This document shows positions 1 through 64,000 of a stretch of 64,000 nucleotides of DNA, in pieces (the stretch's first letter is position 1; each line of letters opens with the position of its first letter). The position numbers and the translations under genes are program-made. Origin of the DNA: Macrostomum lignano (Eukaryota); the NCBI GenBank assembly GCA_002269645.1, contig NIVC01000928.1, positions 1 to 64,000 of the forward strand, written 5' to 3'. The notes below the pieces were generated by a model. That model searched no databases. It was given only the letters and a program-made list of their open reading frames with translations, and was not told the DNA's origin.

Positions 1-55
1 AGCTGCGGCTGAGCTGTCGGTTGCACATCTGGCCATTAGGGCAGGTGTAGTCAAC
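1..55 (+). mobile_element. 3' tail of tRNA-derived SINE family A (truncated by window edge)
   Basis: agctgcggctgagctgtcggttgcacatctggcc is identical to the 3' end of the copy at 5481-5724. The following ggcaggtgta matches the end of the copy at 17209-17453. Confidence 0.6.
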
Positions 56-189
56 TATTCTCATTATTAATATAACACTCGATTGGTACGAGCGTATTGT
101 TAACAAAAGTACGCGCGGTTATATCTTCATAGGAAAAACTGGGTCCATATTCGCAATACGGAAATGATCACACTGCAGACTCGGAACTG

Positions 190-1212
190 GAGCTCGCCGG
201 TACCATGGAAAATGTATAAAAAAAACGTTTTGTCTTTGACACCGCGATCGGCGCGAACTGTGCATGTCAGATGGTGCTCCGCCGCAGCAGATATATCGCA
301 AGACGATAAGATCCGAATCAGCTATCGCAAAAGACGTGATAACCTCTTTTAGGCAGTTATACGTAATTCAATACGTACCTAACTGCTCCACCAGGACTTT
401 CTCACTCAGAGACAGCCCCCCACACCCGAGACCTTGACCGAATCGCCTCATTCTCAGCTCTACTAGAGTGCACTAAAAGTTGCTCACGTAACCGATCTAG
501 CTTCGCAAAGACAAAACAATTTGATGCCAGCTTTCTTGGGAATATATTGACGAAACATGACGCGACCCTGAACAGAACAAGCTCTTCGTCGACACTAATT
601 TTCGCTGCACACACTGCGATATATCTCAGCTACACGCGTAATAAATGGTCTTGCCTTTGCTAGCGTCGTTTTCATCAAAGTTGTTGCAGGCATAGAAGCG
701 CTGCTGGCTACTGATCTGGTACCTGTCCTTGTCAGGCAAGCCAGTTGTTGGAAGAAAGGTGCATGTTGCGTAGAAATCATCTTTGCTCCAATAGTTGGCG
801 ATCCGGGCTTTTTAACTATTCCCATGTAAGCGACACACAACTTCTTCATCTCGTCCACGGTCACGTCTTTCTACGCAGAGAACCTTTGAGGCAGGTTTGG
901 CATCGGGATTGGTCCAAGCGCAGAGCTGTTGCAGTAGGTCAGCCAAAACAGCTTGAAAAACGCAGCTCATCGGCAGTCTCTGGCAAGTCAGGATCCACAC
1001 CAGGCATTCCCAAGAATTCGGGCTCTGCATCTGGCCATTGATCCTGCCCAGCTTCCCGTGCCACCCAAGCATCATTGGCAAGCCTCCGGCGTCTTCATTC
1101 TGGAGATGCAGTCCTCCTCTTCTTCATCTTCACCCTCATCCGCTGTTAGCCAGCCTTCCTCCTCCTCTAGTTCGGAGTCGGTATCCGGATCAAAATGCAC
1201 TTGAGCAGCCAT
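190..1212 (-). pseudogene. Degenerate piggyBac (PGBD-like) transposase, multiply frameshifted and truncated
   Basis: Manual translation across frames gives, in order: acidic N-terminus (MAAQVHFDPDTDSELEEEE), TVDEMKKLCVAYMGIVKKP, NYWSKDDFYAT, KISVDEELVLF / GRVMFRQYIPKKAGIKLFCLCEA, GYHVFCDS*F and CTVRADR. These match the known piggyBac motifs (DYWS, first catalytic D in SVDE, FRQYIP.K..GIK, second D in GYHV..DN.F, GTVR). No TIRs identified. Confidence 0.75.
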
Positions 1213-2009
1213 GACAAACACTGTCCGATACTTGGAAATTATTGCACTAAATAAAGCTGCTGATCGATGATTCAATTAACTAATTGGCACTTGAATTTTA
1301 TCGTGTAGCTTCAAGCTTTCTTGATTTGATGAATCCCACAATTTTGCTGTGTCATTTATACCCACCCACCCGTCTATCCACCCCACCCCACTTTTTTTTT
1401 GCTTTCATGTTTATCTTTTATTGCTACAAGTATAAGCTAATCCGCAAGCTACGTTGGTGAATAGAATCCCAACCAAGCACCAAATCCCAATCATTTGAAT
1501 TCTTGCTCTTATGGTCTGATATCTATAACAATATCAGCACGATTATTATTGACACTTGTTGTAAGCTCAAGCCACGAGTGAAGCAGATGCAAATTGACAG
1601 CCCATTGTTCGTAGCTTCTTTTCTCGCGCAGAGGCTTGTCCCCAGCAGCCCAGTGGGACAGCTCCATCGCCCGGGGCAACGCGGAATGTCTGGCTAGAAC
1701 TTTTCGTCAATATGTGGTTGTAGGCTGTTTCCTACAGGCAGCTCCGAGAGTGGTAACAGAAATTCAAAGGCTTTCTGGAAAGGAAAGCACTTCGTAGAAC
1801 ACACTGAGCGTTTTTGGGAGTGGTTGAGAGCCAATGGGCTTAGTGAGCTGTGTGGTTAGTAGAGTGCAGGAGTCTGTACATTGAGTAGCTCTAGCACCTG
1901 CAGATGACTTTCCCTTCTCCATTGGCTGGGCCATGCTTTTAGTCCATATTTTGTGCGCTTCTGAAGCCAAACTATGGTAAAACAGGCTCGCTTTTTGTTG
2001 CACTTTCAG

Positions 2010-2364
2010 ATCCGACCCAAGCAGAGCCATGAAAGCCAAAGCAAAGCCGGACAAATTGGCCAGCAAGTCGAAGCAGCAAAACGACGGAAAGGCGAGGCAG
2101 CAAAAATCAAAGCAGCCATCGAAGGAGGCCGTGATCAGGTCGAGGTCGGAGCAGCTGCAGCAACAGCAACAGCAGGAGCAGCAGACTTCGCAGCCTCAGG
2201 AGACGCCTCCGGAGCAGCAGCAAGCCAGTAAGCTGAGCGGCTACACCAAAGTTCATCAGGCGATTGACGCGACCCACACTGTGGCGCAGGCGCTGAGTCT
2301 GCTTGGCCTGCGGGAGGCGCCAAAACCCAAGCTGCCAAGGAGGCAGGGAAGGAGGAAAAAGTAA
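2010..2364 (+). CDS. Possible terminal exon of an uncharacterised Q/K-rich protein, convergent with the adenylyl cyclase
   Basis: A pyrimidine-rich acceptor (ttgcactttcag) precedes an open, low-complexity frame (MKAKAKPDK...QQQQQQEQQ...PRRQGRRKK*). No recognisable domain; upstream exons not resolved. Confidence 0.3.
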
Positions 2365-2712
2365 CGACGCGCAGCGTACGAAGTGTCCTGACGACGTACA
2401 ATTATCATTTTTGTGTTTAACATTTCTTTAAACTCTCTTTAGACTCTTTGTATGGAATTGTATCCGTGTTTCACGGAGCTCCACGGTTTTTTATTGTCGT
2501 GAGAAGCGTTCAAACAGATATAAATATTTCTGGCAAAAATTTAAATTAGGAAAGGAAACGCGTGAAAACACTTTGCATTACGACTCGTCAGCCTGTCGAG
2601 TTATCCAATCGAATGCTTAAGCTTTTTCACGCACTGAAGGTGTTTATGATAAAAACGCTTTGATTAGTTCGTATTAAGTACGCTCGTAACTATCCGTGAT
2701 GTGATCTTATTG

Positions 2713-5700
2713 TCACGCCCTCAGATCGCTTTCTTTCCATTGTCCTTTTTCAAGTCGTAGGCGGTGATAACATCCGGCATGGCTTTCTGTACGTACATCA
2801 TCGCGGTCGCGAGGTCCGTCGAGCAGGAAGTGTGTTGTGAGGTGACCAACGCCCTTAACAGTGATGGAGCCCCTGGTCTCAAAGCTGTAGCCTCTCTGTT
2901 CCAGGCCTTCCCGCACGGTTCCCGTCACCTGTATGCGATCTTGAAGTCCGCTGCTCTCCATTCTTGAAGCGATGTTGACCGTGTCGCCCCAGATGTCGTA
3001 CTGGGGCTTGCGCGTGGCGATCACTCCGGCGATTACCACGCCGTGGTTCACTCCTGGGTTGTAAAGTGCTTAAATTTAAAGTAGAACTTGAACATACGCA
3101 GATGCGTTACTTCTCAGTCGCAATAATTTTTACACTCGGTGGAGCAACTAACATCCTGATGTTCTTGGCATTCGACAGCTGAACAATCGCAGACAGTTTT
3201 AAGTATCTCTACATCACCACGAGAACTAAAAGTTTAGTCTATCACTTCAATCAATTTATATGGTTTTAATGCGAAAGGTGTGTGCGATTTTCGCTAAATT
3301 ACTTAAGCAGGGAAGGCACAGTTTCAATTACTTTTAAGTGTGACAACATCCCATACTCTATAAAATGTATTCATTTCAGGAAAATCTGAACAAATGACAC
3401 AATACCAAACAGACACAATTGACACAGTAGCAAACAGACACAACTGACACATTACTAAACAGACACAACTGACACAATACCAAACAGACACAACTGACAC
3501 AATACCAAACAGACACAACTGACAAAATAGCAAACAGACACAACTGACACAATACCAAACAGACACAACTGACACAATACCAAACAGACACAACTGACAC
3601 AATACCAAACAGACACAACTGACACAATACCAAACATACACAACTGACACAATACCAAAACAGACACAACTGACACAATACGCTCGTAGCAAACAGACAC
3701 AACTGACACAATACGCTCGTAGCAAACAGACACAAGATACCAGAGACTAATCAGTGAAGTGGACTCACCGATGCGCATCTTGAACGAGGCGAACAGGTTG
3801 CGATTGTGAATGCAGATGAGACGCAGCAGGGCGAGAGCAAAATCCGCTGTGTCTTCCAGGTGGCGCTGCCGTTGTTTCCTGCGCAGCTCCTGGCCGTCGC
3901 CCGGTGCCGCTGGGTGTCGGCAGACAGGCCGGCAGCCGCCATGTAGGTGGAGCCGATAGTTTTAATTTTCTCCACGCAGCTGAACTGTCGTTGAAGATCG
4001 TCGAAATCTGAGATGATCTCGTTGAGCACTAGGCAGCAGGTCTGCTCATCGAATCTAGCCATGTCCATGTAGTACTCTGAGAAGTTGCAAATGGAAGCGA
4101 AGATCACGGTGGTCTCCCAGCAGTGCTCCGAGTAGATTTCCTGCGAGTTGAGAAAGTGCTCGGCCACGTGAGGCGGCAGGATGTTATTCACAAGCCGTTG
4201 ATTTTTTCGCTTCATCTTCTCCGTGCTCTTGTTGGCCTCGTAGGCTTGAGATTTCCACATGAAGTCAAGCCGGACGGTGATCTCCACCAGGTGAGACTGG
4301 ACCACCACGATGAGCAGAGCGGACAGGATTAACAGGTTGCAGTTGATCCACTGCAGAGGGAAATTATCCCGGTCAGCGCAGCAGTGCTTCTGCACCAAAT
4401 CCACGCTGCGAAAGTCCGAATGAAAAGCGAAAAAGCTGGACAGAAGGTAGATGACGAACATGACCAGTCCGATGGCGGATTTCCACAGGAAACTGCTGTA
4501 GGTGAAGCAGGTCAGGCTGAGGATAGACAGCGAGGCCGAAAATGTTGTGTACTGGAAGTTGGGTTGGAAACGGTTTAGGGATGATTGCAATCGATAACTG
4601 GAAAATCTGTGCTGTTTGCCTATTTTGATATTGTTTCAGCTGTGTCAATTTAGTATTGAGTCTGTTTTTGTCTGTTTAGACTGTTGTGTGTATTTAGTAT
4701 TGTGTCAGTTGTGTCTGTTTGGTATTGTGTCAGTTGTGTCTGTTTGGTATTGTGTCTGTTTAGACTGTTGTGTGTATTTAGTATTGTGTCAGTTGTGTCT
4801 GTTTGCTATTGTGTCTGTTTGGTAGTGTGTCAGTTGTGTCTGTTTGGTATTGTGTCAGTTGTGTCTGTTTGTATTGTGTCTGTTTGGTAGTGTGTCAGTT
4901 GTGTCTGTTTGGTATTGTGTCTGTTTGGTAGTGTGTCAGTTGTGTCTGTTTGGTATTGTGTCTGTTTGGTAGTGTGTCAGTTGTGTCTGTTTGGTATTGT
5001 GTCTGTTTGGTATTGTGTCAGTTGTGTATATTTGGTAGTGTCGAAGCATTGATTTGGTATTGAATGCGACTCGAACACAAATACTCTGAAAGCCACAGTC
5101 AGATACTCCAAATACTACTAACAGTAGCTTAAATGCGTGCAAACTTGTCTGGCAAATTTAAATTTCACACACAGAGCTGAACTCTCACCTCGGGCATCGC
5201 CAGCTCTGCTCGATGGCAGACTCCGTCTGTCAGTGCACTGCTGCTCAGGCAGTAGGAAGTCCAGTTGCTGTCGTGTTGGCTGTTGACGTGGTCCTCCAAG
5301 TCCAAGCAACCAGTTTGTGTGAACTGTAAACGAATTCTTACGCGAAATATAAATTGCGCTTAACTTCAAAAATTCAAGGCTTGCATCAAGGTGAGCCATC
5401 TGTCGGCTATCTGTCGGTTAACAAATTTATTCGCCAACGAAGTCGAGTTGAAAAAGAGGATTTGGTTGTCCAAATCTCAAGGGGTTGCAGCCTAGTGGTC
5501 AGAGCGTCGGACACGCGACTTGAAGGTTGAGGGTTCGATTCCCGATCCCACTGGAACAATTTAATGTTCAACCCAGCTGTAAAATGGGTGCCAGCATTAG
5601 CTGGGGTAATTGAGGGTGTGTGACGACGACCCCCCCCCCCAGTCCTTGGACTGAAAAGCCGTACGCATCGTTCAGATGCGCCGCGCAATAGCTGCGGCTG

Positions 5701-8700
5701 AGCTGTCGGTTGCACATCTGGCCCAATTATTATTTATTATTATCCAAAGATGGCAAACTTTACAGATCAGGCTTGGAGCGGCTTGTAACTAATTTGCAGG
5801 CTGTCATTGCATGCAGTTAAGTAAATATTACAAATAATTATTTCGCAAAACTGTGTTACCTTGGGAACCAAGATTGACACGAGATTAGCCACCATTCCGA
5901 TCAGTATGGAGCCGTTGACAAAAATTGACCAAATGTGTCCGCTCGCGATTTTCTGAAAAAAAAATAAAAATGTGTCAAAATGCTTACCTCTACTATGTAA
6001 GTAGACTAATGCGGATTTTAAATTCGCAACTCACCATTCGATCTGTTGTGAAGGCCACAGCGCAGGCGAACAGCGTGGTTAAGGTGACGAACGAGAACAG
6101 GTAAATTGGCACCATGGTCATCGAGCTGGAATGAGCGCGAGTTAATTGGTGAAAAGCATCTCATAAAACCAGCCTAAATGCTGGATTGTTTGCATTTGAT
6201 TGGCATTGGGAAATGACAATAAGGGGAAAAAGGCTGAGTTGAGCTATCGACACTTCAGGATTCAAGTCGAGTGCTCTGCAAAGTTTGCAATAAGCACTTT
6301 ATGAGTCTCATTTAGAAGAGAGAGCAGGGCTCGTAACAGTTGAAAAATTATGGTCAAGTGAGAGACTTGGAAACTTCTGCAGTCTGGCTGAAGTCTCATA
6401 TCCTGGCTGTCTATGGGGATGATGAGCAGCTTTGATTAGCAGGTTGGTCCAAATTTGATGGCACTGTTGCCAAAACTAGAAATTCACTCGCTTTAACAGT
6501 TCAATATTAGTCCGCACCTCGAATCCACCGCCAGTCTGCATACCCTCAACCTGTCTACCAATCTGTGTCCCTATCTACCAATCTGTGTTCCTATCTACCA
6601 ATCTGTGTTCCTATCTACCAATATGTGTCCCTATCTACCAATCTGTGTTCCTATCTACCAATCTGTGTTCCTATCTACCAATATGTGTCCCTATCTACCA
6701 ATCTGTGTTCCTATCTACCAATCTGTGTTCCTATCTACCAATCTGTGTTCCTATCTACCAATATGTGTCCCTATCTACCAATCTGTGTTCCTATCTACCA
6801 ATCTGTGTTCCTATCTACCAATCTGTGTTCCTATCTACCAATCTGTGTTCCTATCTACCAATCTGTGTTCCTATCTACCAATCTGTGTTCCTATCTACCA
6901 ATCTGTGTTCCTATCTACCAATCTGTGTTCCTATCTACCAATCTGTGTTCCTATCTACCAATCTGTGTTCATATCTACCAATCTGTGTCCCTATCTACCA
7001 ATTTGTCTCCTTATCTTCCTATCTGTTCTCTATATCTACCAATCTAGCTCCCTATCTACCAATTTGTCTTCCTGTCCCTACCTACCAATCTGTTCTCCCA
7101 ATCTACCAATCTGTGTCCCTATCCACCAATATGTCTTCCTACCAACCTATACCAATCTGCCTCCCTATCTAGTACACATTAATTCACAATCAATTATCTA
7201 TCTCCAACTATACCCACACTGAACTTACCTACGCTGAGTCAGAATTTGAACGCAAAACGTGCCAGTGAGAAAGGCCAACAGAAGACAGCTGACTTCAATG
7301 GAGAAGTAGGGATCTCTCACGGTGCCGAACTGCAGATAGAGAGTTGCAGCGAAATGAACAAAATATATAAGGATGGTTAGGCTGTAACTATGAAGTTGAC
7401 CCAGTTTATAATCCAAACTTTAACTCACACAGTGGGCAATAGTCTGACCTAGACTGTGACCTAGACTGTGACCTAGTCTGTCAACCAGCCTGTGACCCAG
7501 ACTGTGACCCAGACTGAGACCCAGACTGTGACCCAGATTACGAGTATGACCCAGACTGTGACTCAGACTGTGACCCAGACTGTGACCCGGACTGTGACCC
7601 AGACTGTGACCTAGTCTGTGACCTAGACTGTGACCCAGACTGAGACCCAGACTGTGACCCAGATTATGACCCAAACTGTGACCTAGTCTGTGACCTAGAC
7701 TGTCAACCAGCCTGTGACCCAGCCTGTGACCCAGACTGAGACCCAGACTGTGACCCAGACTGTGACGTAGTCTGTCACCTAGACTGTGACGTAGTCTGTC
7801 ACCTAGACTGTGACCTAGTCTGTGACCTAGACTGTGACCCAGACTGAGACCCAGACTGTGACCCAGATTATGACCCAAACTGTGACCCAAACTGTGACCC
7901 AAACTGTGACCCAGACTATGGCTTTTATCAACAATAATCCTGATAAAAATATTCCCGACCTTCTTTTCCAGCCGGGGAAGCTTGAACCGCAGGTTGACGG
8001 GGTGGCAGTGCTCCTGGTACAAGCTGTCGATGGTATGAGACTGGATTGCCGAGCTCAACGCTTCGTTGATTACTGCATCATTGACGCTTCGAGTTCGGTT
8101 GCCGTGATCATCGACTCCCATTCTAGTGGCGATTGTTTAGAGTAGAGTAAAGTCGAGAAGAGTAGAATAGAATAGAGTAGAGTAGAGTAAAGTAGATAAG
8201 AGTAGAGTAGAATAGAGAAGAGTAGAGTAGACAAGAGTAGACTAGAGTAGAGTAGAGTAAAGTAGATAAGAATAGGGTAGAGTAGAGTAGAGTAGAGTAG
8301 AGAGTAGAGTAGACTAGACTAGACTAGACTAGACTAGAGTAGAGTAGAGTAGAGTAGAGTAGAGTAGAGTAGACTAGACTAGACTAGACTAGACTAGACT
8401 AGACTAGACTAGACTAGACTAGAGTAAACTAAAGTAGAGTAGAGTAAGGAGTAGAGTAGAATAGACTAGACTAGAGTAGACTAGACTAGAGTAGAGTAGA
8501 GAAGAGTAGAGTAGAATAGAGCAGAGAAGAAACAAGCAGACTAGAGCAGAGAGTAGAATAGACAGTAGCAAAGCACCAATGAAGCCAGGTATGCAAAAGC
8601 AAAACTGACCCAGCCACCTTTTATGAATGTGAGATGCCGGCCGCCTTCCCTGACCAGCAGGTTCTGCTGCATCGCCGCAGTGCTGAGGCTGCTGCTGCTG

Positions 8701-11700
8701 GTCAGCCGGCACCACCAGAAAAGTTTTCACCCGATGCTCTCTCAGATAAGCGTGCCGGCTTTCACCTTCGCCGTCCTCAAAGCTGTAATCTCCGCCGAGG
8801 CTGTCGCGGGTCACCTCGGTGATGTGCACCCGGCCAGGCCGGCCGCTGGACTCCAGGATCTCCGCCAGGTAGACGTCGCCCGACCAGACGTCGAACTGCA
8901 GTTTGTCGCGGCCGAGAACTCCGCAGATCACCGTGCCGGTGTGAATACCGACTCTCATGTCCACCGGGGCGTTGGTCATCACGCGGACTAGTCTGCCGAT
9001 ATGTATCGATAATAGAATTAAAGCCAAGCAGATTTAAAAAATTTGCCGATATGTATCGAAGTTAAAATAAAATCCTGTCTATTATACATGGCCTATCTTA
9101 TATAAATGTTCCCGTATATAGGGTTTGCCAATTAGGAGCCGTAGCCCAGTGGTCCAGCGCGGCGCTCTGATGTACCAGCGGCCCAGGCTCGATTCCCAGT
9201 GTAGCCACACATTAATTTGGGGCTAAATTGGAATCTCGGCTTGGCTCTGCTCGGGCAATTAACGCCCTTGAGAACCAACCCCCCCCCCCAAGGCGCAGTG
9301 AAGTGTACATGCCTAACGATAAATAAAGTCGGGGCCACTGTACACTCCTGTGTGAGTGCCTGTGCGTATGACTGCGTACGTGTCTGGGCGCTTGTGTGCC
9401 TGCTCAGGGGAGTCGGCGGAATGGGCAGTAATGCCTCTCGCCGGTTGTGTGACAATTTCGCCTAAAGTGCGCTTAAAGTCCCCTTTGCTGGCTGCCTCTA
9501 GGTTAGCCAGTTTAGGAGTTTTACCGATATGTATCGAAAGTCAATTTAAATTACACGTTCAATATGTATCGAAGATTGAGTGGGAATAACACTCATTTTC
9601 AAACATTGCCGATATGTATCAAAACTGAGCTTACTCATAAATCATTTTCAAGCTCGTACTCGTATTTTAATAAGTCATGAGCATAAACTGACACTTTAAA
9701 ATTTTATTAGCCCGCCCAGGCAGTCATATTTTATCGATGATGAAGAGCTGCTCCACAGTCCAATAAATTATGCTGGAGTTCGGCCTGAAGCCGGGGCTGC
9801 CGTCCGAAATTCGGGACTCCCGCTGAATCTGGGCCGCTGTGCCCAGGATTTGGACCGCAACAGCATGTACAGTCTGAGCCATGTGGGCTGGCCTTCATGG
9901 GTGTGAATTGACAGACCCCCCCCAAGCACCAAACGAACGCGTTTACGCACAAAATCCAACCAAGGGCCGTGTGGTGCAAAAGTCAAAAATAAAATTTCAA
10001 GCTCATGAAACTTTAAGCTTGTGAAAGTCGCACGAAAAAAAACTGGTGCTGATGATATCGAATGTCACATCGTCGAAACTAAACTTTAATAATCTTAATT
10101 ATTAAAACGTTTGAGGCCCACTCACGATATGGTGGAGATCATGTCCAAGCCCATCTCAACGCAGCACTTGGCGTGGTCGGCCCTGGGTTCCGGCAGTCCG
10201 GACACGCAGTAGTAGCAGTCACCCAGCAGCTTGATCCGCAGGCAGTTGTTGCTTTCAGCCAGCTGGTCGAATCTGGCAAACAGAACGTTGAGCAGCCGGA
10301 CGATGAACTCCGGGTCGTTCTGACGACACAGCGTGGTGAAACCGCAGATGTCCGCAAACAGAATGCTGGAAATGCCGAGTCATCTTGGTTCAATTCTGTG
10401 CATTCAAAAAACTAATCATTGATTAGTTATCGAGCCAGCATGACACACTGTAGCACTGACGCATAGTTCTCATTCATGGTCATTGTGACACGAGGCGAAG
10501 TCGGAATTTTGCAGGAAATTTGAAGAGGCCATCAAGATAAGTCGAGTGCTTAGGTCGAAGTGCATAAGTAACTCTCTGGGATTTTAGAGATGCCGACAGC
10601 CTTGAGAGCTGAAAATTAGCTGCTTAAGGATTAAGAAGTTCTTAATGACGACAGGTAAAAGTCTCAGTCAGAGCCGGCTACGGCCTGTTGACCTGAGTTT
10701 GAGGGAGTTATTCGCACTGCATAGTCTCTGCAGTTCCGCCCTTTGCTTGCCTCATCCTCTTTAGGCTCTCCTTCTCCGTCTAAAGCTGTCTGTTTTCACT
10801 TCGTGACTCCGACTTTGAATTTTCATTTCCAGCATCTTTGCTCGTCCCCTCTTGTTCCTCGTTCAGCCTCCACCAGAGATTAATATAGCCTGCATAATAA
10901 GTGTACACCAGGCAATGCAGCTACACCTGCCAAAGTCAACGAATCAAAAAAACAGCCCGACCCAGCTTGTGAAATGCAAACATGCAGCTACTGTATGCAT
11001 GAAGTAGAAAGTTCCACTTTAACTATTTTATATTTGTACGAATTCTCTTTTGGCTACCAGTTTAGAAGATGTTTAATCTAGTGGGTAAAGTGGGTATAGT
11101 AAGCCTCAGCATTAGCTTCAGAAGTTGCTAAAATCAAAATTAGATTGTATCTTACTTAAGTACGAAAGGTACTTAAATATACTTCAGTATTATTCATTTT
11201 TCGCACTCAGTCATGCGTACAAAAAATTCAGATGTACATTTGGCCTTCGCTGGGGGGGGGACGAAATTCAGATGTACATTTGGCCTTCGCGGGGGGGGGA
11301 CGAAATTCAGATGTACATTTGGCCTTCGCGGGGGGGGGACGAAATTCAGATGTACATTTGGCCTTCGCGGGGGGGGATGAAATTCAGATGTACATTTAGC
11401 CTTCGCGGGGGGACGAAATTCAGATGTACATTTGGCCTTCGCGGGGGGGACGAAATTCAGATGTACATTTGGCCTTCGCGGGGGACGAAATTCAGATGTA
11501 CATTTGGCTATATACTTGATCTTGGTCTATATACCAAGAAATTGATTAATTAAACAAAACATTAAAAACAAAACACGTCTTAGAAACCGAATGTTGCTAC
11601 TCACCTAACATTTTCATGTCTCTGTATGTAAACTTTGTTAAACATCGATCTGTGCGCTGGATTCTTCTCGGGATGTAGCAGCGGAGACGCCACGTACTCC

Positions 11701-14700
11701 GGCAGAAGCGACAGTATCAAACGGTCCTTGGGTAAATCAGTTTGTTAATTTTACTATTACATTTTTATACAGAAGAACGTTACAATCGTCATTTTTTACT
11801 CCTCTTGACTGAGCGGGTGCTGTTTATCCCGAATCGATTTAAGGATCTGTGGTGACCACTAGGAATGATTCGAAAGTTGCTACGCAAGAAAACCATTGAA
11901 GAAAAAGTAATTAATTCCCTTTGGTTTTTGCAGGGCTTCTCGTGTGAGGAAAAGTATCAGCAAGAAATCATTGAGTAGAATAGACTCACTTCGGCTGCCT
12001 GGATACTTTAAGCTCTGGGCTTGAACTTCGATCTTATTGTGGCCAATGTGACAGCAGACCCTAATGCATTCGCTCTCATTTCCTTTGAGTTTATAAGGCT
12101 TCCTGTTTTGATTTTTGTCTTATGGATTTTATGCTTGTTAGTCTCATCAAAGTGAAATATTCGCCTTCACTTCCCGCCATTTCTCTTTGCAGAGTTTCCC
12201 TAGCCGGCGCTCACCAGCTTCTCCATTTCCAGCTTGGCGCGCAGTCCGGCTTCGTAATAGCGCCTGGTTTCCAGGAAAGTCTGCCGGCGGCCCATCTCCA
12301 CGGGGCCGTGCACGAAAACGCCCACTATGTTTGCGGCGAGCAAGTAGAACGCGTTGGCCGCAAGCTGCATGCAAGGGCAATGGGGGTTCAATGTACACCA
12401 GCCAGCTGCTACGGGGTGAAGAATTCAATATACATTGGCCATGTCACTGTGGGGTGGGAGTTCAATGTACATTGGCCAGCCACTGGGGGATAGGAGTTTA
12501 ATGTACATTGGCCAGCCACTGGGGGGATAGGAGTTCAATGTACATTGGCCAGCCGCTGAGGAGATGGGAGTTAAATGTACATTGGCCAGCCACTGGGGGA
12601 TGGGAGTTCAATTTACATTGGCCAGCCACTGGAGGGATGGGAGTTCAATGTACATTGGCCAGCCACTGGGGGGATGGGAGTTTAATGTACATTGGCCAGC
12701 CGCTAAAGGAAAGGAAATTTAAAGTAAATTATCCAGGGTATGGCAAATTGTTGTACCGATTAGCCAATCAATCTGTCAATGCGAGTTACGTGATTCAATA
12801 TTACGGAAACTAAAGGTCGATATGACGATATCAGAACAGAAAAGTGACAAAAAAGCTTTTATCACACACAAAAATTTTGACTACCACTACCAGCTCGTCA
12901 CGAATGTGATTTCTAATCCGTGAATTAAGGAACCAGTTTGAGAGCTTAATCTCTACAGAAAACTTGCTAGATCCGATCCAAAAGAATGCAGAAATGTTCT
13001 GTCTACCTTCAGCCTGCGAGCGTCAGTCGATGTGACTGACTCGGGGACGGGGTGGACTCCGGCCGCCCCCCCCCCCCAGGGGCATGAGAGGCAGGACTTC
13101 TCACAGTTGAGTGCGCAGGCGAGTGGACGACAGGCCTTTTGCCCGTGATCTTGTCGGGCCTAATTAGAGCGAGGCGGCCGTCAGGGTGTGAAAACGGGAG
13201 AATGTGGAGCAAAGATAAGATCCCGCTCGCTTCATTCAGCTGCTCAGTTCCTACTGGCACTGATACATTTTCTGACGTGACCTCCAACCAATAAAAGCTG
13301 CATTTTCGTGCAAGGTTATTTGGCTTAGGCTGACATCGCGTTTAAAAAGCAGTGAGCTGTTTACGCTTGAGCAGTCATCAATTTGAGAACGGTCGCCCGC
13401 GTGTCCGGTGGATATTCAGGTGGGGGCGAAGTGACCTCGGATGACCTTTTAGTGCTTACCTCGAATGGCAATCATCAAGGTTTGAGAAACCTTGATAATT
13501 GCCATAATTGGGAGAAAATCACACGCTCTTCTAATTGCACTCAAACGTGGAACTGTTGAAAAATTACCCGTTTACTCTGACTACAACCCGGGTGTAGCGG
13601 CCAAAATCCCAAGATTTCGACGCTACCCTAATTTATTAAATCAAATCGGGATTCGGGCAGACAAGATGATTTATTTGCTGCTGAGCCATTGAGTGTCTCT
13701 GAAATCTGGTTGAAAAGCAATGAGCCTACTCGCAGAATTGCTACAAAGTGTAGCGATGGCGAAGATGCTGGTTCAAGCGAGAGACGCCACCCCACTCCAG
13801 CTCGCGTACCCGAGCACCGAAATCCGGTCGGTTCATTCCAGAAATTCTAGACAACAGGTGCAGCATCATGATGAGGCCGCAGCAGGCCAGCAGGCTGCGA
13901 ACACGCAACGGCAAGAACAGGTAGGCGATGACCGTCATCAGCGAGCTGGTGAACAACCCGCTGCTCGGCTTCCAGCACAGCGGATCTGGCTCCTCGCCGA
14001 TGCGAATGACGCTGGCGCCCTGCAGCAGCAGGAAGCAGATGGCCAACCCGTAGCTCAGGTGCTGCTGCCGGGCCAGGCCAACGCGACAGCGCAGCATACC
14101 AATCAGGAGACCGCTGAAGCCGGCGAAGGCGACAGTGGAGAGGCTCAGGTGCAGCAGGGTGTTCTCAGATGGACCGCGGGCCGTCTGCGGCAGCTGCGTG
14201 ACGGCGGAACCGGCGCTCAGAAGCGTCAGCGTTGCCACCAGAACGAGCAGGGAGCGATGGTTCAGCCGGCGAAAGTACATCTGGTAGAGCTGCTCGAGCT
14301 CGGCGCCTGGGAACACCTTGGAAGAGAAGAGGCACTTGAACAGGATGGCCAGGAAGCGCCAACTCTCAGCGCAGTTCGCCGGCGGCTTGGTGTGCAGCAG
14401 GTCGCTGATGGTGTCCCGGTTCGGGTCCAGGCGCTGCAGGGCAGAGCTGTGCGACGATTCGGAGTCTCTGGGCCGAGTGTTCCATCGACCGCTGCTACTG
14501 CCAACCTTGCTGCCGCCGCGCGCACTGGCGGTGCCGCCGCCTTCGCTGCCACCGATTCTGACAATTTTCGTCGTTCTCTGAAGTCGCTGCCAGCCCGACG
14601 GGCGATCCGGGTTTCTTCGAAGCATTCGGGCGACTTCCTTCGGCGCCGATATTTGGTCGCCGTTGCCGACTGAAACTGGATCGGCGTCCACCATCGGGGC

Positions 14701-14715
14701 CGGGTGGACGCTCAT
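2713..14715 (-). CDS. ADCY: Transmembrane adenylyl cyclase (class III, ADCY5/6-like N-terminus), 11 coding exons
   Basis: Exons traced with GT-AG: 14715-13810, 12364-12215, 11726-11605, 10365-10126, 8992-8618, 8122-7960, ~7417-7229, 6125-6035, 5952-5860, 5323-5189, 4551-3769 and the terminal exon 3053-2713 (12 segments counting the last). C1 motifs: [41 protein letters not shown]2 motifs: [50 protein letters not shown]. The Lys/Asp ATP-specificity pair and the catalytic Asn/Arg are present. There is a 1-nt frameshift near 3913 and a phase mismatch at 7960/7417. Confidence 0.93.
3395..3742 (+). repeat. 25-nt minisatellite (aactgacacaataccaaacagacac)n in cyclase intron
   Basis: Visible tandem units; reverse complement of the array at 4605-5035. 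Confidence 0.9.
4605..5035 (-). repeat. Same 25-nt minisatellite, inverted (agttgtgtctgtttggtattgtgtc)n
   Basis: The unit is the exact reverse complement of the 3395-3742 unit. Confidence 0.9.
5481..5724 (+). mobile_element. tRNA-derived SINE family A, full-length-looking copy in cyclase intron
   Basis: Pol III A-box-like (tagtggtcagagc) and B-box (ggttcgattccc) head. The body cacccagctgtaaaatgggtgccagcattagctggggtaattgagggt is shared with 17209-17453. AT-rich tail. Confidence 0.75.
6550..7170. repeat. 20-nt minisatellite (ctatctaccaatctgtgttc)n
   Basis: Tandem units, degenerating at the right end; intronic. Confidence 0.9.
7440..7920. repeat. 12-nt minisatellite (gactgtgaccca)n
   Basis: Tandem units in cyclase intron; source of the (HSLG)n ORF tail. 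Confidence 0.9.
8140..8520. repeat. (AGAGT/AGACT)n pentamer microsatellite
   Basis: Direct reading. Confidence 0.9.
9135..9478 (+). mobile_element. SINE family B copy 1 (tRNA-like head)
   Basis: Head ggagccgtagcccagtggtccagcgc...ggctcgattccc (A/B-box-like). Collinear with 20641-20959, including the long shared block gtgtgcctgctcaggggagtcggcggaatgggcagtaatgcctctcgccggttgtgtgacaat. Confidence 0.7.
11225..11508. repeat. ~38-40-nt minisatellite gaaattcagatgtacatttggccttcgc(G)n ac, ~7 copies
   Basis: Tandem units with a variable G run. Confidence 0.85.
12415..12702. repeat. ~35-nt minisatellite ggagttcaatgtacattggccagccactggggga
   Basis: About 8 tandem copies in cyclase intron 1. Confidence 0.85.
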
Positions 14716-16136
14716 TGCCGTCCTCAGGATGAAGTTTCTGTGGCTTCTGAGTGCTGATTTAATTGGATCCTGCAGCAAGATAGAAATGGAGTAGTTTTGT
14801 TGGTGCTCTACAGGTATTAGCGGGTTACCGTATTCAACAACAACGCAAAAAAGGTCTTGTGTTTTCACAAAGTATGAGCAGCATCACAGGGCAAACGTCG
14901 CGTGTGTTCAAAGTACTCAAAGTACTTATAAAGGTAATTCACAACGAAAATCGGTTAAAAAGTCACAAGGAAGACCTCAATCTTCTTTAGAAGATCATCT
15001 TCGTTCACGGAAAAAAAATCATGCGGACGCACAGACAGACAGAACCAATTCTGTATATTTCAGGTAGGGACGATTACCGGTATTCAAATAGGAATACCTA
15101 CGAATTTTCAAGCGTTGTAGCTGAAACCTTGATTCAGACTTGGCTTTGCCGCCGCTTCCGAACTCGAAGAGCTCTTTCTTCTTTTGCCATGCAACTCGGG
15201 CAGATGGAGAGCTGTTTAAATAGCCGTTAAAGCCTCCCTCCAGCTTCGATTAAATGCATTGGTGCAATGTTGCCGCCCCAGCTCGGCTGTTTGCTCACCA
15301 GAGTAGATAAGGAAGCAGGGTCGGACTTGAGCAAGTGAGGCTCTTAGCAACAGCTGAGGCCAAACTAAGATTTCGTATGAGATTTGATAATAAAGAGAAC
15401 ACGTGTGTTTCTGAGATTCTGGGCCACCCACATCCTTAGGCTTATTCTACTCGTACTCGCGTAGACGTGCCGCATCGATATGAATTTTGTCAGGCCCAGC
15501 TTCCCAGCTGCATCACACATTGGAGTAGTCCTTCAGACTCGATAGGCAACAGTCTGACTGAGGTTGGACTTAGCATAAATCCCGAGCTGATACCGCTGGG
15601 CCTTCGAACTCAGACTTTATGAAGTCTTTTCCCGTGAAACATAAGTCAACTCTGGTTGAGCAAGCATGAGATAAGAGCACAAAACTGCTGAGGCAAAATG
15701 TCAGGCATCGTGGTGTGATGGAAAATCTGTTCTCGGAAGCTTATCTGTTACTGAAATTCGAAAGACAACAAAAATTTCGCTTACAGTGTTGATGAAGCGG
15801 GATTCTGTGCGGTATAAGAAAGAAAAGCACAGAAATGCAATTGAAAATTTTATGCACGCGGGCTTCGCACATTCAAAAATCAATTTCGATGATTGCGGTG
15901 AGGTCATCGCCACAATCAGTCTTTTTGCCTGCGTTTATTGTCATCTCGTTCAACGGTTACTCAGATTGCTGAATAAGTAGTAGAAATTATTTATTAAAGC
16001 TGCTTGCAAATTACTTTATTGACCATTTTGGCAGGAAAAATAGTCAATTTTCACTTGAATCTCAAATAGATGACAAGTTTGCTTTCTTTAAGTGATCGTG
16101 TTGTCAGTTGGTCATTCATTTCTGGATCCTTGACTG

Positions 16137-17569
16137 TCACTCCGAACGCTTTTTTAGGATGTCCCGGTCCAGCATGAAGTCGGGGTACCTGGTGAAGCGT
16201 TTCTTCAGAATGCCCCGGTCCAGCATGAAGTCGGGGTACCTGGTGAAGCGCTTCTTCAGAATGCCACGGTCCAGCATGAAGTCGGGGTACCTGGTGAAGC
16301 GTTTCTTCAGAATGCCACGGTCCAGCATGAAGTCGGGGTACCTGCTGAAGCGTTTCTTCAGAATGCCCCGGTCCAGCATGAAGTCGGGGTACCTGGTGAA
16401 GCGTTTCTTCAGAATGCCCCGGTCCAGCATGAAGTCGGGGTACCTGGTGAAGCGTTTCTTCAGAATGCCCCGGTCCAGCATGAAGTCGGGGTACCTGGTG
16501 AAGCGTTTCTTCAGAATGCCCCGGTCCAGCATGAAGTCGGGGTACCTGGTGAACCGCTTATCAAGGTGCTTGATGCCGTCGTCCTGGTGAACGTTCTTCG
16601 TATCATCATGGTGCTTCTCTGCACCAGTTACATCCAATCTGCAAGGGAGAATGCAAAACTTCAGAATTAGACCACATGTAGCTGAAGGTCTAGCAAGTCC
16701 AGTTTGCATTCAGTGCCAGTATTTTCTTCAAGGGGCCACCTTATCACGAGCTAAACTTAATAAAAATGTAATCAAATCCGTCTCTGCGACCCTGGGCGTC
16801 TGTCTCTTGTCACGGAATTTTGTGTTACTACGCAGGCCAAAAGCTCCTCAGACATCTCAAGAGCTCTTCTGGTGAAAAGAGACCTTGGGCTTCTCAGTTT
16901 AGACCACAGACGCCCCTATTTATTCCAGATTATGTAAGCCCAATGATTAAAAGTTTATATGCATTTTACAGTCCACTGGGACTGCAGATGATCTCTTGTC
17001 AGCGTGTGTCCCATCCCAAATCTTGGGTTTCAGATCTGAAGTCGCATAGGAAAGACTAATGCATTGAGAAGCTCTACAATGAAAGCTCAAAGGCCAGAGG
17101 TGACAACTCAGAATTTCGCTATCCGTTCAAGAAGTCGTGTTCTATCCGCTTTCCTAGTTTTGAATTGGGTCCTCGCAGCAAGAGGCGGTCTGTTGTTAGA
17201 CCAAAAATGTGTTGTAGCCTAGTGCTTAGAGAGGGGTTCGATTCTCAACCTACTTAAAAATTGTATCCTTAAGCAAGACACCTAATTCTGCATTGCTTCA
17301 CTACACCCAGCTGTAAAATGGGTGCCAGCATTAGCTGGGGTAATTGAGGGTGAGTGTGGGGACCCCCCAGTCCTTGGACTGAACAGCCGTACGCAGCCTT
17401 CAGATGCTTCAGAGCTGTCGGCTGCAAATCTTCCCATTATGGCAGGTGTAATGAAAAATACAAATTTTAAGACATGTCATTTAAACTATTTAGCTGGGCA
17501 GATAGTTACTACAGGAACTCACACCACGGCGCCGAGCAGGACTATCGACAGAATCAATGGCGATCGCAT
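16137..17569 (-). CDS. Secreted neuropeptide/prohormone precursor, 182 aa, 2 exons (17569-17523, 16638-16137), 8 x F(T/S)RYPDFMLDR(G/D)IL
   Basis: Exon 1 (ATG..gtg gt|GTGAGT) joins in phase 2 to ttgcag|a ttg gat. This gives MRSPLILSIVLLGAVVLDVTGA (signal-peptide-like), then EKHHDDTKNVHQDDGIKHLD-KR and eight 17-codon units ending KKR, then SE*. Variation between units is mostly synonymous (CGG/CGT, AAA/AAG). AATAAA lies at 15990-15995. Confidence 0.88.
17209..17453 (+). mobile_element. SINE family A copy in the prohormone intron (antisense to host)
   Basis: Shares cacccagctgtaaaatgggtgccagcattagctggggtaattgagggt...ccccccagtccttggactga with 5481-5724. Has a degenerate tRNA head (tagcctagtg...ggttcgattc). 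Confidence 0.7.
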
Positions 17570-17757
17570 GGCAAAGCACTTTCTATAGTCAGAAGCGGAG
17601 CCTCTTCAGAAAGTTTCTTTCAGAAAGAGGGTCTTTTTAATTGTTGAGAGACTCTATCGCTGGGAAGCAGATGGCTCGGTAATGAAGACAAATGCGCTTG
17701 GAATAAAGGAAAAAGTTTTTATGCCAGCGACTCGGCTCTCTGGGCTAGAATGCGCCG

Positions 17758-17866
17758 TTATAAAGGGAAGCGTCACTGGGAACTCGCGCGCCTCCACACC
17801 CCGTCCCCTGCAGCAGTCGCAGCCATCGCATCCGCGCCTTCTCTCATCTTCCCACCCTTTCATTGG
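17758..17866 (-). promoter_or_regulatory. Candidate core promoter of the prohormone (TATA-like TTTATAA at 17764-17758, CCAAT at 17866-17862)
   Basis: The motifs lie ~190 and ~295 nt upstream of the ATG in the correct orientation; motif match only. Confidence 0.35.
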
Positions 17867-18061
17867 CTGCTGGGCCTCCTCGCCATATTCCTATGCCTTT
17901 GCGGGAAAGAAATTGAGAAGCGTTTGAAGAATCGCCCGGTCTAAAGATGATTAATTGACAGGGTCAGAAAAGCGACTTCATCCTGGCCATCTTAATTTAA
18001 GAATTGAGGGATGACCTGAAAGCGTATTGAAACTCAAAATTTGAAACTTAAAAGTTAAGCG

Positions 18062-18925
18062 ATGGGCGCTGCGGTGGGATTTTAACCCTCAGGTTGCAGA
18101 GGTGGGATGTGAACCCTCGGGTGGCAGCGGTGGGATGTGAACCCTCGGGTGGCAGCGGTGGGATGTGAACCCTCAGGTGGCAGCGGTGGGATGTGAACCC
18201 TCGGGTGGCAGCGGTGGGATGTGAACCCTCGGGTGGCAGCGGTGGGATGTGAACCCTCGGGTGGCAGCGGTGGGATGTGAACTCTCGGGTGGCAGAGGTG
18301 GGATGTGAACCCTCAGGTGGCAGCGGTGGGATGTGAACCCTCAGGTGGCAGAGGTGGGATGTGAACCCTCAGGTGGCAGAGGTGGGATGTGAACCCTCAG
18401 GTGGCAGCGGTGGGATGTGAACCCTCAGGTGGCAGAGGTGGGATGTGAACCCTCGGGTGGCAGCGGTGGGATGTGAACTCTCGGGTGGCAGAGGTGGGAT
18501 GTGAACCCTCAGGTGGCAGAGGTGGGATGTGAACCCTCAGGTGGCAGAGGTGGGATGTGAACCCTCAGGTGGCAGAGGTGGGATGTGAACCCTCAGGTGG
18601 CAGAGGTGGGATGTGAACCCTCAGGTGGCAGAGGTGGGATGTGAACCCTCAGGTGGCAGAGGTGGGATGTGAACCCTCAGGTGGCAGAGGTGGGATGTGA
18701 ACCCTCAGGTGGCAGCGGTGGGATGTGAACCCTCAGGTGGCAGAGGTGGGATGTGAACCCTCGGGTGGCAGCGGTGGGATGTGAACTCTCGGGTGGCAGC
18801 GGTGGGATGTGAACTCTCGGGTGGCAGAGGTGGGATGTGAACTCTCGGGTGGCAGAGGTGGGATGTGAACCCTCAGGTGGCAGAGGTGGGATGTGAACTC
18901 TCGTGTGGCAGCGGTGGGATGTGAG
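18062..18925. repeat. 28-nt minisatellite (ggtgggatgtgaaccctcaggtggcaga)n, ~30 copies
   Basis: Direct reading. Confidence 0.92.
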
Positions 18926-20184
18926 TCTTCAACCTTTATTCAAGATCGTCTCAAATTCAGAAGCCACATAATATTCACTTACTTCTCGGTACCTCGATAA
19001 TATGCTGAAAATATAATTTTTTCTCACCCCTCCCCACAAAACAAGTGCACCCACTGAAACAGAAAATAATTGATTTGGCTAGAGAAATCAATCACTTTAT
19101 TGTGGGTGGCAGTGATGTATCTATTTTATTCCCTTCAATTCTTTCTCTCTCTCTACTTGTAATCCCGACCCTTGTTCCCCCAGTTTCCTTCTATATCGTT
19201 TCCTTCCAGCATCCATCGCGAAACAGATGAAGCGAGCGGGCATAAACTGCCTGGATATTTCAGCTCGCACAGACAGGCAGGAGATCCCAGAACAATCCCT
19301 GTTCCCCCGACCCCAATTGCACTATTTGATCAGCAAGGGGAGGCAGCACACGGCTTGCTCTCTTTATCAGCCCCTGCTCGCGCTAATTGAGTTATAAGCG
19401 GACAGGAATGATGCAGGGAGTTGAGCTCTTGTCTGACCCTGTCAGGACTGAGGCAATTTAAATCCGGGCCCTGAGAGCCCAGAGCCAGGTTTAAAGTTTC
19501 TCGCTCCTGTGTGATGACTTTTTCGACTAAAAACTTGCTTAAAAAGCTCATCGGCTAAACTTGTTCCGGACTTGTTACTGTAGGGGAGACTTTCTGAGTT
19601 TGTTTGAGTTCTCTCATAGCTACATGCTCGCAAAAAAAGATTATTAAAGTTTCAAGTGAACTTTTGCAACACTGTCCCGATGGGGCGTGGATAATCTGAG
19701 ATTATTCAGACCCAGCGAACAAAAATCCATCATCCAGACCAGACACTGATAGCGGTGTTTGCAGTTGAAATATTGTGTCAATATGTACATTTAATTAAGC
19801 AAATCGAAAAGTTTCACCTGATTGGTCTGAGAAATGATGGTGTCCGCGTTCTCATTTGAAAAACAAGTTTGACTAATCGGTCGGTCTGACTATTTTGAGC
19901 TGAACTCAAACAATGTTTTTTCCATTTCTCCCACAGCGAGCGGTAAGGCAGATCCGCTCCGTTCCGCTGACTCCCGAACACGCGCTCACACAGGGTGTAC
20001 CGGTACAGCTGCCCTGACTTTATTTATCGTCAGGCATGTGCACTTGGAGGTGTTGGCCAAGGACCACTAGGAACACTTCGTTAGTCTAGTCTAGGCTAGT
20101 AGTCCTTGGTGTTGGCTCTCATGAGTGTGAATCGTACGACAAGACTGACCAATTTTGATGTGTCCGCTCACGGAAGGTTGAGCG

Positions 20185-20365
20185 GCATTCAGAGAGTTGA
20201 GCAGCATACAGAGAGTTGAGCAGCATACAGAGAGTTGAGCAGCATTCAGAGAGTTGAGCAGCATACAGAGAGTTGAGCAGCATACAGAGAGTTGAGCAGC
20301 ATACAGAGAGTTGAGCAGCATACAGAGAGTTGAGCAGCATACAGAGGGTTAAGCAGCATACCTGT
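20185..20365. repeat. 19-nt minisatellite (agagagttgagcagcatac)n
   Basis: Direct reading. Confidence 0.85.
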
Positions 20366-20640
20366 ATAGCTAGCATTAGTCACGTGCCGGTAAACAGAGC
20401 GAAATTAAGATAATTGGCCTCCGGCATCAGAACTCAATGCCAGCCAGCAAGTATAAATACATATCGCCTAATTAGCAAGTCTGAAGCATTGTTAGAAACC
20501 AAAGTTGATTCATCCCAATGCGAGTAGAAATATCTGGGAATTATATTTTTAAAAGGCAGTCGCATTTGCCTATTTTCAGCCTTTATGCATTCACCTCTTC
20601 TGTTTGCTAATCATGCGAGTGTCACAGGTGCCACAAATGA

Positions 20641-20959
20641 GGGGGCGTGGCCTAGCAGGCTAGCGCGGCGTTCTGGTGTGCCAGCGGCCCAGGCTCGATT
20701 CCAAGTGCAGCTACAGATTATTTAGGGGCTAAATTGGAATCTCGGCTTGGCTCTGCTCGTGCAATTAACGCCTTTAAGGGCCAACCCCCAAGGCACAGTG
20801 CAGTGTACACGCCTGCCTAACGATAAATAAAGTTATGGTCGCTGCCTGTGCGTATGACTGCGTACGTATCCGCGCGCTTGTGTGCCTGCTCAGGGGAGTC
20901 GGCGGAATGGGCAGTAATGCCTCTCGCCGGTTGTGTGACAATGTCGCTTAAAGTGCGCC
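20641..20959 (+). mobile_element. SINE family B copy 2
   Basis: Collinear with 9135-9478 (ggggctaaattggaatctcggcttggctctgctc...aaagtgcgc). Confidence 0.7.
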
Positions 20960-21379
20960 AGGTCCCTGCCAGTAACAATGCATTATTCTACTCATGGTAG
21001 CAAGCAGACTTGGATTTTACATCAAAACCTAGAAAATATGAAAATAAGAATATTCCACTTTACCTACGCGTTGCCTTTACTACTACTAAAAGTAGGTGAG
21101 AAAAAATTTCTGATTGCTTTAAATTCCAAAAGCTGGACGCTTGTTAAAATAATCTGGAATCAAAGATTGCATTTTATTTTGTTGGGTGCCTGCAGGCATG
21201 CGATTGAGTGGAGGAGGTGCTCAATGCTTTGGAAAAATCGGATGTGTTTCCTAGCAAACAAAATGCTACAATATGATCATAATAAATTACAGAATGTGAG
21301 CTGTGCTAAATTGCTTGAGTAAATAAGGTGACAGAGAATCTTTTCAGATGTGCAGTCTCTTCTTCATCGTCGATAGACA

Positions 21380-21905
21380 GTTCTCATCACTATGACCATA
21401 CTCATCACTATGACCATACTCATCACTATAACCATACTCATCCCCATGATCATCCTCATCACTATGACCATACTCATCCTCATGACCATCTTCATCACCA
21501 TGGCCATCCTCATCACTATAACCATACTCATCACTATAACCATACTCATCACTATGACCATACTCATCACTATGACCATACTCATCACCATGACCATAGT
21601 CATCACCATGACCATAGTCATCACCATGACCATACTCATCACCATGACCATAGTCATCACCATGACCATAGTCATCACCATGACCATACTCATCACTATG
21701 ACCATACTCATAAACATGACCATACTCATCACTATAACCATACTCATCACTATAACCATACTCATCACTATAACCATACTCATCACTATAGCCATATTCA
21801 TCACCATGACCATAGTCATCACCATGACCATACTCATCACTATAACCATACTTATCACTATAACCATACTCATCACTATGACTATACTCATCACCATAAC
21901 CATAC
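21380..21905. repeat. 18-nt minisatellite (catcactatgaccatact)n
   Basis: Tandem units; open in three frames (His-rich, ITMTIL, MSMVIV). Confidence 0.85.
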
Positions 21906-22089
21906 TAAGAAAATTTGCATCACCATCAATAGGATCCTTCCCAATGAACACCAGAAAAGCTTTACGAGTCCAGGTAGTATTTGCTAGAGCTTGCATGCCT
22001 ATAACAAAATTTGATCAATAAACGTCTGGGATCACTACTGCCTGCATCCCATTATAGCAGGACCCCCCACAGAGTGACCGAGCGACTTC

Positions 22090-24654
22090 CTAGGCCAGAC
22101 TGAAGTGCAGCTCCGTATTTGCCGGCAGCGCGGCCCGGGCGCCGAGAACCGCGTGCGGCGACACGCTGCAGCCCAGCAGGTTGAGGTAGACTAGATTCGG
22201 GCATCCGTTGGTTGCTAAGGCCGACAGGCCCTGTTGAAATGGAATCAAAATAACAATTATAACATGAAGATTCGTGAAGGTACCGTGATATTCACGCAAT
22301 CGCATTGCAACTCTCACCCCACTGATCCATGACGCAATTTCATTGCAACTCTCACCCACCTGATCTATGACGCAATCGCATTGCAACTCTCACCTGATCC
22401 ATGACGCAATTGCATTGCAACTCTCACCCACCTGATCTATGACGCAATCGCATTGCAACTCTCACCTGATCCATGACGCAATTGCATTGCAACTCTCACC
22501 CACCTGATCTATGACGCAATCGCATTGCAACTCTCACTTGATCCATGACGCAATTGCATTGCAACTCTCACCCACCTGATCCATTACGCAATCGCATTGC
22601 AACTCTCCCCTGATCCATGACGCAATTGCATTGCAACTCTCACCCACCTGATCAATTACGCAATCGCATTGCAACTCTCACCCACCTAATCCATTATGCA
22701 ATCGCATTGCATCTTTCACCTGATCCATGACGCAATTGCATTGCAACTCTCACCCACCTGACCTATGACGCAATCGCATTGCAACTCTCACTTGATCCAT
22801 GACGCAATTGCATTGCAACTCTCACCCACCTGATCCATTACGCAATCGTAGTGCAACTCTCACCTGATCCATGACGCAATCGCATTGCAACTCTCACCCA
22901 CCTGATCTATGACGCAATCGCATTGCAACTCTCACTTGATCCATGACGCAATCACATTGCAACTCCCACCCATCTGATCCGTGGAGCGATCGCATTGCAA
23001 CTCTCACCCACCTGATCCATTACGCAATCGCATTGCAACTCCCACCCATCTGATCCGTGGAGCGATCGCATTGCAACTCTCAACTGATCCATGATGCAAT
23101 CGCATTTGCAACTCTCACCCACCTGATCCGTGACGCAGTCGCATCCGCGAAGGGTCAGTCGGGTGAGTCTGGCTGAGCAGCCGCCAGCGCTTGCCAGTGC
23201 AGAGACGGCGTCATCCGTGACGTCGCAGCCGCCGAAGTCCAGCTCCAGCGGCGGCCCGGCCGGCCCGAGTCCGCGAGCGAGCCGTTCGACGCCCAAATCG
23301 GTGACGCGTCGGCAATCGCGGAGGCTCAGCTGCCGCAGGTTGGTCGCTCGGATCGCGATGTGAAAGAGGACTTCGTCGTTGATCTGAGAGCGATTGTTTG
23401 GTTAAGGTTGGCATCTTGCATCTTGAAAACTTGCAGTGTATTGAATTTTGATTGTCAAAGTGTTTTCAAACTAATCTGCGCTGAAACTCTTAGGTTTTAT
23501 CAATAAAGTCAGTCAGTCTCTGGCCAGACCTCTAGGTGGAAGGTCCGCTAGACGCGGGCAGAAAGGTAGGTCTGCTGTTTCCATACCCGCGGAGAATATG
23601 ACAATGAAGCCTCCATATCCTGTACAGCGATATCCATCGATTTAATGTAAAAGTACGCGTCTGTCAGCGACGTTGCTATGCTAGACGTGTGCAGTCGTTC
23701 ACTCCAAGGTTCAGTGACTGGTGGACTCTCCCAAGGCTGGGTGAAGCGCATCAGACGCACGCACACACAAACAACACAGCACACAACAGCAGGGCAAGCA
23801 ATGAAGACTTACACCCTCGCAGCGGACCAGAGCCAGACTTCGCAGCCTTCGTCCGCACCGTCGCAGCAGCCGCTCCAAGCCGATTTCGCTGATGTCACCG
23901 CCGCTGTCGGCAAGACGGAGCTCGCGGAGGCCGGGGCAGCCGCCGCCGGAGCCCAGCGCCGCCAGGCCGCTGTCGGTTACGTTCGGACAACGGCGCAGGC
24001 AAAGGCGGCTGAGGCGCGGGCACATTCCGTCGCCGAGGGCGCGCAGGCCAGAGTCGTCGACGCCGCGACAGTCGGCAACTTCGAGGCTGATAAGACACGG
24101 CGCCGCCACCGGCAGGGCCAGGGTGACGCCGTGACAGGCCGCCAAGCGCAGATGGCGAAGGCGCTGGCAGCCGTGGAGCAGCTCGCGGGCGCCGAGCGCT
24201 GTCAGGCGCGGACAGGCGCGAAACGCGGCTCTCTGGAGACGCGGGCACCGGGAGCCGAGCAAGCTGAGCGCCCTGTCAGTCAGGGTGATGGAATTCGCCA
24301 CGCTGACTCGAAGCAGGCCCAGGCAGTGCGGGTAGCTGGCGTAGCTGAGAATCTTCGTCACGCTGTCGATGGCCGCGTTGGCATCCAGGCGAGGATCGTG
24401 CAGCTCCAGGCCGGTCCACAGAGCCGGGTGCCAGGCGAGGCGGTACCAGGAGCGGCAGACGGCGGCACAGCGGCACAGCTGAGGCGAGTCCAGGTAGCTG
24501 AAAGCCAGCAGGAGGACTCGGTCTGGCAGCTGCGGCTGCGCCGGCTCCTCCCGCTGCTGCTCCCGGAGCCAGCGCATGCACTTTCCCGACGGGTTCAGCG
24601 CTGTCGCTTGACAGTCCTCGACGTTCGCCTGTGGCTCTGCGCATGGTTCGGCAA
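22090..24654 (-). CDS. FBXL7: F-box/leucine-rich-repeat protein, FBXL7-like; exons ~24654-23813, 23383-23123, 22230-22090
   Basis: F-box LPDRVLLLAFSYLDSPQLCRCAAVCRSWYRLAWHPALW closely resembles FBXL7 (QLCRCARVCRRWYNLAWDPRLW). It is followed by Cys-containing LRRs (LxxLxLxxCxxVTDxGL). All three junctions are GT-AG and phase 0. First ATG is at 24577; an acceptor at 24655 suggests an upstream exon or trans-splice site. Confidence 0.88.
22300..23142 (-). repeat. 34-38-nt minisatellite derived from the FBXL7 exon/intron junction
   Basis: Minus-strand unit gcgattgcgtcatggatcag-gtgggtgagagttgcaat equals the last 20 nt of the exon plus the first ~18 nt of the intron. Confidence 0.85.
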
Positions 24655-25339
24655 CTGTTTTTGTTACTTTGTAGCTATTAAAAGAATTCCTTATAAAATT
24701 TACTAAGAGCATTAGTGAGACTTGTCAAAATCAAGGGAGCTGAAGTGCAGTAATGAGAACACGTGCCTAAGCTTATACTGCCTAATTGTATTTTCATGAG
24801 TTAACTCCTACCCTTCAAGTGACTAGATAAGATGGGCGCTAGTCAGTCGGGTGATGTACATATATTGTGGTCCTAAATGTACGATGAATGGCTACAACCA
24901 CCAAGAAAGCTTGTGTGTGGCTGTTTGTGCATTTATCGTATCACTCATCTGAAGAGGCCATCTCGATTGTCTGCGTGCTTATGTCAATTATTACAAAAAC
25001 ATACACATGCGCATATTCAGCCATCCCCACAGATTCTATATTACCGACATGTCCCTAATGTACTTGGCAGCCGTCTCCGAGGCCCCGAAAACCCAGGGGT
25101 TTGGGCCATAGACACCAGCTGCTGCTGCTGCTGCTAATGTCTTGAGAGCCAAGCGAAGCAAGTATCGCTTTTGACGATCAAAATGAGAATTTTAACAATC
25201 AAAGCGGGACGCGCCATAGACATTCAAGCCAGGCCACAGATCACACTCTAGTCATGGACTCAAGCAGTTTAGCAAAGTCTACTGAGGGAGCCTTGGCCAT
25301 AGACTATAACTTTGGACACTCAATATGGGAAAAAGCCAT

Positions 25340-26730
25340 TCAAAACGGGAATCGGGCTGAGATTTCATCATAGCTCTCTGTCCCTCCCTCCCCGTTTGCT
25401 TGTCTTTGTCCTGAAAGCGACCCCCATTCAATGGCGCCACCAATTCCTGCAGCAGATTGCCAGCGGCTGATTGATGCGGTTGAGCAAGGGTCAGCCATCG
25501 CATGAGCTGCAACAATCGTGCAAACAACCGCATTCTGAATCGCTGCCAACTTTCGACTCGATGGCAGAGTGCAGAATCCCTTCCACGCGGTGGTCGGAAA
25601 GAAGGATTGTGCAAGGCCGGTCAGGAAATGAGAGAATTCTTCGTTGAGAAACTCGATGAAATTCCTTTCCTGACGCTCAAGGAGTTCTGACTTAATTTTG
25701 TTTTGCTTTCTGTAACGAACACTTTGTTCACTTTTAAATATTTCAGTGGCCCAGAGATATAAAGAGTACATCAAGTTGGGTGAATTCCAGTTTTAAATGG
25801 CTTTTTCCCATTTCGATTGTCCATTCCACAATCTATGGTTGTGTATTCCCAAGCAGCCCAAGTCTGTGGCCTGGCTTGAATGTCTATGGCGTCCCGTTTT
25901 GATTGTCCGAATTCCCATTTAGATCGTCAAAAGCAAGTAGTGCCACCCGCTAGACCAAGTGAGCTAACCTTGCGCTGTCGGAGCTGCTCCGACGCCTCTG
26001 CAGCTGCTGCCGCTGGCGCTGGCGCTGTCCAGATTGTAGCACAGCCGGTAGAATCGCCGACCTGCCTCTGAGTTGCTAATCACTCTCTGCGCCAAACTCT
26101 GAGCTAGGACAGGCTCAGCCTCAGCCTCGTTGTCGTCAGCAACCGCGTCAATGTCTATGTCAACAAACCGCGGCTTGGTAATGCGTTCAGTCTCCGTTCT
26201 GTCAATGGTTTCGCCCTCTTCGAAGACGACCGCACCGTTATCGTCGCTGCGGTTGTCCTCGTCGGAGCCACAGCTGCTCCAGGAGTTTTTAGAGTCCTCA
26301 GAGACGTCCGACCGGGACGGGATGAGATGGACGAACGTGTCTCCGAAACGAACTGACGGCCCTGAGCCACCGACGTCTCTGGCCGGGGCGGAAGCGGCTG
26401 CCGAGGCCACCACGGAGCAGCTCTCGTCGCTGACTATACCGGAGGTCAGGGAGTCGTCTCGATGCGACGGCAGCGTTGCGAAACACAGGTGCAGCGGCGC
26501 CGGCGGCTGCAGCAGCTGTCTTGGCGGAGGCGGAGGCGGCTGCGACGCTGGGTTTCGTCTTCTCAGCACTCGATGCTGCTGTGGAGGTCGCTGCTGCTGC
26601 TGCTGATCTTGTTGTTGCTGCTGTCTTAGTCGATCAATCGCCATGCGACTCATACTGCTCAACTGTTGATCCCTGGACTGCGCTGTTCGGTCGGGCGCTA
26701 CTGCAGGAGGTCCGGGCGACCCGGTCCAGC
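25340..26730 (-). CDS. Uncharacterised protein, last two exons (~26730-25967, 25686-25340)
   Basis: Long GC-rich open frame (Q/P-rich, SVRF, acidic stretch, RFYRLCYNLD). Donor caag|GTTAGC (phase 1) fits acceptor tcag|aa ctc, giving ELLERQERNFIEFLNEEFSHFLTGLAQSFFP...*. No family recognised. Confidence 0.5.
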
Positions 26731-27344
26731 TTTGAAAGAGGCAATCGGAGAGCGGGGAGAGCAGATAGAAATGCGTTTTTGAAAGTCACCTGGTGTTGGC
26801 TTTTTAAGTTAAGGCAAGGCTGCCACGCGCAAAAGCAGACGCGCTGTGCTGCTACCCCCCCCCCCGCCCCAACCAGTAGAGTTTGTGTGCCAACCGAATG
26901 CTGCAGCTCAAATATTGGCTTAGAAAAAGAGCGGCACATTTTTTCATATTCCATATTTTCGTCTGCAGAAGCACATGCGCTTTTAGAATTTTTTTAGAAA
27001 AATATTCGCTTTTATTTGCTCTGCTACCTAAGCCAGGAGCCCCGTATCTTGTCATTCTTAGCACACCTTTGCGCCCTGTGGCACTCTTATCATTCTCTGA
27101 TGGGTCCTTTGTTGTTGCCGTCTAAGGAACTAATGAGAGCGTCATCTGCTCCTATTACAACAAATCTGTCCAAATTGTAGCACAACCGGTAGAATCTGAT
27201 TCCAGTCTGATTCCAAGATCAGAAGTCTTAAAGATCCTTACAGAAGTCTGTCTGTTAAGTGGATGAACGAAGTTTAATTAGTAATTAGTAGTTCAAACAA
27301 CCTTGAATTCGGTCTTTAAATCATAGGATCCGACCTTGAGAACT

Positions 27345-28095
27345 CGGAACTTAAGCTACAGGATCTCTCCAGAACAATGTACTTAAGCTACAGGATGTCA
27401 CCAGAACTCTCTAATTAAGCTACAGGATCACTCCAGAACTATGTACTTAAGCTACAGGATCTCTCCAGAACTCTCTAATTAAGCTACAGGATCTCTCCAG
27501 AACTCGGTAGTTAAGCCACAGGATCTCTCCAGAACTCGGCTCGGTACTTAAGCTACAGGATCTCTCCAGAACTCGGTAGTTAAGCCACAGGATCTCTCCA
27601 GAACTCGGCTCGGTACTTAAGCTACAGGATCTCTCCAGAACTCGGTACTTAAGCTACAGAGTCTCTCCAGAACTCGGTACTTAAGCTATAGAGTCTCTCC
27701 AGAACTCGGTACTTAAGCTACAGAGTCTCTCCAGAACTCGGTACTTAAGCTACAGGATCTCTCCAGAACTATGTACTTAAGCTACAGGATCTCTCCAGAA
27801 CTATGTACTTAAGCTACAGGATCTCTCCAGAACTATGTACTTAAGCTACAGGATCTCTCCAGAACTCGGTACTTAAGCTACAGAGTCTCTCCAGAACTCG
27901 GTACTTAAGCTACAGGATCTCTCCAGAACTATGTACTTAAGCTACAGGATCTCTCCAGAACTATGTACTTAAGCTACAGAATCTCTCCAGAACAATGTAC
28001 TTAAGCTACAGGATCTCTCCAGAACAATGTACTAAAGCTACAGGATCTATCCAGAACTCTCTAATTAAGCTACAGGATGTCACCAGAACTCAGTC
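27345..28095. repeat. 32-nt minisatellite (cttaagctacaggatctctccagaactcggta)n
   Basis: Direct reading. Confidence 0.9.
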
Positions 28096-28619
28096 CTTTA
28101 ATTCCTAGTCATTTAACAACAAGTCTATCAACCGGAAAAGTCCATTAGGCATAAATATTTACATATTAGCTCAGTTTTTCACTCTATCATTCAGAAACCC
28201 CGCTGTTCTGCCACTCTCCTGAGCTCAGTAAATTCTCAAGCATTTGGACATTGTCTTGAGTGCACCGTGCATGCAGTATTGCTGCTGCCATTTTTCTGGC
28301 GCAGCGGGTTGCGGACCTCCTGCGGCTGAGCCGACCCCGAGAGAAACCTGCATCGCCTGTGCAGTGTCTTCTGCCAATCATCTCTTCACTTGGGCCACTC
28401 TGTGGTTATTGGTGCTTTTCTGTGAGCACAGGCTTAATTATCAACAGAAGCTGCTCATTTAGAGAGGAGAATGCAGCTCGGAACTTCCTGAGCTCAGCTC
28501 TCCCACGAAGCTTTTAAACGTTTTTGGGCATAACTGCCCACATTCCTGCCTGTGTTTCTCATTGTGAGGCTTGAAATGCAAAAAAAACATTGGAAACATG
28601 GTCCAAGAATATAAATTTT

Positions 28620-28650
28620 GTCTGTCTGTCTGTCTGTATGTCTGTCTGTG

Positions 28651-28709
<59 letters not shown>

Positions 28710-28757
28710 GTGTCTGTCTGTCTGTCTGTCTTTCTGTCTGTCTGTCTGTCTGTCTGC
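28620..28757. repeat. (TCTG)n microsatellite (also 31636-31785 and 38290-38632)
   Basis: Direct reading. Confidence 0.9.
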
Positions 28758-29399
28758 AAACCGTCTGCCTCTGTCTATCACTGTAGTCCAACAAGTTCAG
28801 TATTGATTTTCTTGAGGCTTCGTGAGCATTGTGAAAGAAATTATTTTTTCATAATCTCCCAAGCATGAGCCTGGCCAGTCAATCAAGATCAGGACAGATT
28901 ATGTTGATAATCTCTTTCAGTTAAAGCGCATGGCTTTGGAATCCAGAAGTCGCCCTGTCTCAAGCAGGGCCCGCGCGGATGAAATTACCGTCATCATAGG
29001 CTTGAATTTCGCGCACTGCTACCGGGCCCAGCTCACTAATGAACAGTTGATTATTAATGAGTTGCATCCAGGAATGAGGGACAAAGGAGAGGTGGAGAGG
29101 AGGAGTCATTTATTCCAGAGCTCCGCGGTCTTAGCTGCAGGATTTGGGGAAGGCTAGCACCTAAATAATTTAACTTCATGCAATGACTGAGCTGGCTCTC
29201 AGACTGATCAATAACTGGGAAATTTGAGTGCACAGTTTCCGCCAGACTGCCCGAATGGTCAGTGCTGCTCATTTTTCAATGCCTCAGTGCGTGTGACGGG
29301 ACTTATCGGCCTGCGTGTCTGCCTCCCATTTGATGATGGTTGCTACAGCAATGTGGATTTAAGTTTGAAGTACATGTAGTTGTTACGAGTAAAATGAAG

Positions 29400-30650
29400 C
29401 TTTCGGTTGAGAATGCGACTGTGTGGGGGATAAAAGAAAGAAAGGAGAGATGTGAAAAGAAGAAAATAGAAGAGAGGCAAAAGAGAGGAGCCAACCAAGC
29501 GGAGAAAAGAGAGAGAGGAGAGAAGGGAGAGCAGAGGGGAGAGGGGAGAAATGAGAGAGCAGAGAGGAGAGAAAAGAGAAGAGAAGAGAGAGGTGAGCGA
29601 AGAGAGGTGAGAGGAGAGAGCGGAGCAAGGAGAGGAGAAAGGATAGAAAAGAGATGTGAGAGGAGAGGGGTGAGAGGAAAGAGGTGAGAGGAGAGATGTG
29701 AGAGGAGAGGGGTGAGCGAAGAGAGGTGAGAGGAGAGAGGAGAGAGGTGTTGGAGGTGAGAGGTGAGAGATTGGAGGTGAGAGGAGAGAGATGATAAGAG
29801 GAGGGGTGAGAGGAGAGAGGTGAGAGGAGAGAGGTGAGAGGAGAGAGGTTGGAGATGAGAGGTGAGAGGTTGGAGGTGAGAGGTGAGAGGTTGGAGGTGA
29901 GAGGTGAGAGGTTGGAGGTGAGAGGTTGGAGGTGAGAGGTGAGAGGTTGGAGGTGAGAGGTGAGAGGTTGGAGGTGAGAGGTTGGAGGTGAGAGGTGAGA
30001 GGTTGGAGGTGAGAGGTTGGAGGTGAGAGGAGAGAGATGATAAGAGGAGAGGTGAGAGGAGAGAGGTGAGAGGAGAGAGGTGAGAGATGAGAGGTTGGAG
30101 GTGAGAGGTGAGAGGTTGGAGGTGAGAGGTTGGAGGTGAGAGATTGAAGGTGAGAGGCGAGAGGTGAGAGGAGAGAGGGGAGAGGAGAGAGGTGGGAGGA
30201 GAGAGGTGAGAGGAGAGAGGTGGGAGGAGAGAGGTGAGAGGAGAGAGGTGAGAGGCGAGAGGTGAGAGGAGAGAGGGGAGAGGAGAGAGGTGGGAGGAGA
30301 GAGGTGAGAGGAGAGAGGTGAGAGGAGAGAGGTGAGAGGAGAGATATGAGAGGAGAGGGGTGAGAGGACAGAGGTGAGAGGAGAGATGTGAGAGGAAAGA
30401 GGTGAGAGGAGAGATGTGAGAGGAGAGAGGTGAGAGGTTGGAGGTGAGAGGTTGGAGGTGAGAGGTTGGAGGTGAGAGGAGAGAGATGATAAGAGGAGAG
30501 GTGAGAGGTGAGAGGTTGGAGGTGAGAGGTGAGAGGTTGGAGGTGAGAGGTTGGAGGTGAGAGATTGAAGGTGAGAGGAGAGAGATGAGAGGAGAGGGGT
30601 GAGAGGGAAGATGTGAGAGGAGAGAGAGGAGAGGGGGAGAGAGCAGAAAT
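29400..30650. repeat. GA-rich purine low-complexity array (gaggtgagaggaga / gaggttggaggtga)
   Basis: Direct reading. Confidence 0.85.
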
Positions 30651-31667
30651 TAGCTAGAGAAAAGATAGCAGAAATTTAAGTTCCAGCAACTGAATCATAC
30701 GGGGCGAGCTGTCAATCCTAATTCAAGCTACTGGCCAAGCTCTCCACCTGTTCGGCCATTCGCGCACTTCACTCACCTCTGCCACTGTTGATGCCGAAAT
30801 CCGCTCATTCTTGTTAGGAAAACTGCAGACTCTCGCCTAACTGACTTGCTTGGACAGATAGAAGGACAAGAATTGCTTTTGCGTCATGCTTTATATCTCT
30901 AAAAAACGATCTCGGTCTCCGTCCGCTCTAGCAAGCATGCAAACTCGACTCAATCATCTTTCTCTCACCTTTATTGTTGGTTGGTTGGTTTGCTTCTCTG
31001 CCAGTGGATGCGTGGGGTTGGGTAGATGGTATCTCGCTAAAGCAGAGAGTGTTGGGTCAGTGTGGCCTGCTATTGCGTGTAATTAAAACTGTTAAAGCAG
31101 CTATGAGTTTCTTGTTGCACAGAACCCTAGCGGTTAAGTGTGACGCTTTTTTACAACACAATGCAGTTTCACAGGGAATGCAGTTCTTTGCTAAAAGTAC
31201 ACCCAGTAGCTAAAGCAGAGAGCTGGTATGTAAAATTCGTCAATTACTATGAGGAGCTGTCAGTGGGAGGACACGGTAATCCTGTTAATCTGACTGTGCG
31301 ACCTCTTGCATTGTTTCCCTTGTAAAGAAGATCGGATTGTAAATTTTGTGATTTTGCCTTTTTCCTCGGGCTTCTTGTGCGCTCTGGTAATGCATGTCAA
31401 CTGGCCGTGTGTCTGTCATTCGTTTGACTGTCTGTCTGTGTCTGTAATTGTGTCTGACTGTCCCAGTGTCTGTGTCTGCCTTATAGTCAATCTGTTTCAG
31501 TGTGTCTGTCTTAGTGTCTTAGTGTCTTAGTGTCTTAGTGACTTAGTGACTTAGTGTCTTAGTGTCTTGGTGCCTTAGTGACTTAGTGACTTAGTGTCTT
31601 GGTGTATTTAGTGTCTTAGTGCCTTATTTTCTTGGTGTCTGTCTGTCTGTCTGTCTGCCTGCCTGCC

Positions 31668-31718
<51 letters not shown>

Positions 31719-31719
31719 G

Positions 31720-31776
<57 letters not shown>

Positions 31777-32825
31777 GCCTGTCTGCCTCCGTAGCGCCTC
31801 CCTTGCTGTCCCTACCAGATTGAAATCTGTCCACTCCCCGTTGCGACAAGCCTCCCAGCTGTGTTTACTGGCCTCAACCATTCAACAGAATAAAAACGAG
31901 ATAGACCGCACTGCAGACCTGTCGCGCACAGCTGGGCGCTCAAATTGCTAATGGAGTTTACAGATTTTTCCGCGCTCAATCTTAACTTAGCTTGCATGGC
32001 AAGAGAAAAAATTTGCCTTGAGCCTCAAGAGAAAGATAATAAAGGCGGCAACGATTGAAGTTCGCACCTGGCTCGGAAGCCCGATCTGCCCAGCTACCCG
32101 GGAGGGTGTGGCTCTGCCAATTAAATTCATTAAAAAGAAACAGCCGACAAGTAAAGGTCAGCACAGTTTGAAAAGCAGAACCTAAAGTACAAACAGGGGT
32201 ATACCTCACCTGGTCTAATGACACGAAGCAATTAGCAATCCATTTCAACAGATGCGGATGAGATCATCCAGAGCTTCGATCTGGTCAGCTTTTAACTCTT
32301 GTCGGTTTTGGCCATGGGCTGTGTCAGAACTGAGCCAATGGCAACTGGAGGGGAGGGTGAGAACCAGTCATAAATCCCTACCCCCCAGGTTCATGAATGC
32401 ATACACTTCATGACGCGTGTTTGAAGTTATTACAATTTTTCTACAGCTAAATAACTGCCAATTTCCTTCGCTAAATTGCTTTTATTGCTTTATGAGAGCT
32501 GGCAGTAACAGCTCTGAGAATACAGACTTGAGTGACTGGGTGGGGGGACTGGGGTGGCAACTGTTCACACTTGCATCAGCAAGATTCCCGTAACTAGCAG
32601 CCTGACATGTGCCATCACAGCAGCAAAAGAGTTTTGCATTTCAGCTTTAATTTAGGAATTAACAATCTGCTTTTGCCAGAGCATAGCTGGAGCATTTACC
32701 GTTAATTAACAATCCATATTTCTCACCTAGGAATCTAAAAGCTATGGATATATTCATATTCTGCTCTTGTAAGTAGACTAGTAAGGACTATTGTCATGGA
32801 AAAATATTTCAACCTCGTATCTGAG

Positions 32826-33038
32826 ATCTAGGATCTGGGATCTAGGATCTGGGATCTAGGATCTGGGATCTAGGATCTGGGATCTAGGATCTGGGATCTA
32901 GGATCTGGGATCTAGGATCTGGGATCTAGGATCTGGGATCTAGGATCTGGGATCTAGGATCTGGGATCTAGGATCTGGGATCTAGGATCTGGGATCTAGG
33001 ATCTGGGATCTAGGATCTGGGATCTAGGATCTGGGATC
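32826..33038 (+). repeat. 14-nt satellite (ggatctaggatctg)n, array A
   Basis: Direct reading. Confidence 0.92.
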
Positions 33039-33557
33039 TCGGGTAAAAAAATGGTGAATTCTTGATGCATCTCTGAGGATAAAATAGCATGGAATTACGA
33101 GCCACTGTCTTTGCCCTTACTAAGAAGAGTGAGGCCATAAAAGGATGCCACCTGCCTCTGCTAATAGCAGACGCAGGGCATCTCATTTTGTCTGAGATTA
33201 CAGTTTATCACGCTCGCTAGTTGTCTGTCACTGCCTTTGAGTATGTAAATTCAGGTGTCGCACGAGACTAGCAACAAAAAGTATGCTCGTGCTCCTATAG
33301 AAGTGTAGCACTAATACGGGGGCAGTCAATGGTCTGTCCCGCTTTGCAATGTCTTTTTGTCTCCGAGTAAGAGCATCAATAGCTCTTATCTAATTACGAG
33401 GGTAGTAAAAATGTTCTGTTAGCTTGTTTTGTTATAAATCTGCTGAGCAAACCATTTTTATTAATTTCTGCTATGCATATCGTAACATTGTGAGTTTAAT
33501 CTCATGATCTACGGCTTGAAAGAGCTCTGGAAGCTGAAAATTTAATGTTTTGCCATC

Positions 33558-34810
33558 GTAGATCCCAGATCCTAGATCCCAGATCCTAGATCCCAGATCC
33601 TAGATCCCAGATCCTAGATCCCAGATCCTAGATCCCAGATCCTAGATCCCAGATCCTAGATCCCAGATCCTAGATCCCAGATCCTAGATCCCAGATCCTA
33701 GATCCCAGATCCTAGATCCCAGATCCTAGATCCCAGATCCTAGATCCCAGATCCTAGATCCCAGATCCTAGATCCCAGATCCTAGATCCCAGATCCTAGA
33801 TCCCAGATCCTAGATCCCAGATCCTAGATCCCAGATCCTAGATCCCAGATCCTAGATCCCAGATCCTAGATCCCAGATCCTAGATCCCAGATCCTAGATC
33901 CCAGATCCTAGATCCCAGATCCTAGATCCCAGATCCTAGATCCCAGATCCTAGATCCCAGATCCTAGATCCCAGATCCTAGATCCCAGATCCTAGATCCC
34001 AGATCCTAGATCCCAGATCCTAGATCCCAGATCCTAGATCCCAGATCCTAGATCCCAGATCCTAGATCCCAGATCCTAGATCCCAGATCCTAGATCCCAG
34101 ATCCTAGATCCCAGATCCTAGATCCCAGATCCTAGATCCCAGATCCTAGATCCCAGATCCTAGATCCCAGATCCTAGATCCCAGATCCTAGATCCCAGAT
34201 CCTAGATCCCAGATCCTAGATCCCAGATCCTAGATCCCAGATCCTAGATCCCAGATCCTAGATCCCAGATCCTAGATCCCAGATCCTAGATCCCAGATCC
34301 TAGATCCCAGATCCTAGATCCCAGATCCTAGATCCCAGATCCTAGATCCCAGATCCTAGATTCCAGATCCTAGATCCCAGATCCTAGATCCCAGATCCTA
34401 GATCCCAGATCCTAGATCCCAGATCCTAGATCCCAGATCCTAGATCCCAGATCCTAGATCCCAGATCCTAGATCCCAGATCCTAGATCCCAGATCCTAGA
34501 TCCCAGATCCTAGATCCCAGATCCTAGATCCCAGATCCTAGATCCCAGATCCTAGATCCCAGATCCTAGATCCCAGATCCTAGATCCCAGATCCTAGATC
34601 CCAGATCCTAGATCCCAGATCCTAGATCCCAGATCCTAGATCCCAGATCCTAGATCCCAGATCCTAGATCCCAGATCCTAGATCCCAGATCCTAGATCCC
34701 AGATCCTAGATCCCAGATCCTAGATCCCAGATCCTAGATCCCAGATCCTAGATCCCAGATCCTAGATCCCAGATCCTAGATCCCAGATCCTAGATCCCAG
34801 ATCCTAGATC
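33558..34810 (-). repeat. Same 14-nt satellite, inverted (cagatcctagatcc)n, array B, ~89 near-identical copies
   Basis: Reverse complement of arrays A and C. Confidence 0.92.
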
Positions 34811-35324
34811 CCATATTCTAATGGGCTAAGTAATTGTTTGGGGATTCTAGAAAGCTCCTGTAGTTTTGTTTTTGACTGTCCGACATTAAAGAGCTTTTTG
34901 AACCTAACGTACCGCGCGACAAGGTTCCCAGACTTTGTCTGAGCAAAAGATAATTTATCAAGGCATCCCAGCTGAATATCTCCCCAGTGGATTTGATGCC
35001 CGAATCGAACTCAGAGCACTGCATCTAAAATTAACCCAGCATGTTAGGCAGGGCCCGATGCACTCAATTCTCAGGTTCGTGAGAGTCGCGAACTCGTCTT
35101 TTGGATCGAACTTTTTTCTTTTTTTTTCTTGGCAGTTCTGAGTTTAGGCGGCGCCGTTGGACATTAAATCAAATTTCAATCTGTACTTTTACATTTTGTC
35201 TGCTGCTGTTGGTTCGTCTGTTCTTTAAATACGAGCTTTGAAATGAAAGAAACTCTCGTCTGGACTAGAATGTTTTGTCATCTTCTGCAGATGCTCGGAA
35301 GGCCTAGAGATTTGGGTGGATTAG

Positions 35325-35790
35325 AGGTGGTTTAGGGGCGAATTACGGGTTGATTAATGGTGGATTAGGGGTGGATTAGGGGTGGATTAGGGGTTGATTT
35401 GGGTTGGATTATGGATGGATTAGGGGTGGATTAGGGGTGGATAAGGGGTGGATTAGGGGTGGATAAGGGGTGGATTTGGGGTGGATTAGGGATGGATTAG
35501 GGGTGGATTAGGGATTGATTAGGGATGGATTAGGGGTTGATTAGGGGTGAATTATGAATGGACTAAGGGTGGATTAGGGATGGATTAGGGATGGATTAGG
35601 GATGGATTAGGTGTAAATTAGGAGTGAATTAGGGGTTGAATTAGGAATAGATTACGCTTGGATTAGGGATGGATTAGAGATGGATTAGGGGTTGATTAGG
35701 GGTGAATTAGGAATGGATTAGGGATGGATTAGGTGTAGATTAGGAGTGAATTAGGGGTGAATTAGGAATGGATTACGGTTGGATTAGGCG
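35325..35790. repeat. Degenerate 11-nt (ggattaggggt)n array containing TTAGGG
   Basis: Direct reading. Confidence 0.8.
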
Positions 35791-36644
35791 AATTTCAGTG
35801 AGGACACGGAAAGACAGCTCAGGATTCCGATCTACAAGTTTACTGAATTACCCCTTTTTGCACGGGTAATTAGAGGCTCAGACAGCTTCATCAGAAATCA
35901 CCTACAGTTATAGATGGTTATTGCTAATTAAAGAGAATCGCTGATAATTTTTTGTCTGTCAGTCTGTCAGATTTGCTTTTCCATTACAGAACGGAGCAGC
36001 CCGATCAAAGCAGGTGGATTCGCCATTTTCTAGAAATTATAGAGCTCAAGATTTTTGTAAATCAGAGTTTGCAAGAGCAACCGTTTGACTTTTTATGCTT
36101 TGGTGCGGGTGTCCTTATAGCGAGTGTGGAGACTACTCTCATATATTTGCAGCCAGCCCGCACTCCGTTAAAAGTACGTGAAACAGCATCTGCGGATGTC
36201 GCAGGGAAAAAAGAGCTGAACCTTGGTAAGAGATTACCGGATGGGTTGTTTTTGGGGACCTGGACGCAGAGCTTTGAGTCACTTCGGCTTCATTGAAGAG
36301 ACAGTTTTGTAAAAATTTTAATAAAACATGGACTGGGGAAATACCAAGTTGTAGTATTTGGGCGCCCTCCCTTGCAGCTGTGATAAGATGGTTCTGGTTT
36401 GTCCCTATCTCCGTCCTGGTGGGCTGAAAGATATTGAAAACACTATTTACTTTAGGATATTCGGCTTGGTGTCTGTTGATGCAAAGCATATTTTTGTGGG
36501 AATAATTTATAGGGGACAAATTTAGTAAACTGAGAACTTGTTTCGCAGATCCTATAGCGCACTGCCACTCAGACTGCTGATACGCTGGTATCTAGAAGGC
36601 TGTTGGCTTCCTAAAACAGCGTTTCGAAAGTGGACACAGTCTGG

Positions 36645-37757
36645 AATCTAGGATCTGGGATCTAGGATCTGGGATCTAGGATCTGGGATCTAGGATCTGG
36701 GATCTAGGATCTGGGATCTAGGATCTGGGATCTAAGATCTGGGATCTGGGATCTAGGATATGGGATCTAGGATCTGGGATCTAGGATCTGGGATCTAGGA
36801 TCTGGGATCTAGGATCTGGGATCTAGGATCTGGGATCTAGGATCTGGGATCTAGGATCTGGGATCTAGGATCTGGGATCTAAGATCTGGGATCTGGGATC
36901 TAGGATATGGGATCTAGGATCTGGGATCTAGGATCTGGGATCTAGGATCTGGGATCTAGGATCTGGGATCTAGGATCTGGGATCTAGGATCTGGGATCTA
37001 GGATCTGGGATCTAGGATCTGGGATCTAGGATCTGGGATCTAGGATCTGGGATCTAAGATCTGGGATCTAAGATCTGGGATCTGGGATCTAGGATCTGGG
37101 ATCTAGGATCTGGGATCTAGGATCTGGGATCTAGGATCTGGGATCTAGGATCTGGGATCTAGGATCTGGGATCTAGGATCTGGGATCTAGGATCTGGGAT
37201 CTAGGATCTGGGATCTAGGACCTGGGATCTAGGATCTGGGATCTAGGATCTGGGATCTAGGATCTGGGATCTAGGATCTGGGATCTAGGATCTGGGATCT
37301 AGGATCTGGGATCTAGGATCTGGGATCTAGGATCTGGGATCTAGGATCTGGGATCTAGGATCTGGGATCTAGGATCTGGGATCTAGGATCTGGGATCTAG
37401 GATCTGGGATCTAGGATCTGGGATCTAGGATCTGGGATCTAGGATCTGGGATCTAGGATCTGGGATCTAGGATCTGGGATCTAGGATCTGGGATCTAGGA
37501 TCTGGGATCTAGGATCTGGGATCTAGGATCTGGGATCTAGGATCTGGGATCTAGGATCTGGGATCTAGGATCTGGGATCTAGGATCTGGGATCTAGGATC
37601 TGGGATCTAGGATCTGGGATCTAGGATCTGGGATCTAGGATCTGGGATCTAGGATCTGGGATCTAGGATCTGGGATCTAGGATCTGGAATCTAGGATCTG
37701 GGATCTAGGATCTGGGATCTAGGATCTGGGATCTAGGATCTGGGATCTAGGATCTGG
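36645..37757 (+). repeat. 14-nt satellite (ggatctaggatctg)n, array C
   Basis: Direct reading. Confidence 0.92.
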
Positions 37758-38436
37758 ACTCATCCAACCACAACATGCATAGACATGGGCATATGCCTGC
37801 AGTTGTATCACCAATTCAAAAAAAGTTTTAAAGAGTTCCATTTCATTCCATTTAATGAAACGTGATTAAAAGCTGAAAAATGTCCACTTTATCGACAAAA
37901 TTGTCAAGAGGACTGGTGAATCAATGTACCAGTACTTGGTGCTCTCGTCCTGCAGGTAAGGATCCCAGGGCATACTGTCATTTTCTGGCTAGACTGGGTC
38001 CTGAAAAATAATTATTTACTGCCCATGAGTCCGTGCACTTTTAAGCAGCAATAGCAGTTTTCCGAGCTCACCTGTTCTATAATATTTCAATAGTGAGGAA
38101 GATTAACACTGTCTCACAAAATTTAAATACTGGGAATCAGTATATTCTGTGTCTGTCTCATTCAAATGATCCCGAAGCACTAGAGAGTAATTACTGCTTG
38201 ATAGGCCGTGCAAGGCTTGACCGTCCATCAGGCTCATAAATATCCAGTGAGTTCTAATTCCGTCTGTCTGCCTGTTTTAGTGCGTTCCTGTCTTAGTGTC
38301 TGTCTGTCTTAGTGTCTGTCTTAGTGTCTGTCTTAGTGTCTGTCTTAGTGTCTGTCTTAGTGTCTGTCTTAGTGTCTGTCTGTCTGTCTGTCTGTCTGTC
38401 AGTCGGTCTGTCTGGCTGTCTGTCTGTCTGTCTGTA

Positions 38437-38575
<139 letters not shown>

Positions 38576-38576
38576 A

Positions 38577-38633
<57 letters not shown>

Positions 38634-39659
38634 CCTGGCCTCTCTAAAATATTTGAGGGCAGCAAGGACGCCTGCTTCGCACCTGTTCAAACCGGCTCTG
38701 CTCGACGCTTGCCTGGATTGCAAAGTTACTCCACATACGTTAAAATTTATAATTATACTCAAATAGACCAGGAATGATTTAAAAGGCAGCTCAAAAGAAC
38801 AAAATAACAAAGCAAAATGTGTTTTTTCCAGACACATGAGTCCCAGCAGCGGTGGAACAAACAGCTTTTAGTGCTGCAACCTGATTGATACCTTGGGAGT
38901 GGTGAGTTTGCCTAATTGCATAGGTAGCCATGGGTGTATTCTTACACTGAAGTAAACAAAGAGAAGAGGTTGCTTAAAATCTAAAAATAATCTCTCTCCT
39001 ATCTACTCTAAACCTTACTCTCCCTTCTCCTCTTCTCCCCTCTCCGCTCACTTCTCTCTCCTCACTTCTCTCCCCCTCCCCTCTCCCTCTCTCCCCTCTC
39101 CTCTTTCCTCTCCTCTCTCGAATCTCACTCTCTTTTATCCTCTCTTCTCTCTGATTCTCAAAGAGCATCTCCACTCTCTGCCTTCCTCCCCCATTTTCTG
39201 CCTGTCTGTCCCGTGCCTCTCTCCCCTAATATGGCAGCCTGCATGGTATTATAGGTATTAGTTTAATATTCGGAAATGCACAACTTAAGACCCTCAATCG
39301 ATGGGGCGAGTCTTTCATGCGTGCAGGCCCTGATCTGGAGATCATTCAGCCGACAATGAGCAGATGGCGAAATCGGAGACCTTAGCCGGAGAATGTTCTG
39401 TTCTGCCCTGTCAAGCTTGAGCAAAATGGCAAGCATAGCTGGATGAGTAATTTTTCAGTTGAATGCCTGACGAAATGTGTCCCCCATGCCAACTAAAAAG
39501 GCCTGTGTCTCAGTGCCACAAGCCATTGCTGGCTAAAGTATAAACTCTAGAAATGTACTAATCGAAAATGTTCCCAGAACCCAGTTTAAGCGTTCGATTC
39601 TTCCCAAGTTCAAAATCCTCATTTGAAAACTTAAAATTACAGTCACAAAGATCGAACTT

Positions 39660-40955
39660 CTAAACTAAGAGCTCCGAATTCCAATGACAAAACTCTCCAA
39701 ATTCCAATTACTAAGCTCCAAATTCCAATCACAAAGCTCCAAATTCCAATCCTAAAGCTCCAAATTCCAATCACAAAGCTCCAAATTCCAATCACAAAGC
39801 TCCAAATTCCAATCACAAAGCTCCAAATTCCAATCACAAAGCTCCAAATTCCAATCACAAAGCTCCAAATTCCAATCACAAAGCTCCGAATTCCAATCAC
39901 AAAGCTCCGAATTCCAATCACAAAGCTCTCCTAATTCTAATCACAAAGCTCCAAATTCCAATTTTGAAGCTCCAAATTCCAATCAAAAAACTCCAAATTC
40001 TAATCACAAAGCTCCAAATTCCAATTTCGAAGCTCCAAATTCCAATAAAAAAACTCCAAATTCTAATCATAAAGCTCCAAATTCCAATCATAAAACTCCA
40101 AATTCTAATCATAAAGCTCCAAATTCCAATCCCCAAGCTCTTCAAATTCCAATCACAAAACTCGCAAAATTCCAATCACAAAGCTCCGAATTCCAATCAC
40201 AAAGCTCCAAATTCCAATCACAAAGCTCCAAATTCCAATTTTGAAGCTCCAAATTCCAATCAAAAAACTCCAAATTCTAATCACAAAGCTCCAAATTCCA
40301 ATTTCGAAGCTCCAAATTCCAATAAAAAAACTCCAAATTCTAATCATAAAGCTCCAAATTCCAATCATAAAACTCCAAATTCTAATCATAAAGCTCCAAA
40401 TTCCAATCCCCAAGCTCTTCAAATTCCAATCACAAAACTCGCAAAATTCCAATCACAAAGCTCCAAATTCCAATCAAAAAGCTTCAAATTCCAATCACAA
40501 AGCTCCAAATTCCAATCACAAAACTCTCCAAATTCCAATCACAAAGCTCCAAATTCCAATCACAACGCTCTCCAAATTCCAATCACAAAGCTCTCCGAAT
40601 TCCAATCACAAAATTCCAAATTCCAATCACAAAGCTCCGAATTCCAATCACAAAACTCTCCAAATTTCAATCACAAAGCTCCAAATTCCAATCACAAAGC
40701 TCTAAATTCCATTCATAAAGCTCCAAATTCCAATCACAAAGCTCCAAATTCCAATCACAAAGCTCCAAATTCCAATCACAAAGCTTTAAGTTCCAATCAC
40801 AAAGCTCCAAATTCCAATCACAAAGCTCCAAATTACAATTATAAAGCTCCAAATTCCAATCCCAAGGCTCCAAATTCCAATCATAAAGCTCCAAATTCCA
40901 ATCACAAAGCTCCAAATTCCAAGCACAAAGCTCCAAATTCCAAGCACAAAGCTGT
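39660..40955. repeat. 21-nt minisatellite (ctccaaattccaatcacaaag)n with an internal ~277-nt higher-order duplication
   Basis: Tandem units; ORFs starting at 39964 and 40241 begin with identical translations. Confidence 0.9.
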
Positions 40956-41454
40956 AAAATTATCCCAAAGCTTCCTAATTCCAACTAAAACGGTTGAAGT
41001 CTTATCCGAACTCTATAAATGCCTATCCTCAGTCCAGGTGCAGAAGGTAGTATGTACTTATCTAATTCCGCGCTCGATAAAGCGCAGTTCGGACCGAAAG
41101 AAATTCTGCTGCTTGGTAAATTAGAAACGCGTCTTCATCAGTGCTGCACAACATTTTATAGTCCAGCACAGGGACCGCAGCAGCCTTGCATGTGGTATGT
41201 CAGACAATATTTACACAACTCCCAGTGAAAGCGAGACGAGAGTGCAGTATTATTAAACGAATGGTTCGCAGGCTGAGGCGAGCTGCTTAGAGCGTTTCAA
41301 CACCAAAACACCAGGCGGCGTTAACTGAGACAAAAGTACTTTAACAGGAAACAGGCATCAAGCCTTGTGGGTCGAGAATGAAGGTGACAGTCAGATATTC
41401 TGTGGCGGCATCGTCGCTTCAAAGCAATGGGCTGGCCCCAGCTTTCCTGATCTA

Positions 41455-42487
41455 ACTCTCTGCCGGCTTAGCGACTGCTTGTGTCTCTGCCGGCTTAGCG
41501 ACTGCTTGTGTCTCTGCCGGCTTAGCGACTGCTTGTGTCGCTGCCGGCTTAGCGACTGCTTGTGTCTCTGCCGGCTTAGCGACTGCTTGTGTCGCTGCCG
41601 GCTTAGCGACTGCTTGTGTCTCTGCCGGCTTAGCGACTGCTTGTGTCTCTGCCGGCTTAGCGACTGCTTGTGTCTCTGCCGGCTTAGCGACTGCTTGTGT
41701 CTCTGCCGGCTTAGCGACTGCTTGTGTCTCTGTCTCTTCTCTGTCTCTTCTCTGTCACTTTTCTGCCGCTTCTCTGCCTCTTCTCTGCCTCTTCTCTGCC
41801 TCTTCTCTGTCTCTTCTCTGTCTCTTCTCTGCCTCTTCTCTGTCACTTCTCTGTCACTTTTCTGCCGCTTCTCTGCCTCTTCTCTGCCTCTTCTCTGCCT
41901 CTTCTCTGTCACTTCTCTGCCGCTTCTCTGCCTCCTCTCTGCCTCTTCTCTGCCTCTTCTCTGTCGCTTCTCTGCCTCTTCTCTGCCTCTTCTCTGCCTC
42001 TTCTCTGTCGCTTCTCTGCCTCTTCTTTGCCACTTCTCTGCCTCTTCTCTGTCTCTTCTCTGCCGCTTCTCTGCCTCTTCTCTGCCTCTTCTCTGCCTCT
42101 TCTCTGTCACTTCTCTGTCACTTCTCTGCCTCTTCTCTGCCTCTTCTCTGTCACTTCTCTGCCGCTTCTCTGCCTCCTCTCTGCCTCTTCTCTGCCTCTT
42201 CTCTGTCGCTTCTCTGCCTCTTCTCTGCCTCTTCTCTGCCTCTTCTCTGTCGCTTCTCTGCCTCTTCTTTGCCACTTCTCTGCCTCTTCTCTGCCTCTTC
42301 TCTGCCGCTTCTCTGCCTCTTCTCTGCCTCTTCTCTGCCTCTTCTCTGTCACTTCTCTGTCACTTCTCTGCCGCTTCTCTGCCTCTTCTCTGCCTTTTCT
42401 CTGTCACATCTCTGCCGCTTCTCTGCCTCTTCTCTGCCTTTTCTCTGTCTCTTCTCTGCCTCTTCTCTGCCGCTTCTCTGCCTCTTC
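41455..42487. repeat. Compound array: 27-nt (ctctgccggcttagcgactgcttgtgt)n then ~12-nt (ctctgcctcttc)n
   Basis: Direct reading. Confidence 0.9.
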
Positions 42488-42809
42488 AGCTAGTGCTAGT
42501 GCTCAAGTACGCACACGGGTACCCTGAGACCCCAGAGCGGCCCTGCTGTGCGCCCAAGTGAATCAGAGCCAGGCACTGGCAGCGAACTTGGCTGTTTCAA
42601 TGAATTAAAGACAAAATGCGTGTCCGGTCAGATCAGCTGAAGCAGACGCATGCTGTCACGCCATAGTCAACAACTTGAATAAATCAGTTTTCATGATAAT
42701 CTGGATAACGGACAACCCACAGGCTTAGCCTCAGCTCTTTGATCGTGAGAAGCGAAAATGAGAGCGCTAAACACAAATTCAACTCTTTGTCGCCGCTCGG
42801 ATCAGACCC

Positions 42810-42950
42810 GTTATCTATCCAATCACGAACTTTATAATCCTTCAATTGAGCGAGAAATCTGTATTTTAATCCCCCAGGAGTGGCGTCACGCCGTCGCGAA
42901 AGGCGGGGTCTTCGAATAGGGATTTTCCAGTCACGTGGAATTATTCCAGC
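42810..42950 (-). mobile_element. Possible decayed LINE reverse-transcriptase fragment
   Basis: GIIPRDWKIPI and RFLAQLKDYKVRDWIDN loosely resemble the non-LTR RT motifs G.IP..WK and LL.KL..YG...L.WI. Weak. Confidence 0.25.
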
Positions 42951-43061
42951 TTGGTCTGGGCGGGGCGGCCTGACGATTTTTGACCGCGCCCAAACCACTC
43001 TCAACCTCTGCAAGCTTTTTGTTCTGAGTTGTCGATCACCACGGTGTGGGGGATTATGGAA

Positions 43062-43720
43062 AGAATGGGATGGGATGAGATGGGATGGGATGGGATGGGA
43101 TGGGATGAGATGAGATGGGATGGGATGGCATGGGATGGAATGGGATGGGATGGGATGGGATGGGATGGGATGGGATGGGATGAGATGAGATGGGATGGGA
43201 TGGCATGGGATGGAATGGGATGGGATGGGATGGGATGGGATGGGATGGGATGGGATGAGATGAGATGGGATGGAATAGGATGAGATGGGATGGAATGGGA
43301 TGGGATGAGATGGGATGGGATGGGATGGGATGCGATAGGATGGGATGGGATGGGATGGGATGGGATGGGATGGGATGGGATAAGATGGGATGGGATGGAA
43401 TGGGATGAGATGGGATGGGATGAGATGAGATGGAATGAGATGGGATGGAATGGGATGGGATGGGATAGGATGGGATGGGATGAGATGGGATGGGATGGAA
43501 TGAAATAGGGTGGGATGGGATGGGATGGGATGGGATGGGATGGGATGAGATGGGATGGGATGGGATGGGATGGGATGGGATGAGATAGGATGGGATGGGA
43601 TGGGATGGGATGAGATAGGATGGGATGGGATGGGATGAGATAGGATGGGATGGGATGGGATGGGATGGGATAGGATGGGATGGGATGGAATGGGATGGGA
43701 TAGGATGGGATGGGATGGGG
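43062..43720. repeat. (GGGAT)n pentamer microsatellite
   Basis: Direct reading. Confidence 0.92.
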
Positions 43721-44380
43721 CTGTTTTTGCACAGCAGGCTGCCCAGTGTCCCTGAATCCAGCCCAGTCAGCAGCCAATTTCCCAAGATGTCGCAGTCAGT
43801 CGGCAGCTGTTCGAATCCCATGCAGTTTTTTTTTTCAAATTTCGTTCGCAAAACATTTTGAGTCGAATATTATATCGCCGTCGGATGTTTTTGCTACCCC
43901 CGTCGATGGCAACAGGTTCTGTCGCTATTGAGGCACGGATGCGAGACACGTAAAAATCCCTGATCCCAAATTTTCCCCATTCCTGACAGGCGGGCCGCGG
44001 TTGCTTCGATACAGTGCCGGCTGGAGCCTCGGGGAGGAAAAAGATGGAAATTTGATTTCCAACCGCCAGATGGGATGTCAAGCCGCAGACAGGGGGAAAA
44101 TTATCCTCACTAACTATATACGCATTGCTTGTTTCCGCGAAATAGTTTCGTCCTTGCTGACGAGCGCATAAATGCCGAAGCGCCTTCCGTGGCAACTGTG
44201 AAAAAGCAGAAATTAAGGCTGTGCAGAATCTGCGAACATCTTCGAAGATTTGAAGATTCGAAAATTTTCTTCTTTTAGCTAGCAGGCAATGCCTGCCGGT
44301 TCTCACGCTTGTCTGGGAAGCAGGGACTGCTAAAAATACGAGTCAGTGGACTGGAAGGCGGGATACCGTCATTTGACTGT

Positions 44381-44409
44381 GGGTTAGGGTTAGGGTTAGG
44401 GTTAGGGTT
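44381..44409 (+). repeat. Short interstitial telomeric tract (GGGTTA)4GGGTT
   Basis: Perfect TTAGGG repeats. Confidence 0.75.
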
Positions 44410-45029
44410 GTTTTAAATTAAAATTAAATGTTTTAAATCCCTCCTTATTTTAAATTCTTGCTTTAAGTTTCCAATCCACCGACGCTATCTCCAGGAGTCC
44501 CTGTCTGAAGGCTCCGGTCTCTGATTGGCTGCCTGCCTGAGTGGTTGGCTCTCCAAAGATTTGCAGTTTCTGAATAAAGGAAATCAGCCCACGGCCCAGG
44601 CAGCTGCCACCCACCCTGCGAGCTCTGCTTTCACCAGAACTCTACAGCCATGCCTAACCAAGATAATTTCAGCTACGAAGACACAAGTCCGCAAGATGTT
44701 CCCGAGTTCCAGCTGGGTGAGTCCGGTGGCAAGTCTCAATAATTGCACTTTTCTCTGCTCTAGATCATCTGGATGACTTGAATAATAGAAATGTCTGTCA
44801 AATCTATCTATGTGCATGCGGGCAGACTGCCAACTAAATTCACAGTGATTAAAACTCGGATTGCTGGTTTCGGCTTAGTGCGCGTGTACTTTCTATTTTT
44901 GTGTTGGATTGATGGCGTTTAAAAAATTCATTAATTTCACCATTCTTGGGGTCCAAGTGGGTCAGGGGCTGCCACTTTTCGTGACATTGAGAAATTTGAC
45001 TCAGCACTCCCCTGACACCGCGGGATGGG

Positions 45030-46032
45030 ATCGGGCACTCTGATGACACTGAGATTGGGCATTCTGGTGACACTGGGATTGGGAACTCCCCTGACACTGA
45101 GATTGGGCACTCTGGTGACACTGGGATTGGGAACTCCCCTGACACTGGGATTGGGCACTCTGGTGACACTGAGATTGGGCACTCTGGTGACACTGGGATT
45201 GGGCATTCTGGCGACACTAAGATTGGACACTCTGGTGACACTGAGATTGGGAACTCCCCTGACACTGAGATTGGGCACTCTGTTGACACTGAGATTGGGC
45301 ACTCTGGTGACACTGGGATTGGGAACTCCCCTGACACTGGGATTGGGCACTCTGGTGACACTGAGATTGGGCACTCTGGTGACACTGGGATTGGGCATTC
45401 TGGCGACACTAAGATTGGACACTCTGGTGACACTGAGATTGGGAACTCCCCTGACACTGAGATTGGGCACTCTGTTGACACTGAGATTGGGCACTCTGGT
45501 GACACTGGGATTGGGCATTCTGGTGACACTGGGATTGGGAACTCCCCTGACACTGAGATTGGGCACTCTGGTGACACTGGGATTGGGAACTCCCCTGACA
45601 CTGGGATTGGGCACTCTGGTGACACTGAGATTGGGCACTCTGGTGACACTGGGATTGGGCATTCTGGCGACACTAAGATTGGACACTCTGGTGACACTGA
45701 GATTGGGAACTCCCCTGACACTGAGATTGGGCACTCTGTTGACACTGAGATTGGGCACTCTGGTGACACTGGGATTGGGAACTCCCCTGACACTGGGATT
45801 GGGCACTCTGGTGACACTGAGATTGGGCACTCTGGTGACACTGAGATTGGGAACTCCCCTGACACTGAGATTGGGCACTCTGTTGACACTGAGATTGGGC
45901 ACTCTGTTGACACTGGGATTGGGCACTCTGGTGGCACTGGGATTGGGCACTCTGGTGGCACTGGGATTGGGCACTCTGGTGACACTGAGATTGGGCACTC
46001 TGTTGACACTAGGATTGGGCACTCTGGTGACA
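45030..46032. repeat. 24-nt minisatellite (gacactgggattgggcactctggt)n
   Basis: Direct reading, with higher-order variant blocks. Confidence 0.9.
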
Positions 46033-47094
46033 GGAATCGGGTTTGCCCTAATTGGCACTGGAACTTGGCACTCTCTTTAACACCAGGAACAGAAATTAAG
46101 CACTTCCCCACAACTGTCAAAGCTTGTACTTCCCACGGAGGAAGCGGCCATCTGGGTCAGGCAAAAGGCCATGCTGCATCATAGGAAGCAGACGACAGGA
46201 CCCCAGCAGAGATCTCGGAGGTCGATAAAAAGGCAGAGCAGGCCATGTTAGTTACCAGAACCCAGCAGAGAAATGCTGCTCAGAATCTGCTTCACTCTTC
46301 TCTGTCCCCTCCGTCTCCCGCTTCCCTCAACCCCAAACGTCTGTCTGTATCAGGAAACCAGAGGTCTGGGCTGCAATCCACTCTACATACTATTATAGTT
46401 CCGTGAATCTGGAAAAGTACCCCCCTCCCCTAAACGTTAATCGGACATCTTGCACTTAAAGAACTTCTTCCAAAAGAAAAAGATTTTGAAGGAAAAACAT
46501 TAAGTAAAATAAAGAATAAGAACGCAGCGCCGCCCACGCGAAGACTTCCACCCCATGGAAGAGGCGCGAGAGGCGGTGTACATGCCAGCTCGCGGCTCTT
46601 GAGGCTGTTGAGAGGGACATTGGGCAGCAGCAGGGAAGAGAAGAACTGGGGTTGGAGACAGAGCTTAGGCCACTGCTCTGCAACTGCTGCATTGCTAGTA
46701 GCATTAGTCGCAGACACAGGAAGACACAGACTGGGCTTAACTGAAGTGTTTAACTTTCCTTAAGCTTGCATTGTTGCTTTGCTGATGGGAAATGATGAAA
46801 TTTTGTTCTTCAGCCAGTAGGCAGCAGTGAGCCTGGCTGAGCAAATACTGCATGGGCTGTAGGGGGCTGCAGAGCTGCAGGAGTTCATTAGGAATGCGGC
46901 AAGCTTTTTGTACCGTCCTCTTTATTCCCTGTGTGGTCTAAGTCATCGATTGGCACCGTGCTGGAGAAAGCCCAGCGTTGGGTTCTTTCTTGATGCACAC
47001 AGTGGCAGAATAGAATTGATAGAATAGAATAAATTAGCGTAGAGAGTAGAGTTTGATTAAAGCAGCATAGATGAGAATAATATATGATAGACTA

Positions 47095-47905
47095 CCAGTG
47101 AGACTACAGACTGTTTCAGTGACACTACAGACAGTTTCAGTGACAGTTTCAGTGACACTACAGACAGTCTCAGTGACACTACAGACAGTCTCAGTGACAC
47201 TACAGACAGTCTCAGTGACACTACAGACAGTCTCAGTGACACTACAGACAGTCTCAGTGACACTACAGACAGTCTCAGTGACACTACAGACAGTCTCAGT
47301 GACACTACAGACAGTCTCAGTGACACTACAGACAGTCTCAGTGACACTACAGACAGTCTCAGTGACACTACAGACAGTCTCAGTGACACTACAGACAGTC
47401 TCAGTGACACTACAGACAGTCTCAGTGACACTACAGACAGTCTCAGTGACACTACAGACAGTTTCAGTGACACTACAGACAGTCTCAGTGACACTACAGA
47501 CAGTCTCAGTGACACTACAGACAGTCTCAGTGACACTACAGACAGTTTCAGTGACACTACAGACAGTTTCAGTGACACTACAGACAGTCTCAGTGACACT
47601 ACAGACAGTCTCAGTGATACTACAGACAGTCTCAGTGACACTACAGACAGTTTCAGTGACAGTTTCAGTGACACTACAGACAGTCTCAGTGACACTACAG
47701 ACAGTCTCAGTGACACTACAGACAGTCTCAGTGACACTACAGACAGTTTCAGTTACACTACAGACAGTCTCAGTGACACTACAGACAGTCTCAGTGACAC
47801 TACAGACAGTCTCAGTGACACTACAGACAGTCTCAGTGACACTACAGACAGTTTCAGTGACAGTTTCAGTGACACTACAGACAGTCTCAGTGACACTACA
47901 GACAG
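47095..47905. repeat. 21-nt minisatellite (gacagtctcagtgacactaca)n
   Basis: Direct reading. Confidence 0.92.
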
Positions 47906-48449
47906 CTCACGTATATTTATGCCTTGGGATCTCAACCCCTACCAATCGTAATCTCTAGCTCTTTCCCTCTATCTGTGCCTCCATATTTCTGTCTGAGATT
48001 ACCGTAGTTGCCCTCAAGACACACCGAGTCTGCCGCTTGAGTTCAGACAATTTCGCACCGATGCCGCCTCAGGGCTTCAGCCCCCTCCCCCTCTGTCGGC
48101 TAATTATCCTGCGAGATCCTTGACCTTCAATTCAAGTAGGCCCCAGTCTGCATGCAGTTGAAAATAAATGTTAATGGATTCGAATATTCGCGAGTGCGAG
48201 CACCAATTACATCCCGCGCATCGATTCTCGGAGTTAATCCCCATTCTCAAAGTAGGGGATTAGAACGAATTTCAGTAAAAAGGGGGGTTTTTTAAACTAG
48301 CAGACACGCATTTCTGTTTTGACAGTTTTCTAGCACGCATGCACTCGGAACTGCTTTGAAGATCAAAAAACCTCTGTTTGAGTCGAATGTTTTGGCTATA
48401 TAAAGATACGAATTCACTTACTGCCAGGGCAAAATGGAAGCTTGAGATC

Positions 48450-49235
48450 AGGGAATTACGATCAGAAAATAGGGATCAGAAAATGGGATTAGGGAATCAG
48501 AAAATGGGATCAGGAAATGGGGATCAGGAAACGGGGATCAGGAAATGGGGATCAGGAAACGGGGATCAGGAAACGGGGATCAGAAAATGGGGATCAGGAA
48601 ATGGGATCAGATAATGGGGATCAGGAAATGGGGATCAGAAAATGGGATCAGGAAATGGGGATCAGAAAATGGGATCAGGAAATGGGGATCAGAAAATGGG
48701 ATCAGGAAATGGGGATCAGAAAATGGGGATCAGGAAACGGGGATCAGAAAATGGGGATCAGGAAATGGGATCAGATAATGGGGATCAGAAAATGGGGATC
48801 AGAAAATGGGATCAGGAAATGGGGATCAGAAAATGGGGATCAGGAAATGGGGATCAGAAAATGGGGATCAGAAAATGGGGATCAGGAAACGGGGATCAGG
48901 AAACGGGGATCAGAAAATGGGGATCAGGAAATGGGATCAGATAATGGGGATCAGGAAATGGGGATCAGAAAATGGGATCAGGAAATGGGGATCAGAAAAT
49001 GGGATCAGGAAATGGGGATCAGAAAATGGGATCAGGAAATGGGGATCAGAAAATGGGGATCAGGAAACGGGGATCAGAAAATGGGGATCAGGAAATGGGG
49101 ATCAGAAAATGGGGATCAGAAAATGGGGATCAGAAAATGGGATCAGGAAATGGGGATCAGAAAATGGGGATCAGGAAACGGGGATCAGAAAATGGGGATC
49201 AGGAAATGGGGATCAGAAAATGGGGATCAGAAAAT
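48450..49235. repeat. 14-15-nt minisatellite (ggggatcagaaaat)n immediately upstream of the GPCR
   Basis: Direct reading. Confidence 0.9.
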
Positions 49236-49310
49236 GAGGATCTGCGAAAAGATCTGCGAAAAAGAACAAAGATTTCAAGGCGCCAGTAGTGTAAATCTAC
49301 AAGATTTTTT

Positions 49311-51308
49311 ATGATGCAACTCAAGCTTTTTACCATGCTCCTGGCAATTCTATGTACTCTTCCAGTCTGCGGCAGCAACCTGTCAGGCGTGTCCGATATG
49401 CACCCGGCTCTCGGCCAGCGGGTTTTCACGATCGTCTGCTACTTGCTTATCTTTCTGGTCGGCCTCATCGGGAACAGCCTGGTGCTGCTGGTCAGCATTC
49501 GCGCTAAGCACTATCGCAGGTCTACCGTGCACGCGTACATCCTGCACCTGGCCGTGGCCGACATGCTGTTCCTCCTGTTCTGCGTGCCCGTGCACACCAT
49601 CGTCTACGTCTTCGACGCCTACTGGCCGCTTGGCGACTTCGGCTGCCGCTTGGTGCACTTCGTGCAGTACCTCAACATGCAGGCGTCCGCCTCCTTTCTC
49701 GTTGCCATGTCGCTCGATCGGTACCTGGCCATCTCCGACCCCATGAGCAACCGACGACGAAGGGCCAATGCTCAGGTGAGAGCTTCAAATGATTAACTCG
49801 TACTCTTTTTTGACTATCAGCTACCTGTGCCATAAATTTAACATTCCGGTGAACTCATCACGTGCGAAGTTATTAATTGTGTCTCTGTGACGCCATCGAA
49901 AAAAATCATCGATAGATTGTTTCCTGTGGCGTCATTTAGACATCGTGGATCGGTTGCATGCTTCTTGTGACGTCAATTGAGACATTGTAGAAGGATGGAT
50001 TTTTCGTGACGTCACGATCGTTTTTGACAAACGATCGTACGTGATGTCACGGAGATCGTTCGTTTTTGTGACGTCATAGAGACATCGTAGATTGATCGTT
50101 TTTGTGACGTCATAGAGACATCGTAGATTGATCGTTTTTGTGACGTCATAGAGACATCGTAGATTGATCGTTTTTGTGACGTCATAGAGACATCGTAGAT
50201 TGATCGTTTTTGGGACGTCATAGAGACATCGTAGATTGATCGTTTTTGTGACGTCATTGAGACATCGTAGATCGATCGTTTCTGTGACGTCATTGAGACA
50301 TCGTCGATCGATTGTCTCACTGCGTCGTTATCGCTTAGTACTCAATTGTCTTAGTCATCAGCCCTTAGAGTGACGTTCTCGATTATCCTTATATCCAGGC
50401 TCATAAAGTTAATTTCCTGAAGTGACGTCACAAATTGGTTTTAAAACGACGTCTTTCAAGTTCTAATCCTTTCGCAGCTTGTAGAATTGAGTCATTTATG
50501 GAAATTAATTTCATTCCAGGCGGTGGCGGCCTCTCTGTGGCTGATATCCGGCCTCATCTCCCTGCCCTGGTTCCTCACCTACCAGCAAGAGACTGCCGGC
50601 GGTGAGAAGATCTGCAGCTACAAAATCATCGACGAACGGCTGAAGCTGACGCTGTTCATTGGCCGGGCCCTGCTGGGCTACGTCATTCCCCTGCTGCTCA
50701 TCGGCTACTTCTCCGGCAGCATGCTGTACCGGCTGTGGATCTTTCGCCGGCCGGAATCCAGCACGCAGACGCTGCGCACCAAACGGAAGGTGACGATCCT
50801 AGTAGTGACCCTGGTGGCCTCCTTCCTGGCCTGCTGGCTGCCGTTCCATTTCGTCGATCTGGCCAGCGTCCTGTTCCCCTGCTTGCTGCTGGGTCAGCCG
50901 CCCGACGCCGACAGCATCTCGATGTACCTGTCCATATCGCAGTGCTGCCTGATCCTCGGCTACGTGAGCTCCTGCGTCAATCCGATCATCTACAACTTCC
51001 TGTCCGAGAATTTCCGTCGCGGATTCCGTCAGGTCCTGTCGCGTCTCTGCCGCAGGCGCGTCCGAAACAGTCAGCAGGTCGCCCTGCCGATGATCCACCT
51101 GGGCGAGGCGCGGCACCAGCGGCTGAACAACACGCTGCGCACGCACCAGCCACCAACCGACAACAACAGCATGAAGAGGAGCAGCAAGGATCGCAGCGGC
51201 AGCAGCAGCGGCACGAAGCGCAATAACAATTTCGGGGGATTCCAGCGAGTGAACTGCAGCACGGTGGGCTCGACTCAGGCCGGGAGCAGTCAGACCCCGA
51301 CACCGTGA
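49311..51308 (+). CDS. Class A neuropeptide GPCR, allatostatin-A/galanin receptor-like; exons 49311-49775 and 50520-51308 (417 aa)
   Basis: TM1 IFLVGLIGNSLV, TM2 LHLAVADMLFLLFCVP, ECL1 WPLGDFGC, TM3 AMSLDRYLAI, TM6 CWLPFH, TM7 SCVNPIIYNFLSENFRRGF. Junction cag|GTGAGA...ttccag|gcg is phase 0. AATAAA at 51397-51402. Confidence 0.92.
49968..50430. promoter_or_regulatory. Intronic 36-nt tandem repeat carrying nine perfect TGACGTCA (CRE) palindromes
   Basis: TGACGTCA at 49968, 50007, 50069, 50105, 50141, 50177, 50249, 50285 and 50423. Regulatory function is inferred only. Confidence 0.45.
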
Positions 51309-52057
51309 GCTGCGGAACGGCGGTGAAATATTGGGAATTCAACACCAGTTTGACTGGCCGTTGTCCGACACTAATTAAAGTTTTGTTTTCGAAAAGAATA
51401 AAAAAATTACATTAGATGTTTTTATGCATGTTGTTTTTCACACCTGATGAGAAGTCAATGAATACTCGAAATACTGTACATGAGTAGATATTTTACTGCA
51501 GTATTCTGCCACTCTCTGTCTCATTTTTGCCATTGTGCTGCATCGAAACGTTTGCGAGTTTCTTTGACCAGAAGCGCTTTTTTGTTCGCAATATAACTTT
51601 TGACCAGTTTACGAGCTAACACTGCGTTTGCGTTGGCACAGATGTTATTTAGATTTTTGACTGTACAAGTAGCTTTTGTCTTGTGCCACTCTGTGTACAA
51701 ACGTCATGTTTGTCAGCTGGTAGAAAAATCGCTAAGATTACTAATTTAGTTTGATGTGAATTGCTGTAATTTCGTGAATTTTTTGTCCTTGTCCCTGTTA
51801 GCTACCACAAATATTATTCACTTTGCGTAGATTTTTATTGAGCAGTCAACGAAAACAATAAGAAACTGCTTGCTTATAAATGTTGTTCGTGTTGCAAAGC
51901 TTTGACGTTTAGAACTGGACAACAGCAAAGTAGCAAAATAAATTTTGTGTCTCCGTTGCGAAATTAAAACGGGAGCTTTGGATCGTGAAAATTGTTGACT
52001 TCTGGAGTATTAATGCCGCTTTGGACTGCCGTTAGTAACTCTTCAGCTAACTAGCTA

Positions 52058-52069
52058 AGAAACTAACTC

Positions 52070-52108
<39 letters not shown>

Positions 52109-52457
52109 CACTAACTCACTAACTAACTCACTAACTAACTAACTCACTGACTAACTAACTAACTCACTAACTCACTAACTAACTAACTAACTAAAAAACT
52201 AACTCACTAACTAACTAACTAACTAACTCACTGACTAACTAACTAACTCACTAACTAACTAACTCACTAACTAACTAACTAACTCACTAACTAACTAACT
52301 CACTGACTAACTAACTAACTAACTAACTCACTAACTAACTAACTAACTAACTAAAAAACTAACTCACTAACTAACTAACTAACTAACTCACTAACTAACT
52401 AACTAACTCACTAACTAACTAACTCACTGACTAACTAACTAACTAACTAACTAACTC

Positions 52458-52490
<33 letters not shown>

Positions 52491-52612
52491 AAAACTAACT
52501 CACTAACTAACTAACTAACTAACTCACTGACTAACTAACTAACTCACTAACTAACTAACTAACTAACTCACTAACTAACTAACTCACTAACTAACTCACA
52601 ACCTCACTAACG
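52058..52612. repeat. (TAAC/TCAC)n tetramer microsatellite
   Basis: Direct reading. Confidence 0.92.
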
Positions 52613-53899
52613 AAATAATTAATCGAATGGCTGCCCAACGAAGTAACTACACAAATAAAAGTAAAAAAACGAAGTACCCAGCTACTTTACTTGTATTGTA
52701 CTTTGTCCTTTTAGTGACCTTAATTCCGGAACCCGCCGGGAAGAGCCCGTGCGCAGTCGTGCAGAAGCGGCACTTAGTGATGCAACTTGTAAGACGTCAA
52801 AGCGAGCTCCGCCCTGTGCTGTGTAAATAGCTGACAAAGCTTTGAATTTTGACACGGGTCAAGCGGAAACAAAGCAGTTCGCCCGAGTGCAACAGACCCA
52901 GCAGGCTAATAAGTAAGTGACTGAATTGTGGGGAAAATTTCGGAAATTGTTTCGGAAGCCACATGGAGAACGGCAGCTACACAAGTCCATGGGGAGAAGG
53001 ACACAAGTCCGGGACAGGATTAACACTAGTGCAGCATTAGCCGCAGCAACAATAACAAAACAAGCTAATCAGGATTAACAGAGAAATAACAAGTCCAGAC
53101 GAGTGCCGTGCAGGTGAATGCACACCTGCGGCTGAGCCAGACAAGCGTGTCTACATGGGAGATACCGAACTCCCCATGAGAATAATGATAAGATAATTAG
53201 AGATTCTTTATACAGAATTCTGTATTAGGTCGAGTCCAACAATAAGTTGAGACCTTTCTTAGAAAGCCGATCTACAGATAATTCTCAGAAAATTATTCAG
53301 AGATGCTTTTTTAAAGTAAGAAAACTTAAAGACGATTCTTAGAAAGTTGAAGTTGTAGAAATGATTCTAGCTCGTATAAAGTCTGTTTTGGAGCATTAGA
53401 AAATGATTCTTAGAAAGCAAACCCATATAGAAGTTTCTTAGAAAGTAAACTTAAAAATAATTCCTAGGCGACTATGACAAGCCATTTTCAGGTTGTCGAC
53501 ATGATTCTTAGAAATCAATTTACAATTTACAAACTTGAAGGCTAAAGGCAGTTAGTTCTACAGGAAAGGATTCTAAGAATCAAACAAAAGTCTCCATTTC
53601 AACCATTACGAACGAGAGCTAAAGAAGCCTTTCGACCAGATATTTAAAAGCAAATTTCTGAGAAAATCAAAGCGATTTAGTTTCAAACAATCGGATCTGA
53701 ACCTCTTCGCTGAAAATAAAAAATCCTGGAAAAGAAATCGAATACTGCTGAAACGGCACGGGTCTTACGAGCCAAAAACACAATCAAAGCATCCCCACTG
53801 ACCACAGTTCCTGATTATAAATAAAATCAAAATGACGCAGTCAGCAATGGTCTGCACTGGCTTGATGCATGAGACCGGTTCACTGGTGCTTAATGGCGC

Positions 53900-55548
53900 A
53901 GAAATGCGGCGCCAGATCACTAACCTACAACCTAGCTACAGCGCCAGTTCACTAAACTACAACCTAGCTCCGGCGCCAGATCACTAAACTACAATTTAGC
54001 TCCGGCGCCAGATCACTAAACTACAACCTAGCTCCGGCGCCAGATCACTAAACTACAACCTAGCTCCGGCGCCAGATCACTAAACTACAACCTAGCTCCG
54101 GCGCCAGATCACTAAACTACAAACTGCGGCGCCAGATCACTAAACTACAACCTAGCTGCGGCGCCACATCACTAAACTACAACCTAGCTCCGGCGCCACA
54201 TCACTAAACTACAACCTAGCTGCGGCGCCAGATCACTAAACTACAACCTAGCTCCGGCGCCAGATCACTAAACTACAACCTAGCTCCGGCGCCAGATCAC
54301 TAAAATACAACCTAGCTCCGGCGCCAGATCACTAAACTACAACCTAGCTACAGCGCCAGTTCACAACAGCTCCGGCGCCATATCACTAAACTTCAACCTA
54401 GCTACAGCGCCAGTTCACAACAGCTCCGGCGCCATATCACTAAACTTCAACCTAGCTACAGCGCCAGTTCACAACAGCTCCGGCGCCATATCACTAAACT
54501 TCAACCTAGCTACAGCGCCAGTTCACAACAGCTCCGGCGCCAGATCACTAAAATTCAACCTAGCTCCGGCGCCAGATCACTAAAATACAACCTAGCTACA
54601 GCGCCAGTTCACAACAGCTCCGGCGCCATATCACTAAACTTCAACCTAGCTACAGCGCCAGTTCACAACAGCTCCGGCGCCATATCACTAAACTTCAACC
54701 TAGCTACAGCGCCAGTTCACAACAGCTCCGGCGCCAGATCACTAAAATACAACCTAGCTACAGCGCCAGTTCACAACAGCTCCGGCGCCAGATCACTAAA
54801 CTATAACCTAGCTACAGCGCCAGTTCACAACAGCTCCGGCGCCAGATCACTAAACTACAACCTAGCTACAGCGCCAGTTCACAACAGCTCCGGCGCCAGA
54901 TCACTAAACTACAACCTAGCTCCGGCGCCAGATCACTAAACTACAACCTAGCTCCAGCGCCAGATCACTAAACTACAACCTAGCTACAGCGCCAGTTCAC
55001 AACAGCTCCGGCGCCAGATCACTAAACTATAACCTAGCTACAGCGCCAGTTCACAACAGCTCCGGCGCCAGATCACTAAAATACAACCTAGCTCCGGCGC
55101 CAGATCACTAAACTACAACCTAGCTACAGCGCCAGTTCACAACAGCTCCGGCGCCATATCACTAAACTTCAACCTAGCTACAGCGCCAGTTCACAACAGC
55201 TCCGGCGCCATATCACTAAACTTCAACCTAGCTACAGCGCCAGTTCACAACAGCTCCGGCGCCAGATCACTAAAATTCAACCTAGCTCCGGCGCCAGATC
55301 ACTAAAATACAACCTAGCTCCAGCGCCAGATCACTAAACTACAACCTAGCTACAGCGCCAGTTCACAACAGCTCCGGCGCCAGATCACTAAACTATAACC
55401 TAGCTACAGCGCCAGTTCACAACAGCTCCGGCGCCAGATCACTAAACTACAACCTAGCTACAGCGCCAGTTCACAACAGCTCCGGCGCCAGATCACTTAA
55501 CTAGAAACTAGCTCCGGCGCCAGATCACTAAACTACAACCTGCGGCGC
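53900..55548. repeat. 32-nt minisatellite (gctccggcgccagatcactaaactacaaccta)n with a ~54-nt composite variant
   Basis: Direct reading. Confidence 0.9.
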
Positions 55549-56044
55549 CTAAGTGAGTGCTTCGTTCGAGCGGATCTCAAAACTTTTAGCGTACGACTAC
55601 AGCTTTGCATTCAGTTTTTGTTATTAAAGACTGCGGCCCCACAGCAAGGTAAAGCTCTGTGTTTTACGAGTACTAAGGATAAGGAAGCATACACTGTCAT
55701 TAACTGCAAGACCTATAGCTGCTGTAGATGCATAGGCCAGATATCGTCTATCCGGCAATTACCTCAGCAGCTAGCATGCGTCTCATCCAGCTCTGAAGTC
55801 AAACCAGCTTACTATAGCAGACAGCAAGCACATGAGTTCTGTAGCCTATTAATCTTATTTTTCATTCTTGCACACGAGAATTGATTTCAGTCTGTCTTTA
55901 CAGGATTACTTGTATTCCTATTACGGAATTAAAAGTGCTTACGATGGCTATAAGCTGCTAGAGGAATGTCAGAGATCTTTGACTTGAAAATGACTCCCTG
56001 CGTGTCAGAGCTATTATCAGGGATTCTGTTATATTATGCAGAGG

Positions 56045-59000
56045 ATAGAGGGCCATTCTGCAAGTGAATACAGACTGATTTTCCATGTGGATAGATGGCC
56101 ATTCTGCATGTGAATACAGACTGATTTTCCATGTGGATAGATGGCCATTCTGCAAGTGAATACAGACTGATTTTCCATGTGGATAGATGGCCATTCTGCA
56201 TGTGGATAGATGGCCATTCTGCATGTGGATAGATGGCCATTCTGCATGTGGATAGATGGCCATTCTGCATGTGGATAGATGGCCATTCTGCATGTGGATA
56301 GATGGCCATTCTGCATGTGGATAGATGGCCATTCTGCATGTGGATAGAAGGCCATTCTGCATGTGGATAGATGGCCATTCTGCATGTGGATAGAAGGCCA
56401 TTCTGCATGTGGATAGATGGCCATTCTGCATGTGGATAGAAGGCCATTCTGCATGTGGATAGATGGCCATTCTGCATGTGGATAGAAGGCCATTCTGCAT
56501 GTGGATAGATGGCCATTCATCATGTGGATAGATGGCCATTCTGCATGTGAATAGAAGGCCATTCTGCATGTGGATAGAAGGCCATTCTGCATGTGGATAG
56601 ATGGCCATTCTGCATGTGGATAGATGGCCATTCTCCATGTGGATAGATGGCCATTCTGCATGTGGATAGAAGGCCATTCTGCATGTGGATAGATGGCCAT
56701 TCTGCATGTGGATAGAAGGCCATTCTGCATGTGGATAGAAGGCCATTCTGCATGTGGATATATGGCCATTCTGCATGTGGATAGATGGCCATTCTACATG
56801 TGGATAGAAGGCCATTCTGCATGTGGATAGATGGCCATTCTGCATGTGGATAGAGGGCCACTCTGAATGTGACAAATTCTTGATGTATGTTCATGTGGAT
56901 ACCTCGTACTGCAGTTACGAGGTAAAGCCTAATTATCAGGTGAAAGCCTGCGGCAACCCCACACCAGCAATTCTTGGCGGCATTCTAAATGGAATTGACC
57001 CCACAAGCACTGCAATTATAATTCTTGACAGGCATTTGGGCACTTTACAGGCAATTAAATTTGCAGACTATAGAATTGAGGTAAAGAACATCTGGGTGAA
57101 CTTCAGTGGGAAACAATGCACCTTGACAGGTAACAAAGATGGCAGGAAGGATCCTGGATGCTACACAATGGATCCACATCCAGGGGCTATTATTTTTAAT
57201 AGTGACGTGAGTCGGAAGTCGGTAGATTTTTTTAAACTGCAGACCCAATCCCTTTCATTGGCTCCTTTGTACTTAGCTGAACTTTGTACCCACCCGATAA
57301 CCGCCAAACAAAGTAGAGTTTCAGGCCTTTGAAGTGTGGTGAGTGAGTCAATCTGAGATCTGCTGGCTGTCCAGCTAACAGGGCATTTTCGTAATTAACT
57401 GCATGGGACGGCCTTGCGATTACGATAGTGATGACGTAAGCCATGCTCAGTGACTAGGCTTAAAGAGCTATCGAATACATTTTCTAGACTCGATTACTGA
57501 AGAGAGCCACGTGGACTCTCCATGTGGATAGAAGGCCATTCTGTATGTGGATAGAGGGCCACTCTGAATGTGACAAATTCTTGATGTGGGTTCATGTGGA
57601 TACCTCGTACTGCAGTTACGAGGTAAAGCCTAATTATCATGTGAAAGCCTGCGGCAACCCCACACCATTCTGTATGTGGATAGAAGGCCATTCTGCATGT
57701 GGATAGAAGGCCATTCTGCATGTGGATAGAAGGCCATTCTGCATGTGGATAGAAGGCCATTTTGTATGTGGATAGAAGGCCATTCTGCATGTGGATAGAA
57801 GGCCATTTTGTATGTGGATAGAGGGCCATTCTGTATGTAAATAGAGGGCCATTCTCCATGTGGATAGAGGGCCATTCTGTATGTGGATAGAGGGCCATTC
57901 TGCATGTGGATAGAGGGCCATTCTGCATGTGGATAGAGGGCCATTCTGCAAGTGGATAGAGGGTTATTCTGCATGTGGATAGAAGGCCATTATCCATGTG
58001 GATAGAAGGCCATTTTGTATGTGGATAGAGGGCCATTCTGTATGTGGATAGAGGGCCATTCCGCATGTGGATAGAGGGCCATTCTGCAAGTGGATAGAGG
58101 GTTATTCTGTATGTAAATAGAGGGCCATTCTCCATGTGGATAGAGGGCCATTCTGCAAGTGGATAGAGGGCCATTCTGCATGTGGATAGAGGGCCATTCT
58201 GCATGTGGATAGAGGGCCATTCTGCATGTGGATAGAGGGCCATTCTGCATGTGGATAGAGGGCCATTCCGCATGTGGATAGAAGGCCATTCTGTATGTAA
58301 ATAGAGGGCCATTCTCCATGTGGATAGAAGGCCATTCTGCATGTGGATAGAGGGCCATTCTGCATGTGGATAGAGGGCCATTCTGAATGTGGATAGAGGG
58401 CCATTCTGCAAGTGGATAGAGGGTTATTCTGCATGTGGATAGAAGGCCATTATCCATGTGGATAGAGGGCCATTCTGCATGTGGATAGAGGGCCATTATC
58501 CATGTGGATAGAGGGCCATTATCCATGTGGATAGAGGGCCATTCTGCATGTGGATAGAGGGCCATTATCCATGTGGATAGAGGGCCATTCTGCATGTGGA
58601 TAGAGGGCCATTCTGCATGTGGATAGAGGGCCATTTTGCATGTGGATAGAGATAGAGGGCCATTATCCGCGTGGATTAAGGGCCATTATCCGCGTGGATT
58701 AAGGGCCATTATCCGCGTGGATTAAGGGCCATTATCCATGTGGATAGAGGGACATTATCCATGTAGATAGAAGGCCATACTGTATGTGGATAGAGGGCCA
58801 TTTTGCATGTGGATAGAAGACCATTCTCCGTGTGGATAGAGGGCCATTCTGCATGTGGATAGAGGGCCATTTTGCATGTGGATAGAGATAGAGGGCCATT
58901 ATCCGCGTGGATTAAGGGCCATTATCCGCGTGGATTAAGGGCCATTATCCGCGTGGATTAAGGGCCATTATCCATGTGGATAGAGGGACATTATCCATGT

Positions 59001-59102
59001 AGATAGAAGGCCATACTGTATGTGGATAGAGGGCCATTTTGCATGTGGATAGAAGACCATTCTCCGTGTGGATAGAGGGCCATTATCCATGTGGATAGAG
59101 GG
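56045..59102. repeat. 23-nt minisatellite (atgtggatagagggccattctgc)n interrupted by unique islands at ~56865-57510 and ~57565-57665
   Basis: Direct reading. Confidence 0.9.
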
Positions 59103-59424
59103 CGATAAATCACCGCAGTTAATACTGCTTCAGCAACAAGACTAACAAAAGCAATTAAGGTCATATTCTGAGAAACAAATTTAAAAAACAGGCAGAATGA
59201 TGAAGCAGCATAACCATCTGGCAGCTCAGATATTCTTCATAAATCACTGAATATTTTGTATTTCAATAACAGCTAGAAAAGCGAACTTGATTAAAACTTA
59301 AACATAACTATACAGACGCTCTTTGGCTGGGCAGTCGGAATTGAGCAGCGAATGTAACTGAATGAATAATTATTGATAAAATTTCCATTCTACAGCAGCT
59401 TCCATTAGACTCATCTAAAGAGAT

Positions 59425-60312
59425 TGAATGGCGACTCTCATAGAGATTGTAGGGCGATTCTCATAGAGATTGTAGGGCGACTCTCATAGAGATTGTAGGG
59501 CGACTCTCATAGAGATTGTAGGGCGATTCTCATAGAGATTGTAGGGCGACTCTCATAGAGATTGTAGGGCGATTCTCATAGAGATTGTAGGGCGATTCTC
59601 ATAGAGATTGTAGGGCGACTCTCATAGAGATTGTAGGGCGACTCTCATAGAGATTGTAGGGCGATTCTCATAGAGATTGTAGGGCGATTCTCATAGAGAT
59701 TGTAGGGCGACTCTCATAGAGATTGTAGGGCGATTCTCATAGAGATTGTAGGGCGATTCTCATAGAGATTGTAGGGCGACTCTCATAGAGATTGTAGGGC
59801 GATTCTCATAGAGATTGTAGGGCGATTCTCATAGAGATTTTAGGGCGACTCTCATAGAGATTGTTGGGCGACTCTCATAGAGATTGTATGGCGATTCTCA
59901 TAGAGATTGTAGGGCGACTCTCATAAAGATTGTAGGGCGACTCTCATAGAGATTGTAGGGCGATTCTCATAGGGATTGTAGGCCGATTCTCATAGAGATT
60001 GTAGGGCGATTCTCATAGGGATTGTTGGGCGATTCTCATAGAGATTGTAGGGCGATTCTCATAGAGATTGTAGGGCGACTCTCATAGAGATTGTAGGGCG
60101 ATTCTCATAGAGATTGTTGGGCGACTCTCATAGAGATTTCAGGGTGATTCTCATAGAGATTTCAGGGTGATTCTCATAGAGATTGTAGGGCGACTCTCAT
60201 AGAGATTTCAGGGGGATTCTCATAGAGATTGTAGGGCGATTCTCATAGAGATTGTAGGGCGATTCTCATAGAGATTGCAGGGTGATTCTCATAGAGACTG
60301 CAGGGCGATTTT
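59425..60312. repeat. 23-nt minisatellite (ctcatagagattgtagggcgatt)n
   Basis: Direct reading. Confidence 0.92.
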
Positions 60313-60406
60313 CTCGATTCAGCAAGACTTGAGTGAAAGCAGTTATCAAACCGAATCATAAAAACCAGCAATAAGTCAGCCTAAAAACCGGGTAAAAGCA
60401 GATCAA

Positions 60407-62818
60407 TCACAAAGTGAACTCCTGCAGCTCCCACGGCTTGGCCGCCCACAGGCCTTTGCCATTCTGCCGCAGAAAGCCAATCATGGCCGACTTCGCCGAT
60501 CGGTATTCTGTGCAAGCCTCCTTGGCCTCGCGATAGGTGATGCCGGATGACCCGGTCTTTGGCACCGGGGGCAGCCTCAGCTGCTGCTGGGGCCTCCTGC
60601 TCTGAGCCTGGTGCTGCCGCCTTAGCAGGTGCACCAGCCTGGCATAGTTGGCAAACAGGGCTCGCTTAGACAGTCGCGACGCATTGCTGCCGCCACTGTC
60701 CGAGGCATCAGTGACAGTTTCGGGCACCAGCCGGCCAGTGGACGAGTTCACCAACTCGGGCTGGACACCGTCCAGGCAGTACCAGTTCAGCGAGCAGTCT
60801 GGCGCGGCCCGGGCCTGCCGGGGGTCCCGCTCGGTGACGCCCAGCAGAGCCGGCTCGGCCACGGGCAGGCCCGGGGCCGGCCGCTGCAGCCGGCCAATCA
60901 GAGCGCGCCGGCAGTGCGACCGGTTGAACGACGAGCCAATCACAATCGAGCGAAGGTACACCGGCTCAACTAGGCGGCTAAGCAGGCAGCCTTGAAGTCC
61001 GAGAAGGCACCATGAGGCCACCTTGTCCGAGCAGGACATTGTGAGCAGCCGTTCGCCGCCGAGGATGCCGTCCCAGGTCTGCGCGACCAGGGTGGCGGGC
61101 ACCGGGATGGTGCCTTCGCCGCACTCGATCTTGGTGCGCAACAGGCCGCGCGACGCTCTGGTCGGGTGCTCGTCCTCGTTGGCCGCTTCGGTGGCGTCGC
61201 CAGAAGCGTCGGCCGCGGCGCCGGGGTCCGTGGGCGCGAAGACTCGGGCGTCGCCGCAGGGCGAAGTGCTGATGTACAGGTGCAGGGACACCTCGGGTCG
61301 TAGGCTTTAGAGGCGACAAATGGGGAGATTATAAGCATTTCTGAAACTTTATTGTAAGGGTTTGATTGCCCTTAACGCAATTTGATTGCGTTTGGTTGCT
61401 ACTGTATTCAATAGGGTTGCCAGTGTGTATTGAATAGGGTTGCCAGTGTGTATTGAATAGGGCTGCCACCATTCATCAGGTGTCAGGTGTCAGGTAGTTT
61501 GCTCATACCTGACAGTTCACAGTGGATTCCTACAGCCAGGTAAACAGCTACCTTGCAACCATTCAGACGCATGTTACACAACCGCACATTTGATCTGTCA
61601 CCCGAGAACTGAGCAAGCAGCAAAATGTTTTAAAGTATGAATTTGATGGAAAAGCTGTCTCTGCATTATAAGTTGTATATATTTCTACACTGCATTGTTA
61701 TAGTCGCGTACAGGGCTGTTTTCTTGACAAGCATTCTGGCATGTCTGAGTAATCTGTGAGTCTAATGAGAGTCAAAGCGGGTAACCTCTGAATCTCATGA
61801 GAGTAAAATCGGGTAACATCTGAGTCTCATGACAGTCAAAGCGGGTAATCTCTGAGTCTTATGAAAGTCAAATTGGGTAATCTCTGGGTCTCATTGGAGT
61901 CAAATTGGGTAATCTCTGAGTCTCATGAGAGTCAAGGCGGGTAGCCTCTGAGTCTCATGAGAGCCAAAGCGGGTAATCTCTGAGTCTTATGAAAGTCAAA
62001 TTGGGTAATCTCTGAGTCTCATTGGAGTCAAATTGGGTAATCTCTGAGTCGCATGGGAGTCAAGGCGGGTAGCCTCAGAGTCGCATGAGAGTCAAGGTGG
62101 GTAGGGTAGCCTCAGTCTCATGAGAGTCAAGGCGGGTAACCTCTGAGTCTAATGAGAGTCAAAGTGGGTAACATCTGAGTCTCATGAGAGTCAAATCGGG
62201 TAACATCTGAGTCTCATGAGAGTCAAGGCGGTTAACCTCAAGAGTCTCTGAGAGTCAAAGCGGGTAACCTCTGAGTCTCATGAGAGTCAAAGCGGGTAAC
62301 CTCTGAGTCTCATGAGAGTCAAAGCGGGTAACCTCTGAGTCTCATGAGAGTCAAGGCGGGTAACTCCTCAGTATGGAAGCGGCAACCCCCCATTTTCTAA
62401 GAAACTGCTCTCGCTCACCAAAACTTGGAACCGTTGGTCGCCAGTTGAAAAATGGATTCGGAGTTGCTCTTGATGGCGGTGGCCAGCTGGTGATGAAAAA
62501 ATCGCAGCAGGCATCTCCGGCTGAGAATCTCGGCGTGACAGTCGAGGAGGCAGGAACCGCTGGCGTCCAGGTGCTGGCCGGAGAGGCACTTGGTCCCGGT
62601 GGTCACGCACACGACGGTCAGGTCTGCGCTGGGGTCCAGGTCGGGTCCGCGGCTCATGACGATGCCGGCCAGGACTTTGCGGCGGGCCAGGCGCTCCGGC
62701 AGGCCGGAGGCGAGCTGCTCAAACTGGTCTCGAACCAGGCGCTGCACCGAGTCGGCGAACGACTGCTCGGTCGGGGTGGCGGCCGGCGCTTGGCAGGGCG
62801 AGGCCGAGTCGCCGCTGC
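60407..62818 (-). CDS. ADAR: Double-stranded RNA adenosine deaminase, ADAR2-like: deaminase-domain exons 62818-62419 and 61304-60407; 5' exons (dsRBMs) outside the window
   Basis: RRKVLAGIVM, VTTGTKC, DCHAEILSRR (Zn His / catalytic Glu), LHLYISTSPCGD, RTKIECGEGTIP, TMSCSDK, LSKRALF, YREAK, WAAKP. Phase-2 junction ttt tg|GTGAGC...aag|c cta. TGTKC and TKIE are ADAR2-type rather than ADAR1-type. Confidence 0.92.
61760..62366. repeat. 32-nt minisatellite (gagtctcatgagagtcaaagcgggtaacctct)n in ADAR intron
   Basis: Direct reading. Confidence 0.88.
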
Positions 62819-62899
62819 CTGTGAATATTGGCGACGGCGAGAATGAGGATTGAGGCGATTGACTGACCGAGTTGTACGAGGGGGAGTGCGGGTTTTAAA

Positions 62900-63725
62900 G
62901 GCAGAGGGCGGATTTTGGTGAGGGCGGATTTTGATGGTGAGGGCGGATTTTGATGAAAAGGGCGGATTTTGATGGAGAGGGCGGATTTTGATGGAGTGGG
63001 TGGATTTTGATGGAGAGGCGGATTTTGATGGAGTGGGTGAATTTTGATGGAGAGGGCGGATTTTGATGGTGAGGGCGGATTTTGATGGAGAGGGCGGATT
63101 TTGATGAAGAGGGCGGATTTTGATGGAGAGGGCGGATTTTGATGGTGAGGGCGGATTTTGATGGAGAGGGCGGATTTTGATGGAGAGGGCGGATTTTGAT
63201 GGAGAGGGCGGATTTTGATGGAGAGGGCGGATTTTTAAGAATGGGGAGGCGGATTTTTAAGAATGGGGAGGCGGATTTTTAAGAATGGGGAGGCGGATTT
63301 TTAAGAATGGGGAGGCGGATTTTGATAAAGAGGGCGGATTTTGACGGTGAGGGCGGATTTTGATGGAGAGGCGGATTTTGATGGAGAGGGCGGATTTTGA
63401 TGGAGTGGGTGGATTTTGATGGAGAGGCGGATTTTGATGGAGAGGGCGGATTTTGATGGAGAGGGCGGATTTTGATGGTGAGGGCGGATTTTGATGGTGA
63501 GGGCGGATTTTGATGGTGAGGGCGGATTTTGATGGAGAGGCGGATTTTGATGGAGAGGGCGGATTTTGATGGAGAGGGCGGATTTTGATGGAGTGGGTGG
63601 ATTTTGATGGAGAGGCGGATTTTGATGGAGAGGGCGGATTTTGATGGTGAGGGCGGATTTTGATGGTGAGGGCGGATTTTGATGGTGAGGGCGGATTTTG
63701 ATGGGGAGGGCGGATTTTAATGGTG
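62900..63725. repeat. 19-nt minisatellite (gatggagagggcggatttt)n in ADAR intron
   Basis: Direct reading. Confidence 0.9.
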
Positions 63726-64000
63726 AGAGGGGGACTGTAAGAAAAACGCCACCCTTTGCCCCAGTGAGCAGTTATCTTTCGACCAGCGTCTATCACTTGG
63801 CCAGCCATTCTGATATTGAAAGATGCTTCAAAAAAAACTATGAAAACCGGGCGGAAGCTTCAATCCATCCAATCTTCGCCCTCCGCTCTTCCCAATCCCT
63901 CCTCACCCAGCCCAACTCTGCATCGCGTGGCGCAAGTTGCGTCACTCAAAAGTCAACACTAAGCTAGAATTTACTGAGCACTCTCAAAGATGGCGACTTT

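Follow-up and report, generated by a model that had tools for sequence, protein, structure and literature searches.

Does the 51-nt tandem repeat on the minus strand of this 64,000-nt stretch of Macrostomum lignano DNA (hereafter the window) belong to a minisatellite, or does it encode a multi-copy peptide precursor, and, if the latter, to which known peptides might its products be related? An earlier note on this DNA had proposed a two-exon gene, spliced in phase, for a precursor carrying eight copies of an unfamiliar peptide. The M. lignano locus is a genuine, transcribed two-exon gene, with 549 nt of coding sequence on the minus strand and a 182-aa product (Table 1). The 47-nt exon is joined to exon 2 in phase across an intron of the form GTGAGT...CAG; exon 1 ends in ...GGT/GTGAGT (slashes mark splice and cleavage sites throughout), and exon 2 opens at 16638 directly after TTCTCCCTTGCAG. 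The product comprises a predicted signal peptide, an acidic and His-rich spacer, KR, eight repeats of a 14-mer followed by KKR, and a terminal Ser-Glu before the stop codon.

Table 1. Features of the precursor gene and its flanks, in window coordinates.
Feature	Position	Strand	Description
Pre-ATG sequence	17570..17600	(-)	CTCCGCTTCTGACTATAG/AAAGTGCTTTGCC; possible 3' splice or SL trans-splice acceptor, inferred
Exon 1, coding part (47 nt)	17523..17569	(-)	ATG onward; MRSPLILSIVLLGAV and the first 2 nt of the codon that follows; bulk of the signal peptide
Intron (884 nt, phase 2)	16639..17522	(-)	Donor GTGAGT, acceptor TTCTCCCTTGCAG
Exon 2, pre-repeat part	16554..16638	(-)	End of the signal peptide (VLDVTG/AEK), spacer AEKHHDDTKNVHQDDGIKHLD, first KR
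Eight tandem 51-nt units	16146..16553	(-)	14-mer plus KKR in each
Unit starts	16553, 16502, 16451, 16400, 16349, 16298, 16247, 16196	(-)	
C-terminal Ser-Glu and TGA stop	16137..16145	(-)	Same in the syntenic copy
Two AATAAA poly(A) signals	16020-16015 and 15995-15990	(-)	Motif match; implied 3'UTR of ~120-160 nt

The proposed structure, in-phase splice included, recurs without change in a GenBank protein derived independently from transcripts of a syntenic M. lignano locus. This second copy, on NIVC01000393 (L001), is 92-98% identical to the window over ~19 kb and carries BOX15_Mlig001732g5, annotated as 'hypothetical protein' (P0001), whose model has the same exon junction and an N-terminus identical across that junction. 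The model shows the gene to be transcribed and spliced, the transcript evidence coming from the syntenic locus and not from reads at the window locus. The coding part of exon 1 is identical in the two copies (47/47), as is the coding sequence that precedes the repeats; two nearby differences are synonymous changes in unit 1. The intron of the second copy (883 nt) is itself ~98% identical to that of the window, so that the two loci offer no contrast between exon and intron conservation. There are eight in-frame units in the window and nine in the syntenic copy, a difference of exactly 51 nt; copy number therefore varies by whole units, a favourable outcome for a gene model against which the earlier note would have counted any variation that breaks the frame. 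That note had also called the gene hidden, which holds only in part: the syntenic gene is already public as a hypothetical protein, in a model that has the array collapsed from nine units to four across a 255-nt CAG/GTACCC...CACCAG/ gap, which may be real splicing or an assembly artefact.

The GenBank annotation of Mlig_3_7 was built solely from RNA-seq, transcript assemblies and TransDecoder, and its pipeline dropped transcripts that overlapped repeat annotations (PMC5730564). Since repeat-overlapping transcripts were lost in this way, and since even the surviving model shrank from nine units to four, similar prohormones are probably under-annotated in the repeat-rich M. lignano genome. Precursors of tandem peptides resemble minisatellites, which makes them a blind spot of annotation.

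Tandem Repeats Finder (TRF) reports a single 51-nt array at 16159-16553 (7.7 copies, 97% matches, zero indels), which in the coding register resolves into eight exact units running from 16553 to 16146 on the minus strand. The unit translates as FTRYPDFMLDRGIL followed by KKR; six copies are FTRYPDFMLDRGIL, one is FSRYPDFMLDRGIL (unit 5) and one is FTRYPDFMLDRDIL (unit 8). An internal CAG/GTACCC site is present in every unit. The array is found among ~80 TRF minisatellite rows in the window, four of the six reading frames are open across it, and intron and exons are equally similar between the two loci, as would also be the case for a non-coding but transcribed minisatellite that is open in one frame by chance, the 'protein' being a TransDecoder artefact. 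We regard this reading as very improbable, given how the units vary. As the earlier note had pointed out, changes between the units of the window are mainly silent: of 10 departures from the unit consensus, eight are synonymous changes at third positions, while the other two, T>S and G>D, are non-synonymous. Over the 17 units of the two loci, nine of the 11 distinct nucleotide variants are synonymous in the proposed frame, against 23% expected for random changes (P about 6e-5; P = 0.002 under a transition-only expectation), whereas no alternative frame has more than 6/11 silent variants. The peptide is thus under purifying selection while the DNA drifts, and the repeat does behave like coding DNA. 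Its period of 51 nt equals 17 codons, it is free of indels, its copy number differs by exactly one unit between the loci, and a basic cleavage site recurs in all units. The array goes beyond chance because its variation is mostly silent in a single frame and because that frame leads, across a canonical splice, to an ATG and the hydrophobic N-terminus of a signal peptide.

The flanks contain the kinds of signal previously claimed for them, in part. AATAAA occurs three times downstream, as motif matches at 116, 141 and 197 nt past the stop codon. Upstream, TATA-like and CCAAT motifs are present 153, 195 and 297 nt from the start (motif matches only), but the TATA-like motif nearest to the start, TATAGA, is a doubtful one: it lies only 18 nt upstream of the ATG and is therefore unfit as a TATA box for this start. 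Its context (CTTCTGACTATAG/AAAG) is more in keeping with a 3' splice or trans-splice acceptor than with a TATA box. Trans-splicing affects 38.8% of M. lignano genes (PMC5730564). ARAGORN found zero tRNA-like genes across the whole window, which leaves a tRNA-derived SINE in the intron without support, and that candidate was dropped.

The 182-aa product has the features of a secreted precursor that the earlier note had read from it. By heuristic scoring, residues 1-21 form a cleavable signal peptide, with an Arg in the n-region, an h-region of 13-14 residues with a Kyte-Doolittle value >2.4 (the 9-residue mean of the hydrophobic core reaches up to 3.3) and a V-x-G/A site (VTG/AE) that satisfies the (-3,-1) rule after G21. 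The spacer contains six acidic, three basic and four His residues. Every copy lies between di- or tribasic sites, KR at residues 43-44 coming ahead of the first and a KKR closing all eight units, and because no Gly precedes the basic site in any copy, the peptide should not be amidated and should keep a free C-terminus. The 14-mer is near-neutral (pI about 6, net charge about 0), and within each unit lies an RF[TS]R/Y (RxxR) motif. The signal peptide, cut at VTG/AE, would route the precursor into the secretory pathway, where a PC2-type prohormone convertase would cleave after KR44 and after each KKR, and a carboxypeptidase E-type enzyme would remove the basic residues. The predicted products are eight non-amidated 14-mers (6 x FTRYPDFMLDRGIL, 1 x FSRYPDFMLDRGIL, 1 x FTRYPDFMLDRDIL) and an acidic spacer peptide of 21 aa; an optional cut at RF[TS]R/Y could yield the 11-mer YPDFMLDRGIL. 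The expected [M+H]+ values are 1743.889 for FTRYPDFMLDRGIL, 1729.873 for the FSRY... variant, 1801.894 for the ...RDIL variant, 1339.671 for the 11-mer and 2452.160 for the spacer peptide. A PC2 homologue of M. lignano, RNA815_2403.2, is an essential gene with expression in the nervous system (PMC4490696).

The released peptides would most likely be neuropeptides or peptide hormones that act via a GPCR. We infer processing, neuronal secretion, bioactivity and family descent, and take neuropeptide identity from the architecture of the precursor. Generic multi-copy neuropeptide prohormones, for instance of the FMRFamide type, have the same architecture and presumed processing pathway, but the window precursor differs from them in having no amidation signal and an unrelated peptide sequence. 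Tandem identical short peptides split by KKR are a hallmark of neuropeptide prohormones; this architecture leaves the cell type unspecified, and in planarians several genes for prohormones are active in the testes, in gland cells or in the copulatory apparatus (PMC2953531). The gene id did not occur in any of three M. lignano supplementary datasets that were searched. A non-neuronal precursor, processed by furin or a PC-type enzyme into an exocrine or gland, antimicrobial or pheromone-like product, could serve prostate or seminal, adhesive-gland, pharyngeal or epidermal secretion. This we find unlikely: besides the hallmark architecture, the peptide is near-neutral, unlike cationic antimicrobial peptides, and its nearest sequence likeness is to neuropeptides. 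The gene is thus an uncharacterised multi-copy secretory prohormone of an ordinary kind and, judged from its architecture, a good neuropeptide candidate. M. lignano lends itself to transgenesis and serves as a model in work on regeneration, stem cells and sexual conflict. The candidate is a ready one, and it comes with practical handles: defined peptide masses, a short unique 5' region suited to in situ probes and an array usable for RNAi.

To which family the peptide belongs is a harder matter. No real relative outside M. lignano was found among 5.8 billion clustered proteins, and an exhaustive HMMER search of 1.84 billion representatives returned no homologue beyond M. lignano; BOX15_Mlig001732g5 was the sole true match. 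TPR proteins and unrelated repeat ORFs (P0002-P0007) that came up in the HMMER search with this protein were dismissed on inspection. In Pfam the 182-aa product had no match above threshold, the weaker ones (HTH_45, EutK_C) being noise, and the 190-aa unspliced ORF had no exact-sequence record. The planarian prohormone sequences listed in the Collins 2010 supplements nowhere contain 4-6-residue fragments of the 14-mer. The literature search found no neuropeptide catalogue for M. lignano. McVeigh 2009 reportedly mined Macrostomum ESTs, and Koziol 2016 is said, as cited elsewhere, to cover only parasitic species. The 14-mer, four of its 6-mers and the gene id are absent from the searchable full-text literature, outside which both of these works lay; the 14-residue peptide is thus undescribed in searchable papers.

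The pedal peptide/orcokinin superfamily, which unites molluscan pedal peptide, arthropod orcokinin and nematode NLP-14/15, consists of multi-copy, non-amidated peptides, ~11-17 aa long, that have an aromatic/aliphatic-Asp motif near the N-terminus and Gly with a hydrophobic residue in the C-terminal part. The window peptide is like them only in a loose motif (D-x-hydrophobic ... G-hydrophobic). The earlier note had sensed a faint resemblance to such MLD peptides. Against real MLD precursors, namely Platynereis dumerilii V5TCS9 ('Pedal peptide neuropeptide 2 MLDpeptide', P0012) and its relatives (P0008, P0010-P0018), the likeness is stronger than that, although the family core is absent. MLD/pedal peptide 2 precursors, like that of the window, have a signal peptide and a spacer that closes with x-KR, followed by many tandem short non-amidated peptides separated by KKR or RKR; the peptides have in common MLD, a variable residue, Gly, a hydrophobic pair (-LL, -LI, -IL) and KKR. 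The C-terminal half of the window unit (MLDR, then a 3-residue gap, then GIL/KKR) matches the spiralian units MLDRIGSSLL/KKR and MLDHIGSGIL/KKR save for that gap. With one gap allowed, the window unit agrees with a real family unit at nine of the last 10 positions, KKR site included, and the R at the variable position after MLD is found in other family members as well. The non-amidated hydrophobic pair stands directly before the basic site, as ...GIL/KKR in the window and ...GIL/KKR, ...SLL/KKR and ...GLL/KR in the family.

When the C-termini were anchored, shuffle tests gave z of 2.4-3.5, P(best) of 0.018-0.025 and P(mean) of 0.003-0.005, the anchoring having been chosen after the match was seen; under the same test all of 10 unrelated planarian peptides scored worse and a positive control scored stronger (P <= 0.001). 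Glocal alignment of the units to the family gave P of 0.006-0.05, and unanchored local alignment to family units was not significant (P 0.04-0.47). The core [MFVYL]-[LMIFY]-D-x-[IVL]-G-x-x-[LIM]-[LI] is absent from the window unit, which has D-R-G-I-L instead; D-x-[IVL]-G, invariant in 38/38 distinct family units collected, is broken there by the 3-residue deletion. Family peptides start with M/F/V-L-D right after the basic site, whereas the 14-aa window peptide has a 7-residue N-terminal extension, FTRYPDF. The window protein ends in ...KKRSE and does not have the conserved C-terminal peptide RQLDE[IT]xEGxIG(R) of annelid-type MLD precursors, a motif present in P0008 and P0010-P0018 and absent from planarian PPP-1. 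The similarity as a whole is only marginally significant.

These missing traits, the post hoc anchoring, the non-significant unanchored tests and the lack of any homologue beyond M. lignano speak for an orphan peptide family of the Macrostomum lineage, with the precursor as described above and the MLD...GIL-KKR likeness due to convergence or chance. We give this a real, if somewhat less than even, chance, as the anchored P values (0.003-0.025) are ahead of all ten negative controls, most of the C-terminal half and its R have counterparts in the family, and the F-x-R-Y at the N-terminus is reminiscent of FRYFDKIGSDLL, the planarian PPP-2 peptide. Searches with a PPP-1/PPP-2 profile and with P0008 found no Macrostomum protein, and searches with P0001 and the 182-aa product found no PPP/MLD protein; that no canonical PPP/MLD protein of M. 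lignano came up in them also tells against an orphan family, weakly, because repeat-overlapping transcripts were filtered from GenBank. An orphan family would mean an orphan ligand, acting via a receptor, in a flatworm model open to transgenesis.

The window peptide is possibly a strongly altered pedal-peptide ('MLD') relative, for which the anchored P values are suggestive rather than proof. In such a flatworm offshoot of spiralian MLD/pedal-peptide-2 (planarian PPP), the initial MLD, the hydrophobic -IL at the C-terminus and the KKR between copies would have been retained; three residues of the core, among them the I of D-x-I-G, would have been lost, and FTRYPDF would have been added at the N-terminus. 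Taking the explanation as a whole, we think it probable that the locus is an expressed gene for a PC2-processed secretory prohormone, most likely a strongly derived MLD/pedal-peptide-2 offshoot. A pedal/MLD peptide with its core lost would show a neuropeptide family drifting beyond recognition, and the MLD link, if true, would show how far a conserved spiralian peptide core has eroded in an early-branching flatworm lineage. Only tentatively can we put it that FTRYPDFMLDRGIL represents either a family confined to Macrostomum or the macrostomorphs, with no sequence link to other bilaterian peptides, or a pedal/MLD peptide that lost the invariant core.

The closest flatworm material for comparison comes from planarians. 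The Schmidtea mediterranea PPP-1 and PPP-2 precursors, of similar size to that of the window (96-154 aa), give rise, as MS confirms, to non-amidated 11-12-mers that are flanked by KR and end in -LL; the levels of these drop in pc2(RNAi) animals (PMC2953531), a direct precedent for the processing proposed here. The PPP peptides FRYFDKIGSDLL and RSFYDPIGGGLL have an N-terminal aromatic/basic extension before an acidic residue, resembling the FTRY... of the window peptide. Their spacers are of the KR/KRR type as against KKR, their core [YFM]-D-[PKS]-I-G-x-x-L-L is absent from the window peptide, and pairwise scores of the window peptide against PPP-1 and PPP-2 were not above those of shuffles. 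A likeness to Smed SPP-12 (NYMDFFGLNGDMQRF, sharing an ungapped Y-x-D-F-hydrophobic-x-x-x-G) was judged to be at chance level. Planarian SPP-15, with 8 x FDPIQFamide, is likewise a precursor of eight near-identical copies.

The prohormone gene lies on the minus strand, and each of its eight array units translates into a 14-mer followed by KKR: six units carry FTRYPDFMLDRGIL, unit 5 carries FSRYPDFMLDRGIL and unit 8 carries FTRYPDFMLDRDIL. The ORF track contains at this gene only a 190-aa ORF (16709-16137) with a poor N-terminus; the 47-nt upstream exon is missing from it, as the earlier note had pointed out. The two exons join in phase (47 + 502 = 549 nt) to encode 182 aa with the N-terminus MRSPLILSIVLLGAVVLDVTGAEK. 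The M. lignano protein P0001 (BOX15_Mlig001732g5) is identical to this spliced product over its residues 1-44, exon junction included, which bears out the proposed two-exon structure. The TATA box proposed in the same note fared less well: the motif lies 18 nt upstream of the ATG within CTTCTGACTATAG/AAAG (17570-17600, minus strand), a context that resembles a branch point and 3' splice site and could be a candidate spliced-leader acceptor.

Features of the prohormone gene and of other genes in the window
Feature	Position	Strand	Details
Exon 1 coding segment, 47 nt	ATG at 17569	-	3' end GGT/GTGAGT
Exon 2 start	16638	-	after TTCTCCCTTGCAG
Residues before array		-	translation, ...HLDKR
Array of 51-nt units, exactly 8	16553-16146	-	TRF: period 51, 97% matches, no indels
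Ser-Glu-stop after array	16145-16137	-	translation
Rhodopsin-family GPCR, two exons	49311-49796, 50487-51308	+	Pfam 7tm_1 positions 1-102 and 104-260; DRY and NPxxY motifs
Transmembrane adenylyl cyclase exons	3751-4590, 8419-9027, 13741-14868	-	one AC_N and two Guanylate_cyc catalytic domain matches
F-box ORF	23711-24712	-	ordinary cellular gene
Adenosine-deaminase ORF (editase, A_deamin; ADAT1/ADAR-like)	60407-61291	-	ordinary cellular gene

P0001 was the only real match among 5.8 billion clustered proteins (E = 8e-66). Its genomic locus, L001 (NIVC01000393.1), is collinear with window positions 6245-25567 at 92-95% identity, which fits the duplicated blocks reported in the sequenced DV1 line (PMC5730564). 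Across the prohormone gene identity is about 98% throughout, with no contrast between exon and intron. Together the two loci have 17 units with 11 distinct nucleotide variants, 9 of them synonymous in the proposed frame, so that changes between units are mainly silent, as had been claimed. By chance, a single-base change in the consensus unit would be synonymous in 23% of cases (35% for transitions only), and the excess has P = 6e-5 and 0.002, respectively. Three other frames are open through the array, with silent counts of 6 (antisense frame 1), 1 and 1 of 11; the two stop-containing frames give 2 and 1, against 9 for the proposed frame. Frame-breaking copy-number variation, named beforehand as contrary evidence, was not seen, the loci differing by exactly one 51-nt unit. 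This frame-specific silent variation, the change by whole units, the splice that joins the array in phase to a signal peptide, and the existence of a transcript-derived gene model all speak against a chance ORF in a minisatellite, which we regard as very improbable.

The GenBank annotation from which P0001 derives was built solely from RNA-seq (StringTie/TACO), mapped de novo transcripts and TransDecoder (PMC5730564); P0001 is therefore RNA evidence for transcription and for splicing of exon 1 to exon 2. The protein has four units, however, while the genomic DNA of L001 has nine, all in frame. Every 51-nt unit contains CAG/GTACCC (L001 11016-11474; window 16146-16553), and a 255-nt GT...AG gap inside the nine-unit array yields exactly the 114-aa, four-unit product, so the public model is collapsed relative to the genomic array. 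Short-read transcript assembly is the likely cause (an aligner or assembly artefact); a real in-frame alternative splice that would tune peptide copy number is possible. Repeat-overlapping transcripts were also dropped ahead of GenBank submission (PMC5730564), which would explain why such prohormone genes look 'hidden'. That description holds for the ORF track, which has no spliced model, but not for the databases, where a collapsed 'hypothetical protein' is already public.

At the N-terminus there is an Arg, with a hydrophobic core of 13-14 residues and a V-T-G/A-E site after residue 21, in agreement with the proposed signal peptide. An acidic, His-rich spacer of 21 residues follows, and the basic sites are KR43-44 and then the KKR closing each unit. 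No Gly precedes a basic site anywhere in the 182-aa product, and the predicted products, including the 14-mer, therefore have free C-termini, as anticipated. Maturation would proceed through signal peptidase, PC2-type cleavage and carboxypeptidase trimming. The preceding Arg and the unit start form an RxxR motif, R-F-[TS]-R/Y, at which general convertase rules suggest that an additional cut could release YPDFMLDRGIL. By analogy, the three-step maturation scheme is well grounded, because M. lignano has an essential PC2 homologue expressed in its nervous system (PMC4490696), and because peptides of the Schmidtea mediterranea pedal peptide prohormone-like precursors PPP-1 and PPP-2 are MS-confirmed and fall after pc2 RNAi (PMC2953531 supplements). 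The latter are of the same type, non-amidated KR-flanked 11-12-mers ending in -LL (PMC2953531). A secreted non-neuronal peptide is an unlikely reading, and the near-neutral charge speaks against its cationic antimicrobial version.

Pfam gave nothing above threshold on the product, HMMER run over the complete set of 1.84 billion representatives retrieved P0001 alone besides repeat and TPR proteins judged spurious, and the peptide, its 6-mers and the gene id are absent from the searchable literature; none of these searches thus gave the clear match to a described family that would have removed novelty. The likeness to MLD peptides was pursued from PPP-1/PPP-2 through P0008 to a family that includes P0012, the Platynereis 'Pedal peptide neuropeptide 2 MLDpeptide'. 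The MLD/pedal-peptide-2 precursor P0008 (L002, a 1271-nt contig of Logan ERR550402) is complete and has seven copies of MLDxIGxxL[LI]; metagenome or SRA assemblies supplied the further members P0010, P0011 and P0013-P0018. These precursors have a signal peptide, a spacer ending in x-KR and tandem KKR/MLD[x][IV]G[x][x][LI][LI]/KKR units such as MLDRIGSSLL and MLDHIGSGIL. The window unit end FMLDRGIL/KKR equals MLDHIGSGIL/KKR with H->R, a substitution found at this variable position in other members, and a three-residue deletion; its N-terminal FTRY recalls planarian FRYFDKIGSDLL.

In composition-preserving shuffles, the window unit gave P 0.06-0.47 when compared with just the 17 units from PPP and P0008/P0009, and against 38 family units P 0.04-0.18 (local) and 0.006-0.05 (glocal). 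With C-termini anchored at the cleavage site, P was 0.018-0.025 for the best score and 0.003-0.005 for the mean score (z 3.2-3.5). All 10 unrelated planarian control peptides scored worse, the best reaching P(mean) = 0.03 under one of two gap settings, whereas the divergent true member RFYNDPLGVALL gave P <= 0.001. However, the D-x-[IVL]-G core present in 38/38 family units is absent from the window peptide, which also does not begin at MLD, and the product lacks the conserved C-terminal RQLDE..EG.IGR of annelid-type precursors. Reciprocal searches linked the prohormone and PPP/MLD groups in neither direction. Descent from the MLD/pedal-peptide family is therefore plausible but unproven, with a probability approaching even. 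An orphan family with convergent resemblance and the same processing mechanism is nearly as credible; the missing elements and the lack of a reciprocal match favour it, while the anchored scores, better than all controls, count against it. These searches turned up no canonical M. lignano PPP/MLD protein, which, in view of the annotation's repeat filter, is weak evidence either way.

The sequence is already public as an uncharacterised, collapsed protein, whereas its multi-copy prohormone nature and peptides have no description in the searchable literature. The architecture is entirely conventional and will not surprise a specialist; the gene is useful for flatworm neurobiology and a caution for the annotation of repeat-rich genomes.

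The adenylyl cyclase exons share the strand of the prohormone gene and lie directly downstream of it; the introns of the cyclase contain long minisatellites. About 32 kb separate the GPCR from the prohormone gene, and nothing ties this receptor to the peptide. Among solved structures its best relatives are galanin receptor 2 (3e-46) and the somatostatin, opioid and apelin receptors, which makes it a peptide receptor of the allatostatin-A/C-like clade. Minisatellites are extremely dense, with about 80 TRF rows in the 64-kb window (for example 33555-34813, 36640-37757 and 56043-59103), and several arrays whose period is a multiple of 3 stay open in several frames, such as an 18-nt His-rich array at 21383-21906. 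At 44381-44409 there is a brief interstitial stretch of the telomere-type hexamer GGGTTA (4.8 copies).
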